In this document: piece by piece, positions 1-64,000 of the stretch
How the letters are laid out: each line of letters begins with the position of its first letter
Numbering within the stretch: the stretch's first letter is position 1
DNA from: a virus
Length of the DNA stretch: 64,000 nt
Virus record (IMG/VR): IMGVR_UViG_3300008261_003175
Direction: 5' to 3' (one strand)
Notes under the pieces: generated by a model
What the model was told of the DNA's origin: nothing
Databases searched by the model: none
What the model saw: only the letters and a program-made list of their open reading frames with translations
Translations under genes and position numbers: made by a program

Positions 1-45
1 GTATATAATATCTATATTTATGTATATTTATACTAAACAATAAAT

Positions 46-261
46 ATGGAAACTAAAAAAAGAGTAATTACGTCGGTTAAGATTCCTGATAATCTTTACG
101 AAGATTTCAAAATTATGAACGTAAGAACCAAGATGAATCTACAAGATTTAGTAGAAAGAACTATTTTCTTATATCTAACAGAAGCTAAATTTAGAGAAAC
201 AGTACACAATCAATTCAATACGTACTACACAGGATCAGACATTCTAAACGCAATAAAATAA
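46..261 (+). CDS. Small ribbon-helix-helix (Arc/CopG-like) DNA-binding protein
   Basis: N-terminal beta strand ITSVKIP followed by two helices; tandem ATATTTAT boxes upstream (14-21, 24-31). Confidence 0.5.
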   Translation: METKKRVITSVKIPDNLYEDFKIMNVRTKMNLQDLVERTIFLYLTEAKFRETVHNQFNTYYTGSDILNAIK

Positions 262-266
262 AGTAA

Positions 267-1709
267 ATGGTAAACGGTTACATTCCACAAAAAGACAGAA
301 AAAAGATACTCTTGCTTTGCGACGATATCCGAATGACTTCGGGAATATCAACGATAGCGAGAGAAATAGTAGTGGGTACATCTCACGTATTTAATTGGGT
401 TAACTTAGGAGGAGCAATCAACCATCCAGATCACGGTAAAAGATTAGATATATCTCAAGATACAGGCGTGATTAATGGTATTACAGATGCCTCAGTATTC
501 TTATATCCAACTAACGGATATGGATCTCCTGAACTAGTTAGACAATTAATTGATATTGAAAAGCCAGATGCGATAATGTTTTTCACAGATCCAAGATATT
601 GGATATGGTTATTTCAAATGGAAAACGAGATAAGAAAAAAAATGCCCATGATTTATTTAAATATTTGGGACGATTTGCCTGCGCCTCTTTACAATAGGCC
701 ATACTACGAATCTTGCGATACGTTATTTGCTATATCAAAACAAACGGAGAATATTAATAAACTCGTACTTGCAGATAAAGTAAAAGATAAAATTATCAAG
801 TATCTTCCTCACGGAATAAATGAAAAAATGTTTTATCCAATCAACGATTACATGAAAGAGGATAGCGAAAGATTGGACAAGATGAGAGATAAAATCTTTG
901 GAGAAGATAAACCAGAGTTCGTCGTTTTCTATAATGCGAGAAACATAAGAAGAAAATGTTTACCAGATTTGATAGCCGGATATTCTGAATTTTGTAACAT
1001 GATAGGAAAAGAGAAAGCTAAAAAGTGTAGATTGCTTATGCATACTGATCCTATAGATGAAAATGGAACGGATCTTCCTGCTGTTATAGATTTAATATGC
1101 GATCCTGAATACCAAAAAACAGTTTTTTCTGGCGGTAGAATGTCTACTCAAGACATTAATTTATTGTACAATCTATGTGATGTTACTGCTCTAATATCTT
1201 CAAATGAAGGATGGGGATTGTCTTTAACAGAAGCAATGATGTGCGGAAAAATGATTATAGGAAACGTCACAGGAGGAATGCAAGATCAAATGAGGTTTGA
1301 AGATGAAAATGGAAACTGGATAGATTTCGATGAAAAATTCCCTTCTAATCACTTTGGAAAATATAAAAAATGCGGAGAATGGGCAATACCAGTATTTCCT
1401 TCAAATATGAGTTTGGTTGGATCAGTACCTACACCATACATTTGGGACGATAGAGCCGATTTTAGAGATATTGCAAAAGCAATAAAAGAAGTCTATGATC
1501 TAACTCCCGAAGAGAGAATTAAGAGAGGTTTAAATGGTAGAAATTGGGTCCAATCAGACGAATCAAATATGAGTGCAAGAAGAATGTGCGAGAGTTTCAT
1601 ATCTACAACAAAACAAACTTTAGAAAATTTCAAAGAAAGGCCGTATTTTGAATTTATAAAAACAGAAAAATTACCAAGAAAAAAATTAACACATCCTTTA
1701 ACATATTAA
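267..1709 (+). CDS. Glycosyltransferase, GT4/GT-B family
   Basis: YLPHGI, RNIRRK, SSNEGWGLSLTEAMMCGK..GGMQDQ (EX7E motif). Confidence 0.9.
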   Translation: MVNGYIPQKDRKKILLLCDDIRMTSGISTIAREIVVGTSHVFNWVNLGGAINHPDHGKRLDISQDTGVINGITDASVFLYPTNGYGSPELVRQLIDIEKPDAIMFFTDPRYWIWLFQMENEIRKKMPMIYLNIWDDLPAPLYNRPYYESCDTLFAISKQTENINKLVLADKVKDKIIKYLPHGINEKMFYPINDYMKEDSERLDKMRDKIFGEDKPEFVVFYNARNIRRKCLPDLIAGYSEFCNMIGKEKAKKCRLLMHTDPIDENGTDLPAVIDLICDPEYQKTVFSGGRMSTQDINLLYNLCDVTALISSNEGWGLSLTEAMMCGKMIIGNVTGGMQDQMRFEDENGNWIDFDEKFPSNHFGKYKKCGEWAIPVFPSNMSLVGSVPTPYIWDDRADFRDIAKAIKEVYDLTPEERIKRGLNGRNWVQSDESNMSARRMCESFISTTKQTLENFKERPYFEFIKTEKLPRKKLTHPLTY

Positions 1710-1710
1710 T

Positions 1711-3018
1711 ATGAGTAAACAATATTGCGTTATATCGTGTCCGATTGACACATATTCAGGTTATGGAGCAAGATCTAGAGATTTCGTAAAAGCTCTTTAC
1801 GAACTTAAAAAAGAAGAATGGGAAATAGAAATTCTAGCACAAAGATGGGGAGCCACTCCTTGGAATTACATAAAAGAAAATTCAAAAGATTGGAGTTTTT
1901 TAGAGCCTCATATAAATAAAACAGGACAATTAACAAGACAGCCAGATGTCTGGATTCAGATAACTGTGCCTAATGAATTTCAACCTGTGGGTAAGTTTAA
2001 TATTGGAGTCACTGCGGGCATAGAAACAACGGTATGTCATGCTTCATGGTTAGACGGTTTAAATAGAATGAATTTAAATCTAGTATCATCAGAACACGCT
2101 AAAACAGTATTTAAAAATTCTTTCTTTGAAGAAAAAAATCAACAAGGACAAACCATAAGACAAATAAAGTTAGAAAAACCAGTAGAGGTACTTTTTGAAG
2201 GTGTTGATTTAGATAAGTATTTTATTGTTGAAGAGAAAGATTTGTCCAAAACAGAATTAGTAAAATCTCTTGATTCAATAAAAGAGTCATTTTGTTATCT
2301 ATTTGTAGGTCACTGGCTTCAAGGAGAATTTGGAGAAGACAGAAAGAACGTTGGATTAATGTTAAAAACATTTTTAGAGACATTTAAAGGTAAAAAAAAT
2401 AAACCCGCTCTAATTATGAAAACATCTGGTGCTGGATCTAGCATCATGGATAGAGATGAACTATTGAAAAAAATTAGTTTAATAAAGGGATTTGTAGAAG
2501 ATAAAGATTTACCTAACGTTTATTTGTTACACGGAGATATTCAAGACGAAGATATAAATGCTTTATATAATCACCCAAAAGTAAAAGCGATGGTGAATCT
2601 GACCAAAGGCGAAGGATTCGGTAGACCATTATTGGAATTCAGTCTAATGAAAAAACCTATTATCGTTTCAAATTGGTCAGGGCACATAGATTTTTTATCA
2701 CAAGATTTTTGTTGTTTGTTAAGTGGAGAAATAAAACAAATTCACCCATCAGCAGTTGTAGAAAATATGCTCATCCCCGAATCAGGATGGTTCTCTGCAA
2801 ATGTTGGAGAAACTAAATTTTATCTAAAAGATATATTTGAAGATTACGACAAATATACAGAAAAAGCTAAAAGACAAGCCTATAGATCTAAAAGTCAATT
2901 TTCATTTGAGAAAATGAAAGAGTTATTATCTATAAATTTAGAAGCAATACCTAAAAAAGTAGAACTTAAATTACCAACTCTAAAGAAAATAGAACTACCT
3001 AAACTTAAAAAAATATAA
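1711..3018 (+). CDS. Glycosyltransferase, GT4-like
   Basis: YSGYG N-terminus, RKNVG, TKGEGFGRPLLEF..SNWSGH; Lys/Leu/Pro-rich repeated C-terminal tail. Confidence 0.88.
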   Translation: MSKQYCVISCPIDTYSGYGARSRDFVKALYELKKEEWEIEILAQRWGATPWNYIKENSKDWSFLEPHINKTGQLTRQPDVWIQITVPNEFQPVGKFNIGVTAGIETTVCHASWLDGLNRMNLNLVSSEHAKTVFKNSFFEEKNQQGQTIRQIKLEKPVEVLFEGVDLDKYFIVEEKDLSKTELVKSLDSIKESFCYLFVGHWLQGEFGEDRKNVGLMLKTFLETFKGKKNKPALIMKTSGAGSSIMDRDELLKKISLIKGFVEDKDLPNVYLLHGDIQDEDINALYNHPKVKAMVNLTKGEGFGRPLLEFSLMKKPIIVSNWSGHIDFLSQDFCCLLSGEIKQIHPSAVVENMLIPESGWFSANVGETKFYLKDIFEDYDKYTEKAKRQAYRSKSQFSFEKMKELLSINLEAIPKKVELKLPTLKKIELPKLKKI

Positions 3019-3019
3019 T

Positions 3020-3262
3020 ATGACAGAAAAAGAATTTGTAACGTGGTTTAAAGGATTCGTATCTGCTGCTAATAGTTTTAATATAACTCCGAAACAGTGG
3101 GATACTATTTGCGAATTTTTGGAAAAAGTTAAAACTGAAGAATCAATAGAATCGAAAACGAGATATAGCCGATATACTTTAGATAACAATTGGAGTTCTA
3201 CTAGTCCTATATCCGATAATAAAAATAATAATACAGAAACAAAAACTCTTTTAAATGATTGA
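3020..3262 (+). CDS. Hypothetical phage protein
   Basis: Closely coupled ORF in operon. Confidence 0.6.
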   Translation: MTEKEFVTWFKGFVSAANSFNITPKQWDTICEFLEKVKTEESIESKTRYSRYTLDNNWSSTSPISDNKNNNTETKTLLND

Positions 3263-3704
3263 TAAAATAATAGATTGTCCTAATTGTAAAGAAAAAGCTT
3301 GCTGTTATCAAACTCCTATAAATGAATTTCATAATTCATACGCGTGTTTTGGATGCGGATTTACTACTAACGATCTAATGCAAGAATCCGAATTCAATTT
3401 TGAAGAATTTGAATCAACGTTACCAGAACTTTATAAAGATCTAAAAACTCTAGATTATGAAAATAGAGTATGGTATCCTCAGGCTATCAATATTTTGGAC
3501 AAAGGAACGGTTTTTGCAAATGGTAAATCTAAAGATAGTTGGCAATGGTCAGCTATCAAAACTGTAGAATTAACAGAAGAAGAAAAACAAAATCCTAAAT
3601 TTAAAGGGCAGCTTTATAAATCAGACTCTAAAAGTTTAGAAAATTTTGGAACAGATTTTATAGAAGCGTGTGATTACATTGGATTTTTTGATATAAAAAA
3701 ATAA
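3255..3704 (+). CDS. Hypothetical protein with N-terminal zinc ribbon
   Basis: CPNC...CC...CFGCGF. Confidence 0.6.
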   Translation: MIDKIIDCPNCKEKACCYQTPINEFHNSYACFGCGFTTNDLMQESEFNFEEFESTLPELYKDLKTLDYENRVWYPQAINILDKGTVFANGKSKDSWQWSAIKTVELTEEEKQNPKFKGQLYKSDSKSLENFGTDFIEACDYIGFFDIKK

Positions 3705-3707
3705 AAT

Positions 3708-4328
3708 ATGCCATCAATAAGTTACGCTATTCCGGTATGCAACGAACATAAAGAATTAGATAAATTACTTTCTTTATTGATTGAATATAAACGTACTCAA
3801 GATGAAATAGTGGTTCAATGCGATTTGGGAAACACCACTGGTGAAGTTTATCAAATTTTAGAAAAGCATAAAAATAATATAAAAATAATAGAATTTGCGT
3901 TAAAGGGAAACTTTGCTGCATTTAAAAATAATCTAAAAGCAAATTGTCTTGGAGCTTGGATATTTCAAATAGATGCAGATGAACTATTACACGAAGAATT
4001 TTTACAACACCTTCCACAAATTTTAAGAGACAATCCTGAAGTGCAACTTTTCTGTTTGCCTAGAATCAATACTGTAGAAGGATTGACTCAAGAGCACATA
4101 ATTAAATGGGGATGGAATGTAAACGAAAAAGGATGGGTGAACTTTCCTGATATACAAACTAGAATAATTCAAAACTCTCCAAAAATACAATGGGTAGGAA
4201 AAGTTCATGAGGTTATATACGGACATACTTCTCAAGCAGTTCTTCCTATACAAGAAGAATATTGTTTATTACACCATAAACATATACAACGCCAAGAAAT
4301 GCAAAATACATTATATTCAATGATATGA
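3708..4328 (+). CDS. Glycosyltransferase family 2
   Basis: ISYAIPVCNE, WIFQIDADE (DxD), VHE. Confidence 0.88.
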   Translation: MPSISYAIPVCNEHKELDKLLSLLIEYKRTQDEIVVQCDLGNTTGEVYQILEKHKNNIKIIEFALKGNFAAFKNNLKANCLGAWIFQIDADELLHEEFLQHLPQILRDNPEVQLFCLPRINTVEGLTQEHIIKWGWNVNEKGWVNFPDIQTRIIQNSPKIQWVGKVHEVIYGHTSQAVLPIQEEYCLLHHKHIQRQEMQNTLYSMI

Positions 4329-5299
4329 AAAAAGCTATAATAACTGGAATAAATGGACAGGATGGATCATATTTAGCAGAATATCTACTTGAATTAGGAT
4401 ACGAAGTTCACGGAATATTAAAAAGAAATTCTGTAGCAGAAAATCAAACAGCGCGACTAGACGAAATATTCAATAAATTAAATTTGCATTATGCAGATAT
4501 GACTGATATATCGTCTTTATACAGAGTGATAAATCAAGTTAAACCTCATGAGATATATAATTTAGCAGCTCAATCGCATGTAAGAATATCTTTTGATCAA
4601 CCTATATATACTGTAAATGCGACAGGGGTAAGTGTACTTAATTTATTAGAAGTAGTAAAAGAGGTGGATGCATCTATAAAAATATATCAAGCATCTTCTT
4701 CTGAAATGTTTGGTAATTCAATTGACGCTGACGGTTATCAGAGAGAAACTACCACAATGAATCCAGTATCTCCTTATGGTTGCGCTAAAGTGTTTGCTTA
4801 TAACATAAGCAGAAATTATAGACACTCATATAATATGTTCGTATCTAATGGAGTATTATTCAATCATGAATCTCCAAGAAGAGGCACTAATTTTGTCACA
4901 AATAAAGTTTGTAAAGAAGCAGTAAAAATAAAATTAGGTTTATCTAAAGAATTAAAATTGGGTAATCTAAGCGCAACTAGAGATTGGGGTCATGCAAAAG
5001 ATTATGTTAAAGCAATGCATCAGATTTTACAACTAGATAAACCAGATGACTTCGTATGCGCTACTGGAATATCTCATTCGGTGCAAGAACTTTGCGAATA
5101 CGTGTTTATGGCATTAGATTTAAATTGGAAAGATTACGTAAAACAAGATGAAAAATTTTTAAGACCAGAAGAATTAAATAATTTAAAAGGCGATGCGTCA
5201 AAATTAAAACAAATGACTGGTTGGGAACCGACATATACTTTTAAATCAATGCTATTAGAAATGATTAATTATTGGATAAAACATTATACAAATGAATAA
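4325..5299 (+). CDS. gmd: GDP-mannose 4,6-dehydratase
   Basis: ITGINGQDGSYLAE, NLAAQSHV, QASSSEMFG, SPYGCAK, LFNHESPRRG, RDWGHAKDY. Confidence 0.97.
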   Translation: MKKAIITGINGQDGSYLAEYLLELGYEVHGILKRNSVAENQTARLDEIFNKLNLHYADMTDISSLYRVINQVKPHEIYNLAAQSHVRISFDQPIYTVNATGVSVLNLLEVVKEVDASIKIYQASSSEMFGNSIDADGYQRETTTMNPVSPYGCAKVFAYNISRNYRHSYNMFVSNGVLFNHESPRRGTNFVTNKVCKEAVKIKLGLSKELKLGNLSATRDWGHAKDYVKAMHQILQLDKPDDFVCATGISHSVQELCEYVFMALDLNWKDYVKQDEKFLRPEELNNLKGDASKLKQMTGWEPTYTFKSMLLEMINYWIKHYTNE

Positions 5300-6197
5300 A
5301 ATAGTAATAACTGGAGGAACAGGATTAATAGGATCCGCCTTTAAAAAAGGAAAAAAGTTAGGATCTAAAGATTATGATCTGAGATCAACAGTAGAAACAA
5401 ATAAAATGTTTGAAGAAAATAATCCTGACGTGGTAATTCACACAGCCGCCAAAGTAGGAGGAGTCGGAGCAAATATGCAATATCCTGCTAATTTTTATTA
5501 CGATAATATAATGATGAATACAAACATTATTCAATCTTCATTCGAACATAGAGTAAAAAAATTAGTTTGCTTTTTATCGACATGCGTATTTCCTGATAAA
5601 ATAGAATATCCTCTTACTGAAGATAAAATTCATCAAGGAGAACCTCACCCAAGCAATGCATCTTATGCGTATGCGAAAAGAATGGCTGACATTCAAATTA
5701 AAGCTTATAATAAACAATATGAAACTAATTATTTTTCAGTTATTCCATGCAATGTTTACGGAATAAAGGACAATTTCAATTTACATAATGGTCACGTTAT
5801 CCCGACTTTGATTCACAAGTGTTGGTTAGCAAAACAAAATAATTCGCCTTTTGAAATTTGGGGAAATGGATCTGCTCTTAGAGAATTTGTTTTCGCAGAC
5901 GATATGGCAGATATAGTGTTGAAATTAGTAGAAACTTATGAAGGAACTGATCCAATAATAATATCCAATCCACAAGAGTATTCTATAAAAGAAGTAGTCG
6001 ACATAATTATTAAGCACATGGAATTTGAAGGAGAGGTTAAGTGGTTATTAGATAAACCTAATGGACAACATAGAAAACCATCGTCTAACGAAAGATTGAC
6101 AAATATAATCGGTCAATATAATTTTACTACTTTAGAAATAGGTTTAAAAAATACAATAGATTGGTTTAAATTAAATTACGAAACAATAAGAAAATAA
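5292..6197 (+). CDS. fcl: GDP-L-fucose synthase
   Basis: GGTGLIG, AAKVGG, LSTCVFP, YAYAKR, PCNVYG..DNF..HVIP, WGNG..REF. Confidence 0.95.
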   Translation: MNKIVITGGTGLIGSAFKKGKKLGSKDYDLRSTVETNKMFEENNPDVVIHTAAKVGGVGANMQYPANFYYDNIMMNTNIIQSSFEHRVKKLVCFLSTCVFPDKIEYPLTEDKIHQGEPHPSNASYAYAKRMADIQIKAYNKQYETNYFSVIPCNVYGIKDNFNLHNGHVIPTLIHKCWLAKQNNSPFEIWGNGSALREFVFADDMADIVLKLVETYEGTDPIIISNPQEYSIKEVVDIIIKHMEFEGEVKWLLDKPNGQHRKPSSNERLTNIIGQYNFTTLEIGLKNTIDWFKLNYETIRK

Positions 6198-6213
6198 AAA
6201 ATAAAGTTAAAAC

Positions 6214-7575
6214 ATGGATAGTAAAAAACAAGCTATTTTAGATTCTATATCTGAGTATATAAAAGAAAAGAAAAAAAATAAAACATGGAAACCTGGTGTG
6301 GATTGGATTCAATATTCAGGTCCTTATTTTAATGAGAAAGAATTTGTATACGGCGTAGATTCTCTCCTATCTGAATGGTTTATATTAGGTGAAAAAGGTA
6401 GAGAGTTCGAATTAAAATTCGCGCCTCTTCTAGGTAAAAAAGATGGTATAGTTGTTAATTCTGGAAGCTCTGCAAATTTATTAATGGTATCTCTTTTGAA
6501 AACAAAAAGATGGGGTAAAGTTCCAGAAGGTTCTAAATTTATTACTCCTGTCGTATGTTTTCCAACAACAATAAACCCACTAATTCAAAATGGCTATAAA
6601 CCAGTTTTCGTAGACGTTACACTACCAGATCTGAATCTAGACTTAGATCAAGTAGAAAAAGTTTTACAAGAGGACATTAATAAAGAAATTAAAGGCCTTA
6701 TATTTGCCCACGTATTAGGAAATCCTCCTGATATGGATAGAGTTATGGACATAGTAAAAAAATATAATTTAATTTATTTAGAAGATACGTGTGATGCGTT
6801 AGGCTCTACTTGGGATGGAAAACCTTTAGGATCTTTCGGCGATATTTCTACGTGTTCATTTTTCCCAGCTCATCATATGACAATGGGTGAAGGTGGTTTT
6901 GTTGCAGTTAATTCAGCTAAAAAAAGAATGGCATTAGCATCTTTGAGAGATTGGGGCAGAGCATGTTATTGCAATACCGCAAAACCTGGAAATGTAATGT
7001 GCGGTACAGCTTGTGGTTGTAGATTTGATTCTTGGTTCAAACAGCAATCAGATATTTCTTTTGATCACAGATACGTTTTTGAAGAGATAGGATATAATTT
7101 AAAACCTACAGAAATGCAAGCTGCAATTGGATTAGCGCAATTAGGCAAATTAGATGAGATGCATACAAGAAGAAAACACAATTTTAAAAGATTGTATGAG
7201 ATCTTTAGTAAATACCCCGATTATTTTTATTTGCCTACAGTTCATGAAAAAGCAGATCCATCTTGGTTTGGATATTTAGTCACTCTTAAAGATAATACTC
7301 CATTTACAAAAGCTGATTTAATAGATTATATGGAATCATGTAAAGTTCAAACAAGATCTTATTTTACAGGAAACGCTTTATTCCATCCAGCATATGAAGA
7401 TTTAGCTAAAGAATATGAAAATCCTAGAACTCAATTTCCAATTGCGACAAAAACGACGTTAGATACATTTTTTCTCGGAGTATATCCAGGAATTACAGAT
7501 CAACAATTAGATTATATAGAATTGTGTTTACATAATTTCATAAAAGAAAATAATAATGGGATACATAACATTTAA
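6214..7575 (+). CDS. rfbH: NDP-4-keto-6-deoxyhexose 3-dehydrase (E1, RfbH/DdhC family; PMP and 2Fe-2S)
   Basis: VNSGSSANLL, EDTCDALGS, SFFPAHHMTMGEGG (His replaces the PLP Lys), RDWGRACYC, GYNLKPTEMQAA. Confidence 0.93.
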   Translation: MDSKKQAILDSISEYIKEKKKNKTWKPGVDWIQYSGPYFNEKEFVYGVDSLLSEWFILGEKGREFELKFAPLLGKKDGIVVNSGSSANLLMVSLLKTKRWGKVPEGSKFITPVVCFPTTINPLIQNGYKPVFVDVTLPDLNLDLDQVEKVLQEDINKEIKGLIFAHVLGNPPDMDRVMDIVKKYNLIYLEDTCDALGSTWDGKPLGSFGDISTCSFFPAHHMTMGEGGFVAVNSAKKRMALASLRDWGRACYCNTAKPGNVMCGTACGCRFDSWFKQQSDISFDHRYVFEEIGYNLKPTEMQAAIGLAQLGKLDEMHTRRKHNFKRLYEIFSKYPDYFYLPTVHEKADPSWFGYLVTLKDNTPFTKADLIDYMESCKVQTRSYFTGNALFHPAYEDLAKEYENPRTQFPIATKTTLDTFFLGVYPGITDQQLDYIELCLHNFIKENNNGIHNI

Positions 7576-8386
7576 AAATCTAACAACATCAGCAGATTTA
7601 GGATCTCAAGTTATGCAGTATTGGGCATTATGCGCAGTAGCAAGTGCAAATAATTTAAAAATAGTATTTCCTAAATCATCATCAGATAAAGGTTGGGGAT
7701 ATAAATTTTCTAAACTATTAGATGTTGAATTAGATTTAAGATCTGATGAATTTTTCAATGATTTTATTCCAATAACAATTGATAGAAAATTATTAATTGA
7801 TCCAAAAATGTTTAATTTAGATTCTAATAAAAATTATAGCGTTGAAGATCTATTTTTTTATTGCGACTATTGGTATCCAAAATATTGTTATCTTATAGAT
7901 TCTATAAAATGGAATGAAAAGCATTATAAAACAGCATTAGATATTTTTGAAACGTTAAAAAAATATAATAAGGAATTGGTATCTATTCACGTTCGTCGTG
8001 GAGATTATTTATTACATCATCACTTTTGTAAATTAGATAACAGATACTACGAAGAAGCGCTTCAAAATTTTATTCAAGATATAGAAAAATATCATTTTTT
8101 AGTGTTTTCAAATGATATTGAATGGTGTAAAGAAAATCTTATAGAAGGAGAAATGGTCACATTCATGCCTCAGAGAGAAGATTACGTAGATTTAATATTA
8201 ATGAGTTTATGTCATCATAATATAGTGGCTAATAGTACTTTTAGTATGTGCGCGGCATATAAGAATAACAACAAAAATAAAAAAGTAATATGTCCTACTA
8301 ACTATGTTAAATCCTACAGTGATGTATCATTCATAAATGGTAAATATTATATAGATTCATGGAAAAATATAGATAATGAATGTTAA
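7556..8386 (+). CDS. Alpha-1,2-fucosyltransferase, GT11
   Basis: LGSQVMQY, VSIHVRRGDY, FSNDIEWC, DLILMSLCHHNIVANSTFS. Confidence 0.92.
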   Translation: MGYITFKNLTTSADLGSQVMQYWALCAVASANNLKIVFPKSSSDKGWGYKFSKLLDVELDLRSDEFFNDFIPITIDRKLLIDPKMFNLDSNKNYSVEDLFFYCDYWYPKYCYLIDSIKWNEKHYKTALDIFETLKKYNKELVSIHVRRGDYLLHHHFCKLDNRYYEEALQNFIQDIEKYHFLVFSNDIEWCKENLIEGEMVTFMPQREDYVDLILMSLCHHNIVANSTFSMCAAYKNNNKNKKVICPTNYVKSYSDVSFINGKYYIDSWKNIDNEC

Positions 8387-9371
8387 TAGAAAAATAGCAT
8401 TTCTAACTGAAATGGGCTTTACAGGAAAAATATCATGTAATCATCCAAATATGAGAACAGAATTTGCGTGGATGAACGCTCTTGACGCTGATCACTTTCC
8501 AATTTCTCTATTTCACGAAGTAAAAAATTATGATCATGTTTTTTTAATAATTCCAAAAGGCGAAGTTTATTTAAATGCAGTCGGAGGAAAGTTAATAAAT
8601 AAAATTAATCCTATAAGTCAATTATTAGAATCTAATTTTCATAGATTGTTAAAAGAACATAATTCAAAAGTGTATTTTGTACAAGAAGGTCCTCACTGGC
8701 TTTTTAATGATTACGAAATAGTAGATCAGATAAATTTCTACAATCTTATCAGTGAATGCGATTCAATATTTGCGCATAACCAACAAGATAGACTATATTA
8801 TATGGGAATGTTTCCAGATAAACCCATTCACATCATGCAGACTCTTATGATAGAAACTCTTATAAGAGATATAAAGCCTAATAAAACAGACCGGGTAATC
8901 ATTGGCGGCAATTTCTCTAGGTGGTATGGAGGATTTGAAAGTTATACCGTCGCTCAAGAATTTCAAGCGCCTATTTGGGCTCAAGATTCTCACTCAAAAA
9001 GAGAATATGAAGATCAACTAGAAAATATAAATCATTTTCCAAGAATGATGTGGAACCAATGGATGCAAGAGCTATCAAAATTTAAATATGCAGTGCATTT
9101 AATGCCAACGGTGGCTGCAGGAACATTCAGTTTAAATTGTGCTTATTTTGGAATACCATGCATAGGAAACGTAAACGTAGATACACAGTCTGCGTGTCAT
9201 CCTCTACTTTCTGTAGATGTAGAAGATATTCACTCAGCTAGAAATTTAGCAAAGAGACTAAAAGAAGATAAAGAATTTTATGAACGTTGTAGTAGAATAA
9301 GTAGAGAAAGTTACAAATCACACTACCATAAAGATAATTGGTTAAAATATATGAATAAAGTATTAAATTGA
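8376..9371 (+). CDS. Putative glycosyltransferase (GT-B-like)
   Basis: Context; C-terminal AGTFSLNCAYFGIPCIG resembles the GT-B donor-binding segment. Confidence 0.55.
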   Translation: MNVNRKIAFLTEMGFTGKISCNHPNMRTEFAWMNALDADHFPISLFHEVKNYDHVFLIIPKGEVYLNAVGGKLINKINPISQLLESNFHRLLKEHNSKVYFVQEGPHWLFNDYEIVDQINFYNLISECDSIFAHNQQDRLYYMGMFPDKPIHIMQTLMIETLIRDIKPNKTDRVIIGGNFSRWYGGFESYTVAQEFQAPIWAQDSHSKREYEDQLENINHFPRMMWNQWMQELSKFKYAVHLMPTVAAGTFSLNCAYFGIPCIGNVNVDTQSACHPLLSVDVEDIHSARNLAKRLKEDKEFYERCSRISRESYKSHYHKDNWLKYMNKVLN

Positions 9372-9375
9372 TTTA

Positions 9376-10104
9376 ATGGAAAATAAAAAAGTGTTAGTAT
9401 TAACAGGAGGCGATAATAATTTACATGAAGTATTAGATCTAACTGTGCCTTCTAAATTGAGATACGCTAGAAAATATGGTTATGATTTTATGTGTTTAAA
9501 TTCATTTAAAAAATATCCGGAATATAATATCAATAATGATAATATAGGTTTATCATTTTCTAGAACCATATACATGTTTAGAATGTTAGCACATTATAAT
9601 ATTATTATGTGGTTAGATGCTGATTCTATAGTGACAAATTATAATTATCCCATAGAGTCTTTTATAACAAATGATCATTCATTATATTTTTCTTATGATT
9701 GGCCGGTATCTTCAAATGGAGATTCTGGACATGAAGGATTTAGTGGAGGAAATTTTATAGTACAATTAACTCATAATAGCGCTGAGATATTTGATAAGTT
9801 TGTTTATTCAGCTCAAACTTATTTGAATGATTCAGGAGCTGATCAAGCGTGTTTTAACTATCTATATAAAGCTACTCATTTGAAATCGTATATTAAGATA
9901 CTAGAACATAAATATTTAAATGCAGTACCAGAATTTATAAAAAATACTGAGATTTGGAAAAATGATCCTAATAGAGTTGGCCCAAATAGTTCATTTAAAA
10001 TAACATCTCCTTGGAATGAAAATTGTTTTATAGCGCATTTAACAGGTTGTTCAAATAGTGATAGAGTAAACTTATTAAATAACGAATTGAAAAAATATTT
10101 GTGA
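9376..10104 (+). CDS. GT-A nucleotide-diphospho-sugar transferase (GT34/MNN10-like)
   Basis: KLRYARKYGYDF, WLDADS (DxD), FSGGNF, DQACFN, FIAHLTG. Confidence 0.8.
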   Translation: MENKKVLVLTGGDNNLHEVLDLTVPSKLRYARKYGYDFMCLNSFKKYPEYNINNDNIGLSFSRTIYMFRMLAHYNIIMWLDADSIVTNYNYPIESFITNDHSLYFSYDWPVSSNGDSGHEGFSGGNFIVQLTHNSAEIFDKFVYSAQTYLNDSGADQACFNYLYKATHLKSYIKILEHKYLNAVPEFIKNTEIWKNDPNRVGPNSSFKITSPWNENCFIAHLTGCSNSDRVNLLNNELKKYL

Positions 10105-10106
10105 TA

Positions 10107-11750
10107 ATGAAGAAAAATAAATTTAAAATAATAATACCTTCATATAATAATGAAGATTGGGTCGAATATAATTTAGCCAGTATAATAAATCAAACGTACG
10201 ATAATTACGAAGTATTATATGTTGACGATTGTTCTACTGATAATACTAACGAATTAGTACACTCTATTGTAGGAACCAACAATAAATTTACGATTATTAG
10301 AAATGAAAAAAGAAAAGGAAAAGAACATTTCTATAACTATGTAAGATTTTTTGATTCTTTAGAAGATGATGAGATTGCAGTATTTGCATGCGGAGACGAT
10401 TGGCTTATGAATGATAGCGTTTTAGAGAATTTAAACAATTTCTACAACGAAAAAAATTCTTGGATGACATACGGACAATTTTATGTTTTTGATGGGTCTG
10501 ATAATGCAATAAAAGCCAATCCACAAAACACTCCATATCCAGATTTTATTCACGAATATAAATTATATAGAAGAGACGTTTGGAGAGCGAGTCATATGCT
10601 GACATTAAAAGGATTTTTAGTAAAAGCGATTGATCAAAAAGATTTTATATCAAGTATAGATAACATGTATTTTCATCATGCTTGCGATTTATCTCTAGCA
10701 TATCCGTGCTTAGAAATGTGTCCAAAAGAAAAGATTGGAGTTGTAGATTTTCCTACTTACGTATGGAACAATAGTAAATCTTGTAGACAAAGAACAGATG
10801 AAAGGGAATCATCAGATAATCAAAAATACGAATTAGAAATAAGAAATAAAAAACACTATAAGGAAGGACTTTCAGGAGAAAAGTTACCCCAAATAAACGC
10901 TATTGGAGGAGGTAGAGAGAATAATAGCATGCCAAAAAAATTCTCGTATGTACAAGATTTGCAAGACGGAGAATTTGATTTATCTTTAATATGCGATACA
11001 GATATTATAAGATATATAAATGGAGATATTATTATTAATAGAGGAAAGATAGTTGCAGACGTGCACGAACCAGCACACTTACATAATCAAAAACTAGTTC
11101 ATCAAGCATTAATTCATCATTATGAAAAATTTGATGCAATATTGACTTATGATGAAGAGTTATTAAAATTACCAAATTCTATTTTTAGAAATGGGGGCGG
11201 TGAAGTTCTATTGACTAAACAAAATTATTCACAAGGCTATCCTGTATATGTAAATGAAAGTTTATTTTCTATATATGAAAAAAATAAATTAGTATCATTC
11301 ATAACCTCTAATAAAACATTTACTGATTGGCATAGATTTAGAACAGAGTGTGTAAATTATCTTTTAAAAAATAATCAGAAGTTTGATTTATATGGAGTAG
11401 GATACAATGAAATAAATCAAAAAATTTTAGGATTAAAAGATTATTATTTTTCCATTGCAATAGAAAATGGAAATCAAAAAAATTATTTTACGGAAAAAAT
11501 ACTAGATTGTTTTTTAACTGGAACGATACCGATATATAAAGGTTGTCCTAACATAGATGATTTTTTTGATAAGAATGGGATAATCACATTTAACGATAAA
11601 GAAGAATTATTAGAAATATTAGATAATTTAACTCCTGAAATCTACCAATCAAAATTAGATAGTATAAAAAATAACTATGAAACTGCTTTAAAATGGAGGT
11701 GGGATAATGATATATATTTCGATAAATTTTTAAAAAATATAATAAAATAA
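10107..11750 (+). CDS. Bifunctional GT2 + GT10-like (alpha-1,3-fucosyltransferase-like) glycosyltransferase
   Basis: IIIPSYN..VDDCSTD..GDDWL; C-terminal YYFSIAIENG..YFTEKILDCFLTGTIPIYKG; GTG at 10101 is an alternative start. Confidence 0.85.
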   Translation: MKKNKFKIIIPSYNNEDWVEYNLASIINQTYDNYEVLYVDDCSTDNTNELVHSIVGTNNKFTIIRNEKRKGKEHFYNYVRFFDSLEDDEIAVFACGDDWLMNDSVLENLNNFYNEKNSWMTYGQFYVFDGSDNAIKANPQNTPYPDFIHEYKLYRRDVWRASHMLTLKGFLVKAIDQKDFISSIDNMYFHHACDLSLAYPCLEMCPKEKIGVVDFPTYVWNNSKSCRQRTDERESSDNQKYELEIRNKKHYKEGLSGEKLPQINAIGGGRENNSMPKKFSYVQDLQDGEFDLSLICDTDIIRYINGDIIINRGKIVADVHEPAHLHNQKLVHQALIHHYEKFDAILTYDEELLKLPNSIFRNGGGEVLLTKQNYSQGYPVYVNESLFSIYEKNKLVSFITSNKTFTDWHRFRTECVNYLLKNNQKFDLYGVGYNEINQKILGLKDYYFSIAIENGNQKNYFTEKILDCFLTGTIPIYKGCPNIDDFFDKNGIITFNDKEELLEILDNLTPEIYQSKLDSIKNNYETALKWRWDNDIYFDKFLKNIIK

Positions 11751-11752
11751 AT

Positions 11753-12400
11753 ATGACTTTAGGAGCTGCTCTATATGATGCTTTTGGAAAAACATATATT
11801 CTTAATTTGAAAAAGAGTTTAGATAGGAAATTATCTATGGAAAAAAAATGTTCTTTAATTAATTTAAATTATCAATTTTTTGAAGCATTTGATGGAGATA
11901 ATTTTTTATTCCCTTTTTATACGAAAGGAGGATATATGAATCACAATCAATTAGGCGAGATAACAACGTCTAGGTATTATGCAGCTCAATACGCATTAAA
12001 TTATATAATTCATAGAGCAATTAACAATAATATTAAAAGTTTTATTTTTATGAACGATGATGTTTATTTCGATAACTATCATAGTTTCACTGATCAAAAT
12101 TTCCTAGATATAAAAAACAAAATACCTGAAGATTGGGATATTATAGTATTAGGCAGCATGTTTCAAACATATCCTTATACAGGAGATGTAGATTATACGC
12201 CAAATTTATTACATACTCCAGGATGTCACGCATGTGCAATAAATCATACTGTCTATCATGACATCATAGCTCAATCAGCTCCAATAACAAATGTAGTAGG
12301 AGATCATTTAAATGATCATTTAAGAAGTCTAGGTAAAAAAATATATAGTGTCTATCCAGATATTTGTCTTCAAGATAGATCATTCGTAACAACGTGCTAA
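11753..12400 (+). CDS. Glycosyltransferase family 25-like
   Basis: YILNLKKSLDRK..FFEAFDG, MNDDVYF, DWDIIVLG. Confidence 0.78.
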   Translation: MTLGAALYDAFGKTYILNLKKSLDRKLSMEKKCSLINLNYQFFEAFDGDNFLFPFYTKGGYMNHNQLGEITTSRYYAAQYALNYIIHRAINNNIKSFIFMNDDVYFDNYHSFTDQNFLDIKNKIPEDWDIIVLGSMFQTYPYTGDVDYTPNLLHTPGCHACAINHTVYHDIIAQSAPITNVVGDHLNDHLRSLGKKIYSVYPDICLQDRSFVTTC

Positions 12401-12425
12401 TTTAAAAACCAATAAAATTAACTTA

Positions 12426-13394
12426 ATGAAAAAAATAGTATATGTAACTGGATGCCTTGGATTTATCGGATCTTATGTAACAAGAGCGTGTTTAAATAAA
12501 GGCTGGTATGTAAAAGGTGTAGATATGATGACATACGCATCTAATAAAGATCTTTTAAAAGAGTTTAAAAAATATGATAACTTTTCTTTTGTTCATTGTG
12601 ATATAAATGATTTGACATTTTTATATGATTGTGATTATATAATTAATACTGCAGCTGAAACTCATGTTGGAAATTCTATAATGAGCAGTGAAGAATTTGT
12701 ACATTCAAATGTAAATGGAGTTCACAATATTTTAGAACTAATAAAAAATCATAGAGGAGAAAATTCTACAAAGCCAGTATTAATACATTTTAGTACAGAT
12801 GAAGTATATGGAGATATTGAATCTGGAGCTCATACAGAAGATCATTTATTAAAACCAAGTAATCCATATTCAGCAACTAAAGCAGCTGCAGATATGCTTG
12901 TAATGGCTTGGGGTAGAACTCATAAACTTCCATATATGATTGTAAGACCAACTAACAATTACGGTATAGGTCAATATGTAGAAAAACTAATTCCAAAAGC
13001 TATTAAATATTTAAATTTAGGTCGTAAAATACCTTTACATAATAATGGAGAACCATATAGAAATTGGTTGCATGCTTCTGATACAGCTGATGCTGTTATT
13101 ACTTTAATAGAACATGGAATAGTAGGAGAAATCTATAACATAGCTGGAGGATTTGAACAAAAAAATATTGATACTGTTAAACGTATAATTGAAGAATTTA
13201 CAGAAATTAAAAATTGGGAAAATCTTTCAGATTGTAATGATTTTATAGATTTTTCTTATGATAGACTTGGTCAAGATGTAAGATACGCATTAGATGATTC
13301 AAAATTAAGAAATTTAGGTTGGACACCAAAAATAAATTTTTCAAAAGAAATAAAAAATATTGTAGATTACTATAAGAAAAAGTTTATATGGTAA
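12426..13394 (+). CDS. rfbB: dTDP/NDP-glucose 4,6-dehydratase (RfbB/RmlB-like)
   Basis: TGCLGFIGS, AAETHV, STDEVYGD, PSNPYSATKAAAD, TNNYG, EKLIP, RNWLH. Confidence 0.9.
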   Translation: MKKIVYVTGCLGFIGSYVTRACLNKGWYVKGVDMMTYASNKDLLKEFKKYDNFSFVHCDINDLTFLYDCDYIINTAAETHVGNSIMSSEEFVHSNVNGVHNILELIKNHRGENSTKPVLIHFSTDEVYGDIESGAHTEDHLLKPSNPYSATKAAADMLVMAWGRTHKLPYMIVRPTNNYGIGQYVEKLIPKAIKYLNLGRKIPLHNNGEPYRNWLHASDTADAVITLIEHGIVGEIYNIAGGFEQKNIDTVKRIIEEFTEIKNWENLSDCNDFIDFSYDRLGQDVRYALDDSKLRNLGWTPKINFSKEIKNIVDYYKKKFIW

Positions 13395-15169
13395 AAGTAA
13401 GTGATATTATAGCAGACTATTTAAAAGAAAAAAATATAGAGACTGTATTTGGAATTATCGGATCTGCAAATTCTCATATATTTGACTCAATTAATAAATT
13501 AGGCTATACTAAGATAATTAATACTCATCATGAACAAGCTGCAGTCATGGCTATGGGTGCTCACTATAGAGCATCAGGTAAATTATCAGCAGCAATTGTA
13601 ACAGCTGGTGGAGGAGTTACAAATGCAGTTACTGGCATAGTTAGCAATTGGGCTGATTCTATCCCAGGTTTAATTATTTGTGGACAAGAATCTTATAATT
13701 ATGTAACTCAAGATAGTCATTTAAGAATGTATGGAACTCAAGGTTTAAACATTTCAGAAATGGTAAAAGATGTTACAAAAAAAGCCTTAGGTTTTACTAA
13801 TCAAGATGATATTCAAGAAGTGCTAGAGGATTTAGACTTTATTACTTCTACAGGACGACCTGGACCGTGTTTATTAGATGTTCCATTTAATTTACAATCA
13901 AAAATGGTAGAAAAAAGAGATTGGGCATTTCATTTAGCTGATTTTAAGTTTAAGTCTTTAAATACTGAATCGATATCACAGGCTATCAAAGAATCAAAAC
14001 GTCCAGTAATTTTAGGAGGAAACGGAATTAGATTATCTGGGGCTAAAAATAAATTTAATGAATTTATTAATAAAAATAAAATACCTACCCTATTAACATG
14101 GTCAGGAATAGACTTGATAGAATCAGATAATGAAAATTTCTATGGAAGATTTGGATTATATGGACAACGATGCGCAAATTTTATAGTGCAAAATGCTGAT
14201 CTTGTAATTGTGTTAGGTAGTAGATTAGCTTTACCTCAAGTTGGATACGATTTTAGTCAATTTGCTAGAGACGCAAAGATAATTCAAATAGATATTGATG
14301 AACTTGAATTAGCAAAATATCCAACGCATATGAGAATTCAAGCTAATTGTAAACATGTTATAGAAAGCTTAAACGAATGCGATCTAGACAGCTATAGAGA
14401 AGATTGGGTAGCTTATTGTAATAAACTAAGACAAGATTATCCTTGGGTAGAAAAAGCTCATAAAGATAACGGATATTTAAACTCATATAAATTCATAGAT
14501 AGACTATCTAATCACTTAAAAGATGATCATATTATTGTTACAGATATGGGTACAGCGCTATTAAGCGGACATCAATCTATAAAATTAAAGAAAGATCAAG
14601 TGATGTTTACGTCATTAGGTTTAGGAGAGATGGGATATGGTATTGCTGGTGCAATTGGCGCACAATTTGCGTGTCCGAATAAACCAGTACTTTGCTTAAA
14701 TTGTGATGGTGGAATAATGATGAATCTTCAAGAACTTCATACAGTAATAGAGAATGAGCTACCTATAAAAGTAGTTATATTCAATAATGATGGATACCTA
14801 ATGATTAAACACACTCAAAAAATGTTGTTTAAAAATCATTACGTAAGTGTGAATAAAAAAACAGGAATTGGATTACCAAATTTTAGTAAACTTATGCCCG
14901 CATTCGGATATAATTATTATGAATTAAAAGACTGGCAAAATTTTGATTCTACTATAGAAAATTTTTTAAATGATAAAGATGCATCTGTATTAGAAGTATT
15001 CATGGATCCTGAACAAGATTTTATTCCAAAAGTAAAAGGAGTTTTAAAGGAAGATTTAACTATATTTCCTCCTCCAATTGAAGAAATGTCTCCATTACTT
15101 CCTTTAACGGAAATTGAAAATAGCATGATAATACAATTAAGTGAAAAATCTAAACAAATAAAAAGATGA
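13388..15169 (+). CDS. ThDP-dependent carboligase (YerE/acetolactate synthase-like), sugar-branching enzyme
   Basis: HHEQAAVMAMG, GRPGPCLLDVP, GLGEMGYG, CDGGIMMNLQEL..FNNDGY (ThDP motif); inside NDP-sugar cluster. Confidence 0.88.
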   Translation: MVKVSDIIADYLKEKNIETVFGIIGSANSHIFDSINKLGYTKIINTHHEQAAVMAMGAHYRASGKLSAAIVTAGGGVTNAVTGIVSNWADSIPGLIICGQESYNYVTQDSHLRMYGTQGLNISEMVKDVTKKALGFTNQDDIQEVLEDLDFITSTGRPGPCLLDVPFNLQSKMVEKRDWAFHLADFKFKSLNTESISQAIKESKRPVILGGNGIRLSGAKNKFNEFINKNKIPTLLTWSGIDLIESDNENFYGRFGLYGQRCANFIVQNADLVIVLGSRLALPQVGYDFSQFARDAKIIQIDIDELELAKYPTHMRIQANCKHVIESLNECDLDSYREDWVAYCNKLRQDYPWVEKAHKDNGYLNSYKFIDRLSNHLKDDHIIVTDMGTALLSGHQSIKLKKDQVMFTSLGLGEMGYGIAGAIGAQFACPNKPVLCLNCDGGIMMNLQELHTVIENELPIKVVIFNNDGYLMIKHTQKMLFKNHYVSVNKKTGIGLPNFSKLMPAFGYNYYELKDWQNFDSTIENFLNDKDASVLEVFMDPEQDFIPKVKGVLKEDLTIFPPPIEEMSPLLPLTEIENSMIIQLSEKSKQIKR

Positions 15170-16023
15170 TAAAAGCAGGAATTTTAGGAACGGGAAACAT
15201 AGGCACTGATCTTCTATTAAAAATAATCAAAACAGATTTCATTAAACCTGTAATTTTCGCTGGTCGAAGATTAGATTCTGATGGAATAAAAATAGCTCAA
15301 TCAAAAAATATCCCAATCACTGATCAAGGTATAAAATATTTCATAGATAATCCAAATTGTTGTGATGTTGTTTATGATTGTACTAGCGCAGCTGATGCAC
15401 GGGATCATGCTAAAGTATTCAAAAAACAAGGAATCAAAGTTATTGATTTAACTCCGTCTAAAATAGGCGATATGTGTGTGCCAGATGTCAATTCAGAAAT
15501 AATAATTACTGATGATAATATAAATATGATAACTTGTGGTGGACAAGCTTCTATGCCAATGTTACATTTAATTTCAAAAGAATGTAAAGGAATAGAATAC
15601 GTAGAAGTAGTATCTCAAATTGCGTCTAAAAGCGCAGGAATGGCAACGAGAATTAACATAGATAATTATATATACACTACTCAAAAAGCAATAACTAAAT
15701 TCACGGGTTGTACTAATTGTAAAGTAATTCTCAATCTTAATCCAGCAGAACCTTGTGTAGATATGCAAACTACTATTTTTATTAAAACTAAAAATATTAA
15801 CTTTGAAAATCTAACAGAGAAAGTTCTTGATAAAATAGAAGAATTGAAACAATATATCCCATATTATGAATTAGTATTACCTCCAACAATGAATGAAAAT
15901 GGCGTAGTTGTATTGAGTATTAGAGTGAAAGGAATAGGTGACTACCTTCCTTCATACGCAGGTAATCTAGATATAATAAATTGTGCCGCAATTAAAATAA
16001 CTGAAAAATTAATACAAAAATAA
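15166..16023 (+). CDS. mhpF: Acetaldehyde dehydrogenase (acylating), DmpF/MhpF
   Basis: GTGNIGTDL, IDLTP, NMITCGGQA, SKSAG..TRINID, GDYLPSYAGNLDII. Confidence 0.95.
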   Translation: MIKAGILGTGNIGTDLLLKIIKTDFIKPVIFAGRRLDSDGIKIAQSKNIPITDQGIKYFIDNPNCCDVVYDCTSAADARDHAKVFKKQGIKVIDLTPSKIGDMCVPDVNSEIIITDDNINMITCGGQASMPMLHLISKECKGIEYVEVVSQIASKSAGMATRINIDNYIYTTQKAITKFTGCTNCKVILNLNPAEPCVDMQTTIFIKTKNINFENLTEKVLDKIEELKQYIPYYELVLPPTMNENGVVVLSIRVKGIGDYLPSYAGNLDIINCAAIKITEKLIQK

Positions 16024-17018
16024 TGAAAAAAATTATTATAACTGATTCAAGTCTTAGAGACGGAAATCATAGCGTTAAACACACTATAAATTTAGATAGC
16101 ATTGCAAAATATTGTCAATTCGCAGATCGAGCAGGAATACCGATTGTAGAAGTTGGACATGGAAATGGATTAGCTGCATCTTCACTATTAGTAGGTAAAT
16201 CTATTAATACTGATGATGAAATATTGACTGTTGCAAGAAAAAATTTAAAATCTTCTAAATTAGGAATTCATATGATTCCAGGTTTAGCAACTTTAGATCA
16301 CGCAAAAAAAGCAATAGAGTTAGGTGTAGACGTTTTTAGAGTTGCGACTCACTGCACTGAAGCTACATTATCAAAATCGCATATAGAGTATTTAGCTACT
16401 CAGAATATAATAGTTTATGGTGTGTTAATGATGAGTGCGTTAATTACTGCAGACGAATTAGTCGAACAGGCAAAGATCATGGAAAGTTATGGAGCGCAAG
16501 GCATTATTATAATGGATTCGACAGGAACTTATTTACCATCAGACGTGAAAGAAAGAATTACAAAATTAAAATCTAATTTAAAAGTTCCAATAGGTTTTCA
16601 TGCTCATAATAATTTAGGTTGTGCTATCGCAAATTCATTAGTCGCTGCAGAATGCGGCGCTGATTTAATTGATGGTTGTATTAGAGGTTTTGGAGCAGGC
16701 GCAGGAAATGCAGCTTTAGAAGTTTTAATACCAGTATTTGAACAAAGCGGATTTGATTTAGGAATAAATTTTCAAGAAACAATTAAAGAAGCGGATAAAG
16801 TTATGGAATACTTAGTTCCATCCGCGCCTATAACCACTCCAATTAATATACTGACTGGTCTTAAAAAATTATTTTCTGGATTTGAAAAACCTATTGTTAA
16901 TGCTTCAAAATTATATGGTATTGAATATTCATCTTTAATTTTCGAATTAGGAAATAGAAAATTAGTAGCAGGTCAAGAAGATTTAATTTTAGAAGTAGCT
17001 CAAAAATTGAAAAAATGA
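16023..17018 (+). CDS. mhpE: 4-hydroxy-2-oxovalerate aldolase, DmpG/MhpE
   Basis: DSSLRDGNH, EVGHGNGL, RVATHCTEA, GFHAHNNLG, GFGAGAGN, LVAGQEDLI. Confidence 0.95.
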   Translation: MKKIIITDSSLRDGNHSVKHTINLDSIAKYCQFADRAGIPIVEVGHGNGLAASSLLVGKSINTDDEILTVARKNLKSSKLGIHMIPGLATLDHAKKAIELGVDVFRVATHCTEATLSKSHIEYLATQNIIVYGVLMMSALITADELVEQAKIMESYGAQGIIIMDSTGTYLPSDVKERITKLKSNLKVPIGFHAHNNLGCAIANSLVAAECGADLIDGCIRGFGAGAGNAALEVLIPVFEQSGFDLGINFQETIKEADKVMEYLVPSAPITTPINILTGLKKLFSGFEKPIVNASKLYGIEYSSLIFELGNRKLVAGQEDLILEVAQKLKK

Positions 17019-17929
17019 AAATTTTAATTACAGGTGCAAATGGTTTTTTAGGTTCTAATACTATAAAACATTTATTAAAACTAAATCATAAAATACTAGC
17101 ATTTTCAAAAAATTCAAATAATATCATCCAATTATTGAATGATATTAAATTTATAAAATGCGATACAGAAAATTATGTTCCTTATGAATCTATAATTGTA
17201 GACTTTTCTCCTGACATAGTAATTAATTTTGCTTGGGATGGTGGAAATAATTATCAAGACGTAAATAATTTTAATCAATTTTATAAAAATATTCCATTAA
17301 GTTTAAGTTTATTAGAAATAATTAATAAACAAAATAATAAACCTAAATTTATAGGTCTAGGTAGTTTTGCAGAATATGGAAACCTTGAATTTAAAGCAGA
17401 TGAAGATCAACAAGAGAAACCGATAAATTTTTATGGTTTATCAAAAAAACAAGTTAAGGAAATCACTGAGGCTTATTGCATTCAAAATAATATTAAATAT
17501 AATTGGATAAGACCGTGTTATGTGTATGGTCCAGGAGATGTATCTACAAGATTAATTCCAACTATAATCAATAAAGCACTATCAAATGAAGAGATCATAT
17601 TAAATAGTTGCGAAACTATTATAGATTATATCTATATAGATGACTTTTGTCAAGCGGTAACAGAGTTAGTTCAATCATCTACACAGAATGGGGCATATAA
17701 TATATGTTCATCTAATGAATATGTTTTAAAAAATGTAATAAAAGAAATTCAAAAAAATATTTCTAATGATGTGAAAATAAGTTTTGATAAAAGTTTAGAT
17801 CGAAAATTTTCATCAAAATACATATGCGGTTCCAATTCAAAAATAAAAATAGAAACAAATTGGACGCCAAAAATTAAAATTGAAGATGGAATAAAAAATA
17901 CTGTAAATTACTATAAAACAAAAATATAA
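17015..17929 (+). CDS. Extended SDR NDP-sugar ketoreductase/epimerase (YerF/RfbJ-like)
   Basis: GANGFLG, INFAW, GSFAEYG, YGLSK (YxxxK), RPCYVYGPG. Confidence 0.85.
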   Translation: MKILITGANGFLGSNTIKHLLKLNHKILAFSKNSNNIIQLLNDIKFIKCDTENYVPYESIIVDFSPDIVINFAWDGGNNYQDVNNFNQFYKNIPLSLSLLEIINKQNNKPKFIGLGSFAEYGNLEFKADEDQQEKPINFYGLSKKQVKEITEAYCIQNNIKYNWIRPCYVYGPGDVSTRLIPTIINKALSNEEIILNSCETIIDYIYIDDFCQAVTELVQSSTQNGAYNICSSNEYVLKNVIKEIQKNISNDVKISFDKSLDRKFSSKYICGSNSKIKIETNWTPKIKIEDGIKNTVNYYKTKI

Positions 17930-17930
17930 A

Positions 17931-18575
17931 ATGGAATCATTGACAACAATAAAAGATAATAAGTGGATTTGGCCAATAAATGATGAAAGTAGTTGGCGAG
18001 GGCAAAATGAATATCAAGATTTACATACGCACATATTGCCATATGTAAAAACAAAAAATGTTATGATACAAGCCGGCGGAAATTGCGGATTTGTGTTAAG
18101 TAAATTTGTAGATCATTTCAAAACTGTTTATACATTTGAACCAGATCCAATTAACTTCTATTGCTTAAATCAAAATGTTACTCAAAATAATGTAATAAAA
18201 ATGCAATGTTGTTTAGGTTCAGATAATAATCCAGTAAAAATTCAACAATTAATTAGACCTGATAAATTACACGATACAGGAGGAGTTCATATTGCAGGAA
18301 CCGGATATACACCATCTATAACTATAGATAGTTTAAATTTACCTGAATGCGATCTTATTCAATTGGATGTAGAAGGATTTGAATTAAATGCGTTAATAGG
18401 TGGTTTAAAAACAATAGAAAAATTCAAACCTATTTTATGTATTGAATTTTGTGAAAAGTGGTTAAATAGGTATGATAGTAGTTCTGAAAAAATGGAAAAT
18501 CTTCTTAACGACTTAGAATATGAATATAAAGAAACATGCGGAGTAGATAGAATATATGCGCACAAAAATAATTAA
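17931..18575 (+). CDS. FkbM-family methyltransferase
   Basis: IQAGGNCG, FEPDP, LIQLDVEGFE..ALIG..PILCIE. Confidence 0.9.
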   Translation: MESLTTIKDNKWIWPINDESSWRGQNEYQDLHTHILPYVKTKNVMIQAGGNCGFVLSKFVDHFKTVYTFEPDPINFYCLNQNVTQNNVIKMQCCLGSDNNPVKIQQLIRPDKLHDTGGVHIAGTGYTPSITIDSLNLPECDLIQLDVEGFELNALIGGLKTIEKFKPILCIEFCEKWLNRYDSSSEKMENLLNDLEYEYKETCGVDRIYAHKNN

Positions 18576-19844
18576 ATGATAACGTTTGCTACAAATACAT
18601 CTAATAATACTTTAGAATATACTAAAATTCTTTTGCAATCTCTTAAAGAGAATCTAGACAATAAAGAACATGAGATTTTAGTTTTTATAGATTCTGATAA
18701 CGATGGCACATTAGAATATCTAAGGTCAATAAAATCAGATTTCTATGATCTTAAAATAATAACTCATAAACTTTCCCCTATAATTGGACCAGAAAGAAAC
18801 TGCAATCTTATTGTTGATTTAGCAAAATACGATATCGTTAGTTATTTGCAGAGTGATATGGTAGTATCTAAACATTATGATACTGAAATTCTAAAAAATT
18901 TAGAAACCAATACTATAATGAGTTCTACTAGAATAGAACCTCCATTGCATAGCAATTCAGATATAACATTTACTGCTAATTTTGGATTATCACCGAATGA
19001 ATTTAAATTTGATGAATTTGTTAAATACGCTGAAACAATTAAATCAAATAAGCAAATAGATTATTTCTTTGCGCCATATACTTTTCATAAAGAAACATGG
19101 AATAAAATGGGAGGATACGATACAGTATTTAGAAGATCTAGATGCGATTCTGATTTAGTTCAGAGATGCAAACATTTAGGAATACAGTTAAAGCAAACAT
19201 ACTCTGCAAATGTATATCATTTCACATGCGTATCTTCAAGAGGAAAAAATTGGTTTGACCAATCTAATCAAGAAGCTCAAGATAGAGTAAAATTACAAAA
19301 CTATGCAGATCAAATTGAGTTGAGAAGATTTTTTAAAAAGTGGGGAAATTTTAATCACGGAGAAAATTTAATAAAAAAGTATGATTGTGATTTAGTGATA
19401 AAAGGATCCAAGAATCAGGTAAATGTTGCTTATCAATTAGAACCGTTTTTTACAAGAGTTTTTGTAGAATTAGAGGATCACAAGAATCAATTGATTCAAG
19501 CCCATGATGATCAACATCAACCAGCAAATGAACTATATAATTTTACAGAGCAAAATTGGAAAGAATCTAGTCAGTATTATAATCAAATAGACTATTCTCA
19601 AATTTATTTTGTAGGAGAACCTGAAAATTATAACGCAAAAATAATATTGGATTTGGATAGCAATGAATATAACATGTTAACTCAAGAAACGCTACTAAAT
19701 CTCTCTCACTTGATAGAGCAAACAGAGCCTGGGGATTATCAATCAGGAAATTGCATAATATCGATAAGAGAAGCGAAAGACATTACTCCTCCATTCAAAG
19801 TAGAAAATCCGCCTTTCGATATGAGTTTATTAACTATAGAATAA
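18576..19844 (+). CDS. Glycosyltransferase family 2 with C-terminal extension
   Basis: VFIDSDNDGT, YLQSDM, GGYDTVF..DSDL..YHF. Confidence 0.85.
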   Translation: MITFATNTSNNTLEYTKILLQSLKENLDNKEHEILVFIDSDNDGTLEYLRSIKSDFYDLKIITHKLSPIIGPERNCNLIVDLAKYDIVSYLQSDMVVSKHYDTEILKNLETNTIMSSTRIEPPLHSNSDITFTANFGLSPNEFKFDEFVKYAETIKSNKQIDYFFAPYTFHKETWNKMGGYDTVFRRSRCDSDLVQRCKHLGIQLKQTYSANVYHFTCVSSRGKNWFDQSNQEAQDRVKLQNYADQIELRRFFKKWGNFNHGENLIKKYDCDLVIKGSKNQVNVAYQLEPFFTRVFVELEDHKNQLIQAHDDQHQPANELYNFTEQNWKESSQYYNQIDYSQIYFVGEPENYNAKIILDLDSNEYNMLTQETLLNLSHLIEQTEPGDYQSGNCIISIREAKDITPPFKVENPPFDMSLLTIE

Positions 19845-19865
19845 TATTTATATAAAACAATATAC

Positions 19866-20174
19866 ATGGAAGCAGTACAACCCAAAGCATCGGTAACTAT
19901 TGACGGAAAGAAACTCGGATTGCTATTCGACGTTAATTCTAATCCTACAAAGAAAGGCGTGAAAATGCATTTTGTATTAGAGGAAAAATTCCAAGATGCA
20001 AGACAGAAACAAGCGTTAGCTTCTAAAATATCTACCGCTCTTCAAACTAAGTTTGGTCAAGCAGGCATAGTTATAGATTACGATGAAAGATCTCCATACG
20101 AAAATGCGATATCGTACGTAGTGCCTTTGCAATCTGTATCTGAGATCTTGATAAAAGCTTTAAAAGGTCAATAG
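19866..20174 (+). CDS. Hypothetical protein (putative late gene)
   Basis: ATATTTAT at 19844-19851 upstream. Confidence 0.65.
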   Translation: MEAVQPKASVTIDGKKLGLLFDVNSNPTKKGVKMHFVLEEKFQDARQKQALASKISTALQTKFGQAGIVIDYDERSPYENAISYVVPLQSVSEILIKALKGQ

Positions 20175-20191
20175 ACAAAAACAAAACAGTT

Positions 20192-20542
20192 ATGGCGAAA
20201 AGAAAAACAGTAAGAGCGCTCTTCGATAATATACATGAACTAACCTCAGAAGAGATAGCAAAATCCCAACAACTCAAAGATCTGTTAAAGATGCAAGTGC
20301 CAGTATCTGTTTACGAGGCGCATCAAGGAAATAAACAATACGCAACAGTTTTCGAAATAAATGCGTCTGATAATTACATTGAAATTCCTAAAAAAGATTG
20401 GATCCCCGCAATAGAGACTTGCATAATGTGGTTTTTAGAATCAGAAGAATACGAGAAGTGCAGCAAGCTCAAAGAGATTATAGATCAGATTCAAAAAAAG
20501 GCTTCTAAAAAAATCACCGTTAAAACAGAAGACAATGAGTAA
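20192..20542 (+). CDS. Hypothetical protein with UVR (UvrB/C) coiled-coil motif
   Basis: EEYEKCSKLKEII. Confidence 0.6.
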   Translation: MAKRKTVRALFDNIHELTSEEIAKSQQLKDLLKMQVPVSVYEAHQGNKQYATVFEINASDNYIEIPKKDWIPAIETCIMWFLESEEYEKCSKLKEIIDQIQKKASKKITVKTEDNE

Positions 20543-20936
20543 CGATTTTAAGAATGTGCAAACAGCGATAGACGGTCTATTGAATATAAAATCTGTAGTT
20601 AGACGCAAAAAGAAAACTGAGCAGAACAAAAAGAAAGAGATGTTTATCCAAATAATAAGTGGTTTGGAAGAGGCGATAATCAGATCTAACATAGCGATGA
20701 TTGATTTTGGCTTGGACTATTCTACGTACGACGAAACATTCCTAAACGTTATAGATTCTCTGCTCTACATGAACTTCGGTAAAGACGCAGCAGAACTAAT
20801 ATCGTATTTCTTGTGGGATCGAGTGAATCCGGATGGCTCTATCAATCCGATATTCGACGAAGACGACAAAGAGATAGTATTGCAAGATGCTCACGAATTG
20901 TGGGAACTTCTCTGCAAGTTGAATCCTAAATTATAG
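20535..20936 (+). CDS. Hypothetical protein
   Basis: Overlapping operon ORF. Confidence 0.65.
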   Translation: MSNDFKNVQTAIDGLLNIKSVVRRKKKTEQNKKKEMFIQIISGLEEAIIRSNIAMIDFGLDYSTYDETFLNVIDSLLYMNFGKDAAELISYFLWDRVNPDGSINPIFDEDDKEIVLQDAHELWELLCKLNPKL

Positions 20937-20938
20937 TT

Positions 20939-21634
20939 ATGGCAAAACCATTCAGACACGACGGCTTCGCGTTCACAGAAGAGGACATACGTCAAGCCAT
21001 GTCGAAAACTCGCAGCAATGCAGAAGCTGCACGACATTTACAAGTACACATCACAACATATCAGAAATACGCCAAGAAGTATATAGATTCGCTGACAGGC
21101 AAGACTTTATGGGAATTGCATATGAATATATCTTCCAAAGGAATTCCTAAGAAATGGCAGACGGGTGAGCTCAAGGGAGATCTTGATAAGATGATGACTG
21201 AAAAACAATTAAACAATCCAAAGAGACTTGGAATGTTGAAATCGCTTCTCATGAAGGACGGCAGATTGGGGTACTGTTGCTCGGCTTGTGGTCACTCTGA
21301 ACGCAGACTCACAGACATGAAGCAACCGCTTATGATTGCATTCAACAACGGAGTGCGAACAGATTGGAGAATAGAGAATCTCAAGTGGCTTTGCTACAAT
21401 TGTTCATTCATATTGGGATTAGACTACTTCTCTAATCGCATGATACGAGACATCGAATCGTTTACAGAACACACAGAAGAAGCGCAGAAAGAAGTGCAGA
21501 ACTTCTACGCTCTCGATGATTTTTATATGGAGCATTTGTCTAAGCTCGGTCTTGACGATCGCGGCGATGTGATAGATAAAACGTCTACTCCAAAAACATA
21601 TGACGAAGGAGATGAATTTATAGATCGAATCTAG
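20939..21634 (+). CDS. HTH plus degenerate HNH/zinc-finger protein, probably catalytically inactive
   Basis: NAEAARHLQVHITTYQKY HTH; CSACG..ENLKWLCYNC; catalytic His region reads MIAF. Confidence 0.65.
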   Translation: MAKPFRHDGFAFTEEDIRQAMSKTRSNAEAARHLQVHITTYQKYAKKYIDSLTGKTLWELHMNISSKGIPKKWQTGELKGDLDKMMTEKQLNNPKRLGMLKSLLMKDGRLGYCCSACGHSERRLTDMKQPLMIAFNNGVRTDWRIENLKWLCYNCSFILGLDYFSNRMIRDIESFTEHTEEAQKEVQNFYALDDFYMEHLSKLGLDDRGDVIDKTSTPKTYDEGDEFIDRI

Positions 21635-21640
21635 AAATTT

Positions 21641-21830
21641 TATCAATCAGTTAGATATAAACTACTCTTTCCATACGCAACTCAATGATTATCAAAGCTT
21701 ACTAACCTGTTGGCATCCAACTCACTACATATATTATAAAAACGCATATATAAAGCGTTGGTTCTCCCAGAACTATTTTTAAAAATAATCGTAAAATAAT
21801 TTTTTTATGAACAGGAAAGCGGTAATTTTA
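21641..21830 (+). promoter_or_regulatory. Repeated early-promoter element, copy A
   Basis: TATCAATCAGTTA (IHF consensus) ... TAAAGCGTTGGTTCTCCC, TATTTTTAAAAATA dyad, T-tract, TAATTTTA box at 21823. Confidence 0.75.
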
Positions 21831-21877
21831 CAAAGTTACGTCGCAACTATATTGTTCACTTAAAAAAAATATATAAT

Positions 21878-22090
21878 ATGAGTAAGAAAAAAACCAAACA
21901 GTTGAAAACATTATCAGAATTGCCTAAAGATGAGTATATCGCAATGATGAAAGAATTGAATCCGGATCTTACTGATGCAGAGCTTGAAGACATGATTAAC
22001 GAACAAAGCAATATCTCGTTAGAAGAGCCCATGTACGCAGAATACGATTCGTTAGACGACGACTTTATCGATTATGGAAACGACTATTAA
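21878..22090 (+). CDS. Small acidic early protein
   Basis: First ORF after promoter copy A. Confidence 0.65.
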   Translation: MSKKKTKQLKTLSELPKDEYIAMMKELNPDLTDAELEDMINEQSNISLEEPMYAEYDSLDDDFIDYGNDY

Positions 22091-22110
22091 TAAAATCAAA
22101 AATAAAATTT

Positions 22111-22341
22111 ATGGCAATTAAAAACAAAAAAGAAAGATTAGAAAAAATGGTAATTGATTTGACAGGACCCGATGGCAATGCGTTTGTCTTATTAGGCATA
22201 GCAAGTAAATTAGGAAAGCAACTTGGATTAGATCAAGAACAACGCGAAGAAATTCGTATTGAAATGACGAGTGGAGATTATGAGAATCTTATAAAAGTAT
22301 TTGATGAGAATTTTGGTGATTATGTTGATTTGGAAAGATAA
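22111..22341 (+). CDS. Conserved small phage protein
   Basis: IDLTGPDGNAF..SGDYENL..F motif, recalled from other phage proteins. Confidence 0.75.
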   Translation: MAIKNKKERLEKMVIDLTGPDGNAFVLLGIASKLGKQLGLDQEQREEIRIEMTSGDYENLIKVFDENFGDYVDLER

Positions 22342-22366
22342 TTAAAATAAATTAAAACAAAAAACT

Positions 22367-22801
22367 ATGTTAGCAATTGAAGATTTGTTAGGAAAAACTG
22401 AAGCTCAAGTAAAAGAGCACATCGCATACAATTACTGCGAAGATCCATATGAAGCTGAATCAAGAAAAGTAGTGCAAGAGCGGTTAGAAAAGCTTGATGT
22501 ACTCGTAGCTTACGAATCAGTTGGCAGTTGGGGTTGCGACTCTACTTCGTTCTTTGTGCTCAAAGACAAAGAGACTGGTAAGTTGTACGAGATGCATGGA
22601 TCACATTGTTCGTGTTACGGTTTCGAAGGTCAATACGGTTTAGAAGAGACTACCGTGGAAGCACTTAAGTCTCGAGTAAAGAACGCGAGAAGTCGCAATC
22701 AAGAAGATGAAGACGAGCACGCTATATTCTCTGTAGGCGGATATGATAGCGATGCGACCAATAACGCAAGAATAGTCAACAATTACATTAACAGTTTATA
22801 A
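22367..22801 (+). CDS. Hypothetical phage protein
   Basis: YEMHGSHCSCYGFEGQ motif; A-rich start context. Confidence 0.7.
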   Translation: MLAIEDLLGKTEAQVKEHIAYNYCEDPYEAESRKVVQERLEKLDVLVAYESVGSWGCDSTSFFVLKDKETGKLYEMHGSHCSCYGFEGQYGLEETTVEALKSRVKNARSRNQEDEDEHAIFSVGGYDSDATNNARIVNNYINSL

Positions 22802-22821
22802 TTAAAAACAAAATTAAAGTT

Positions 22822-23127
22822 ATGAAAGCAACATTCAAATCAATAGGAGAAACATCATTCCATGATTCAGTAGTTAGTGAAACTTTAGCAAATTTAATAT
22901 CTGTATTAGGCGAACCAAATTACTCAGGTAATGATGGCGAAGACAAAGTCAATTTTGAGTGGGAAATGGAAACCGAAGACGGAACTGTGTTCACAGTATA
23001 TGACTGGAAAGAATACAGATCAATATCAGATCACGAAGTAGTAGAGTGGCATATTGGAGGAAAAAGTAGATCTGACACTGAAAAAGCTAGACAAGAAATA
23101 TTCAACGCATTATTCAATAAAAAATAA
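22822..23127 (+). CDS. Conserved phage protein
   Basis: LGEP..DKV..EW..FTVYDWK..WHIGG; AAAGTTATG start. Confidence 0.75.
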   Translation: MKATFKSIGETSFHDSVVSETLANLISVLGEPNYSGNDGEDKVNFEWEMETEDGTVFTVYDWKEYRSISDHEVVEWHIGGKSRSDTEKARQEIFNALFNKK

Positions 23128-23132
23128 AAGTT

Positions 23133-23393
23133 TTGAACCACTATCAAATAACAGCATTCACAAATAAAATAAAACAAGACATGAAGCATAAAACAAATCG
23201 TCAGATTATGACAAAAGCAATTAAAGAATTGAGTGATATTGACTTGGTATTCTTTCGTGAACGTATGCTCGCATCATGCGATGATGTGCTAAACAATAAA
23301 GATAAATTCATAAAAGACATGCAATTCGGTGTAGTATCTCCTCATTTAATAATCGAGTGCATGATGAACATAAAAGAAAAAATAGATTTCTAA
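23133..23393 (+). CDS. Hypothetical protein (TTG start in AAAAGTT context, or ATG 23181)
   Basis: Start context. Confidence 0.55.
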   Translation: MNHYQITAFTNKIKQDMKHKTNRQIMTKAIKELSDIDLVFFRERMLASCDDVLNNKDKFIKDMQFGVVSPHLIIECMMNIKEKIDF

Positions 23394-23453
23394 CACTTGT
23401 ACTTGAAATTTTATAATCTCAAAAATATAGATTACATTTATAAAATAATAGTT

Positions 23454-23732
23454 ATGAAACACATAAAAATACAAAAATCCTCTTATCCAACAAAACAAAT
23501 ATCATACAATCAATGGTGTAAGAAGTTTAAGGTTGGATCAAGAATTGACAAATCTAAGCTAACTAGTTTTTATGCTGACGGCGAATACGATCACAATAAA
23601 TTCATTAAAATGATAAATAATTATGGACAAAACAAACAACGACAAAATATTTTGCAGCAAATCAGCGAAGCACTTCTTACACTATGTAAAGGGCAAGTGC
23701 AGAAAGCACGGAATAAAATTAGTATTGCGTGA
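23454..23732 (+). CDS. Hypothetical protein
   Basis: AGTTATG start after TACATTTA box (23433-23440). Confidence 0.55.
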   Translation: MKHIKIQKSSYPTKQISYNQWCKKFKVGSRIDKSKLTSFYADGEYDHNKFIKMINNYGQNKQRQNILQQISEALLTLCKGQVQKARNKISIA

Positions 23733-24246
23733 AGTAGGTTACTTGAAACTAGACGGAAACATTAAGTGTTCAGGATATTTCGATGATGAAGGCGGAATGC
23801 TTGTAGTCGCTATGAAGTCTCCGCTTGCTTTAGAAATACTAGTTCACGAGTTTGGACATCTCACTCAATACGTAGACAATTGTAAACCATGGAGAAACTT
23901 GGGTAACAGCCTCGATAAGATGACTGATTGGTTGCAAGGCAAAGACATTAGAAATACTGACAAGTATATAAATGCCGCTAGAGATATGGAACTTGATAAC
24001 GAGAAGAGATCAGTGCAAATAATCAAAGATTTCGGTCTAGACATTGACATAGATTCTTACATAAAGAGAGCGAACAGTTACGTATATTTTTATAACTGGA
24101 TGAAGACCACAAGACGCTGGTCATCGCCAAACAATTCGCCTTATAAGAACAAAGCTTTACTAGAGGTTATGCCTAAAACATTCCAGAAGAGCTACAGAAC
24201 GATACCAAAAAGAATAGCTAAAGTATTCAAACAAGAACAAATCTAA
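23623..24246 (+). CDS. Zincin-like metallopeptidase-domain protein
   Basis: ILVHEFGHLTQ (HExxH) ... ELDNE. Confidence 0.7.
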   Translation: MDKTNNDKIFCSKSAKHFLHYVKGKCRKHGIKLVLREVGYLKLDGNIKCSGYFDDEGGMLVVAMKSPLALEILVHEFGHLTQYVDNCKPWRNLGNSLDKMTDWLQGKDIRNTDKYINAARDMELDNEKRSVQIIKDFGLDIDIDSYIKRANSYVYFYNWMKTTRRWSSPNNSPYKNKALLEVMPKTFQKSYRTIPKRIAKVFKQEQI

Positions 24247-24247
24247 C

Positions 24248-24631
24248 ATGAAAAAAATCACTAGGTTTCACGCAGTCAAGATATTGGAATGGTGCAAGAA
24301 AAGATACGGAAGAGGCGTGAAGCCCTATCCTATTCTTGAATTTAGAAAGCCTAATTACCTCAATGGAGAGTACGCGCAAGGAGAATATGATTACGAGGAA
24401 GACATGATATACGTTAACAGTCAGATGCATGATGCACTGGACGAATTGGCCGACACAATAATACACGAGTATGTTCATTATAGATACCATGCAAAAAGCA
24501 CTTACTATCAATTGGACAGAGATTACAATCACGACGATCATCCAATGGAGAAGCAAGCAGAATCAATAGCGAACAGAGATAAAAAAAAGTGTGTGCAAGA
24601 GCTGAAAAAATACTTCATTCAATTTAATTAA
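24248..24631 (+). CDS. Minimal zincin/SprT-like metallopeptidase
   Basis: GEY..IYVN..TIIHEYVH..HPMEKQA. Confidence 0.72.
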   Translation: MKKITRFHAVKILEWCKKRYGRGVKPYPILEFRKPNYLNGEYAQGEYDYEEDMIYVNSQMHDALDELADTIIHEYVHYRYHAKSTYYQLDRDYNHDDHPMEKQAESIANRDKKKCVQELKKYFIQFN

Positions 24632-24659
24632 TAATTTATAAACATATTTATTGTCAGGT

Positions 24660-24872
24660 ATGAAAACTTATATAGCATTAGACGAAATCGCAAAGAAGTC
24701 AATACCTAAAGGAAACCACCCTTTATTGAGAGTCAATAGCCAAGAAGCTTGGGTTAAATTGATCTTAGACATGTTCGCTAAAGATCAAATAAAACCGACA
24801 GCTGCAAACATTAAAAAACTCTCTGAGTGTTGGGAAACTTTATTATATAATCACTATAGCTCGTTAAATTAA
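24660..24872 (+). CDS. Hypothetical protein
   Basis: ATATTTAT at 24644-24651 upstream. Confidence 0.55.
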   Translation: MKTYIALDEIAKKSIPKGNHPLLRVNSQEAWVKLILDMFAKDQIKPTAANIKKLSECWETLLYNHYSSLN

Positions 24873-24874
24873 AG

Positions 24875-25189
24875 ATGACACTATTACAAATCGGAGGAAT
24901 CAACTTTTCATCTGTTGCTACCCAATATGGAATTTTAGGAATCTTAGCGGTACTACTCGGTTACTTCGCTTGGAATACCTACAGTAAAATATCCAAAAAG
25001 AACGATGAAGATTATCAAAGATTGTTGAAGAAGAACGAAGAGTTGGAACAGGAAGTTGCAGATCTAAGAGAAGAAATGATGTCGTTGATAGTGGAAGAGA
25101 GAAACAGAATGGCTGATCTAGTAAAAGCCAACACTGAAGCGTTAACAGAATTACGCAGAACAATAACAGACTACATGCTAAAGAAGTAG
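24875..25189 (+). CDS. Single-TM plus coiled-coil membrane protein, possible BhlA-like holin
   Basis: QYGILGILAVLLGYFAW then a long coiled coil. Confidence 0.45.
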   Translation: MTLLQIGGINFSSVATQYGILGILAVLLGYFAWNTYSKISKKNDEDYQRLLKKNEELEQEVADLREEMMSLIVEERNRMADLVKANTEALTELRRTITDYMLKK

Positions 25190-25191
25190 CT

Positions 25192-25482
25192 ATGAATAAA
25201 ACGGCATCTATGCTATCTAAGATGGCTGACAAATTACTAAAGTCAGCAGATAAAGCAGATGCCTACGCTCAGTCTCAAACCAAATACAAAAGAATAAAGC
25301 TTCTACACGAAGCGATGACTGAGAGATACAAATTCTATATCACGCACAGAGAAAAGTTCATACACGCAGATCAAGTCAAGATCGATATCGAACAAGTAAA
25401 GAAGCTCGAAAAGAAGCTTACGCTTACCCCCATCGAAGACACATCATTAAATAGATTATTTGCTAAATATAAGATCGACTGA
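25192..25482 (+). CDS. Hypothetical protein
   Basis: Operon ORF. Confidence 0.6.
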   Translation: MNKTASMLSKMADKLLKSADKADAYAQSQTKYKRIKLLHEAMTERYKFYITHREKFIHADQVKIDIEQVKKLEKKLTLTPIEDTSLNRLFAKYKID

Positions 25483-25483
25483 G

Positions 25484-25597
25484 CCAATCAGTTATGTATA
25501 ACGATTTTATATATGTGTAACTGCTTGGTTCTCCCTGAAGTATTTTTGAAAATAGTTGCTAAATAATTTTTTTGTTAGCCAAAAAGCGGTACTTTTA
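25484..25597 (+). promoter_or_regulatory. Repeated early-promoter element, copy B
   Basis: Inverted CCAATCAGTTA/TAACTGCTTGG; 25525-25576 identical to 28132-28183 (52 bp); TACTTTTA at 25590. Confidence 0.8.
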
Positions 25598-25647
25598 CAC
25601 TGTTGCCGCCATTCAGGAGGTAATATTAACAAAAAAAATAATAAGTT

Positions 25648-26433
25648 ATGACGAAGTTGAATTACAAAAATGCTGCTCAAGCTAAACGCGAAACTGGACT
25701 TTCTTACATCGGTGCTGTTAACTCAAGCGCTAAGATACTCAAAAACGAAAAATACAACGAACTTACGTATATTATCTATTTGGCACCCGCCAACCTGAGC
25801 GGATACGAGGTGTGCCCGATGCGTACGGAAGAATGTACGAATGCATGCTTATTCGGTAGCGGTCAAGTTATCATGGATAAAACAAATCGTATCGTTGAAT
25901 CTCGTATCAAGAAAACTCAAATGTTTTTCACTAATCGCGACTACTTCATGTCGTGGGTAATTAAAGAGATCGAACAAGCCAAAGCAAAAGCTGAGAAGAA
26001 GCAAATGAAATTCTCAGTACGTTTGAATGGTACTTCTGATCTTGAGCCGACACTGTTTAAACACAATGGCTTAACGTTATTCGAAATATTTCCAGACATA
26101 CAATTCTACGACTACACTAAAGTGCCTAAGCGTTTCAGATTATTAGAGAAGCATAGCAACTACGATCTTACGTTCAGTTATTCTGGACACAACTGGTCTG
26201 CATGCGAAGAGATACTCGATAACAAATCTGGTCGTGTGGCTGTCGTATTCGAAAAGAATTTACCTGAAACTTACAAAGGCTATAAAGTTGTTGACGGAGA
26301 TGCATACGATATGCGATACGTAGATGAACAAGGCGTGATCGTTGGCTTGAAGTTCAAACGTGTAAAGAACAAAGTAGAGAAGACTAACAACGCATTCATC
26401 GTAGCGATAGACGATATTAACAGAAATAAATAA
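25648..26433 (+). CDS. GP88-like, radical-SAM-related Fe-S phage protein
   Basis: VCPMRTEECTNACL (CxxxxxxCxxxC), RLNGTSD, FYDYTK, DGDAYDMR. Confidence 0.75.
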   Translation: MTKLNYKNAAQAKRETGLSYIGAVNSSAKILKNEKYNELTYIIYLAPANLSGYEVCPMRTEECTNACLFGSGQVIMDKTNRIVESRIKKTQMFFTNRDYFMSWVIKEIEQAKAKAEKKQMKFSVRLNGTSDLEPTLFKHNGLTLFEIFPDIQFYDYTKVPKRFRLLEKHSNYDLTFSYSGHNWSACEEILDNKSGRVAVVFEKNLPETYKGYKVVDGDAYDMRYVDEQGVIVGLKFKRVKNKVEKTNNAFIVAIDDINRNK

Positions 26434-26438
26434 AAAAT

Positions 26439-26573
26439 ATGAAAATGAAATTACAAGACTTAAAATGTTGGGACTTTATGTATTACATAGGTCACCTAGT
26501 AGATTTGGACGGAAACGATTGGGTAGATGAAGAGACCGCAATCAAAGTATTAGAAAAAATTAATCAAAAATAA
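26439..26573 (+). CDS. Small hypothetical protein (44 aa, not in ORF track)
   Basis: Read by eye; A-rich start context. Confidence 0.5.
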   Translation: MKMKLQDLKCWDFMYYIGHLVDLDGNDWVDEETAIKVLEKINQK

Positions 26574-26585
26574 AAAACAAAAGTT

Positions 26586-26696
26586 ATGAAAAGATCAGAC
26601 AAAATTATCACAGCGTTAATCGCGACAATCATTTGCTCAAGTGTAATAGCAGTAGCCACCGCAATGGCATGGACATTAGCAATCATTTTCGCGTAA
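26586..26696 (+). CDS. Small single-TM protein (36 aa, not in ORF track)
   Basis: AAAAGTTATG start; hydrophobic. Confidence 0.55.
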   Translation: MKRSDKIITALIATIICSSVIAVATAMAWTLAIIFA

Positions 26697-26715
26697 TCAA
26701 AAAAAAATTAAAGTT

Positions 26716-27222
26716 ATGACAACAAGACAATTTGCAGAATTACAACGTCAAACAGACGTAATCGAAACGCATGATAAAAACATGCAAGTTAACAAAGCAG
26801 TAGAGCTATTCGTAGAAACAATTGTGTTAGAGTTTATAGACATAGATGAAGAGCCTACAAGATGGCACGATCTCTATTCTAAAGAGTGCGAGTTATTCGG
26901 TATCATGAGTAAGTTCGATAAGTCTCAATCTGCTGAGTACAAGAAGAGAATTGCGAAAGAGGCTTTCAAGTGGAGAATAGCCAAAGTAAAAGGCTTTTTT
27001 TGTCTGAACGAGAATCACGAGTTCAACGACGAAGGACATGGCTATATCGATACACAAATTGAATGGGGTGGCACAAGAGTCAATGCAATTATTTACAGAA
27101 AAGTTGATCGTCAGCCAGAATTTTTTGTAGATCTTTACGACGGAAACAGAAGTCGAGAATCTAGGATTGATGCTGAAAAAGACATGGAAGAAAGATTTCA
27201 CAAATACATTTCAAATCAGTAA
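26716..27222 (+). CDS. Hypothetical protein
   Basis: AAAGTTATG start. Confidence 0.65.
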   Translation: MTTRQFAELQRQTDVIETHDKNMQVNKAVELFVETIVLEFIDIDEEPTRWHDLYSKECELFGIMSKFDKSQSAEYKKRIAKEAFKWRIAKVKGFFCLNENHEFNDEGHGYIDTQIEWGGTRVNAIIYRKVDRQPEFFVDLYDGNRSRESRIDAEKDMEERFHKYISNQ

Positions 27223-27241
27223 ATTTAAAAAAATAAAAGTT

Positions 27242-27445
27242 ATGAAATATCAATTTTCAATTCAGAACGACAGAATCAAATTCCTTATGAGTGAGTTAGG
27301 AGAAAAAATGTCTATCATTAAACAAGACGATTCATGGACAAGAGTAGAAGTTACGATAGAAGAAAATATAGACGTGTTGAAAGTATTCCATGCTGGTTGC
27401 AGATCAGGAATAGAAGCAATGATGCCAGCTAACATGAAAGATTAA
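27242..27445 (+). CDS. Hypothetical protein
   Basis: AAAAGTTATG start at 27242 (track start 27167 is too long). Confidence 0.6.
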   Translation: MKYQFSIQNDRIKFLMSELGEKMSIIKQDDSWTRVEVTIEENIDVLKVFHAGCRSGIEAMMPANMKD

Positions 27446-27536
27446 ACTTTCATTACTTAAAAAATAAACTTTTATAATTAAAAAGAGTTTCTTATATTTA
27501 CTATATAACAATTAACAATTAAACAAAAAACACGTT

Positions 27537-27803
27537 ATGAAAAAAACAAACAGCACACCGAAGAGCAATCGTCCTTCAACTTACACTAAGTTGACTTACA
27601 TTCAAAAAGTTAGTCGTATCAACCGTCGCTTACGCACTGGCGATATTAGTCGTATCGCTGACGAAACTGGTTACTCTTCAACTCACGTATCTGACGTAGT
27701 TAGTGGTAAGTACTTCAACGATTCTATCGTTAACAAAGCTTACGATATGACTCGTAGCCGTGTATCGAATGCGGTTAAGTTGAGCAAGTTGGCCAACGCG
27801 TAA
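27537..27803 (+). CDS. Basic HTH DNA-binding protein
   Basis: DISRIADETGYSSTHVSDVVSG HTH; own promoter and terminator; CGT/ACT/TCT-rich codons. Confidence 0.7.
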   Translation: MKKTNSTPKSNRPSTYTKLTYIQKVSRINRRLRTGDISRIADETGYSSTHVSDVVSGKYFNDSIVNKAYDMTRSRVSNAVKLSKLANA

Positions 27804-27847
27804 TCTCTCTCATCTTTATTATTTGAAGCGATACTAAAGCTTCACTC

Positions 27848-27903
27848 AAGATCAGTTATCTGTAACGGTTTATCTAAGCCAACACAATAGCTGATCTTTT
27901 TTT
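27848..27903 (+). terminator. Long intrinsic terminator-like hairpin
   Basis: AAGATCAGTTAT...ATAGCTGATCTT followed by T-run; inner GGTTT/AAGCC stem. Confidence 0.7.
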
Positions 27904-28015
27904 ATATGTTCAAATTCACATGGAAAATAATCGTAATATCCTCACAATATACAGATATATGCCACAATAGAAAGTGCATCGAGAGCTCACCCAGTGCTGA
28001 CCATTCAGCTCAAAG

Positions 28016-28080
28016 GGGGCCTGCCAATAGGCTAACATAGGGGCCTACCCCAATACACATCCCACGGGGCCCTACCCAAC
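28016..28080 (+). repeat. Three GC-rich direct repeats GGGGCC(C)T(A/G)CC(C)(C)AA
   Basis: Copies at 28016, 28040 and 28066. Confidence 0.6.
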
Positions 28081-28205
28081 AGATTAGTTACCAAAAAGAT
28101 ATATATTCACTGAAAAAATATACATAAAGCGTTGGTTCTCCCTGAAGTATTTTTGAAAATAGTTGCTAAATAATTTTTTTGTTTGAAACAGTCGTCGTAC
28201 ATTTA
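28075..28205 (+). promoter_or_regulatory. Repeated early-promoter element, copy C
   Basis: TAAAGCGTTGGTTCTCCCTGAAGTATTTTTGAAAATAG..T7..TACATTTA (28198). Confidence 0.8.
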
Positions 28206-28251
28206 CCCTATAACGATAAACAAATAACTAAACAACTAAAAAAAACATAAT

Positions 28252-28608
28252 ATGAACAAAGTAACAACTTACAACGACGCTATCTGGAGTACTTCATCTC
28301 AAGAGCAAACAGTTTATTTGCCAAAATCAGCTACAAAGCTTACTGAGAAAGCTTCTAGTGGTACACACGTAGAGTACGTAGACTTCTTCGGTAAGAAGCA
28401 AATTATCCCGTGTCGTACGAACAAACAGCTTAAAGAAGCGATGCAATTCTTGGCAATGTTCAAACGTGAAGCTGCTACGATCAATCAGATCTGTGCTCAG
28501 TACAACGTTAAGAACGGTAAGTTTCAGAACTTATCTAAGCTTAAGCAACAGCTTAAAGATGCTGGTCTTACTGCTGCAGCTGTTAATCGTTTGACAGCTA
28601 TTAAATAA
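28252..28608 (+). CDS. Hypothetical basic protein, probably highly expressed early
   Basis: First gene after promoter C; biased codons; terminator follows. Confidence 0.7.
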   Translation: MNKVTTYNDAIWSTSSQEQTVYLPKSATKLTEKASSGTHVEYVDFFGKKQIIPCRTNKQLKEAMQFLAMFKREAATINQICAQYNVKNGKFQNLSKLKQQLKDAGLTAAAVNRLTAIK

Positions 28609-28611
28609 TTC

Positions 28612-28635
28612 AAGTGGCTAAATGCCACTTTTTTT
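28612..28635 (+). terminator. Intrinsic terminator
   Basis: AAGTGGC-TAAAT-GCCACTT + T-run. Confidence 0.8.
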
Positions 28636-28668
28636 ATTATCTAATCTAATCAAATTAAAATAAAAGTT

Positions 28669-28890
28669 ATGAACACAATCAATTATTACATAGATATTAA
28701 TTTCATTGACAGATCACAAGAGATCGAAGATGCATTCTCACCTACGTTAGAAGATATTAAGAACGATCCAGAATTTTACGCAGAGTTGGTTAACGATCTT
28801 ATGTTTCATTGGATGCACGGTACAAAAGAAACACCATTGATGGTTATGGCTAAACAAAACTATAAAATAGGCATAGGCGAATCTAAATAA
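28669..28890 (+). CDS. Hypothetical protein
   Basis: AAAAGTTATG start. Confidence 0.65.
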   Translation: MNTINYYIDINFIDRSQEIEDAFSPTLEDIKNDPEFYAELVNDLMFHWMHGTKETPLMVMAKQNYKIGIGESK

Positions 28891-28908
28891 TTAATCAAAA
28901 TAAAAGTT

Positions 28909-29112
28909 ATGTATACATACACAAAAAGAGAATTACAGAATTTAGAAACTATCGAACAATCATGGGACGGAGCCGAATTGAAGATCGAAGACGGCGAAAT
29001 TAAAGTGTGGTTGGTACCACGCGAGAATCGTGGATACGACGGAGACTATCAAGTTGAAACTCAAGATGCCACTGGCCGATGGATCACTAAAAATTATTAT
29101 TTCGAACAATAA
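28909..29112 (+). CDS. Hypothetical protein
   Basis: AAAAGTTATG start. Confidence 0.65.
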   Translation: MYTYTKRELQNLETIEQSWDGAELKIEDGEIKVWLVPRENRGYDGDYQVETQDATGRWITKNYYFEQ

Positions 29113-29126
29113 AAACTAAACTTACT

Positions 29127-29507
29127 ATGCAACAAGGTTACGATCAAACACTGACAAAACAATTAGCAAGAGAAATGGTTGGAGACGGACAGTCACCTAA
29201 CTTATGGTTCGTTACATACGGTCCGTATATCGCAGTACACGATGGCGACATGTCCTACGACTTTGAATTGATTGAAGGTTACGATGCTGAAAAAGATACT
29301 TACACTTTCGGTCCATTTGCATCTTATGAAGACGCATTAAAAGAATACGATGAAATAGAACTCAGCTTCGATTACGGCGTTGGACAAGCATTCATCGAAG
29401 ATAGAGAGTGCGGTACAGTTACAGAAAAGTGGTTATATAAGAAAGTGAAAGTAGTATACGAACAAGACGAATACGATAATTCAAAAAGATTCTACAAAAA
29501 TAAATAA
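29127..29507 (+). CDS. Hypothetical acidic protein
   Basis: Operon ORF. Confidence 0.65.
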   Translation: MQQGYDQTLTKQLAREMVGDGQSPNLWFVTYGPYIAVHDGDMSYDFELIEGYDAEKDTYTFGPFASYEDALKEYDEIELSFDYGVGQAFIEDRECGTVTEKWLYKKVKVVYEQDEYDNSKRFYKNK

Positions 29508-29528
29508 TCAAATAAAAAAACAAAAGTT

Positions 29529-29888
29529 ATGAAAGCATTATTGATCGACTCAAAAAATCAAATGGTTACTAAAATTGAAATCGGTGAAGACTACACAGAA
29601 ATTTCTAAAGCCATAGGTTGCGAAGTGTTCTCAGCACCTCACATCATGCAAAACAACGACACGCTGTACTGCGACGACGAAGGTTTGCTTAAAGATCCAC
29701 AGCATTTTTTCTTACTCGATAGTTATCCGCAACCAATCGCAGGAAATGGTTTAATTTTGGGATGCGATGACGAAGGAGAAAGCGCAGACGTTAGCATGAG
29801 CCTTATTGAATTGTCCAGTAGAGTCACATTCATGGATATTCACGAAGCATACAATTGGTCTTTAAAACAATCTTATCAATTTAATTAA
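29529..29888 (+). CDS. DUF3846-like phage protein
   Basis: KALLID..I..AIGC..LYCDDEGLLK..PIAGNGLILG.DDEGE. Confidence 0.75.
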   Translation: MKALLIDSKNQMVTKIEIGEDYTEISKAIGCEVFSAPHIMQNNDTLYCDDEGLLKDPQHFFLLDSYPQPIAGNGLILGCDDEGESADVSMSLIELSSRVTFMDIHEAYNWSLKQSYQFN

Positions 29889-29895
29889 TACACTT

Positions 29896-30120
29896 ATGCA
29901 CACAGAAACAATCACACGAGAAGAATTAGAATTTTGCTACTACAAAAGAGGCAATGCTGGAGGATTCAAAACAAAACTAATCGAAGCTATCTTCGCTGCT
30001 GACGACAATAATAGAAATAAGATAGCTCAAGGCTTTCCTGAATTGGTCGAAGTAGTCAATCGATATGGAAATGAGCGAGGATATTGGGAAGATCTTCAAG
30101 CGAGATTCGCAAACTGTTAA
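29896..30120 (+). CDS. Conserved small phage protein
   Basis: GGFKTKLIEAIFAAD..N..KI..GFPE. Confidence 0.7.
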   Translation: MHTETITREELEFCYYKRGNAGGFKTKLIEAIFAADDNNRNKIAQGFPELVEVVNRYGNERGYWEDLQARFANC

Positions 30121-30159
30121 ACAAATTATTCAAAAATTGTAAATTAAAAAATTAAAGTT

Positions 30160-30366
30160 ATGGCTAATTGTAAAGTATGTCAAGAAGAAATACACCCGCT
30201 TCGAGTAAAAATGGGATATAAAACAACATGTGTTAAACACTCAACCGCTGAGAGATATACAGGATTCGTTGTGACTGATGGCAAAACAGCAGACGCAATA
30301 CAAATCATTAAAGATCCAGAAATTGGTCGTCAATTAGTAGAAATGAGTAACGTTTACGGACACTAA
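30160..30366 (+). CDS. TraR/DksA-like zinc-finger small protein
   Basis: CKVCQEEIHPLR..TTCVKHS. Confidence 0.55.
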   Translation: MANCKVCQEEIHPLRVKMGYKTTCVKHSTAERYTGFVVTDGKTADAIQIIKDPEIGRQLVEMSNVYGH

Positions 30367-30390
30367 CTAATATTTATTAAAAACAAAACA

Positions 30391-30570
30391 ATGGCTAAAT
30401 ACAATTTTGAGAACTTATCTCCTGACGAACAGACTAAACTTAAAGAATACGTTGAGAGTATAAAAGAAATACAGAAAGAGATCAAGACTCTAGTAAAAAA
30501 AGCCAAATCACCGAAGATCAAAAAGGAAGGAGGAAACATGTCGAGTGGACTTACGCTGTCTTCCAAATAA
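30391..30570 (+). CDS. Small coiled-coil protein (59 aa, not in ORF track; putative late gene)
   Basis: ATATTTAT 30370-30377; MAKYNFENLS..KLKEYVESIKEIQKEI; terminator follows. Confidence 0.6.
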   Translation: MAKYNFENLSPDEQTKLKEYVESIKEIQKEIKTLVKKAKSPKIKKEGGNMSSGLTLSSK

Positions 30571-30591
30571 AAAGCTATACACTAATAAAAT

Positions 30592-30617
30592 AAAGCCCTC
30601 TTTTAGAGGGTTTTTTT
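30592..30617 (+). terminator. Intrinsic terminator
   Basis: AAAGCCCTC-TTTTA-GAGGGTTTTTTT. Confidence 0.8.
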
Positions 30618-30633
30618 ATAAATTTACTTTATC

Positions 30634-30972
30634 ATGAATCTAATATACGGAATTTTGTGGGGATTGGTTGCACAAATAGTCACATTTCTCCAACTACAAG
30701 GTCAGATAAAATATCAGATTCTTAAAAACAATACATGGTTTCTTGTATTGATGGGTTTACCGATATCGTATATGTTTATGCAGTCTGTAAAGAATTTTAT
30801 ATTAGCGTATAACGGCCAGATTTGGCCAAGTAGATTGATAGGATTCGGATTAGGGGTTATAGTATTCTCTGTTATGGCTTCGATATTGTTCAAAGAGCCA
30901 TTCACACTAAAAACAATTGTATGCATATTTTTAGGACTGTGCATAATTGCAATACAAATATTGTGGAAATAA
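30634..30972 (+). CDS. Four-TM membrane protein (SMR/EamA-like)
   Basis: Four hydrophobic segments; LFKEPFT motif. Confidence 0.6.
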   Translation: MNLIYGILWGLVAQIVTFLQLQGQIKYQILKNNTWFLVLMGLPISYMFMQSVKNFILAYNGQIWPSRLIGFGLGVIVFSVMASILFKEPFTLKTIVCIFLGLCIIAIQILWK

Positions 30973-30986
30973 TAAAACAAAAAGTT

Positions 30987-31625
30987 ATGAAAAAAGAAAC
31001 AAGCAAATTCTATTTAAAAGACAACAGATCATTCAAAGAGAAAACAACTAGCTTCTTACAAAGTCTTCTATTCTGGAAAGGAAGAAGCAAGGGAATCATA
31101 CACACTAGAGATATTACGCTAGACGATCTACGCGCAGTATTCTTTCCTAAGAATTTCTATGAGAAGTATAAGTATTTAGGCTCAGTACCTTGGAATGCAG
31201 AAGGCGACATATTTAAAGCGATGGAACCTTTAGTGATATTCATGGACTATAAAGCTAAACCTAAATATTGTCCAAGATGGGTATTACGTTTCCTACATCT
31301 ATTTGGTAGTGATAATTCAATCGTTAGGGTTAGAAATAGAACGCTACATAATCTAGAGAGACGTTTAACTAAAGGCATCCAGCTCACTGACTATAAAACC
31401 AAGTGGGACGATTACGACTTAAGAATATCAGTCTATGGTACAGATCAGATGCAAGATCTCTCAGATGCTATTGAGTATAAGTTCTTTAATAAAGGACGTA
31501 GAGAATCTCTAGCCGAACAGATTAAAGAGTTAGATCCATTCACAAAATACGATAGTGGATATGATACAGATTCATTAAAACAAGAATTGGATAGATTAGA
31601 AAATGTAAATAAACAAAATATATAA
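30987..31625 (+). CDS. Hypothetical protein
   Basis: AAAAGTTATG start at 30987. Confidence 0.65.
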   Translation: MKKETSKFYLKDNRSFKEKTTSFLQSLLFWKGRSKGIIHTRDITLDDLRAVFFPKNFYEKYKYLGSVPWNAEGDIFKAMEPLVIFMDYKAKPKYCPRWVLRFLHLFGSDNSIVRVRNRTLHNLERRLTKGIQLTDYKTKWDDYDLRISVYGTDQMQDLSDAIEYKFFNKGRRESLAEQIKELDPFTKYDSGYDTDSLKQELDRLENVNKQNI

Positions 31626-31629
31626 AATA

Positions 31630-32004
31630 ATGAAGCATAAAATTAAAAATATAATCGCTGGAATAAAGAATCTATGGAAGTGGCGTAAGACTATTTATAA
31701 AGACAGAGATTGGGACCAGTGGTTCATATATGAAATACTAAAGACTAAGTTAAAGTTTCAAGCAGAATACATGGCAAAACACGGCATAACACTAACAGCT
31801 CATGAGAAAGCAAAAGAGATGCTTGAGTGTGTCGATATGATTGATAAAGTTCAAAACGAGTATTACATTGATTTAGCAATCGCAGGGTTGGTAGATAAAA
31901 ATTGGACTGATGAACAGTTTAACGATGCGGCAAAAAAGCAAGACGAAATACGAGAAGAACTATTTAATAAAGTAAAAGAAAATATTTCACAATGGTGGGA
32001 TTAA
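31630..32004 (+). CDS. Conserved phage protein
   Basis: NLWKW..IYKDRDWD..WWD. Confidence 0.7.
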   Translation: MKHKIKNIIAGIKNLWKWRKTIYKDRDWDQWFIYEILKTKLKFQAEYMAKHGITLTAHEKAKEMLECVDMIDKVQNEYYIDLAIAGLVDKNWTDEQFNDAAKKQDEIREELFNKVKENISQWWD

Positions 32005-32094
32005 TGGATATATTAACTCCAATTATATCAATAGTAGTTGGCGTATTGGTGCTTTTTATATTTGATAAATTGAGTGAAAATAAAAAATAGAGTT

Positions 32095-32847
32095 ATGAAG
32101 ACGATAGTAATAGGCGATATACACGGTAGATCAGTATGGAAACTGATATACGAATTGGAGAAGCCTGATAAAATTGTATTCATAGGAGACTACTTCGATT
32201 CGTTCGATATAAAAGGAGCAGATCAGCTAAACAACTTCCAAGACATCGTCAAATTCAAAGAGAGCGGAGTGTGTGAAGTGGTTATGTTGATAGGCAACCA
32301 CGATCACCACTATTTTCCAGAAATTGGAGATACTGGCACAAGTGGATACCAACACTTGTTGGCTCCATCTATAAGTTATGTGCTTGGAGAAAATAGAAAG
32401 CATCTGCAAATTGCACATAGAATAGACGATATATTGTTCACGCATGCTGGAGTCAGCAGCGTTTACATGGATCAGGTATTTGGTAAAGACGGATGGAAAA
32501 CTGAAACTATAGTAGAACAATTAAACGAACTATTCAAATACAAACCTAGGTCATTTGAGTTCGGAGAATTTGCGCTAATAAACAAGATGTCGTATCTCGA
32601 TCCTTACGGAGACAGCGAAGATCAGTCGCCTATATGGATCAGACCTCGAGCCTTAAAGAGAGCGAACAGAGACACACTACGTAAAGAGGTTATTCAAGTA
32701 GTAGGCCATACAGAACAACCTCAGATAGATAAAAAAGGCGGAGCAACAGGAGGCAGATACTATTTTATAGATACGCTTGGAACTAGCGGAGAATATATGA
32801 TTATAGAAGAGGAACTGAAAGAAATAAAATTTGCAACAATAAAATAA
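32095..32847 (+). CDS. Calcineurin-like metallophosphoesterase
   Basis: GDIHG, GDYFD, GNHD, THAG, GHT. Confidence 0.92.
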   Translation: MKTIVIGDIHGRSVWKLIYELEKPDKIVFIGDYFDSFDIKGADQLNNFQDIVKFKESGVCEVVMLIGNHDHHYFPEIGDTGTSGYQHLLAPSISYVLGENRKHLQIAHRIDDILFTHAGVSSVYMDQVFGKDGWKTETIVEQLNELFKYKPRSFEFGEFALINKMSYLDPYGDSEDQSPIWIRPRALKRANRDTLRKEVIQVVGHTEQPQIDKKGGATGGRYYFIDTLGTSGEYMIIEEELKEIKFATIK

Positions 32848-32995
32848 TAAATTTAAAATTATGTGGAAAGTATACTTATTAGAGTTCACTATTGTGTTAG
32901 TTGTGTCCATTCTTTGGGCAAGAGGTATAGATAAAATGCATAACGAGCATCCCGATTATAAAGGAGAAGATTTTTTAAACTAAAAACAATAAACA

Positions 32996-33256
32996 ATGAG
33001 AAAATACATTAATGTCATTCTGAAACTGTGTTGCGTATTCATGTTATTTTATATAATGTACAATCAGAAAACAAAAATAAAAACTTTAGAATCTGTCAAT
33101 AAAGAATTAACTCTTAAATACGATTCCATAAAGTCAGAGCAATTCGTATTGCGTATAAATCAACAAAGATTCGAACTCATAATAGATAGAGCGGAAGCAG
33201 AGATGAGTCCAGATTGTAAAGAAGAATTTGAAAAACTACTACATGAAACAGAATAA
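32996..33256 (+). CDS. N-terminal TM plus coiled-coil protein
   Basis: Hydrophobic N-terminus. Confidence 0.55.
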   Translation: MRKYINVILKLCCVFMLFYIMYNQKTKIKTLESVNKELTLKYDSIKSEQFVLRINQQRFELIIDRAEAEMSPDCKEEFEKLLHETE

Positions 33257-33394
33257 AAAGAAACAAGACAAACAAATAATTCACGTTGTAAAAAGAGAAG
33301 CAGGAAAACCTCACAAATACCACAGATCAAGATTGAAACTAAATAAAGATGGATCTATAACTATTTTTGAATAGTCTAAATATTTATTTATACC

Positions 33395-34420
33395 ATGATT
33401 AAATTAACAGAGATAGTAAAAGAAATATCTTTTGGCACAGGTCAAGCATCTTCTAATAACGCAGAAGACATATCATCAGATGCAATGTACATGAACGGCA
33501 TAGATCACGAATTAGGAAGGTATCGTGATGATAATGACGACTATGATGAATTAAAAATTCCAGTAACAGATCCAACATTTCAAAAATTAATAAAGAAAAA
33601 GTTTGAAGTAATTGGAGAATCTAATGGTGGTTTTAGATTATTAAAAACAAAAGAAACCAGGTATTCTGATGATATTATATACTATATAACTAATCCAAAT
33701 GCTAAAGTAACTGGAGAATATTTTATTGGTATAATAAAAACAGAATTGAATACTGGTGATTTTTATAATTTAAAAAAGGGATTTGGAGTAGAAGTAGAAA
33801 CCATACATTGGTCTAATATAGCTCTTGAAATGAGAGGAACTGGCGTAGGCAAATTGTTGTATACTATGGTTTATGAACATGTTAAAAGTAAGGGACGAGC
33901 TTTAGGCAGCGATAGTATGTTATTCGAAGGATCTGCAGGAATGTGGATGAATTATATGCCTTCGATCGCTTCCTATTTTGGCATCATCATAAACGACATA
34001 ATGATACCGATGAATAGAGAAGACATGACTAAAAAAAATAAACCTGTTTTCGATATGTACGGGGTGGACGGATTTGTTGCTATGGAAACTCCTCCACCAA
34101 TGGTGAGAAAGATCATGTATAATGTTAAAGGTTTATCATTTATAGCAGGAGAATACGGAATTGTCAAAATGCACGGAAGAGTAAATGATAAATTAGATGC
34201 GACTAATCAAAGATCATCTAATTCTGATGAATCTAGATTCATAGACTATATAAATAATTTTGATACAATAAAAGCTCTATTAAATTCTCCTCTTAAATAT
34301 ACCATAAGAGATATAATTGGTACTAAAAAGACAAAATATAGAACTTTAATTTTTGCATTTGAAGATGCTGTATTAATAGTAAAAGAATTACCTAACGGAT
34401 TATCAGTAACACCACTATAA
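33395..34420 (+). CDS. CTS-like-tagged protein with GNAT-like acetyltransferase domain
   Basis: MIKLTEIVKE tag; EMRGTGVGKLLY..LGSD..SAGMW (GNAT motif A); ATATTTAT 33380. Confidence 0.65.
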   Translation: MIKLTEIVKEISFGTGQASSNNAEDISSDAMYMNGIDHELGRYRDDNDDYDELKIPVTDPTFQKLIKKKFEVIGESNGGFRLLKTKETRYSDDIIYYITNPNAKVTGEYFIGIIKTELNTGDFYNLKKGFGVEVETIHWSNIALEMRGTGVGKLLYTMVYEHVKSKGRALGSDSMLFEGSAGMWMNYMPSIASYFGIIINDIMIPMNREDMTKKNKPVFDMYGVDGFVAMETPPPMVRKIMYNVKGLSFIAGEYGIVKMHGRVNDKLDATNQRSSNSDESRFIDYINNFDTIKALLNSPLKYTIRDIIGTKKTKYRTLIFAFEDAVLIVKELPNGLSVTPL

Positions 34421-35214
34421 TGATAGCAACAGAAGAAACTAGCAATTATAAAGTCAGAGGTTTCTTTAAACCAGAATCCAGTTTCCATACTATAAAAGAG
34501 TGGCAAATAATATCTAGAGAGTTTATAGATTTGCAATCTCAGGGATTTGATACACGAGGCGGAATATTGTCTGATAATCCGAGGTTGGTATCTCTAATTA
34601 ATACTTATTTTGGTTACCAATACTACGTAGAACCTCTGCAGTTTCCAAAGTTGTCTCAAAAAATGGTACTGGATTTTATAGAAGACTTTGTTAACTATCG
34701 AGTATGGGAAATGTATCATCATTTTTCCGAGTATGCTTTCGATGTAAACAGAGCGAGATTCGCTTATTTCTATTCTAGAGGAAATATAGAACCGTATGTA
34801 TTGCTCGATGAGAGATTCACTAAATCTGTGTACGGAAGCACTGATATAGAAACAATATCATATCACTGGACATCTGCAGAAGGATTAGAGAATATAGTCC
34901 AATCTATGCAGAACGGAACGCCTATTCCACTATCAACGTTCACTGTGCAATCTAAAGAGTTCTTTAGACCTGAAAGTAATTACTTGATAAAAATAAAGGG
35001 CAAATTGATAGCTGCGTTTGAATCAGATACCAAATCCTTTTCTACGGATATGGGCCGCAAAGCAGCTAACATGTTTAGATTCACTTTACCTGGTCACACA
35101 TCTAATTTATGTAAGAATTGGAAAACTTGCAATAAAAATAAAACCTATTTGTGGAACGAGATAATAGTATATCCAACTGCAATTATGAATTATAAAAAAA
35201 TACAAAAAATATAA
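34420..35214 (+). CDS. Protein with possible ART-fold C-terminal domain
   Basis: SYHWTSAEGLENI..LSTFT..WNEIIV. Confidence 0.45.
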   Translation: MIATEETSNYKVRGFFKPESSFHTIKEWQIISREFIDLQSQGFDTRGGILSDNPRLVSLINTYFGYQYYVEPLQFPKLSQKMVLDFIEDFVNYRVWEMYHHFSEYAFDVNRARFAYFYSRGNIEPYVLLDERFTKSVYGSTDIETISYHWTSAEGLENIVQSMQNGTPIPLSTFTVQSKEFFRPESNYLIKIKGKLIAAFESDTKSFSTDMGRKAANMFRFTLPGHTSNLCKNWKTCNKNKTYLWNEIIVYPTAIMNYKKIQKI

Positions 35215-35543
35215 TGATAAAACTAAAAGACATACTGAACGAAGAAATAGTGAGTGATCCTAAATTGGAAGAATTCGCTGAGATCAGACATGATGGAGCA
35301 GAAAAGATAGCCACTTCTGCAAAAGAGAAAGGCGGATTTTCTATGCTTACCTACAATCACTTCATAGTTAAGCTACCCTATTATAATAAAGCTAATCAGG
35401 GTAAATTTGACATAGAAGAAGGCAAGAAAGAGTTCGAAAAAACACTAAAAAGCATATCACTCAATATGACTCAAACAGAGTTTCAAAGAGAGGTAGGTAG
35501 GTTAGAGGTGATAGGCGAACTCATTATCAAAGCCAAGAAGTAA
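35214..35543 (+). CDS. CTS-like-tagged small protein
   Basis: MIKLKDILNE. Confidence 0.65.
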   Translation: MIKLKDILNEEIVSDPKLEEFAEIRHDGAEKIATSAKEKGGFSMLTYNHFIVKLPYYNKANQGKFDIEEGKKEFEKTLKSISLNMTQTEFQREVGRLEVIGELIIKAKK

Positions 35544-35549
35544 GCCGTA

Positions 35550-36182
35550 ATGCTGAACGAAAATATACCACACTTTAAGTGTCTTATAAAGGAGTCTTAT
35601 TTTACTAAGAATCCAAAAGACTCTACTAAGTACCATAATGCTTACGCATTTGGAATACAATCTGTAATGGGAAAGATACTCACATTTCATATCATGACAG
35701 ATTATGGAATGCTAAGATCTAGAGTGCCAATATCAGAAATCTATTTAAAAGAACCTACAAAAGATCTTCCATACTATTTCAAACAGCTTTGGGATTGTTT
35801 TGATAACGATGTAACTGTACAGACGTACGGCTTTTTAAAAGAAAAGAAATGTAAGGTTATGCTAAGAGACAAGTCTTTTGCATGGGCAACTTACATGTTT
35901 ACTGTAGATTGGCAGAACAATCCATACTCAGACGAGCCGACTGATTATAAATGCGGACACATACTAGTTGCTGATGATGGATATTTGTTATGTATGCCAA
36001 ACAACAGAATATTTTGGAAAGATAGCAATTGGATAACCAAAGAGTTTCCAGTCAATCCTAAAGACATAAAGGTAGACACCGAACTTTTAGCAGTCGAATC
36101 TGTAGCCGATAGATGGGTGTCTGAAGATACGGATTCATTTTATTACGATATTAAAAATATATCAAGTGATAAAAATACTTGA
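35550..36182 (+). CDS. Conserved phage protein of unknown function
   Basis: LNENIP..QLWDCF..YMFTVDW..KCGH..PNNRIFW.D. Confidence 0.75.
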   Translation: MLNENIPHFKCLIKESYFTKNPKDSTKYHNAYAFGIQSVMGKILTFHIMTDYGMLRSRVPISEIYLKEPTKDLPYYFKQLWDCFDNDVTVQTYGFLKEKKCKVMLRDKSFAWATYMFTVDWQNNPYSDEPTDYKCGHILVADDGYLLCMPNNRIFWKDSNWITKEFPVNPKDIKVDTELLAVESVADRWVSEDTDSFYYDIKNISSDKNT

Positions 36183-36277
36183 CATACTAACTAAAACATA
36201 TTAATATATTAGAACCGAAATTTTAGATTTCCTCAGATAGAAACTAATCAATACATTTATATCAAATCAATACAGTT

Positions 36278-36448
36278 ATGATAGATCAAAAGACATACAT
36301 TATCAAGAGGCCAAAAAAAGATCCTCGCTACGATAAGACAATACGCCAAAGCGAAATAGAAAAAGCTTTATGGACACTAGGAGCAAATTACTATAGGCTC
36401 ACAAAAGAAGACGAAGAAATCATTTTAAAACTAGCAAACAAATATTAA
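36278..36448 (+). CDS. Small hypothetical protein (56 aa, not in ORF track)
   Basis: AGTTATG start after TACATTTA box. Confidence 0.55.
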   Translation: MIDQKTYIIKRPKKDPRYDKTIRQSEIEKALWTLGANYYRLTKEDEEIILKLANKY

Positions 36449-36451
36449 CAC

Positions 36452-36697
36452 ATGAACAAAGTTATGTATTTTAGCACAGCTACTTGTGCTCCGTGCAAAG
36501 CGCTTAAACCTATAGTGCAAGAAGTAGCGTCAGAACTCGGCGTCCAGATAGAATATATCGATGCTTCTCAATCACCATTAACGCAAACGTTTAGCGTAAC
36601 AGCAGTTCCAACATTGATAGTATTTAAAAACGGAATGCCAGCTACACGACATACTGGCATGGCGACCAAACAACAAATCAAATCATTATTCATTTAA
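36452..36697 (+). CDS. Thioredoxin-like protein
   Basis: FSTATCAPCK, AVPT cis-Pro. Confidence 0.9.
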   Translation: MNKVMYFSTATCAPCKALKPIVQEVASELGVQIEYIDASQSPLTQTFSVTAVPTLIVFKNGMPATRHTGMATKQQIKSLFI

Positions 36698-36708
36698 AAA
36701 ATTAAGTT

Positions 36709-36918
36709 ATGAAGTGCATACAAGCAATCAGAGAAACTAAATACGCAAAAGTAGGAGACATCAAAAGAGTGTCTGATGCAGAAGCAAACGAAAAGGTAGA
36801 TACAAAATACTGGAAGTTTGTACCAAAATCAGAATGGAAAGGCACAAGAAAGATCAGCACAGATCAGATGCTAAAAGAACATGCAGTTAGCGAAGAGACT
36901 AAAAGCAAAAAGAAATAG
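36709..36918 (+). CDS. Hypothetical protein
   Basis: AAGTTATG start. Confidence 0.65.
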   Translation: MKCIQAIRETKYAKVGDIKRVSDAEANEKVDTKYWKFVPKSEWKGTRKISTDQMLKEHAVSEETKSKKK

Positions 36919-36920
36919 TT

Positions 36921-37079
36921 ATGTTGATAGTAGATCTAACAGAAAGAATAGAGAAAGCCTTTGAAGAAAGGCCTAAAGGCACAAAACGCAAAGAACTTTC
37001 AGAGTGGAAACAATCTATAAACAAACTCATAGAGCAAGTAAACAAGTTATCGAAAATTAAAATGTACAAGGAGCAATGA
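36921..37079 (+). CDS. Small hypothetical protein (52 aa, not in ORF track)
   Basis: AGTTATG start; stop overlaps next ATG. Confidence 0.55.
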   Translation: MLIVDLTERIEKAFEERPKGTKRKELSEWKQSINKLIEQVNKLSKIKMYKEQ

Positions 37080-37444
37080 CACATTCAAGCTATTTAGAAT
37101 ATTTCTTAGAACTTAAAAATACATTTCAAAGTGGGTACGAAGGCATACAACCTGAAAAAGAAATAGATAAGGATTTTGAAAAGGCATTCCTTTCATTGCT
37201 AATGGAAGCCACCAAGATCGCATGGTCAGATTATGAGCAATTCAATAGAGAAACATACGTACTTTGTGAAAGTGAATTAGAAAAAGTCTGGGAAGACGCC
37301 ACTTTTGAATCTACTAATAAGATGTTAGAAAAACTATCTAATCTTGGTTACATAGTTACAGGAGTGAACGAGAACGGAGATATAGTTTATTCTATCTCAG
37401 AAGAGGGCAGAGAATACATTCAAAACACAATTAAAACTACATAA
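37076..37444 (+). CDS. Hypothetical protein with C-terminal winged helix
   Basis: LEKLSNLGYI..YSISEEGREY. Confidence 0.6.
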   Translation: MTHSSYLEYFLELKNTFQSGYEGIQPEKEIDKDFEKAFLSLLMEATKIAWSDYEQFNRETYVLCESELEKVWEDATFESTNKMLEKLSNLGYIVTGVNENGDIVYSISEEGREYIQNTIKTT

Positions 37445-37447
37445 CAA

Positions 37448-37702
37448 ATGGCAGATTTCTCAAAACAATGGTGTGAACTCAATGATCCTGACATGCCTCA
37501 CGATTTCGACATAGATATAGTCGCAAGCACAATAGATCCTACTTGGTATAAATCGTATATATGCGAAGGATTCGGATTCACCGCAATTGGAAAAGATGAA
37601 AATCGTAACGTTACTCTTTATTTCCCTAACGAGGATTTAGAAAGCGGTAAATGGGTAGATTATGAAACATTTATAAGTCAACAAAAATCTAGAGAACTAT
37701 GA
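37448..37702 (+). CDS. Hypothetical protein
   Basis: Operon ORF. Confidence 0.65.
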   Translation: MADFSKQWCELNDPDMPHDFDIDIVASTIDPTWYKSYICEGFGFTAIGKDENRNVTLYFPNEDLESGKWVDYETFISQQKSREL

Positions 37703-37884
37703 CATCACAAGAAAGATTGCAACAAGAAATAGAAAATCTAGAACAGAAGATGAAACTTGCAGAGACTGCTCAAGATATGTGGTACATTATAGATCGAGTA
37801 GCAAGAGCACTACATAACGACCAAGATCTTGGAAAATATATTAGAAAGGTTGCAAAAGAAGAACTTAATAAAACATTAAAATGA
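37699..37884 (+). CDS. Hypothetical protein
   Basis: NDQDLGKYIR motif; overlap-coupled. Confidence 0.6.
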   Translation: MTSQERLQQEIENLEQKMKLAETAQDMWYIIDRVARALHNDQDLGKYIRKVAKEELNKTLK

Positions 37885-38150
37885 GAAGAGATAATACAAT
37901 AATAGTCGAAACACTTATAAATAAAATGTTTGAAATATCAGGGAATAGTATTACATTTAAAGATATTAAAGGCAGAAAAGACGATTGGTATGCTGAATAC
38001 ACAATGACTGAAGATGAGTGCGAAGAGTGGATGAAATGGGGTACAGAGTATTTAAGAAAAACACTCAAGATGACAAAGAAAATGGCGTTAACAGAAATGT
38101 CTATGTTTAATCTCTCTTACGGCTTAAAGATAGGCGAACCACAAAACTAA
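37881..38150 (+). CDS. Hypothetical protein
   Basis: Overlap-coupled ORF. Confidence 0.65.
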   Translation: MRRDNTIIVETLINKMFEISGNSITFKDIKGRKDDWYAEYTMTEDECEEWMKWGTEYLRKTLKMTKKMALTEMSMFNLSYGLKIGEPQN

Positions 38151-38154
38151 TATA

Positions 38155-38475
38155 ATGTCCAGAAGAAAAGCTCAATACAGAAAGATAGTAAAAGAATGGA
38201 AAGCCGCAACACGACAAGAAGTATGGCAAGGAGTCAGAGACAATTTCATATTTGGATTCTTAGGAGCCATGCTTGTCGTATTCATAGCAATGAGAACTGA
38301 TATCGCAGTAATTGCAGGTTACATAGCTTATTACTTTTTTATGGGTAAAATAGTCAATAGACCTAAGTATGTTACTGATCTAGGCAAATTGATAGTGTTT
38401 CCTATACCTTCGGCGTTAGGTGCATTTGCAGGTTACAAATTAAGTTATATATTACTAATGTTAATAAATCAATAA
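38155..38475 (+). CDS. Membrane protein (about 3 TM)
   Basis: Hydrophobic segments. Confidence 0.65.
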   Translation: MSRRKAQYRKIVKEWKAATRQEVWQGVRDNFIFGFLGAMLVVFIAMRTDIAVIAGYIAYYFFMGKIVNRPKYVTDLGKLIVFPIPSALGAFAGYKLSYILLMLINQ

Positions 38476-38480
38476 AAGTT

Positions 38481-39374
38481 ATGGGAAAAATAGGTTACGC
38501 ATGCATAAACATGACTCTTGGTAAGTCAGCGACTACTAATAGAGGCATGACACTAAAAACATTCAAAGCAAAAGGATTACCTTATGTATCTGAGCTCGCT
38601 CTTAAAAATGCACAAGATCTCATCAAGATTCTTAAGTGGAACGAAGAGCATAATATCAAAATGTTTAGAATGTCCTCAGGATTGATACCATGGGGCAACG
38701 CTATAAACATAGATGAACTTCCTGATATTAAAGAGATAACTGCTGCGCTTAAAGAAGCAGGAGATTACGCTCAAGAACACGGTCATAGATTAAGTTTCCA
38801 TCCAGGTCCATTTACAGTTATCGCATCTCCAAATCATACAGTAGTAGAAAATTCTATACGAGATTTAGAAATGCATGCAAAGATAATGGATTTGATAGGT
38901 CTTAGCAAGACGCCATACAACAAGATCAATATACACGTTAACACGACCGCTGGAGGCAAGAAAGCGTCTATGATAAGATTCTGTGATGCATACTGGTTTC
39001 TATCAGAGTCTGTTAGAAGCAGATTGGTTGTAGAGAACGACGATAAGTCTAAGCAATATACAGTAGAAGATCTAATGTTTGTACACAAGCTTATAGGCAT
39101 TCCAATTACGTTCGATTACTTCCACCATTCTTTGAATCCTGGTAATCAAACAGAAGAGGAAGCACTCAAGTTGGCTGCAACAACTTGGCCTGATGGTATC
39201 ACTCAAGCAGTACACTATAGCGAGAGCAAAAGATTACACGAAAACAACGTAAAAGAAAATGCTAGAGCTCATAGCGATTATATTTCTAAATTGCCAGATA
39301 ATTATAATCTGGAAATAGACATTATGACTGAGTGTAAGATGAAAGATCTTGCAATACTGCCATTAATAAAATAG
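38481..39374 (+). CDS. uvsE: UV DNA damage endonuclease
   Basis: IGYACIN, MFRMSS, LSFHPGPF, INIHV, LVVENDD, FDYFHH, HYSES, AHSDY, ECKMKD. Confidence 0.95.
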   Translation: MGKIGYACINMTLGKSATTNRGMTLKTFKAKGLPYVSELALKNAQDLIKILKWNEEHNIKMFRMSSGLIPWGNAINIDELPDIKEITAALKEAGDYAQEHGHRLSFHPGPFTVIASPNHTVVENSIRDLEMHAKIMDLIGLSKTPYNKINIHVNTTAGGKKASMIRFCDAYWFLSESVRSRLVVENDDKSKQYTVEDLMFVHKLIGIPITFDYFHHSLNPGNQTEEEALKLAATTWPDGITQAVHYSESKRLHENNVKENARAHSDYISKLPDNYNLEIDIMTECKMKDLAILPLIK

Positions 39375-39501
39375 TATTTAATGAAAAATAAAGTCAAGCA
39401 CAAGACGTGCGCAAAAATCTGGTTAGCTGTAGCTATATTTTCAGCATCGATTGCAGCGTCTTTGTTGATAGCATCACTCATCCACAATCTAATGTTATAA
39501 C

Positions 39502-39696
39502 ATGAAAGTTTTATTACTATTTTTTACTTTATTATTTGCGAATATAGTTTTTCTAGCTATATTATCTCTTGTAGCATGGTGTGGAATAAGTTTAATTTGG
39601 CCGATAATAACATACAAACAGGTATTTGGAGCAGCGTTGTTGGGAGCATTAGCATTTGCAATAGCATCTTCACTTATAACAAAATTACTTAAATGA
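39502..39696 (+). CDS. Small two-TM membrane protein
   Basis: Hydrophobic. Confidence 0.55.
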   Translation: MKVLLLFFTLLFANIVFLAILSLVAWCGISLIWPIITYKQVFGAALLGALAFAIASSLITKLLK

Positions 39697-39878
39697 AAAA
39701 ACAAGAACGATTGCTAGTTATAGCAAATAATAAACACATAGAAAGTAATTTTAAACTTATAGAAGAATTAACAGAATCACTAAAGAGCAATCTTCCAATA
39801 ACTATCGTATTGGATCCAAACGCAGAAGAACCACTCGTAATAAGACAACACACCCTCTACGAAGACACCGAAAACTAA
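39693..39878 (+). CDS. Hypothetical protein
   Basis: Overlap-coupled. Confidence 0.5.
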   Translation: MKKQERLLVIANNKHIESNFKLIEELTESLKSNLPITIVLDPNAEEPLVIRQHTLYEDTEN

Positions 39879-39884
39879 TTAAAT

Positions 39885-39910
39885 ATCCTGACCAAAAATC
39901 AGGATTTTTT
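39885..39910 (+). terminator. Intrinsic terminator
   Basis: ATCCTGA-CCAAAAA-TCAGGAT + T-run. Confidence 0.7.
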
Positions 39911-39940
39911 ATTTGAAATAATAAGCAGTAAATTAGAGTT

Positions 39941-40216
39941 ATGAAACGAATAGAAAGAACAGATTACCACTGGGAAATCCAATACATGGATATAGATCCA
40001 GATTCAGGAGATACTTCAGAAGTGATAACTGTGGCATCCACAAAGTGGATTAGCTACTCTAACGTAATGCTCGATGCATTTATTCTCCATGATGAGAATC
40101 CTAATAGACACTATTTCATAGTTAAGTGTGTTAACCATGCCATAAGAGAAGCTTATATAAAGGGACACGAAGACAGAGAAAAAGACATATTCAATTTAGA
40201 ACAGTTTAAAAAATAG
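39941..40216 (+). CDS. Hypothetical protein
   Basis: AGTTATG start. Confidence 0.6.
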   Translation: MKRIERTDYHWEIQYMDIDPDSGDTSEVITVASTKWISYSNVMLDAFILHDENPNRHYFIVKCVNHAIREAYIKGHEDREKDIFNLEQFKK

Positions 40217-40218
40217 TT

Positions 40219-41388
40219 ATGAATTTAATTGATACAGAATATCAAGACTTACTTTGCTACATCCTAGGTAATGGAGTAGAAAAGAAAGATAGAACAGGAA
40301 CAGGCACACTATCTGTCTTTGGTTGGCAAATTAGACATGACATGAAGGAAGGCTTCCCACTCCTAACAACAAAGAAAATGGCTTGGAAGTCAATCGTAAC
40401 AGAGCTGTTATGGTTTCTACGTGGTGATACAAATATCAAATACCTTGTAGATAATGGATGTCATATTTGGGATGGCGATGCGTATAAGAACTATACAAAA
40501 GAAGTGGATGAAATTATTGATGGATACAAATGTGGTGATATTATGGGAATGCAAGACCACATTGAAAAATTGTTTAGTGATTCTGATAAATTAATACCAT
40601 TAACACAAGAAGAGTTTATCAATCTAATAAAAACAGATGATGAATTTGCGGAAGAGTGGGGAGAGTTAGGTCCTATATACGGTTCACAATGGAGAGGATG
40701 GCACACCAAAACATTAATTAAAACCACATTGAAAGATCCTTTGAGTGGAAATGATACATATGTTGAGGGTAATAAAACGATTGACCAAATTCAAAATCTA
40801 ATTGATGAACTTAAAACCAATCCAGATAGTAGAAGATTAATGGTAAGTGCTTGGAATGTCGGTGAATTAGAAAATATGGTCTTGCCACCATGTCATTATG
40901 GATTTCAAGTTTATACAAGAGAGTTGAGTTTGGAAGAGAGAAGAGATTGGTGTAAAAAACATAATGTGATTTTAGAACACTTAGAAGCTGGATTGGAAAA
41001 CGAAGAAGATAATATGAGAGCTTGCAGAGTACCAACCAGAGCAATCTCTCTAATGTGGAATCAACGCTCAGTAGATACCTTCCTTGGTTTACCATTCAAC
41101 ATAGCAAGTTATGGTTTGTTCTTAGAGATTATAGCTAAGGAAGTGAATATGGTTCCTGATGAACTGATTGGTAATTTAGGTGATGTTCATTTGTATTCAA
41201 ATCACATTGAGCAGGCTAAAGAGCAGATTGGTAGAGAGCCGTTTGAGTTACCTAAGTTAAAAATGAATCCAATATTTTTAGCTAATCTAGAACATAAAGG
41301 ATTAGATGAAGCAATAAATGGACAAGTTAATTTTGAATTAGAAAACTATCAATCACACCCAAGTATTAAAGCACCGTTATCAAATTGA
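40219..41388 (+). CDS. thyA: Thymidylate synthase with in-frame insertions
   Basis: DRTGTGT, FPLLTTKK, ELLWFLRG, GPIYG.QWR, SRR, LPPCH, QRSVDTFLGLPFNIASY (Asn = dUMP specific), HLYSNH. Confidence 0.97.
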   Translation: MNLIDTEYQDLLCYILGNGVEKKDRTGTGTLSVFGWQIRHDMKEGFPLLTTKKMAWKSIVTELLWFLRGDTNIKYLVDNGCHIWDGDAYKNYTKEVDEIIDGYKCGDIMGMQDHIEKLFSDSDKLIPLTQEEFINLIKTDDEFAEEWGELGPIYGSQWRGWHTKTLIKTTLKDPLSGNDTYVEGNKTIDQIQNLIDELKTNPDSRRLMVSAWNVGELENMVLPPCHYGFQVYTRELSLEERRDWCKKHNVILEHLEAGLENEEDNMRACRVPTRAISLMWNQRSVDTFLGLPFNIASYGLFLEIIAKEVNMVPDELIGNLGDVHLYSNHIEQAKEQIGREPFELPKLKMNPIFLANLEHKGLDEAINGQVNFELENYQSHPSIKAPLSN

Positions 41389-41403
41389 TTCATATTTATT
41401 ATT

Positions 41404-42009
41404 ATGATACGATTAATTGATTTATTGCAAGAATTTAAAACTAAAGAGCCATTAGTTTATTTATTTCGTAATCAAGATATACTTGATAATGGTAAATATA
41501 AAAACTTACTCATACATTACATAGAATCCCAACACAATTTAAGTCAAAATGAATTTGCTGATCTGGTTAAATGGTTATTAGATAACAAAAATAATTATTC
41601 AACTTTACTCAAACCAAAATCAGGATACGCTTATCGAGGTACATCAGTTACGTCAGAAATGTATCAAACAATAAAAAATAATTTTATAAATAAAGAAAAA
41701 GGTTTTACTATTATACAAGCGCCGTATGAAAGTGCTAACTTAGCGCAGAGTTGGACGTACGATCGTAATATAGCAATGCGTTTTGCAGATAAGGGATTAT
41801 TCAACAATCCTAGATTAGAAAAAGGCGCTAGACCCGCAATTATTAGAGCGAAAATTGATGATAGTTTTGTTGGAAATCCAACGCTCACCAAACCAATCGC
41901 AGATAGGTTGGGTCTAAAATCTGAGAATGAAATTTTTCATTACGGTAAAAATATAGACAATGCGGAATGGATGATATATTCTGCAGATATCGAATTGAGA
42001 AAATTATAA
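41404..42009 (+). CDS. CTS-like-tagged ADP-ribosyltransferase (R-S-E class)
   Basis: MIRLIDLLQE tag; YAYRG..QSWT...A..FA..SENEI; ATATTTAT 41392. Confidence 0.72.
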   Translation: MIRLIDLLQEFKTKEPLVYLFRNQDILDNGKYKNLLIHYIESQHNLSQNEFADLVKWLLDNKNNYSTLLKPKSGYAYRGTSVTSEMYQTIKNNFINKEKGFTIIQAPYESANLAQSWTYDRNIAMRFADKGLFNNPRLEKGARPAIIRAKIDDSFVGNPTLTKPIADRLGLKSENEIFHYGKNIDNAEWMIYSADIELRKL

Positions 42010-42051
42010 AGCACCACAATGTCATCTAAAAAGAAAAAAAGTCAATAAGAT

Positions 42052-43134
42052 ATGAATATAAAAGTTGCGTTAACGTACGACGACATTCAACTCGTTCCAA
42101 AATACAGCAAAATAACGAGTAGAAAAAATGTAAATCTCTGTACTCTCTTTACAAAGCGCTATGGTATAATCAGACCATTCGTCGCAGCACCGATGGATAC
42201 AGTATGTGAATCTGACATGGCCATTGAAATGATGCGTCAAGGCGGTGTGGGTGTCATACATAGATTTATGACTATTGAACAACAAGTTGAGTATGTAAAG
42301 AAAGCGCACGAATACAAAAACATGTCGATCAATAATGAACAAACAATGTATGAGAATTGGGGAGTTATGTATGACGATTGGCACGCAGAATTCAAAGACA
42401 TACCGGTGTGCGCAGCGGTTGGAGCCAACGGAGATTTTTATGAAAGATCTAAAGCGTTAATCGAAGCGGGAGCAAATGTTATTCTCATAGATGTGGCACA
42501 CGGTCATCACGAAAATGTAAAGTCGGCGATTCAAAAAGTAAAAAGCATTAATTCACGAGTTGATGTTATCGCAGGAAACATTGCAACCGCGGATGCAGCA
42601 GACGATCTTATCGAGTGGGGTGCTGATGCTCTACGTGTGGGTGTGGGTGGAGGATCTCTGTGTACAACGCGTATCAAGACTGGATTTGGTGTGCCTAACG
42701 TAACGTGTTTAAATGAGATTTGCGCTGTGTCAACAATACCTGTTATTGCAGATGGAGGAATCAGAACGAGCGGAGACATCGCAAAGGCCATAGCTCTCGG
42801 AGCAGACACAGTGATGTTGGGATCTATATTAGCCGGAACAGAAGAAGCTCCTGGATCCATCATAGAAAAACCTAATGGCTTATATAAAAGATATAGAGGC
42901 GCTGCATCACTTGAAACTAAGATGACTCATGGACAAGAAGCAAGAAATGTAGAAGGCGAGAGCACAGTTATACCGTACAAAGGCGGAGTTAAGTATATTA
43001 TTGAATCAGTAACAGACGGATTAAGATCGGCGTTCTCATACGCAGGTGCTAAGAGCTTTAGAGAGTATAAACCAGAAATTGTACAAGTGACAGGAGCAGG
43101 TCAAAATGAAGCTAAACCGCACCTAATAAAATAA
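42052..43134 (+). CDS. guaB: IMP dehydrogenase/GMP reductase family enzyme (no CBS pair; possibly GMP reductase)
   Basis: LTYDDIQLVP, APMDTV, DVAHGH, GGSLCTTR, ADGGI, YRGAAS..EG; no RY flap dyad seen. Confidence 0.88.
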   Translation: MNIKVALTYDDIQLVPKYSKITSRKNVNLCTLFTKRYGIIRPFVAAPMDTVCESDMAIEMMRQGGVGVIHRFMTIEQQVEYVKKAHEYKNMSINNEQTMYENWGVMYDDWHAEFKDIPVCAAVGANGDFYERSKALIEAGANVILIDVAHGHHENVKSAIQKVKSINSRVDVIAGNIATADAADDLIEWGADALRVGVGGGSLCTTRIKTGFGVPNVTCLNEICAVSTIPVIADGGIRTSGDIAKAIALGADTVMLGSILAGTEEAPGSIIEKPNGLYKRYRGAASLETKMTHGQEARNVEGESTVIPYKGGVKYIIESVTDGLRSAFSYAGAKSFREYKPEIVQVTGAGQNEAKPHLIK

Positions 43135-43136
43135 CA

Positions 43137-43346
43137 ATGAAATTCATAACGCTAACAAAGACACACGCAGCAGAAATAGCAGTCAATACGATGATGATAG
43201 TTGCTTTGGAACCGACACCAACAGGCACAACAGTGCATGTAATGGGACACTCTTCATTCTCAGTAAAGGAAAGTATAACAGAGATTCAAGACAAGATCAG
43301 AGCATCAGAAGGCTATGCAATAATAAACCACGACCCAAAAAAATAA
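43137..43346 (+). CDS. FlbD-like small beta protein
   Basis: FITLT..VN..I..LE..T.V..F.VKES..EI. Confidence 0.55.
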   Translation: MKFITLTKTHAAEIAVNTMMIVALEPTPTGTTVHVMGHSSFSVKESITEIQDKIRASEGYAIINHDPKK

Positions 43347-43351
43347 ACGTT

Positions 43352-43666
43352 ATGATAGATAAACATTCACAAACCGAAGCGCGCGCGAACGAAAGTGTCC
43401 CGGCCCCAGGCGAGCCCGCAAGCGAGCTACGCCGTGTCCGAAGGGCAAAAAACCACCACGTCAAAGCGCAGAATTGGGAACTAGCGGCCGCATACAGAGA
43501 AGTAGAGAAGCTGTTGCAAGACCGAGAACCGAAATGCGCCAACTGCAAATACCTGTTTAGTGCTATAGGAGCGGGTCAGGGACTGATCTGCGAGTTGAAC
43601 AGGTGTCGCATACCCCACTCGGAACACAGCTGTCAGTACCATTGGTACCAACCAAAAACCAAATAA
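43352..43666 (+). CDS. Hypothetical protein with UVR motif and Cys4 cluster
   Basis: VKAQNWELAAAYRE; CANC..C..C. Confidence 0.55.
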   Translation: MIDKHSQTEARANESVPAPGEPASELRRVRRAKNHHVKAQNWELAAAYREVEKLLQDREPKCANCKYLFSAIGAGQGLICELNRCRIPHSEHSCQYHWYQPKTK

Positions 43667-43677
43667 AAACAAATAAT

Positions 43678-44013
43678 ATGAGCGCAAAGAAAGTAACGCT
43701 AGACAAGATCGAATACGATTTCATGGAGCAGGAACTCAAAGACTTGAGAGCAATAGTCAACAGCAGAACTGTACTTCAGATAGTAGAACCGCGTTGTAGT
43801 TGGCACGTCAGTTTCGCCGCAGCAGACGGCACACGAATCAAATACATACTAGGAACCGATAGTGATGAGCGCACCATAAAAGTGTTGGCAGATCAAATTG
43901 AGTACTTAAACAACAAGTTGGCAAAGGCAGAACAGGATTTGCGTGACAAGTCATACGAGATAAAAAGATTGAACAAACAGACTTGGTATCAAAAACTATT
44001 CAGCAGAAATTAA
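43678..44013 (+). CDS. Coiled-coil hypothetical protein
   Basis: ATG 43678 in A-rich context; WYQKLF tail. Confidence 0.6.
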   Translation: MSAKKVTLDKIEYDFMEQELKDLRAIVNSRTVLQIVEPRCSWHVSFAAADGTRIKYILGTDSDERTIKVLADQIEYLNNKLAKAEQDLRDKSYEIKRLNKQTWYQKLFSRN

Positions 44014-44624
44014 AACATTAAACGTATAATATATGAAATCAGCATTAGCAGAAAAATTAATGAGCATATGCTCACCAGACAAAGATCTATCAAATGATCA
44101 CAATCCAGATAAAATATTTGGCATTGACAACTTAACAGATGAGCAACGTACTCAGGTAGAAGAAGAGTTGATCAAACATTTTGGATTTGAAAGGATTGTG
44201 TGGATGGATTTACCATCAGGCCTAACAGAAGATGGTAATCCTATAGTAGCCGAAACAATTAAAATACACGATACGGACAATCCAGACTATGCAGGTAGAG
44301 TAGGATACATATATAAAGTATTATTTACTCCGCTAGTATACGATCCAAACAGTCTTCATCAACCAATAAAAGATGGTTGTGTAATAACACCAGTGATTTA
44401 TAATCCAATATCATTCTTACCAAAAAGAAGTGTTACGATTGAATGGTCGCCAGAGTTTCCACAAGATATAGATAATCCTGTAACTTGGGAAGATCAAAAG
44501 AAAATGCTACACGATAAATTAGAAACTATATTAGAGAATCCAGACTTATTCTTACCGGAAGGGTATAGAGCATGTTTAGTAAGGTTCGCAGCAGTATAAA
44601 ACATTAAACGTATAATATATGAAA
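44011..44624 (+). repeat. 28-bp perfect direct repeats flanking one gene
   Basis: TAAAACATTAAACGTATAATATATGAAA at 44011-44038 and 44597-44624; partial third copy at 44789. Confidence 0.85.
44033..44599 (+). CDS. Hypothetical protein (cassette between direct repeats)
   Basis: Start and stop lie within the repeats. Confidence 0.7.
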   Translation: MKSALAEKLMSICSPDKDLSNDHNPDKIFGIDNLTDEQRTQVEEELIKHFGFERIVWMDLPSGLTEDGNPIVAETIKIHDTDNPDYAGRVGYIYKVLFTPLVYDPNSLHQPIKDGCVITPVIYNPISFLPKRSVTIEWSPEFPQDIDNPVTWEDQKKMLHDKLETILENPDLFLPEGYRACLVRFAAV

Positions 44625-44807
44625 AGAATACCAACACTAATTGTAAAATGGCTTGCTAATAAATTAGGATATAAAATTGCAATGCTCAAAGCCGCAAAGG
44701 GAACAACAACAATTGAGGGTGATAAAGAATTACTTCGATATGTAGACATAACGGGATATTTCTTTAAAAAAGAACCGCTTAAACGAAATAAAACATTAAA
44801 CGCATAG
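44619..44807 (+). CDS. Hypothetical protein
   Basis: Start lies within the second repeat. Confidence 0.55.
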   Translation: MKRIPTLIVKWLANKLGYKIAMLKAAKGTTTIEGDKELLRYVDITGYFFKKEPLKRNKTLNA

Positions 44808-44808
44808 C

Positions 44809-44991
44809 ATGAAACTAGTAATAAAGACCAGAGACATAGAGCTAGAGTACCAAGACGAGTACGCTATGTTAGAGACTCAAGCCAAGGACAGGATAGAGAG
44901 CCTCTTAAAGACCATATACTCGTCGCAATCGACTTACATCGCCTCTGCTCCGATAGTGGGGACAGTAGAAGAAATATTTAAAAAGAAATAA
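44809..44991 (+). CDS. Hypothetical protein
   Basis: Operon ORF. Confidence 0.55.
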   Translation: MKLVIKTRDIELEYQDEYAMLETQAKDRIESLLKTIYSSQSTYIASAPIVGTVEEIFKKK

Positions 44992-44992
44992 C

Positions 44993-45403
44993 ATGACAGC
45001 GCTACAAGAACTAATAGAGTGGATGCGAGAGCAAAGTAAAGTTATACCATTCAACCAAGAAGATTGCTACGACAAAGCAGTAGCACTACTAACAAAGGAA
45101 AAGCAACAGATAATAGATGCAGCAGAAAGATGGAAAGGAACAGATTTTGCAGAAAAGTATTATGCTGAAACTTATGGAAGTAAGGGAAGTGATGACCATA
45201 TTGTTGACACCAACGAAATGGTATCTTCCCAAACAGAAATATCAGATGAGGATATAGAGAAAGCAGTTAACGAATATGCAAATGTTTATCAATGTCCGTC
45301 TGAAGTAAAAATGTGTAAGCATGATATTATATCTGCTTGGAAATTAGCAATTGAATGGTATAGAGAACAGTTAAAGAAACAAACACAAATAGGACAGGGA
45401 TAA
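44993..45403 (+). CDS. Modular 'TAVEWL/EKQQI/YxETY' family small protein
   Basis: MTALQELIEW..KEKQQIIDA..YYAETYGSKGSD..ISDEDIEK. Confidence 0.65.
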   Translation: MTALQELIEWMREQSKVIPFNQEDCYDKAVALLTKEKQQIIDAAERWKGTDFAEKYYAETYGSKGSDDHIVDTNEMVSSQTEISDEDIEKAVNEYANVYQCPSEVKMCKHDIISAWKLAIEWYREQLKKQTQIGQG

Positions 45404-45439
45404 TAATAATAATAACAGGCAGAATAAATAATAATCCAG

Positions 45440-45637
45440 ATGGACCAGAAACAGCAAACGCAAACAAAGCAGTACAGAATAAGAATCCTAACGCAGTGCG
45501 GATCTACCCAACAGTGGCAAACGGAAACGTTAGACAACGTAAGCTACTTCGGATACGACAAACGCTTCTACATGTTCGTAGCCAACGACAAGAAAGCCTA
45601 CTACCCGATGGACAACACAATAGTAGAAGAACTCTAA
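45440..45637 (+). CDS. Hypothetical protein
   Basis: YYPMDNTIVEEL tail. Confidence 0.55.
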   Translation: MDQKQQTQTKQYRIRILTQCGSTQQWQTETLDNVSYFGYDKRFYMFVANDKKAYYPMDNTIVEEL

Positions 45638-45889
45638 CCACGCTTCATGGCAATCGAACAAAGCCCCACTGGAAACGAATACGCAAAGCAGACAAACGCC
45701 AATCAATACAATCGCAGGGCGAAGCCACCTCTGGTACAGAGCCGTATCTCCACCGCGTCGCACCACGGCACACCCATCACAAATGGCATAAAAATATCTC
45801 CGTATTTATAAGATAACATAGCAAAAGCATCACACCACAGCCATCAGCTCCCAAACAGCACGGTCAAAATAAGCAAAAAACATAATATG

Positions 45890-46021
45890 CAACTGCTTGG
45901 ATCCCAATGGGGATCATATCACCCAAATCCAAGCCTGTCCCTAACTCGTTGGTTGCCAATAAAAACTTTTGAAAATAGTTGCTAAATTATTTTTTTAAGT
46001 CAAAAAGCTGTCGTATATTTA
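45890..46021 (+). promoter_or_regulatory. Repeated early-promoter element, copy D
   Basis: CAACTGCTTGGAT and TAACTCGTTGGTT boxes, TTTTGAAAATAGTTGCTAAA, T-tract, TATATTTA at 46014. Confidence 0.75.
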
Positions 46022-46076
46022 CCTTGTATCAGTCAAACAGCTGCTACCTAGACATCAAAACCAAAAAAATTATAAT

Positions 46077-46376
46077 ATGACACAAAGCACTACTACCAAC
46101 GGTTACACACTAACAACGATGAATTCTACGGACGTTTACAACTACATGAAACGTATGACCCGTATGCATTCTAAGTTTGCTATCAAAGACAACATCGACT
46201 GTTTAGCAGAAGCCCTTATCATTAGTTACGGTGACGATAACGATGTGATCAAAGCAGAGCTTAAGAGCATTCTTATCCGTCCAGGATATATGACAGATAT
46301 GGACTTCAGAGAAATGGAATGCTGTGTTTCAACTCAGATGAGTTTCGTTCCAGATTATGAAGCACACTGCGACTAA
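46077..46376 (+). CDS. Hypothetical early protein
   Basis: First gene after promoter D. Confidence 0.65.
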   Translation: MTQSTTTNGYTLTTMNSTDVYNYMKRMTRMHSKFAIKDNIDCLAEALIISYGDDNDVIKAELKSILIRPGYMTDMDFREMECCVSTQMSFVPDYEAHCD

Positions 46377-46464
46377 GCCGCTCTCCCCACGGGTATATCA
46401 AAATACGGATACCCGCCAGAATGCAACCCAATCTTATTTTACAATACTAAACAAAATAAAAGTT

Positions 46465-47358
46465 ATGAACAACAACATCGTACTTACCGCCCTTCAATCT
46501 CAATTAGAAACTATTAGAACCTCTGCCGTTGAGCACGAGCAGAACGTGTACGAGCCAGCTGTGGCAAAGCTTACGGACAAGATCAAGAAGTATTTCGAGA
46601 CGTACATCGTTGAGGGTCTGCACAACATCATTGTAACGAGCGACTGCATTAGAATCTTCCCCTCTGACATCGAAACTTACGGCAACGATATCACGATCTA
46701 TTACCGTAGCAGCTGGCAGAAAGAGAACGGTTATTTCGAGACCAGCTCTTATCGTCCGGATCTGGACAGCAGAGAGAGCAACGATATCACTATCAAGTAC
46801 TACAAAGCTATGTCTGCAATAGCTTCTGCTTTCACTCTGATCTGCAACGAGTACAAGACCAAGTGGATGCCTGTCTTCGACAAGCTCAAGGCTGCCAAAG
46901 AACAGAAGTACTCAGAGATCTACAGCATCGAGCGTGAGATCAGAAGGGTAGAGAACGAGATCGCTGAGACAGCTAAGCAAGCTTATTGCCAGTCTGGCTT
47001 TGAGTGTACGCTCAAGCCTTACGCTAACTACGAGTCAAACTACGACAACAACGAGACTGCGTATACGAAGAAGTTCACGGAGCACAACATCAGATTGCTA
47101 TACGGTCGTGGCAGATGGGACTATTACTACATCAACAGCTTCAAGGTTATCTCTTTCCCTAAAGCCAAGCACGGTAAAGTAGTATTGGAATACAAACAAG
47201 GCGGTACATCTGACGATAAGAAGCATACTGTTGAGGTGAACAAGACGCGTTACGCTGAGTTCGTTACCGAAGTATATCATTGGCAGACAAGTAGAGCCGA
47301 AGAGAGAGAAGCTGACATCGACGAGAGAATAACTAGATGGAGCAAGGCTGACGCCTAA
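46465..47358 (+). CDS. Hypothetical coiled-coil protein
   Basis: AAAAGTTATG start at 46465 (track start 46357 is too long). Confidence 0.7.
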   Translation: MNNNIVLTALQSQLETIRTSAVEHEQNVYEPAVAKLTDKIKKYFETYIVEGLHNIIVTSDCIRIFPSDIETYGNDITIYYRSSWQKENGYFETSSYRPDLDSRESNDITIKYYKAMSAIASAFTLICNEYKTKWMPVFDKLKAAKEQKYSEIYSIEREIRRVENEIAETAKQAYCQSGFECTLKPYANYESNYDNNETAYTKKFTEHNIRLLYGRGRWDYYYINSFKVISFPKAKHGKVVLEYKQGGTSDDKKHTVEVNKTRYAEFVTEVYHWQTSRAEEREADIDERITRWSKADA

Positions 47359-47467
47359 TATGTAAGAAACCTTATATATAATCCAAGTATATCCGTACTA
47401 CTTGAAACTATTACCACATACTATAACCAGAATCAATTACATTTAACCTAATAAAACAATAAAAGTT

Positions 47468-48292
47468 ATGACAAACAAAGCAACAGCCTTCAAAGCAGGC
47501 AACATCAATTCAATCTCATTAGAAGTAGCAAGACAGAATGCACCAGCCATCTTCGCTACAGAGCCCGCATCGTACATCAATCAGAACAGGTATCACTTTA
47601 CTCCTACATTCGAGATCATCGATATGATGCAGGACATGGGCTACTTGCTTACCGCTGCCAAGCAGAGCAAGACCAAGATACCTCTACGCAGAGACCACGG
47701 AGTGCACATCGTAGAGTTTCAACACCCCGACCTGTACGTTAAAGAGAACGGCAGCAACGAAGTAGAAGCCAGACCCACCATCGTTATGGTTAACAGTTCG
47801 GATGGTAGCAGACCGTTCGACTTTCAAATGGGCATGTTCAGGTTGGTATGCAGCAACGGCTTGATCGTTAAAGACAAGGATCTAGGTGGATTCAAAGAGA
47901 GACACACCAAATACAACTTCGCAGATCTAAAGAGCCTGATCAGTCAGAAGGTAGACAGCTTGCCTAAGACCATAGACAAGATAAATACCTGGAATGGCAT
48001 AGAGATGACGGCTAAAGATAGATTTGCATTCGCTACAGAAGCTCTAGCATTAAGATTATCTAGCGATAGAAAGCCAGAAGAGTACGAGATCAGAGACATC
48101 CTATCTCCAAAAAGATCTGCTGACAAACACAACAACCTTTGGTGCACCTACAACGTAGTACAGGAGAACCTGATCAAAGGCGGCTTCCAATTGAACGAGA
48201 GACAGGCTAGGCCTATCACCAACCCTTGGCAGGACTTGGAATTGAACAAAGGCCTATGGGCTCTAGCTGAGAAGTTCGAGACGGCTAAGTAG
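47468..48292 (+). CDS. DUF932/DUF945 (YafZ/YubP-like) protein
   Basis: APAIFA..RY.F.PT..NSSDGS..F.F..GMFRLVCSNGL..RH..NLW..YNVVQEN.IKGG..LNKGLW.LA. Confidence 0.88.
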   Translation: MTNKATAFKAGNINSISLEVARQNAPAIFATEPASYINQNRYHFTPTFEIIDMMQDMGYLLTAAKQSKTKIPLRRDHGVHIVEFQHPDLYVKENGSNEVEARPTIVMVNSSDGSRPFDFQMGMFRLVCSNGLIVKDKDLGGFKERHTKYNFADLKSLISQKVDSLPKTIDKINTWNGIEMTAKDRFAFATEALALRLSSDRKPEEYEIRDILSPKRSADKHNNLWCTYNVVQENLIKGGFQLNERQARPITNPWQDLELNKGLWALAEKFETAK

Positions 48293-48400
48293 TATTAGTG
48301 GCTAGCTAGCGTGGAATTGCACTGCGCTAGCACCCTACTAGCACGGCGCCAAAGCACTAATATTCGGAGACAGCGCTTTGCTAGCGGTAGGGGGCCCGTT
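48291..48400 (+). other. GC-rich, highly self-complementary intergenic element (candidate ncRNA or DNA site)
   Basis: Stems 48291-300/48355-64, 48305-11/48325-31, 48333-49/48373-92; repeated GCTAGC. Confidence 0.55.
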
Positions 48401-48461
48401 GATCCGTCCCACACACAGGGAAATTTTCAAACTTAGTCAAAAAAATATTTACATAAATACA

Positions 48462-48701
48462 ATGATTGATATGAAAAAACTAATGGCAATCTGTGTGCTC
48501 GCTTTGGTCGGCTGTTACAACGATCCGCAGTCCACGAACATGGAAGGCAACGGCGTAAAAGTAGAGCTGCTGTTCGTCAAAGACAGCATCAGGGTCTATC
48601 GCTTCTCGGACGGAGAGCGCTATCACTACTTCACAGATCGATTGGAGACGATCAGCACAGCGAACGAAGGCAAGACACAAATAGACGAAAACATAAAATA
48701 A
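48462..48701 (+). CDS. Small lipoprotein (DUF4884-like)
   Basis: LALVGC lipobox; VELLF..D..RVYRF.D..YHYFT. Confidence 0.7.
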   Translation: MIDMKKLMAICVLALVGCYNDPQSTNMEGNGVKVELLFVKDSIRVYRFSDGERYHYFTDRLETISTANEGKTQIDENIK

Positions 48702-48853
48702 AACAGCAATCAGCATGACAAACTACAAAATCGTATACGTGGCCTATACATGGACGGTTGTAGACGTTGCAACCAATGAGGGTATTGTTTGCTTCCCAAC
48801 TCAAATAGCAGCAGTTAATTGGATAGAAAAACAATCAAATAAAAAAATAAGTT

Positions 48854-49462
48854 ATGACACAAACAGCAGTAGAATTACTAATAGAACAAATTACAAGCAC
48901 ATATAGAATGCATTTACCTAATTGGGAATTTCCAAATAAAGAATATTTTATAGAAATGGAAAAGCAACAGATAGAAGATGCTTGGTATGCAGGTGATGAA
49001 GATGGACCTATACATGACTTTGAAGATTATTACAACGAAACTTATGCAAGTAAGGGAAGTGATGTTATGACACAAGAGCAACAGTATTCAGAAACACTAC
49101 AACGAGTTATGCAACACAACGCCATCAACGACCACTTGAAGTTGGTAAACGATTGCAAGGACAGAATGCCGGCTTTAGCTAACGAATTGGGAGCAGACAG
49201 TTACAAGGTGACTTGGTCGATAGAGGCAGAAGACGATACGATAGTGTATAACTGTTCGGTTGGCATTCAGATGCCTCACCATTGGATGGGCAGCTACGTC
49301 AGCGCATCGCATCCGTTCGAAAAGGCCGAAGCCGCTATCAGAGAGATGTACGCCAAGTACGCACAAGAAGCAGAAAAGAAACGACGCAGAACAGAAGAAG
49401 AGCGGATCAAGGCAGCACTATATGACGATTACTTGGCGCAGAAATCGAGTACTAAAGGCTAA
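48854..49462 (+). CDS. Modular 'TAVEWL' family protein fused to a second domain
   Basis: MTQTAVELLIE..EMEKQQIEDA..YYNETYASKGSD, then an internal GTTATG start. Confidence 0.65.
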   Translation: MTQTAVELLIEQITSTYRMHLPNWEFPNKEYFIEMEKQQIEDAWYAGDEDGPIHDFEDYYNETYASKGSDVMTQEQQYSETLQRVMQHNAINDHLKLVNDCKDRMPALANELGADSYKVTWSIEAEDDTIVYNCSVGIQMPHHWMGSYVSASHPFEKAEAAIREMYAKYAQEAEKKRRRTEEERIKAALYDDYLAQKSSTKG

Positions 49463-49476
49463 AAAGCACCGGGACC

Positions 49477-49522
49477 ACCGGGAAGTTTTTCTTCCTGTCC
49501 AGAAAATAAATCTGTATATTTA
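49477..49522 (+). promoter_or_regulatory. Class-2 promoter: ACCGGG box 38 bp upstream of TATATTTA
   Basis: Same 38-bp spacing at 50222/50260 and 51771/51809. Confidence 0.6.
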
Positions 49523-49533
49523 ACCTAAACAAC

Positions 49534-49830
49534 ATGAAACAGACAATCAAATCTCGCCTACTCGACTGGGTAGAATCACAAGACTCGGCCTCATTCACCG
49601 CAATTATCGAACAGGCTCACGATCTCAAACACGGAGTCGGCAGTTGGAGCAAGAATCCAAACCGTCGCGGCTGGTTCAGTGATGCTTTCACTGGCCAGTG
49701 GCGCTATGATAGACCAAACGATCAGCACCGCAGTTATCAAATCGGCTATATGGTCCGTCGCGGTGTGAAATCTGGTTGGCTGGAAAAGCAGCCAAACGGA
49801 CTCTACAAGACAGTTCGCTATAAATTATAA
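49534..49830 (+). CDS. Winged-helix-like protein, paralog of the central domain of 56086-57210
   Basis: FTAII..HG.GS..RRGWF..WLEKQPNGLY. Confidence 0.6.
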   Translation: MKQTIKSRLLDWVESQDSASFTAIIEQAHDLKHGVGSWSKNPNRRGWFSDAFTGQWRYDRPNDQHRSYQIGYMVRRGVKSGWLEKQPNGLYKTVRYKL

Positions 49831-49848
49831 ACCCAAATCAAACAAGTT

Positions 49849-50049
49849 ATGCAAGCAGAATTTATCCAAGAAGAACGCATCGACGGCACTGTCGTCTACT
49901 ACACGCGTGTTGATGGCTACTACGTATCGGACTCTCTCAGCTTTCACAAGGATCGGGCCGAACAGTACTACGCTCGCATCGCGGAAGAGGAGCTCATCAA
50001 AAAGGCTTTGTACGAAGACTACTTGGCACAAAAATCAAACACCAAATAA
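49849..50049 (+). CDS. Small protein sharing a C-terminal module with 48854-49462
   Basis: EEELIKKALYEDYLAQKSNTK. Confidence 0.6.
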   Translation: MQAEFIQEERIDGTVVYYTRVDGYYVSDSLSFHKDRAEQYYARIAEEELIKKALYEDYLAQKSNTK

Positions 50050-50056
50050 CACACGC

Positions 50057-50218
50057 ATGAGTCCAGCAATAATTTTCGGTTGGTCGCTGCTTTTCGCAGC
50101 TGCCTATGAACAACGCACAGAAAAAGACGAGGACATACGCATAGCAGCGGTTACTGTACTCTCCAGCGTGGCGCTAGGCTGTTTCTTGGGCCACTTTTTA
50201 GACGCTGTTTTTGCATAA
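50057..50218 (+). CDS. Small two-TM protein
   Basis: ATG 50057; hydrophobic. Confidence 0.5.
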   Translation: MSPAIIFGWSLLFAAAYEQRTEKDEDIRIAAVTVLSSVALGCFLGHFLDAVFA

Positions 50219-50221
50219 CGC

Positions 50222-50267
50222 ACCGGGGACGGGGATTAAATTTTTAATTTTTAAACGCATATATTTA
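50222..50267 (+). promoter_or_regulatory. Class-2 promoter (ACCGGG ... TATATTTA)
   Basis: 38-bp spacing. Confidence 0.55.
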
Positions 50268-50272
50268 CAGAT

Positions 50273-50785
50273 ATGATATACAGACAGATACAAATCAACG
50301 ACACAGTCAAAGTTATCGATTCGGGAGAAGTCTACAGCGGCTATACTGAAATGTTCGCCCGAATGGGGTTCAAAGACACAACGGGCAACAAGCCTTTCGG
50401 TTACGGCACCGTAGCTACCGTATTCGCCATCGACACTCACCTCGAGCACCGCAACACGCTATACGCATTGGTGGACAGCGAGGGCCGGGAGTGTTTGATT
50501 TCGGAGCGAGGCATCGAGTTGGTTGAATACACAGCAGTGGATACGTCCACGATTGACAGGATTAATGACAGGCTCGCCAAAATAGAAAGTCAATTAGATA
50601 CATTGGCAAATCGATTAAACAAGCCAAAGAAGTCCCAAACAGCTGTGGAGTGGTTGATAGACGAGCTAAAGAGTTACGACTCCAACGACGGCAACGACTA
50701 CTACGACATCTGTGTATCTGTATCGAAGATGGTAGAGATCAAGACAAAAGCATTGGAAATGGAAAAACAACAAAATTCTAAATAG
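50273..50785 (+). CDS. SH3-like domain + coiled coil + 'TAVEWL' module
   Basis: IQINDTVKV..; KSQTAVEWLIDE..ALEMEKQQ. Confidence 0.6.
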   Translation: MIYRQIQINDTVKVIDSGEVYSGYTEMFARMGFKDTTGNKPFGYGTVATVFAIDTHLEHRNTLYALVDSEGRECLISERGIELVEYTAVDTSTIDRINDRLAKIESQLDTLANRLNKPKKSQTAVEWLIDELKSYDSNDGNDYYDICVSVSKMVEIKTKALEMEKQQNSK

Positions 50786-50949
50786 TATGAGCAAGATCAG
50801 ATACACTTCGTACATAGATGGCACGCCCAAATATGTGTATTTCAAGAAGCGCAAGCACAGAAGTCGCAGACTCAGCATGAGGTATTTCATGTGGAAGGCC
50901 AAACAGTGGGCAATCGAACCGGGATTATTACACTAATTAAAACTATTAT

Positions 50950-51366
50950 ATGAGTACATTCAACATTGACTTTTACGAATTGGCTTTTCTAGCGGAAGCT
51001 TGCATTCCGCCAAGGCCGATTGCGAGATCTATGTTCTGGAACAATCTGACTAGCGTTTACTGGCACAAAATGAGTGACGCTGAGAGAGCTCACCTTTTCG
51101 ACTGGATGAACAAGAACGACTGCTACAAAGAGAGTCTGCTAAAGCAGAGCGATACGCAAGTTTTTCATGCTCGATTTGATCCAGATAATCAGTATATAGT
51201 TACCACCAATTGGAATGGCAGACTAGAAGAGCATCGAGTGTTTAAACAAACGGTCAGAGAATCCGATGGCGAATCAACGGAACGTTATTACACCGGCATC
51301 AATTCTCATATTGTGTCAGAGTACATAACATCGGTAAACAAATTCACGCCTAAAAGAGAATACTAG
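50950..51366 (+). CDS. Hypothetical protein
   Basis: FYELAFLAEACIPPRPIARSMFW. Confidence 0.7.
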   Translation: MSTFNIDFYELAFLAEACIPPRPIARSMFWNNLTSVYWHKMSDAERAHLFDWMNKNDCYKESLLKQSDTQVFHARFDPDNQYIVTTNWNGRLEEHRVFKQTVRESDGESTERYYTGINSHIVSEYITSVNKFTPKREY

Positions 51367-51367
51367 T

Positions 51368-51604
51368 ATGGAAAACAAACAAACGTGGCTCGCACGCAAA
51401 GCACAAGAACGAGCGCAGCACTACTACACAGAAGCCTATAAGCGCTGGGCGCTGGAGCTATCTCACGACAAGAACGTGACTATTGCCAAAGACATAGCAG
51501 TTTTCATTGTTAACGAGTTGTGGATCATGAGCGACGACGAGTTTTGGTCCTCTGTACGCAAGCTCATAATAGAAACCGGTCACACCGAACTTTACAAACC
51601 TTAA
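51368..51604 (+). CDS. Hypothetical protein
   Basis: AK.IA..IVNE..FW..V motif. Confidence 0.6.
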   Translation: MENKQTWLARKAQERAQHYYTEAYKRWALELSHDKNVTIAKDIAVFIVNELWIMSDDEFWSSVRKLIIETGHTELYKP

Positions 51605-51770
51605 AAAACAACTATATGAAACAAAGACTCGAAAACTTCTTCTACTTTCTAACCCTTTGGTTCTGCACGTCGGTTATCGTGTTGGCATTCATTGGACTCG
51701 CTTTTAGGGCCGTAGCGCATCTGTGCAAGTGAGATTTCTAGTGTTTAAGTAATTCTGTATTTACAGGCCT

Positions 51771-51816
51771 ACCGGGAAGTTAAATTTTTTTCTTTAGCTT
51801 TTGGCATTTATATTTA
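51771..51816 (+). promoter_or_regulatory. Class-2 promoter (ACCGGG ... TATATTTA)
   Basis: 38-bp spacing; ACCGGGAAGTT identical to the 49477 copy. Confidence 0.55.
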
Positions 51817-52085
51817 TCTAAATTCCTTTTTTATTATGGACTATATTAGAACGTGCGATGTGTATCCTACGACAAGATGCAATTGTCCTGAGAGAATGTG
51901 TCGCAGAGAAAAAGCTGAGATAGAGGCCTGGGAGAGCGATAGAAATAATAAGTTGGCCCATCAGCGCAGATTAGACGATCTTATAGAGTTTTAAATCTAC
52001 TTAAAGAGCAAAGACCTTATAAACAATTACGATTGGACTTTTGAAGAAGAAGCTGAGAAATTTCTAAACCAAAGACAAACAAAAT

Positions 52086-52406
52086 ATGAAGGAAATTAAA
52101 ATTGAAGGAGTTTCTGGATGGGACAACATTAAACCTCTAAAGAAAACAAAGCCAGAACCAAAAAGACTAAAGTGGCACACTAGTTACGGATCTATCTATG
52201 TTTATGACGATCAAGGCAACTCGTGTACTATTCAAAGGGGAAATGCTGATCACGTTTACGTAGCTGACATGTATTGCGACAGCGAGCAGTTGGATTGGGC
52301 TGAGTGTGATTACGATTTCTTTAATCACGTTCTGTGTCCGTTCACTTACGAGGATTTGAAAGACTACATTGAGAACTACAGAGACTACGTTGGTACAAGA
52401 TATTAA
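52086..52406 (+). CDS. Hypothetical protein
   Basis: A-rich start context. Confidence 0.6.
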   Translation: MKEIKIEGVSGWDNIKPLKKTKPEPKRLKWHTSYGSIYVYDDQGNSCTIQRGNADHVYVADMYCDSEQLDWAECDYDFFNHVLCPFTYEDLKDYIENYRDYVGTRY

Positions 52407-52589
52407 AAAACAAAAATAAAAGTATATGAAAAAATTAAACGAGGTTATGATGATTATTACGTTTGTAATGGCGGGACTAAGCGCTGCGATGTGCTACAAC
52501 GAGGGATTCAGAATGTGGATTTGGCAAGTTACTTGTATGGCATGGATTGGTAATTCGTATTTATTAACCAAAAGACTAAACAATAAATA

Positions 52590-52787
52590 ATGACAGGACT
52601 AGAAAGGGATTTTTTACACCAGTTGACAAGGATAGCCAATGCTCTAGAGAAGCAGAACGATCTACAAGAGAAAACGTTCGAATCGCTAAACGCTCAAGAG
52701 CCTGCACCTCAACAAACAACAGAAGAGGACGACGAAGAAAAAGCCGATATATCAGAGCTTATAAAGAAGTTATCTAAGTTTAAATAA
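52590..52787 (+). CDS. Hypothetical protein
   Basis: LTRIANALEK motif. Confidence 0.6.
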   Translation: MTGLERDFLHQLTRIANALEKQNDLQEKTFESLNAQEPAPQQTTEEDDEEKADISELIKKLSKFK

Positions 52788-52806
52788 AAAACAAAAAATA
52801 AAAGTT

Positions 52807-53004
52807 ATGATTACAAAATCAATGTTATTGAAAGCGGAAAACAACTACGGCGTTGACGTTGTATTGGAAGTACAAGAGTGCGTAGAAAAAATGGGACTCA
52901 ATAGAGCTTACGATAATTATCATTATTCGGAGCAGTACGATCACGTTAAGTGTTTGGATTATCTATACGCAGAAGACGAATTTGCATCAGGATCTTTTTA
53001 CTAA
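52807..53004 (+). CDS. Hypothetical protein
   Basis: AAAAGTTATG start. Confidence 0.6.
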   Translation: MITKSMLLKAENNYGVDVVLEVQECVEKMGLNRAYDNYHYSEQYDHVKCLDYLYAEDEFASGSFY

Positions 53005-53014
53005 AATATAAACA

Positions 53015-53242
53015 ATGGCAAAAGCAAAAACAACAGAACCAACAGCTGGGATCACATTTATAATCACCGATGCTCAAGTTAAAAAGCTAAATGAGTGGAA
53101 ACAGGCTCACAACACAATTTTCGGATTCTGTGATGAATCTGAGTACGCATATCTTTTCACAAAGACAGAAGACGGTTATAGCGCAGTAGTTAAGAACATT
53201 TATCACGATACAGAGATAGATCTTTGCGATGATGAATCTTAA
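53015..53242 (+). CDS. Conserved small phage protein
   Basis: F.IT..Q..KLNEW..Y.F..T..G..V.N..EIDL. Confidence 0.65.
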   Translation: MAKAKTTEPTAGITFIITDAQVKKLNEWKQAHNTIFGFCDESEYAYLFTKTEDGYSAVVKNIYHDTEIDLCDDES

Positions 53243-53253
53243 GAATCTTTAAC

Positions 53254-53327
53254 TGACCCTTAGCTCAGACGGTTAGAGCATCTGACTCATAATCAGAGGG
53301 TCCACGGTTCAAATCCGTGAGGGTCAA
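53254..53327 (+). tRNA. tRNA with CAT anticodon, most likely tRNA-Ile2 (lysidine, reads AUA)
   Basis: TGACCCT/AGGGTCA acceptor; TAGCTCAG..GGTTAGAGCA D-arm; TCTGA-CTCATAA-TCAGA; CACGG-TTCAAAT-CCGTG; ileX-like body. Confidence 0.88.
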
Positions 53328-53387
53328 CAAGCAGCTTCTAGGCCAGGGGAACGAAAACTCAGGAACACCTCTCAGAAAGTTGTAAAT

Positions 53388-53510
53388 AGTCAGGTGGCGG
53401 AATGGTAGACGCTATGGCAAGTAACTGAATCCTATGGAAAAGTACAATCCAATTTGGCAGTAAGTGAACCCATACCAGACGTGGAGCAGGTTCGAATCCT
53501 GTCCTGACTA
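53388..53510 (+). ncRNA. tRNA-like RNA 1 (Leu-type D arm; anticodon loop replaced by a 52-nt insert)
   Basis: AGTCAGG/CCTGACT acceptor; GGCGGAATGGTAGACGC; TATGG..CCATA; CCA-GACG-TGG; GCAGG-TTCGAAT-CCTGT. Confidence 0.75.
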
Positions 53511-53593
53511 CAATATACTATCCGCTTTAAGCATCCGACAGTAACATCGGACTGAGGAATGTAGATGGTAAGGGGTAAGGAAAAGACCAAAAT

Positions 53594-53670
53594 AGTCAGG
53601 TGTGTATTAAAAGGACACAGCATCCAACGGATGAACGGCGGAAGTACAGGTTCGACTCCTGTCCTGACTA
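53594..53670 (+). ncRNA. tRNA-like RNA 2 (no anticodon loop)
   Basis: Same AGTCAGG/CCTGACT acceptor; ACAGG-TTCGACT-CCTGT T arm; GTGT/ACAC D stem; CATCC-AAC-GGATG triloop. Confidence 0.72.
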
Positions 53671-53757
53671 CGAGGGGAAATAATCTCAACCAGCCCTAGT
53701 ATCATATTATAGGCGCCAATGTTGGTAAGGTTGACAAACGGGGAAAGACCCGTATAT

Positions 53758-53828
53758 TGTGACGTGATGTAACGGTAACATTACAGATTTTGATTCTGTC
53801 CTTCATGGTTCGAATCCATGCGTCACAT
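53758..53828 (+). tRNA. tRNA-Gln(UUG)
   Basis: TGTGACG/CGTCACA; ACAGA-TTTTGAT-TCTGT; CATGG-TTCGAAT-CCATG. Confidence 0.92.
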
Positions 53829-53833
53829 CAATA

Positions 53834-53905
53834 GCCGCGTTGGTCAAGGGGTTAAGACGTGTCCCTTTCACGGACAAATCACGGGTTCGATTCCCGTACG
53901 TGGTA
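53834..53905 (+). tRNA. tRNA-Glu(UUC)
   Basis: GCCGCGT/ACGTGGT; TGTCC-CTTTCAC-GGACA; ACGGG-TTCGATT-CCCGT. Confidence 0.93.
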
Positions 53906-53920
53906 CTAAAACTTTTAATT

Positions 53921-54196
53921 ATGAAAAAAATCATCTTCGCTGCGCTAGTCGGTATAGTGCTGACAGCAGCAACAATTCCACAGTTCTTTTATTATAATCA
54001 AACAAGAAAAGCTATTGCCGTTAGAGACGACCAAGAAGGCACTCTAGTGATTAGAACCTCAACAGGTGTACAAGTAATGGCAGCTCAGTATCCAGCTAAT
54101 AGAAGTTGGTGGATTAGCGTTACTAAACTAGCTCCTGGATTCTATACAGCAATGACACCAGACGGAGCGATCATTACTTTCTACAAGCGTCCTTAA
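53921..54196 (+). CDS. Signal peptide plus stand-alone T9SS type-A C-terminal sorting-domain-like protein
   Basis: MKKIIFAALVGIVLTAA; LVIRTSTGVQV..ISVTKLAPGFY..ITFYKR; true start 53921 (track start lies in tRNA-Glu). Confidence 0.55.
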   Translation: MKKIIFAALVGIVLTAATIPQFFYYNQTRKAIAVRDDQEGTLVIRTSTGVQVMAAQYPANRSWWISVTKLAPGFYTAMTPDGAIITFYKRP

Positions 54197-54279
54197 AAAC
54201 AAGTTAATATGATACTTTTATTAATTGTAGTACTAGCTATTATTTACGGTGCTATCGTACTACTAAAACAAGACAAGTT

Positions 54280-54540
54280 ATGAAGAAACTAATATTACTA
54301 CTAACAGTGTTATCCTCCTGTGTAGTATTTAAACCTCGTCCTGAGCCAAGGTATTGTGTTGTAGTGGATGAAGTAATCTATAAAAAGAATAACACAGCAT
54401 CTATTAGACCAAGAAGTAACAAGAAAGGACCGGAGTGGTGGACAGGCACAACTATATGGTTTAGGTATCCAAATCACAACATACACAGAGGAGACACAGT
54501 AGAGATAACTATGAAGGACGCTATTGGACCAAGATTCTAA
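54280..54540 (+). CDS. Small lipoprotein
   Basis: MKKLILLLTVLSSC lipobox. Confidence 0.65.
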   Translation: MKKLILLLTVLSSCVVFKPRPEPRYCVVVDEVIYKKNNTASIRPRSNKKGPEWWTGTTIWFRYPNHNIHRGDTVEITMKDAIGPRF

Positions 54541-54558
54541 TCAACCAAATAAAAATAT

Positions 54559-54963
54559 ATGACAATAGCTATAGTAGCACACGACAATAAAAAAGCGGAC
54601 ATAGTAGCATTCGTTCTAAAGAGAATTGAGTTTTTTAAACGCAAAGACATCAAGATCATATCCACAGGCACCACAGGCACGCACATGAAGCATGCAGGAT
54701 TAGAGAACGTAGAGTGCTTAAAATCAGGACCATTGGGAGGTGACGCTCAAATAGCCTCTCGATTGGTAGAAGGCAGTGTCGACGCAGTTATATTCTTTAT
54801 CGATCCGCTCTATTCCCATCCTCACGAAGTAGATATACATATGTTAATGAGATTGTGTAATGTATACGATATACCGTTAGTAACCAATTACTCAACAGCA
54901 TCATATCTAATTAAAGGATTAAAATACGAGCAAAATAAAATTTCAAAAAAAGTAGATTCTTAG
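54559..54963 (+). CDS. mgsA: Methylglyoxal synthase
   Basis: IAIVAHDNKK, STGTTG, SGPLGGDAQI, FFIDPL..PHEVD..L.RLC..IPLVTN..TA. Confidence 0.95.
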   Translation: MTIAIVAHDNKKADIVAFVLKRIEFFKRKDIKIISTGTTGTHMKHAGLENVECLKSGPLGGDAQIASRLVEGSVDAVIFFIDPLYSHPHEVDIHMLMRLCNVYDIPLVTNYSTASYLIKGLKYEQNKISKKVDS

Positions 54964-55029
54964 TATTTTTGTTTATATTTATAATGGATATTATGAAAAA
55001 TCGAGCGTTAAATTTATTATAAAAAATAG

Positions 55030-55056
55030 AAAGGAGATATTAATTCTCCTTTTTTT
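55030..55056 (+). terminator. Terminator hairpin upstream of the AsnRS-like gene, after a short uORF
   Basis: AAAGGAGA-TATTAAT-TCTCCTTT + T-run. Confidence 0.7.
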
Positions 55057-55085
55057 ATGCTTATTATCGAACAAAAATAAAAACT

Positions 55086-55910
55086 ATGTACAACACAACA
55101 ATCTACGACGAATTAGTCCAAAAAATGAGAACTTTCTTCCTTGAAAAAGGCTACAAGGAAGTACCCGCGCAATCAAGATTATCGATCTTAGCGGCTTGCG
55201 AAAATCCACACTCTATTACTACTTTCGCCTATCAAGGAGAAGTATGGCCATTACCGCAAACAGGGCAAATGTGGTTAGAGTACGAACTGCTTAAAAATCC
55301 TGAATGGCCAGGAGTATTTTGTTTAACGACTTCTTATAGACAAGAAAAAAATCCAATTGCAGGCAGACACGAATTGATTTTTCCGATGTTTGAGTTTGAA
55401 AGTAAGGGCAATATGATCGATCTAGAAAATCTAGAGAACGAATTGCTTGCTCACCTGGGATTCGATAAACCAACGCAAGTTGATTACGATTCTTTGTGTA
55501 ACAAATACGATACTTCTATTTTAGAAGCAGAGCACGAAACAAAAATGTGGAATGAAATAGGTTCTGTTATATCTTTACAAAACTTCCCAATCAGAACTAA
55601 TCCGTTTTGGAATATGAAACATCAAGGAGGCGGAGTATTCAATAAGATAGACGTAATCTTGTACGGACAAGAAACGATAGGTAGCGCTGAAAGAAGTTGC
55701 GACGTAGAAAAGATGAGAGAGATGTTCTACACGATAGAGAATGGAAACTACTGCGCTAAATTATTCGAGCTGTTCGGAAAAGAAAGAGTAGAAAAAGAGT
55801 TAGAAGAGTTTTTATCTTTTAATTTCTTTCCAAGATTCGGAGCTGGTATAGGTATGACGAGACTAGCAAGAGCGTATGAGATATTGAAAGAGCAAGAAAT
55901 GTTTTTGTGA
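55086..55910 (+). CDS. Class II Asx-tRNA-synthetase catalytic domain only; probable Asp-ammonia ligase (AsnRS2/AsnA-type)
   Basis: LPQTGQMWLE, SYRQE..RH..FPMFEFE (motif 2), ETIGSAER, PRFGAGIGMTRL (motif 3); no anticodon-binding domain. Confidence 0.8.
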   Translation: MYNTTIYDELVQKMRTFFLEKGYKEVPAQSRLSILAACENPHSITTFAYQGEVWPLPQTGQMWLEYELLKNPEWPGVFCLTTSYRQEKNPIAGRHELIFPMFEFESKGNMIDLENLENELLAHLGFDKPTQVDYDSLCNKYDTSILEAEHETKMWNEIGSVISLQNFPIRTNPFWNMKHQGGGVFNKIDVILYGQETIGSAERSCDVEKMREMFYTIENGNYCAKLFELFGKERVEKELEEFLSFNFFPRFGAGIGMTRLARAYEILKEQEMFL

Positions 55911-55920
55911 TAACTAAGAT

Positions 55921-56035
55921 CCAATCAGTTATGTATTAATAAAAAAAATATATGTAACTGATTGGTTCTCCCTGAAGTATTTTCAAAAATAGTCGCTTAT
56001 TAATTTCTCCACGTCGTAGCAAAGCAGTACTTTTA
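55921..56035 (+). promoter_or_regulatory. Repeated early-promoter element, copy E
   Basis: Perfect inverted CCAATCAGTTA/TAACTGATTGG; TTGGTTCTCCCTGAAGTATTTTCAAAAATAG; TACTTTTA at 56028. Confidence 0.8.
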
Positions 56036-56085
56036 CCCTAATCGCCCAATATCGGTCGGTATATAATAAAAAAAATTAATAAGTT

Positions 56086-57210
56086 ATGGCACTATCTAAT
56101 CGCAGTCTTTCGCAAGCAAAACAAGTATTAGCGGACATTTTGTACTCTCACGTAGACGTTATCGTTACTCGTGCTGCTTTAGACAAAAGAATTGAATTGA
56201 TTAAGTTTCCCTATCTCAAGCCTTCTCACGATCGACATCAGAAAAATAAAACTCTTTATGTGAGTCGACAATACGATCCTATCCGTTATTGGTTAATTAA
56301 AAATAAATTTCTTACTCAGAATTACGAGAGCGGAAAATATATTTACACTGTTAACAGAGATATTATAAGTGCTTTCTTACGAGCAGAAAACGACAGAGTA
56401 CAATCTAACAACAATAAAACAAAAAAACAAAAAGTTATGACGAAGAAGGAAAGAGTGTTTAGACACATTGAAGACAACGGTAATGCAATGCGTTACACAG
56501 ACATTATCAAGTTTGCTTATGAAATTACTCACGGTACGGGTTCATTCGATAAGAGAGAGAATCGTGGCTATTATGCGTGCGCGTTTACTTACCATTCATA
56601 TTGGAGTGCAATGTTTGGTGGACAACGTAAAAAAAATATTGGTTCACCAAAAGGTCATTTCGTTATTCCAACCAAAAGCGGTCACTTAATTAAATTGCCA
56701 AATGGACTTTGGAGTGTTGTTCGTCCTTCAAATTGGAAGCGCGATAATATTGAAATGCCTAAATCAAAATCGCACAGTAATTCCGTAACGGTAATATCTA
56801 AAGAAGAATATGAATCCATGTGTTGCGTCTTAAAGAAATACAACATTACGGCTAATGAGCTAGATAATTTAGCTACAGAGTATTTTCATAAAAAAAATGG
56901 CGATGGCGCATCTTGTTATCAATGGGCATATTATGATTTGTTAGAAAAAGCTGGCGTTATTTCAGACACAACAAAAGAATTACAAAAAGAAATAGATGCT
57001 TTAGCTGATCACATAATCGCTCAAAATAAACCTAAAGAAACTATGTACGCAGTCGTATCTGAATTTTCTGTGTTAGAAGGCATTCTTACAAAATCAGAAT
57101 TGGAATTGTTCTTCAGCGAAGACAGAGACGTTAATAAGTACATGATATTCGAAGCCGGTAATTCGGTTCAGATCGAGAAAAAAGTAACAACTACAATCAC
57201 AATAAAATAA
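56086..57210 (+). CDS. Multi-domain fusion protein with internal start at 56437 (winged-helix-like domains)
   Basis: In-frame AAAAGTTATG at 56437; paralog of 49534-49830. Confidence 0.65.
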   Translation: MALSNRSLSQAKQVLADILYSHVDVIVTRAALDKRIELIKFPYLKPSHDRHQKNKTLYVSRQYDPIRYWLIKNKFLTQNYESGKYIYTVNRDIISAFLRAENDRVQSNNNKTKKQKVMTKKERVFRHIEDNGNAMRYTDIIKFAYEITHGTGSFDKRENRGYYACAFTYHSYWSAMFGGQRKKNIGSPKGHFVIPTKSGHLIKLPNGLWSVVRPSNWKRDNIEMPKSKSHSNSVTVISKEEYESMCCVLKKYNITANELDNLATEYFHKKNGDGASCYQWAYYDLLEKAGVISDTTKELQKEIDALADHIIAQNKPKETMYAVVSEFSVLEGILTKSELELFFSEDRDVNKYMIFEAGNSVQIEKKVTTTITIK

Positions 57211-57216
57211 TTAGTT

Positions 57217-57435
57217 ATGAAAAAACACATTTACGTAAAAGACAAATATAGAAAGAATCCTCTATCGTTAATACCAGGAGGACACGAAGTAACTATAATA
57301 TATGCAGATGGCTTCTCTCAAACTTACGATAAAGTCAAGAGTCCTAAAGCATTCATTTCAAAAATCAGTAACGATCCTAAGCGACCTCACAAAATGGTTT
57401 CTATAACCGTAGATGGCGAACCATTTATGCAATAA
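57217..57435 (+). CDS. Conserved small phage protein
   Basis: NPLSLIPGG..V..YDKVKSP. Confidence 0.65.
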   Translation: MKKHIYVKDKYRKNPLSLIPGGHEVTIIYADGFSQTYDKVKSPKAFISKISNDPKRPHKMVSITVDGEPFMQ

Positions 57436-57477
57436 TATTCGCAATGTTCACATATTTATTAATAAAAAAATAAAATA

Positions 57478-58533
57478 ATGAAAGATTTTAATTTACAAAA
57501 ATATCTTAAAGATAATCCTTTGACTCAGAAAAAACAAGTCTTGAAAAAAGGAAAAATAAATGAAGCATTCGAAGGATTCAACGGAGTTAGATCTATTGCG
57601 CCTATTCACGAAGCTCCTATTCAAACAAGAAATTCTAACTTTGATCCTACAGATATGGCGAATTATGACGAAGAATCTCGTCCAAATAAATGGATAGCTG
57701 ATATTGATCGTTTGCAACCTGAATACGGCGATTGGAAAGCGTCTTACGAATATCCAGGCATAATTGTTTGGTCTCATGCAGATATTCCAGACGCTATGGT
57801 TGTTGCTACTCCAGGTTGGGACGGCAAAGGCACTCCAGTAGAATTTCAATCTGTAAAAGGTTCTCACCAAATGTTGAAAGTCTTAGATCAAGATGATTTT
57901 CCTAATATAAAAGCGTACATCACGGCAATCGCTCCTTATCTTGATATGGTTGAAGATGCTAATCTAAATCCTACAAGTACTGATTACGAGAAGAGTCCTA
58001 TTAAAGCTCCAGGAATGGGAGAATTTCAAGGCTTACATGAAGGTTTGCCAAGAATGAAAACTCTTTTTGTATTAGATTATGGATCTGGTACAGTTTATGA
58101 GAAAGCAATTCCTGCTAATATGCAGTCTGAAGAAATTGAAGAGATGCTTGCTGACGAATACGGTATGAATCCAGCCGACGTATATTATATGATTACTGAT
58201 AAAAATCAAGTGGAGAATCTTGATGACGCTACTTTTGATGAAGGTTATATGGGAACTCAATATGATTCTTCTGAGGACATGGCAGTAGATATGGTAAAAA
58301 AGGGTATAAGAGAAGACGACTATAAAAGTATGACGGCCGATAAAGGTTGGGAATACGATGATGATGAAATGGAAAAACCAAGTAGAATCTCAGGTCTTGT
58401 AGATCAAAGAGAACTTGCTAAATTTAAAGAAGCTGTTATGGCAATCGCTCAAGATTTGGATAACGAAGGATTTGATTCTATCGATATCAAAAAATTCTTG
58501 AAAGATCAACTTGATGACATGATTATTGCTTAA
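57478..58533 (+). CDS. Acidic putative internal virion protein
   Basis: ATATTTAT 57452; MKDFNLQKYLKDN N-terminus; several (I/L)xE sites (INE, IHE, LHE, IRE); terminator follows. Confidence 0.55.
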   Translation: MKDFNLQKYLKDNPLTQKKQVLKKGKINEAFEGFNGVRSIAPIHEAPIQTRNSNFDPTDMANYDEESRPNKWIADIDRLQPEYGDWKASYEYPGIIVWSHADIPDAMVVATPGWDGKGTPVEFQSVKGSHQMLKVLDQDDFPNIKAYITAIAPYLDMVEDANLNPTSTDYEKSPIKAPGMGEFQGLHEGLPRMKTLFVLDYGSGTVYEKAIPANMQSEEIEEMLADEYGMNPADVYYMITDKNQVENLDDATFDEGYMGTQYDSSEDMAVDMVKKGIREDDYKSMTADKGWEYDDDEMEKPSRISGLVDQRELAKFKEAVMAIAQDLDNEGFDSIDIKKFLKDQLDDMIIA

Positions 58534-58556
58534 TAAAATAATGCAACACAAAAGAT

Positions 58557-58581
58557 AAAGCCCTCTTTTTGGGGGTTTTTT
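58557..58581 (+). terminator. Intrinsic terminator
   Basis: AAAGCCCTC-TTTTT-GGGGGTTTTTT; near-identical to the 30592 terminator. Confidence 0.75.
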
Positions 58582-58605
58582 ATTATATTTAATTAAATAA
58601 AAGTT

Positions 58606-59361
58606 ATGCGATTAGATATTTCCCCTTACAACACAAGACAAGAGCAATACAGAGACGATCCATTCAAGATGCTCATGATATGCTTTATGCTCAATCAGAC
58701 GAGTCACAAACAAGTCGACCAGATACGCGAAGAGTTTTTCAATAGGTTTCCTGATGCAGAGAGTTTTGTATTGGCAGAAGAATCGGAAATAGCTCAGATG
58801 ATAAAAATTTTAGGCTTCTACAACAAAAGAGCTAAGGCATGGAGACAGTTTGCTTTCGAATGGATAGCAGCAGTAGACAAATTCGGTGGCACAAACATTC
58901 CAGTAGAAGAGTTAGCCAAAATGAAAGGAATCGGCAAATACGCTCTTGACTCTTGGAAGGTGTTTCAGCTTTACGATTACGATATAGAAGTAGACGACCA
59001 CGTTCTGAATTGGTACGTTGATTGGGCAAGAGTAGAAAAAGAGAGACTTATCAGAGAGAGCAAACCTTGGAAACCTATGAGCGTTTATTATTTACATTTC
59101 GAAGACAGTAGAGAGGTAGTTCCAAATTGGAAAAATTGCAAGGACTATGTGTGTTGCGTTATGGCGAGAACTCAAAAAGAGGCTATAGAAGTTACTCAAT
59201 ATGTCGCACTAGGTCAGAAAAAAGCCAAACACGTGAAAATACTAGGAATAGGTCACTGCAAAGAAGAGTGGACCATGTGCGAACAACCTATGACAACAGA
59301 CGAACAAGCGCTGCGCGCACAATTAGATGCGATGCGGGAAAGAATGAAATCTAAATATTAA
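58606..59361 (+). CDS. HhH-GPD DNA glycosylase, MBD4-like, with C-terminal extension
   Basis: DPFKML..LNQT..FP.A..LGFYNKRAK..GIGKYALDSWKVF..DDHVLNWYVDW. Confidence 0.85.
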   Translation: MRLDISPYNTRQEQYRDDPFKMLMICFMLNQTSHKQVDQIREEFFNRFPDAESFVLAEESEIAQMIKILGFYNKRAKAWRQFAFEWIAAVDKFGGTNIPVEELAKMKGIGKYALDSWKVFQLYDYDIEVDDHVLNWYVDWARVEKERLIRESKPWKPMSVYYLHFEDSREVVPNWKNCKDYVCCVMARTQKEAIEVTQYVALGQKKAKHVKILGIGHCKEEWTMCEQPMTTDEQALRAQLDAMRERMKSKY

Positions 59362-59375
59362 TATATTTATTTTAT

Positions 59376-59867
59376 ATGAAACTACTTGACATACTAAATG
59401 AAACTAAAAAAGATATGAGAGTTGGACTGGATTATTTACAATCCATTCAATCTGATGAGCCATTTAACGTTCGTCAACCCTTATATCATTTGGCATTACG
59501 GCAAGCTTACATAAATAATGTAAAAAAACAAGGCTTAATACCATCGCAACCAGAAGCGTCTATGCATGCTGGAGCTTTGAAAGGAGAGCTGTTTAAGGGC
59601 GTTTGGTTAACGTCTCTAAGTGATATTTCTTCGATTGTCAGTTTACACTATCTTCCTGATTATTACGAATATGAAAGTGTACTATTAAAGATAGACGGCA
59701 CTAAATTAGATCCAAATTTATTCTCAATTGGAATTGAAATACCTTTAAGATTAATGATGGACGTAAAAAAAGGCAAAAAAATATCTAGAAACGACTATTA
59801 TAAGCAATCAGATGAAATAGTATATCTAGGAGAAATACCACCAAAAGCTATAACACTAGTCAATTAA
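59376..59867 (+). CDS. CTS-like-tagged ART-fold protein (KptA/Tpt1 C-domain-like)
   Basis: MKLLDILNE; PLYH..KQGLIP..GVWLT..VLLKID..DEIVYLGEIPPKAI; ATATTTAT 59363. Confidence 0.65.
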   Translation: MKLLDILNETKKDMRVGLDYLQSIQSDEPFNVRQPLYHLALRQAYINNVKKQGLIPSQPEASMHAGALKGELFKGVWLTSLSDISSIVSLHYLPDYYEYESVLLKIDGTKLDPNLFSIGIEIPLRLMMDVKKGKKISRNDYYKQSDEIVYLGEIPPKAITLVN

Positions 59868-59921
59868 ATTGATTAAATTAATAAACATACTATTTAATAG
59901 TTTATAAAAAACAAAAACGTT

Positions 59922-61094
59922 ATGAGTTTACTTACAATGACGGATTATTATCCGGAGTTTTTACGCTACTATGCACTAGCAAAAACACAACAAGAAGAGT
60001 GTAATTTAGGCCTCATTCCTCACACTGAATCATCGATACCAGACGATCTAATGAAACACGTAGAACTCTACGATGTAGTAGAAAGGAAATACGCTGGATT
60101 CTCTCAAATAGTTAATGATATATTTTATGGTTGGAGCGAAGATCATCCTTATTGGAAACGCATGGAAGCTGGATTGGCTAGCGAACCAAGAAAAAAGATA
60201 GCTCCGTTGTGGACAGGCAAAAGAAGCAAATTAAATACAGAAGCATGGTTCTTTTTATTTTTAGTGCATCGTCTTACTGGATCGGCTATCAATTATGCTA
60301 AGAAACCTAGTGGTTATCACAATAGTATTCTATTCGATCTACATGAGTGCGATGATATTCCTCAGATGGTTGAGAAGATAAAGAATCGCATATCTCCATT
60401 TTACACCTCAGTTGGTTATCAAATTGCTGCGTTTCCAAAACCTCAAGGCAATTACAAAAGAGGAGGAGATTATTTCATTTGCGAATGGGTACCTCAATTG
60501 GCGGTCGATGTTCTTGCTTTCTTAGAAAGCGGAAATAGAAAAAAGAACTTTAGAGAAGTTGGAGATTTTATGTTTGCTTGGAATAAAGAAAGAGGATTTA
60601 GAATATTTAAATTTCAATACTCTGCTTTTATAGCCGACATTGCAGATTGGTTTCCTGAGTATATAAACAAAGAAAGTCCTTTCTATTACGGTACGAACGC
60701 TATAGAGTGTTTAAACTATTTGGCAAAGAAATACAAAGGCATTCCTCAAGAAGCTTTTCTAGATCAGATAACAAAAAAGATATACGAAGACACTGGAGCA
60801 TATCCTTACAATAGCGAGGACGTTACCTGTGACTTTATTCGTTATGTAGAAAACTACGTAAAACCTGGTAACGATTATCGACATTTAGACTACGACAACT
60901 TGTGGAACAGTTGTGGTATTACAAATCACCCTTATGGCAGACAAAAGGCTATGTTAGATCTTGGATTGACTCCAACATTCAAAGGCATAACCGATCATCC
61001 ATCAGACGATAAGATCATTAAAGCTGTAGGAATCACTGCAGAACAATACAAAGAAAAAGTAAAAGAGTTTCAATTTAACAATCAAATACAATGA
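59922..61094 (+). CDS. Putative DNA base-hypermodification enzyme (aGPT-pyrophosphorylase/amino acid:DNA transferase-like)
   Basis: FQYSAFIADIADWFP..ES.FYYGTNA..CL..EDVTCDFIRY. Confidence 0.55.
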   Translation: MSLLTMTDYYPEFLRYYALAKTQQEECNLGLIPHTESSIPDDLMKHVELYDVVERKYAGFSQIVNDIFYGWSEDHPYWKRMEAGLASEPRKKIAPLWTGKRSKLNTEAWFFLFLVHRLTGSAINYAKKPSGYHNSILFDLHECDDIPQMVEKIKNRISPFYTSVGYQIAAFPKPQGNYKRGGDYFICEWVPQLAVDVLAFLESGNRKKNFREVGDFMFAWNKERGFRIFKFQYSAFIADIADWFPEYINKESPFYYGTNAIECLNYLAKKYKGIPQEAFLDQITKKIYEDTGAYPYNSEDVTCDFIRYVENYVKPGNDYRHLDYDNLWNSCGITNHPYGRQKAMLDLGLTPTFKGITDHPSDDKIIKAVGITAEQYKEKVKEFQFNNQIQ

Positions 61095-62098
61095 CTAACA
61101 TCTTATATCAAAACACCTGTGAAGTTGAATTTAAAGGAAAAAAACCAAAAGACAGTTGGATGGCCAATTGGTCGCTAGACCAGAGACTAGACAAGTTCTT
61201 TGAATTTTGTAGAGTTTTTGATGATCGTCAAGATAGTTTATTAAAAGATGAATATCAAATATTCTCGCATCGTTTACATTGGCATGAGCATCCATTCTGC
61301 GACTTAATGAAGTCTATTACTGATAATGAGTTGAGATTATTCTATACGCTTGTTTTTAGTTTTTCTAACGAACATTGGGGAACTCTAAATAAATTAATGG
61401 AAGAAGGCATATGGAGTACTCGTAATCATTTTCAAAGCAATAGACACGCTCGTAATGATTTGTTTCAGATATACTATCCTAAAGGCACAAATGTAAAGGA
61501 GTGGCTTCTGAGTGGTCCTCATGCAGCTGCTACATTTCTTGCTGATAGTTTATTAGGATCTGTAGAAAGAGGCGAAAGAGGAAAATGGACTATGATGGAG
61601 TTTGCTAAAGCTTTGGAATCTTATTTTAAAGAGCATCAGAATTTTAGAAGTCCTTTATATCCATGTAAGAACACTGCACGATATATTGCTATGGCGTATC
61701 CTCACTTAGTAGATCCTGAATCTATTCTTTTTGGTGGTACTGGTCACTTTGATGGACTTCATCAAATCTTCGGTGGACAAAATCTTAATGGTAAAGTTAA
61801 ATATTCTATTAATGAGAATGGTTTATTTATTCCAGAAAATAAACAAGCAGAAACTTGGTTGTATCAGATGGACATTTTAGTGAACGATTCTAGAAATCCC
61901 ATGAGAGAACAGAAGTATTTAAATGTAGAAGATAAAACTTGTTTTTTCTGGAAGCACATAAGTATCCATCATGGAGCCAAAAAACCAACTAAAAATATTC
62001 CATACACATGGATATTCTCAGATGACTTCAATCTTAGCAATCATTCAGACTTTTTACAAAACATCGCTGAAAGGAATCTAATGTACGAAGAGGCTTAA
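61091..62098 (+). CDS. Second, divergent aGPT-pyrophosphorylase-like paralog
   Basis: ARYIAMAYP..DPES..GGTG..GL..VEDKTCFFWKH; ATGA overlap with the previous gene. Confidence 0.5.
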   Translation: MTNILYQNTCEVEFKGKKPKDSWMANWSLDQRLDKFFEFCRVFDDRQDSLLKDEYQIFSHRLHWHEHPFCDLMKSITDNELRLFYTLVFSFSNEHWGTLNKLMEEGIWSTRNHFQSNRHARNDLFQIYYPKGTNVKEWLLSGPHAAATFLADSLLGSVERGERGKWTMMEFAKALESYFKEHQNFRSPLYPCKNTARYIAMAYPHLVDPESILFGGTGHFDGLHQIFGGQNLNGKVKYSINENGLFIPENKQAETWLYQMDILVNDSRNPMREQKYLNVEDKTCFFWKHISIHHGAKKPTKNIPYTWIFSDDFNLSNHSDFLQNIAERNLMYEEA

Positions 62099-62109
62099 TA
62101 TTTATAAAC

Positions 62110-62727
62110 GTGAAGTTACTAAATATACTTAAAGAAATAGGAGACGCTTCTGCGAAACCATTTGTATGGAGTTCAAAAGGCGATATCTCTACGTTAGCAA
62201 AACAATTTGCATCTGTTATAGATAACAAAAAAAGCGGTATGAATATGGTTGGGCCCTCTGTTTTTGGATACACTGCTCAAAGCGACAGCGCAACCTACGA
62301 TATAAATATAGAAGCGATGGGACGTAGAAGACTATCTCTTCAACTTCCAGGAAAACCAAAACCAAAACAAATAGGCCCATCTCACGTAATGGAAGTTTGG
62401 ATTAGTTTTACAGTTAACGATAGCGATGAAGACACAAATCTAAACGAACAGTATAGAGTAATGGCCACAGTAATTGCTTGCGTTCAAGACTTCGTTAGAA
62501 AAGTTAGTGACACATTCGAAATCAAAGAAATTAATATCCTTCCAAAATCAGATACAAGTTCAGATGCTCAATTCGATTCACACAGAGGTCGTTTGTATTT
62601 AGCGTACGTAAAAAGAAACATCGATAAACTTCCAGGAAAATGGACAGCTTACGCAAACGAAGACGGAATATCCATAAAAAATGGATCGTGGGAGGGTGGA
62701 AATATCGTAGCTAAATCAACAAATTAA
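62110..62727 (+). CDS. CTS-like-tagged protein of unknown function
   Basis: GTG start, MKLLNILKE; YRVMATV..F..RGRLY..Y; ATATTTAT 62098. Confidence 0.65.
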   Translation: MKLLNILKEIGDASAKPFVWSSKGDISTLAKQFASVIDNKKSGMNMVGPSVFGYTAQSDSATYDINIEAMGRRRLSLQLPGKPKPKQIGPSHVMEVWISFTVNDSDEDTNLNEQYRVMATVIACVQDFVRKVSDTFEIKEINILPKSDTSSDAQFDSHRGRLYLAYVKRNIDKLPGKWTAYANEDGISIKNGSWEGGNIVAKSTN

Positions 62728-62741
62728 TAATATTTATAAGT

Positions 62742-63299
62742 ATGAAATTAATGCATATCTTATTGGAAGCCGAGTCAGAACAAAAAGTGGATTCTGTAGT
62801 CTCTCAATTAAAGTCTCAAATGGGAGATCTTATAAGCGACATCGAAGACACTATAGAGGACAAATCTAAAGAACAAAAAGAAGGCGTTTTAACTTACGTA
62901 GGAGTAGCTCTAGCCATTCCGCCAATATTAGGACTCATTGCGAAATTCGGTAAATACGCTTCAAGTGTAATCAATAAGATTCTAGGAAAGAAACCAGACG
63001 ATCAAACTGGAGCTGAAAGATATTTCCAACAAATGGGTAGAATAGCAGATGAATTACATGGTTTATATATAAAGCCTTTAGAATTGTCTATTAGATCGTT
63101 TGTAAAAGACGAACAAAAGGCGAAAAAAGTTTCAAGTTTTATATATCATATAATTGTAGCGTATATGTTGATAAACGCAGGAATAACCGCTGTAAAAGCT
63201 ATACAAGCAAAACAAGTTTCTCTTGCTACTCTAGAGACTGCTTTAGCGGCCATAAAAGGAGGAGAAGTTAAAAAATACATTTTAAAACTACTTGCGTAA
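62742..63299 (+). CDS. CTS-like-tagged protein with hydrophobic helices
   Basis: MKLMHILLE; GVLTYVGVALAIPPILGLI; ATATTTAT 62730. Confidence 0.65.
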   Translation: MKLMHILLEAESEQKVDSVVSQLKSQMGDLISDIEDTIEDKSKEQKEGVLTYVGVALAIPPILGLIAKFGKYASSVINKILGKKPDDQTGAERYFQQMGRIADELHGLYIKPLELSIRSFVKDEQKAKKVSSFIYHIIVAYMLINAGITAVKAIQAKQVSLATLETALAAIKGGEVKKYILKLLA

Positions 63300-63328
63300 T
63301 TACTTAATATTTATTAATAAAAAATTCA

Positions 63329-64000
63329 ATGAAAACAAACATGAAACTTTTAAAGCTTATCATAGAAAATCTAAGAGAGGCTGATGAAGAGCAACCAGCA
63401 AAAGGTGGCGACGCTGCAGGTAAACTTGCAGCAGCTTTCAAAACTCAAGACGTTTCTGGATTCGTAAGTCAATTCAAAGCGATTGCATCTGATCCAAAGG
63501 TTCAAGCTATTCTAAAAGCAGGTACAACTGATGGAAACCCAGGTGATGAAAAGATCACTTACGCAAAAGGCAGCGTTGCTGTTAAAGGATTGTTGCCAAC
63601 TCAAAGTGAAATTGGATTCGATCAAAGCATAGCGAATATACTTTCTGATCAATACGATAGTCTTCAAAGCATACTTAAAGGTACAGCAAACGTTGGAGGC
63701 CCAATAGTTACCTATAATGGAAAATACGTTATAGATGGTCACCACAGATGGAGTCAAGTATACGCAGCAAATCCAAATGCGAAAATGGAAAATTTGGACA
63801 TTAAAGGAAATTTAAAACCAACCGAAATACTAAAGATAGTTCACGCAGCAATTGCAGCCAAAATTGGAGAAGTTCCTTCTGCTGATCCAAAGGGCATAAA
63901 CATTCTTAATGGAGTTACAGAAAAACAAGTTGCAGATGCAGTTAATTCCAAACTTTCAGATAAAGCTAAAAAGATTTGGGCAGCAAACGGAGAAAAAGAT
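63329..64000 (+). CDS. CTS-like-tagged ParB/Srx-domain protein (truncated by window end; not in ORF track)
   Basis: MKTNMKLLKLIIENLRE; LLPTQSEI..PIV..YVIDGHHRW; ATATTTAT 63307. Confidence 0.75.
   Translation, partial: MKTNMKLLKLIIENLREADEEQPAKGGDAAGKLAAAFKTQDVSGFVSQFKAIASDPKVQAILKAGTTDGNPGDEKITYAKGSVAVKGLLPTQSEIGFDQSIANILSDQYDSLQSILKGTANVGGPIVTYNGKYVIDGHHRWSQVYAANPNAKMENLDIKGNLKPTEILKIVHAAIAAKIGEVPSADPKGINILNGVTEKQVADAVNSKLSDKAKKIWAANGEKD

Follow-up and report, generated by a model that had tools for sequence, protein, structure and literature searches.

The window analysed here is a 64,000-nucleotide stretch of DNA from a large uncultured phage (viral record IMGVR_UViG_3300008261_003175). 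It contains an island of glycosyltransferases of roughly 20 kb, which holds a cassette of five coupled genes together with an E1-type 3-dehydrase, and in which prediction of TM segments found no membrane proteins. All of the genes named in an earlier sequence-only reading were found, on the + strand, at the coordinates listed here:

267-1709 and 1711-3018, + strand: two GT1-family glycosyltransferases at the island start (Pfam PF00534; no TM segments)
3708-4328, + strand: GT2 glycosyltransferase (PF00535; 48-70% conserved in relatives L191-L194)
4325-5299, + strand: GDP-mannose 4,6-dehydratase, GMD (TIGR01472 397 bits, cutoff 415; PF16363 384 bits)
5292-6197, + strand: GDP-L-fucose synthase, Fcl (268 bits to human 4e5y, 173 to the E. 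coli enzyme)
6214-7575, + strand: E1/RfbH-type PMP- and [2Fe-2S]-dependent NDP-4-keto-6-deoxyhexose 3-dehydrase (NF011936 446.6 bits, cutoff 423)
7556-8386, + strand: GT11 (fucosyltransferase-family) glycosyltransferase (PF01531 84 bits)
8376-9371, + strand: conserved island protein (no Pfam or NCBIfam match; 60-64% identity in L191-L194)
9376-10104, + strand: GT34-like glycosyltransferase (Pfam; no TM segments)
10101-11750, + strand: fused GT2+GT10 glycosyltransferase (Pfam; no TM segments)
11753-12400, + strand: GT25 glycosyltransferase (Pfam; no TM segments)
12426-13394, + strand: RmlB-like NDP-glucose 4,6-dehydratase (TIGR01181 306.7 bits)
13388-15169, + strand: JanthE/YerE-like ThDP carboligase (555.6 bits to JanthE 8rph; CDG motif)
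15166-16023, + strand: DmpF/ErwJ-type acylating acetaldehyde dehydrogenase (TIGR03215 316.4 bits, cutoff 282)
16023-17018, + strand: DmpG/ErwI-type class II pyruvate aldolase, His83/Phe284 variant (TIGR03217 333.8 bits, cutoff 286; DmpG_comm domain)
17015-17929, + strand: extended SDR, candidate side-chain-ketone reductase, ErwF/YerF analogue (PF01370 138 bits; role from position only)
17931-18575, + strand: FkbM-family methyltransferase, candidate sugar O-methylase (PF05050/TIGR01444)
18576-19844, + strand: GT2 glycosyltransferase at the island end (PF00535)

The cassette is accompanied in the island by a GDP-fucose route, whose Fcl is closer to the eukaryotic-type GDP-fucose synthase, and by nine soluble glycosyltransferases. 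The five genes between 12426 and 17929, encoding the RmlB-like 4,6-dehydratase, the ThDP carboligase, DmpF, DmpG and the SDR, are translationally coupled. As had been noted beforehand, their stop and start codons overlap, by 7 nt (4,6-dehydratase/ThDP enzyme), 4 nt (ThDP enzyme/DmpF, in ATGA), 1 nt (DmpF/DmpG) and 4 nt (DmpG/SDR), and a gap of 1 nt separates the SDR and FkbM genes. Phage operons frequently show such overlaps, which are unremarkable in themselves. The non-random feature is the combination of genes, which recurs in about 100 viral loci and 70 of 80 bacterial ones; of 80 viral loci, about 90% have the ThDP, DmpF and DmpG genes together, and the bacterial loci belong to many phyla.

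Though its best NCBIfam matches are AHAS models, the ThDP enzyme, which is complete in its three TPP domains, falls below every AHAS equivalog cutoff in the profile search. The closest solved protein is JanthE from Janthinobacterium sp. HH01 (PMC12188165), matched over its full length, compared to 241.7 bits for PpYerE (5ahk), which is as far from the window enzyme as E. coli AHAS I (236 bits). The CDG motif (residues 439-441) is shared with JanthE, as are the residues at the positions of hotspots Y297 and K567, but in the trees the window enzyme lies in a separate, virus-dominated sister clade common to T4-like phages and giant viruses. This clade is outside the AHAS branch, with which PpYerE groups, and the initial assignment as YerE-like rather than AHAS held, the type being that of JanthE.

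These comparisons bear on a reading in which the genes would be auxiliary metabolic ones that serve either amino-acid synthesis (as acetolactate synthase) or the breakdown of aromatics or aldehydes, which is how they have been interpreted in prasinoviruses and virome surveys (PMC5371798, PMC13303688) and would agree with the KEGG-style label 4-hydroxy-2-oxovalerate aldolase. DmpF and DmpG do share with DmpFG, BphIJ and MhpEF the fold, the communication domain, the partner dehydrogenase and scores above the equivalog cutoffs, with the catalytic residues intact (the Cys in ITCGGQ in DmpF; R12, D13, H16, H193 and H195 in DmpG). However, the phage pair has no meta-cleavage neighbours and its direction would be biosynthetic. 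The lack of ring-cleavage genes had been remarked on for the window, where tblastn with E. coli MhpA-D found no homologues, and it extends to 185 loci without MhpA-D homologues and to four related phage genomes without FAA_hydrolase. The genes have no hydratase, dioxygenase or hydrolase partners, and are flanked instead by a sugar dehydratase, a sugar-type SDR and glycosyltransferases. We regard the auxiliary-gene reading as very improbable, and the sequence evidence already contradicts it.

A closer parallel is the erwiniose cluster of Pectobacterium atrosepticum SCRI1043, which encodes the carboligase ErwE, the reductase ErwF, the acetaldehyde dehydrogenase ErwJ, the BphI-like aldolase ErwI and genes for CDP-3,6-dideoxy-4-keto-glucose (Steitz et al. 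2022, PMC9306805). In both systems the four enzyme types are adjacent and linked to an E1-type 3-dehydrase. ErwE accepts 4-hydroxy-2-oxopentanoate, as the (R)-acid, and rejects pyruvate (PMC9306805). JanthE is promiscuous and accepts 4-hydroxy-2-oxovalerate, pyruvate and several 2-oxoacids (PMC12188165), so that the only guide to the probable donor of the viral enzyme is gene linkage. The likeness drawn to ErwE is one of enzyme type, and ErwE may belong to another lineage, as hinted by the description of CDG in the literature as unique to JanthE.

The breadth of JanthE raises the alternative that the viral enzyme adds the C2 unit of pyruvate or another 2-oxoacid unit, with DmpFG, for instance, removing or supplying acetaldehyde. 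Yersiniose A of Y. pseudotuberculosis is such a case, with ThDP acyl transfer to C4 of an E1-made NDP-4-keto-3,6-dideoxyhexose like that proposed here, but with YerE adding a C2 branch from pyruvate. In one viral subclade (L015, L016, L019, L024 and L027) DmpFG is missing beside the ThDP gene, as this alternative would allow. Against it, translation of DmpF and DmpG is coupled to that of the ThDP enzyme, whose gene they accompany in most of the clade's loci, bacterial as well as viral, and ErwE refuses pyruvate in the same gene arrangement. Moreover, the aldolase has His at the site of BphI Leu87 and Phe at that of Tyr290, the residues that determine (4S) stereospecificity in BphI, whereas catabolic MhpE and 8ih7 have Leu and Tyr. 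This signature is clade-wide, shared by all 71 bacterial aldolase homologues and by 44 of the 64 viral ones. It mimics the engineered (4R)-specific BphI variant L87N/Y290F (PMC3962088) and fits the (R)-donor of ErwE. A donor other than 4-hydroxy-2-oxopentanoate is in our judgement improbable.

The sugar nucleotide would be made differently from the erwiniose cluster. Tblastn with Pseudomonas and Flavobacteriaceae queries found no homologues of RfbF, RfbG or E3 in the window, in agreement with the sequence-only reading, and the RmlB-like dehydratase probably substitutes for the bacterial CDP-glucose dehydratase RfbG. Its best model is of the dTDP-glucose type (TIGR01181, cutoff 365), compared to 75 bits for the CDP-type TIGR02622, and its closest solved structure is the dTDP-glucose dehydratase 2hun (229 bits). 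In phage-type loci this dehydratase is 61-81% identical and immediately 5' of the ThDP gene. The carrier is most likely dTDP and possibly UDP, the dehydratase scoring below the dTDP equivalog cutoff. Three related CheckV-complete phage genomes also have neither E3 nor ferredoxin, and two of them no nucleotidyltransferase.

The E1-type protein contains the motifs SFFPAHH and RDWGRACYC that had been read in it, and with His220, Cys193, Cys251 and Cys253 in place, and a fourth Cys that follows a 6-residue insert and matches Cys261 in the alignment, its identification as a 3-dehydrase in the island stands. Because it adjoins GMD and Fcl in the window, away from the cassette, its link to the cassette is drawn from comparison with other loci. 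In at least 56 of 80 viral loci the cassette comes with a 3-dehydratase, either ColD-like or an Fe-S E1 enzyme, and an RmlB-like dehydratase is the immediate neighbour of E1 in L025, L054, L072 and L198-L200. It could alternatively serve the GDP branch, where GMD and E1 with an Fcl-like enzyme would give a colitose-type GDP-3,6-dideoxyhexose, the ThDP enzyme then branching a 4-keto-6-deoxy sugar that retains its 3-OH, or where GDP-4-keto-3,6-dideoxymannose would be the acceptor. The order GMD-Fcl-E1-GT11 in the window favours this, as do nine related viral loci with E1 beside GMD/Fcl compared to five with E1 beside the dehydratase or ThDP gene, and no Fcl was seen in several of the loci with E1 beside GMD or Fcl. 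However, the protein is of the Fe-S E1/RfbH type (329.9 bits to Yersinia E1 3bcx, 171 to the ColD type), and ColD, the sole characterised GDP-specific 3-dehydratase, has no cluster (PMC8987622). In at least eight loci, moreover, E1 has no GMD within 10 kb, and Fcl matches GDP-fucose synthase well, with two fucosyltransferase families present in the island. We therefore consider a role in the GDP branch unlikely, though less so than another donor. For a role with the cassette there is a partial analogue in SpnQ, the dTDP-4-keto-2,6-dideoxyglucose 3-dehydrase of spinosyn synthesis, which is likewise Fe-S and PMP-dependent, follows a dTDP-glucose-type dehydratase, and needs no dedicated E3, using general cellular reductases (PMC8987622). 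The likeness drawn is one of chemistry; SpnQ comes from the secondary metabolism of actinomycetes, and its substrate is a 2,6-dideoxy sugar.

In this island the phage likely encodes the synthesis of an erwiniose-type sugar, namely a 4-C-(1,3-dihydroxybutyl)-3,6-dideoxyhexose. The RmlB-like enzyme would act first, oxidising and dehydrating a host NDP-glucose. The 3-OH would then be taken off by the E1-type enzyme, supplied with electrons, as SpnQ is, by a ferredoxin or flavodoxin system of the host. DmpF would convert acetyl-CoA to acetaldehyde, which DmpG would join to pyruvate to give (4R)-4-hydroxy-2-oxopentanoate. The JanthE-like enzyme would then decarboxylate this acid and put the C4 acyl unit on the C4 ketone of the sugar, a decarboxylation that would pull the reversed DmpFG steps forward. 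The SDR would reduce the side-chain ketone, FkbM may methylate the product, and a glycosyltransferase would attach the sugar to an acceptor. From acetyl-CoA to the final reduction this series would parallel that of the erwiniose cluster, and the mechanism first proposed agrees with the published ErwJ/ErwI/ErwE/ErwF scheme (PMC9306805). The SDR, whose role is suggested by position only, reaches no more than 82 bits against any known structure. It shares 20% identity with the SDR that takes the place of ErwF in a bacterial cluster (Pseudomonas L187), to which it is not orthologous, and would be an analogue of ErwF only. The viral cassette also differs in its order (dehydratase-ThDP-DmpF-DmpG-SDR, not E-F-J-I), and in the attached FkbM gene, which lies 3' of the SDR gene in those phage-type loci that have it.

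Bacterial cassettes sit in O-antigen-type clusters, with RfbF-RfbG-RfbH, often E3, and Wzx or ABC exporters. That the stretch is itself bacterial O-antigen island DNA could be argued from the absence of a structural phage gene in the window, and from three MAG contigs (L106, L114 and L128) inside the otherwise viral ThDP clade. But the island lacks Wzx, Wzy, an exporter and RfbF, and the window contains phage-type ThyA, endonuclease, GP88 and DUF932 genes and three tRNAs, with all called ORFs of at least 150 codons on one strand. The same island order is found in related contigs including a 183-kb CheckV-complete genome (L194/G001), which is among four cassette-bearing contigs that encode the T4 Gp23 capsid protein. 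A bacterial origin of the stretch is hardly credible.

The chemistry of the cassette is not new, the bacterial erwiniose pathway having been described in 2022 (PMC9306805). The novelty lies in a version particular to viruses, which is widespread among phages and giant viruses alike and in which the starting sugar and electrons would come from the host. The sequence-only reading knew of no viral description of the pathway; its component genes were already reported from prasinovirus MpV-1, as acetolactate synthase, acetaldehyde dehydrogenase and oxovalerate aldolase, but were published there as amino-acid or aldehyde metabolism (PMC5371798). By description this is apparently the same cassette, though the giant-virus type has another gene order and a ColD-like 3-dehydratase (His, no Fe-S cysteines) rather than E1. 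Giant-virus contigs in IMG/VR carry DmpF-ThDP-FkbM-DmpG together with NCLDV capsid genes, their enzymes being sister to those of phages, and in most giant-virus-type loci the FkbM gene adjoins the ThDP gene.

Acyl-branched decoses have been regarded as uncommon decorations, confined to the lipopolysaccharides of a few bacteria, and the complete gene set is now found in a virus and in about 100 uncultured viral contigs, ranging from T4-like phages to algal giant viruses. The mechanism proposed in the sequence-only reading, in which DmpF and DmpG run in reverse to supply the donor of a ThDP carboligase, turns out to be exactly the scheme of Steitz et al. 2022 for erwiniose in Pectobacterium atrosepticum, and the chemistry of the pathway is therefore not new. 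In that bacterium the acetaldehyde dehydrogenase ErwJ, the BphI-like aldolase ErwI, the ThDP enzyme ErwE (WP_011093010) and the reductase ErwF work on CDP-4-keto-3,6-dideoxyglucose, and ErwE uses (R)-4-hydroxy-2-oxopentanoate and rejects pyruvate (PMC9306805). Neighbouring ThDP, aldolase and dehydrogenase genes are common to both systems, whereas the CDP-glucose route is missing from the window except for E1. The further remark, that no description of the pathway in a virus was known, agrees with our literature search, which found no paper tying ErwE-type enzymes to phages, and a 2025 review calls viruses unexplored as a source of them. The prasinovirus MpV-1 was reported to carry genes for acetolactate synthase, an acetaldehyde dehydrogenase and an oxovalerate aldolase, which were assigned to the metabolism of amino acids and aldehydes (PMC5371798), and a 2026 virome paper classed the aldolase as an amino-acid auxiliary gene (PMC13303688). 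If the sugar reading is true, such "acetolactate synthase / oxovalerate aldolase" auxiliary genes of viromes and prasinoviruses would have to be re-read as sugar biosynthesis.

The genes of the glycan island were assigned to families with Pfam and NCBIfam, and every open reading frame of at least 150 codons in 267-19844 lies on the + strand.

Genes of the glycan island, with the profile or structure matches that identify them
Island start, + strand: two GT1 glycosyltransferases, then a GT2 (Pfam/NCBIfam)
4325, + strand: GDP-mannose 4,6-dehydratase, GMD (Pfam/NCBIfam)
5292-6197, + strand: GDP-fucose synthase, Fcl (human 4e5y 268 bits, E. coli enzyme 173 bits)
6214, + strand: RfbH/E1 3-dehydrase (NF011936, 446.6 bits; cutoff 423)
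Between the E1 and dehydratase genes, + strand: GT11, a conserved unknown protein, a GT34-like protein, a GT2+GT10 fusion, GT25
12426, + strand: dTDP-glucose-type 4,6-dehydratase (TIGR01181, 306.7 bits, below the cutoff of 365; CDP-type model 75)
13388, + strand: three-domain ThDP enzyme (PF02776, PF00205, PF02775)
15166, + strand: DmpF (TIGR03215, 316.4 bits, above 282)
16023, + strand: DmpG with communication domain PF07836 (TIGR03217, 333.8 bits, above 286)
17015, + strand: extended SDR, after the DmpG gene
17931, + strand: FkbM methyltransferase, then a GT2 at the island end

Stop and start codons overlap by 7, 4, 1 and 4 nt along the series dehydratase, ThDP enzyme, DmpF, DmpG and SDR (12426-17929), as had been read from the sequence, and the ThDP gene is thus joined by translational coupling to the genes for the acylating acetaldehyde dehydrogenase and the BphI/DmpG-like aldolase (13388-17018). 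The GDP-fucose synthase is far nearer to eukaryotic enzymes than to that of E. coli.

Among solved structures the best relative of the window ThDP enzyme, by far, is JanthE, the YerE-like enzyme of Janthinobacterium sp. HH01 (PDB ID: 8rph; 555.6 bits), with PpYerE (241.7 bits) and E. coli AHAS I (236 bits) about equally remote. Identity as a biosynthetic AHAS (IlvB/I/G) was rejected, with scores below every cutoff (best 347.9 bits against 738; TIGR00118 333.9 against 538). The phylogeny called for by the sequence-only reading was run as a FastTree tree of 158 rows and a quick IQ-TREE tree of 43 rows, both rooted on E. coli IlvB and IlvI together with a PpYerE orthologue from Pseudomonas, which scores 893 bits against 5ahk; these and a Pseudomonas JanthE-like enzyme stood in for ErwE and YerE as references. 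In both trees the window enzyme falls outside the AHAS branch, and an amino-acid-synthesis reading of the cassette fails on scores and trees alike. JanthE accepts 4-hydroxy-2-oxovalerate, and its CDG sequence, in place of the canonical GDG of the ThDP-binding motif, has been described as unique to it (PMC12188165). The window enzyme has the same substitution (C439-D440-G441). Across the clade, in bacteria and viruses alike, most members carry CDG (139 of 158 distinct ThDP sequences from loci L001-L185). In both trees the CDG-type enzymes form two clades, one bacterial (support 99) and the other mainly viral (support 96). The latter holds phage-type and giant-virus-type enzymes together, and the window enzyme clusters with those of three loci, L001, L028 and L047 (support 97-99). 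Three contigs from metagenome-assembled genomes also lie inside the viral clade, and one of them, the Flavobacteriaceae locus L106, carries a genuine RfbFGH cluster, which suggests gene exchange with Bacteroidota. As hosts, freshwater Flavobacteriaceae are the leading candidates.

DmpF retains its catalytic Cys in ITCGGQ, and DmpG retains the catalytic Arg, Asp and His (R12, D13, H16) and the two His metal ligands (H193, H195). Mapping anchored on R17, H21 and Y291 of DmpG places His83 and Phe284 of the window aldolase at the sites of Leu87 and Tyr290 in BphI. This His/Phe pair is present in all 71 bacterial homologues and in 44 of 64 viral ones, the other viral enzymes having His/Met or His/His and, in one case, Phe/Phe; Leu/Tyr is the pair of the catabolic enzymes MhpE (E. 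coli) and 8ih7. Stereospecificity in BphI is strictly (4S); control is lost in the Y290F mutant and turned to (4R) in L87N/Y290F (PMC3962088). A natural pair of polar residue 87 and Phe 290 would fit the (R)-acid used by ErwE, and by their sequences the His/Phe aldolases may form a biosynthetic subfamily; if so, they would be a natural match for the engineered (4R)-selective BphI, of use in biocatalysis. That ring-cleavage genes are absent, as first claimed for the window, extends to its relatives: homologues of MhpA-D were found neither in the window nor in any of 185 loci, and the FAA_hydrolase family is missing from four related phage genomes (G001-G004). Aromatic catabolism by catechol meta-cleavage was set aside, no hydratase, hydrolase or extradiol dioxygenase partners of DmpFG having been found in these searches.

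The identification of the gene at 6214 as E1 also held. Its SFFPAHH motif puts H220 opposite His220 of Yersinia E1 (PDB ID: 3bcx), the residue that replaces the aminotransferase Lys, and opposite the Lys of the H220K mutant (PDB ID: 3bb8). The two proteins align over their full length (329.9 bits, against 171 bits for ColD), and of the [2Fe-2S] cysteines C193, C251 and C253 are identically numbered, with C267 opposite C261 after a 6-residue insert. Sorting the DegT-family neighbours of the viral cassette in 80 loci gave two classes, an Fe-S E1 type with the Cys-His-Cys-Cys-Cys signature (at least 21 loci) and a ColD-like type with the His and without the cluster cysteines (at least 36 loci, including those of giant-virus type). 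As these classes cover most loci, a 3-dehydratase beside the viral cassette is the rule. A rival in which E1 has a GDP-linked role survives, because E1 adjoins GMD/Fcl in the window and in 9 related loci, compared to 5 in which it adjoins the dehydratase or ThDP gene. Set against this are at least 8 loci with E1 and no GMD within 10 kb, and standalone pairs of RmlB-like dehydratase and E1 in three further loci (L198-L200). In a close relative of the island, L193 (IMGVR_UViG_3300047557_002560; E1 81% and GMD 76% identical), the RmlB-like dehydratase and E1 are kept and ThDP-DmpFG is missing. Since L193 and L198-L200 have dehydratase and E1 without ThDP-DmpFG, some phages may make plain 3,6-dideoxyhexoses.

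Among solved structures, the top matches of the dehydratase at 12426 are without exception enzymes for dTDP-glucose (229-148 bits), and R141 of mimivirus scores 160. The nucleotide carrier would be dTDP or UDP. A homologue search agreed with the first reading that RfbF, RfbG and E3 are lacking, E1 being the only enzyme of the CDP-glucose route in the window. Of 80 bacterial loci, 60 have RfbF and 21 have E3; of 105 viral loci only 1 has RfbF, and the sole viral match to E3 is weak. True CDP-type RfbG was found in bacterial loci only; the viral loci have an RmlB-like dehydratase (61-81% identical to that of the window), mostly directly upstream of the ThDP gene. The four related genomes served as stand-ins for the rest of the window's phage genome; one of them, G001 (locus L194, complete according to CheckV), repeats the order of the island (GT2, GMD, Fcl, E1, GT11 ... 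dehydratase, ThDP, DmpF). NAD_binding_1 and Fer2 are missing from all four, and NTP_transferase from three. In the fourth, G004 (the L057 contig), a single NTP_transferase match (C1:136149-136748) scores 34.7 bits, barely above the Pfam cut-off. That match falls in an open frame of 602 aa, some 1.2 kb upstream of the cassette dehydratase gene, and the four genomes show no other nucleotidyltransferase-like signal. Since RfbF and E3 are all but absent from the viral loci, and the related phages lack NAD_binding_1 and Fer2 and mostly also NTP_transferase, the viral NDP-glucose and the electrons for E1 appear to come from the host. A precedent for such an E1 is SpnQ, a dTDP-linked enzyme with an Fe-S cluster that works with general ferredoxin or flavodoxin reductases (PMC8987622). 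If true, this would be a distinct, simplified viral route, with an RmlB-like dehydratase and neither nucleotidyltransferase nor E3, useful for biocatalysis. The window SDR and the SDR at the ErwF position of a Pseudomonas locus (L187) belong to the same Pfam family at 20% identity (E = 0.048), and its gene position suggests a role as side-chain reductase. The final sugar would be of erwiniose type, and its acceptor is likewise a prediction.

A scan of IMG/VR with the window ThDP enzyme gave 107 relatives at 48-73% identity, of which 80 loci were kept, and by tblastn roughly 90% of these have DmpF and DmpG next to the ThDP gene. The phage-type layout is RmlB-like dehydratase, ThDP, DmpF and DmpG, to which SDR and FkbM may be added; a second has DmpF, ThDP and FkbM, then DmpG on the opposite strand, and some of its contigs are labelled as giant-virus genomes. 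All of four large phage-type contigs (136-183 kb; three 99-100% complete by CheckV) encode the T4 capsid protein Gp23, and all of four second-layout contigs encode several NCLDV capsid paralogues. Among deposited phage genomes a DNA-level search found no relative, and at the protein level there were only AHAS genes at 30% identity or less, mostly host-like. Bacterial genomes gave 187 relatives, with DmpF/DmpG beside the ThDP gene in about 70 of the best 80 loci, from Bacteroidota, Pseudomonadota, Verrucomicrobiota and other phyla. For instance, an O-antigen-type cluster of a Flavobacteriaceae metagenome-assembled genome contains a PglK-like ABC transporter, RfbF, RfbG, RfbH, ThDP, DmpF and DmpG. 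A similar cluster in Pseudomonas MYb60 contains E3, RfbF, RfbG, RfbH, the PpYerE orthologue, a JanthE-like enzyme, SDR, DmpF, DmpG and Wzx, in the E-F-J-I order of the published erw genes. There (L187:4539-15292, NZ_PCOZ01000004.1) the two ThDP carboligases stand in tandem, the PpYerE orthologue followed by the JanthE-like CDG enzyme, so that PpYerE may serve a cluster for two branched sugars or for one doubly elaborated sugar. Five loci of a viral subclade (L015, L016, L019, L024 and L027) have ThDP and a ColD-like dehydratase and no DmpF/DmpG within 10 kb, and may use another donor, pyruvate being a candidate. Two viral contigs are exceptions. In L105 a GDG-type ThDP enzyme occurs with RfbF and an E1 at 38% identity, a CDP route of bacterial style; in L104 the ThDP enzyme that follows DmpF/DmpG is only 30% identical.

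A Kyte-Doolittle hydropathy scan found membrane-spanning segments in none of the 21 island proteins. All the island enzymes are soluble, and flippase, polymerase and lipid-carrier transferase are lacking. We tentatively propose, as a possibility we hold rather doubtful, that the island therefore works as a viral glycosylation system complete in itself, which, as in giant viruses, would attach a fucose/erwiniose-type glycan directly to proteins of the phage (those of capsid or fibres, or injected ones) while still in the cytoplasm, drawing on host dTDP- or UDP-glucose by a virus-specific, E3-independent route, and that the cassette has passed between T4-like phages and giant viruses of algae. 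If the erwiniose reading holds, the question becomes which surface a lytic phage decorates, that of its host or its own virion, and the answer matters for adsorption, for superinfection exclusion and for how phage particles are recognised.

The window is taken to be phage DNA on the strength of its relatives and of the genes outside the island, and a reading as a bacterial island was rejected. The G+C content of the island is 27-33%, compared to 33-45% in the remaining window, and the phage genome is compositionally mosaic. The stretch 42000-52000, which includes a GMP-reductase/IMPDH-like gene (42052-43134), reaches 43-45%, against 27-33% in 1-20000. ThyA (40219-41388; 389 aa) exceeds its PHROG profile in length and may contain an insertion. 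Genes for tRNA-Met, tRNA-Gln and tRNA-Glu lie at 53254-53906, followed at 55086-55910 by one for a 274-aa class II aaRS-like protein, perhaps AsnA-like.
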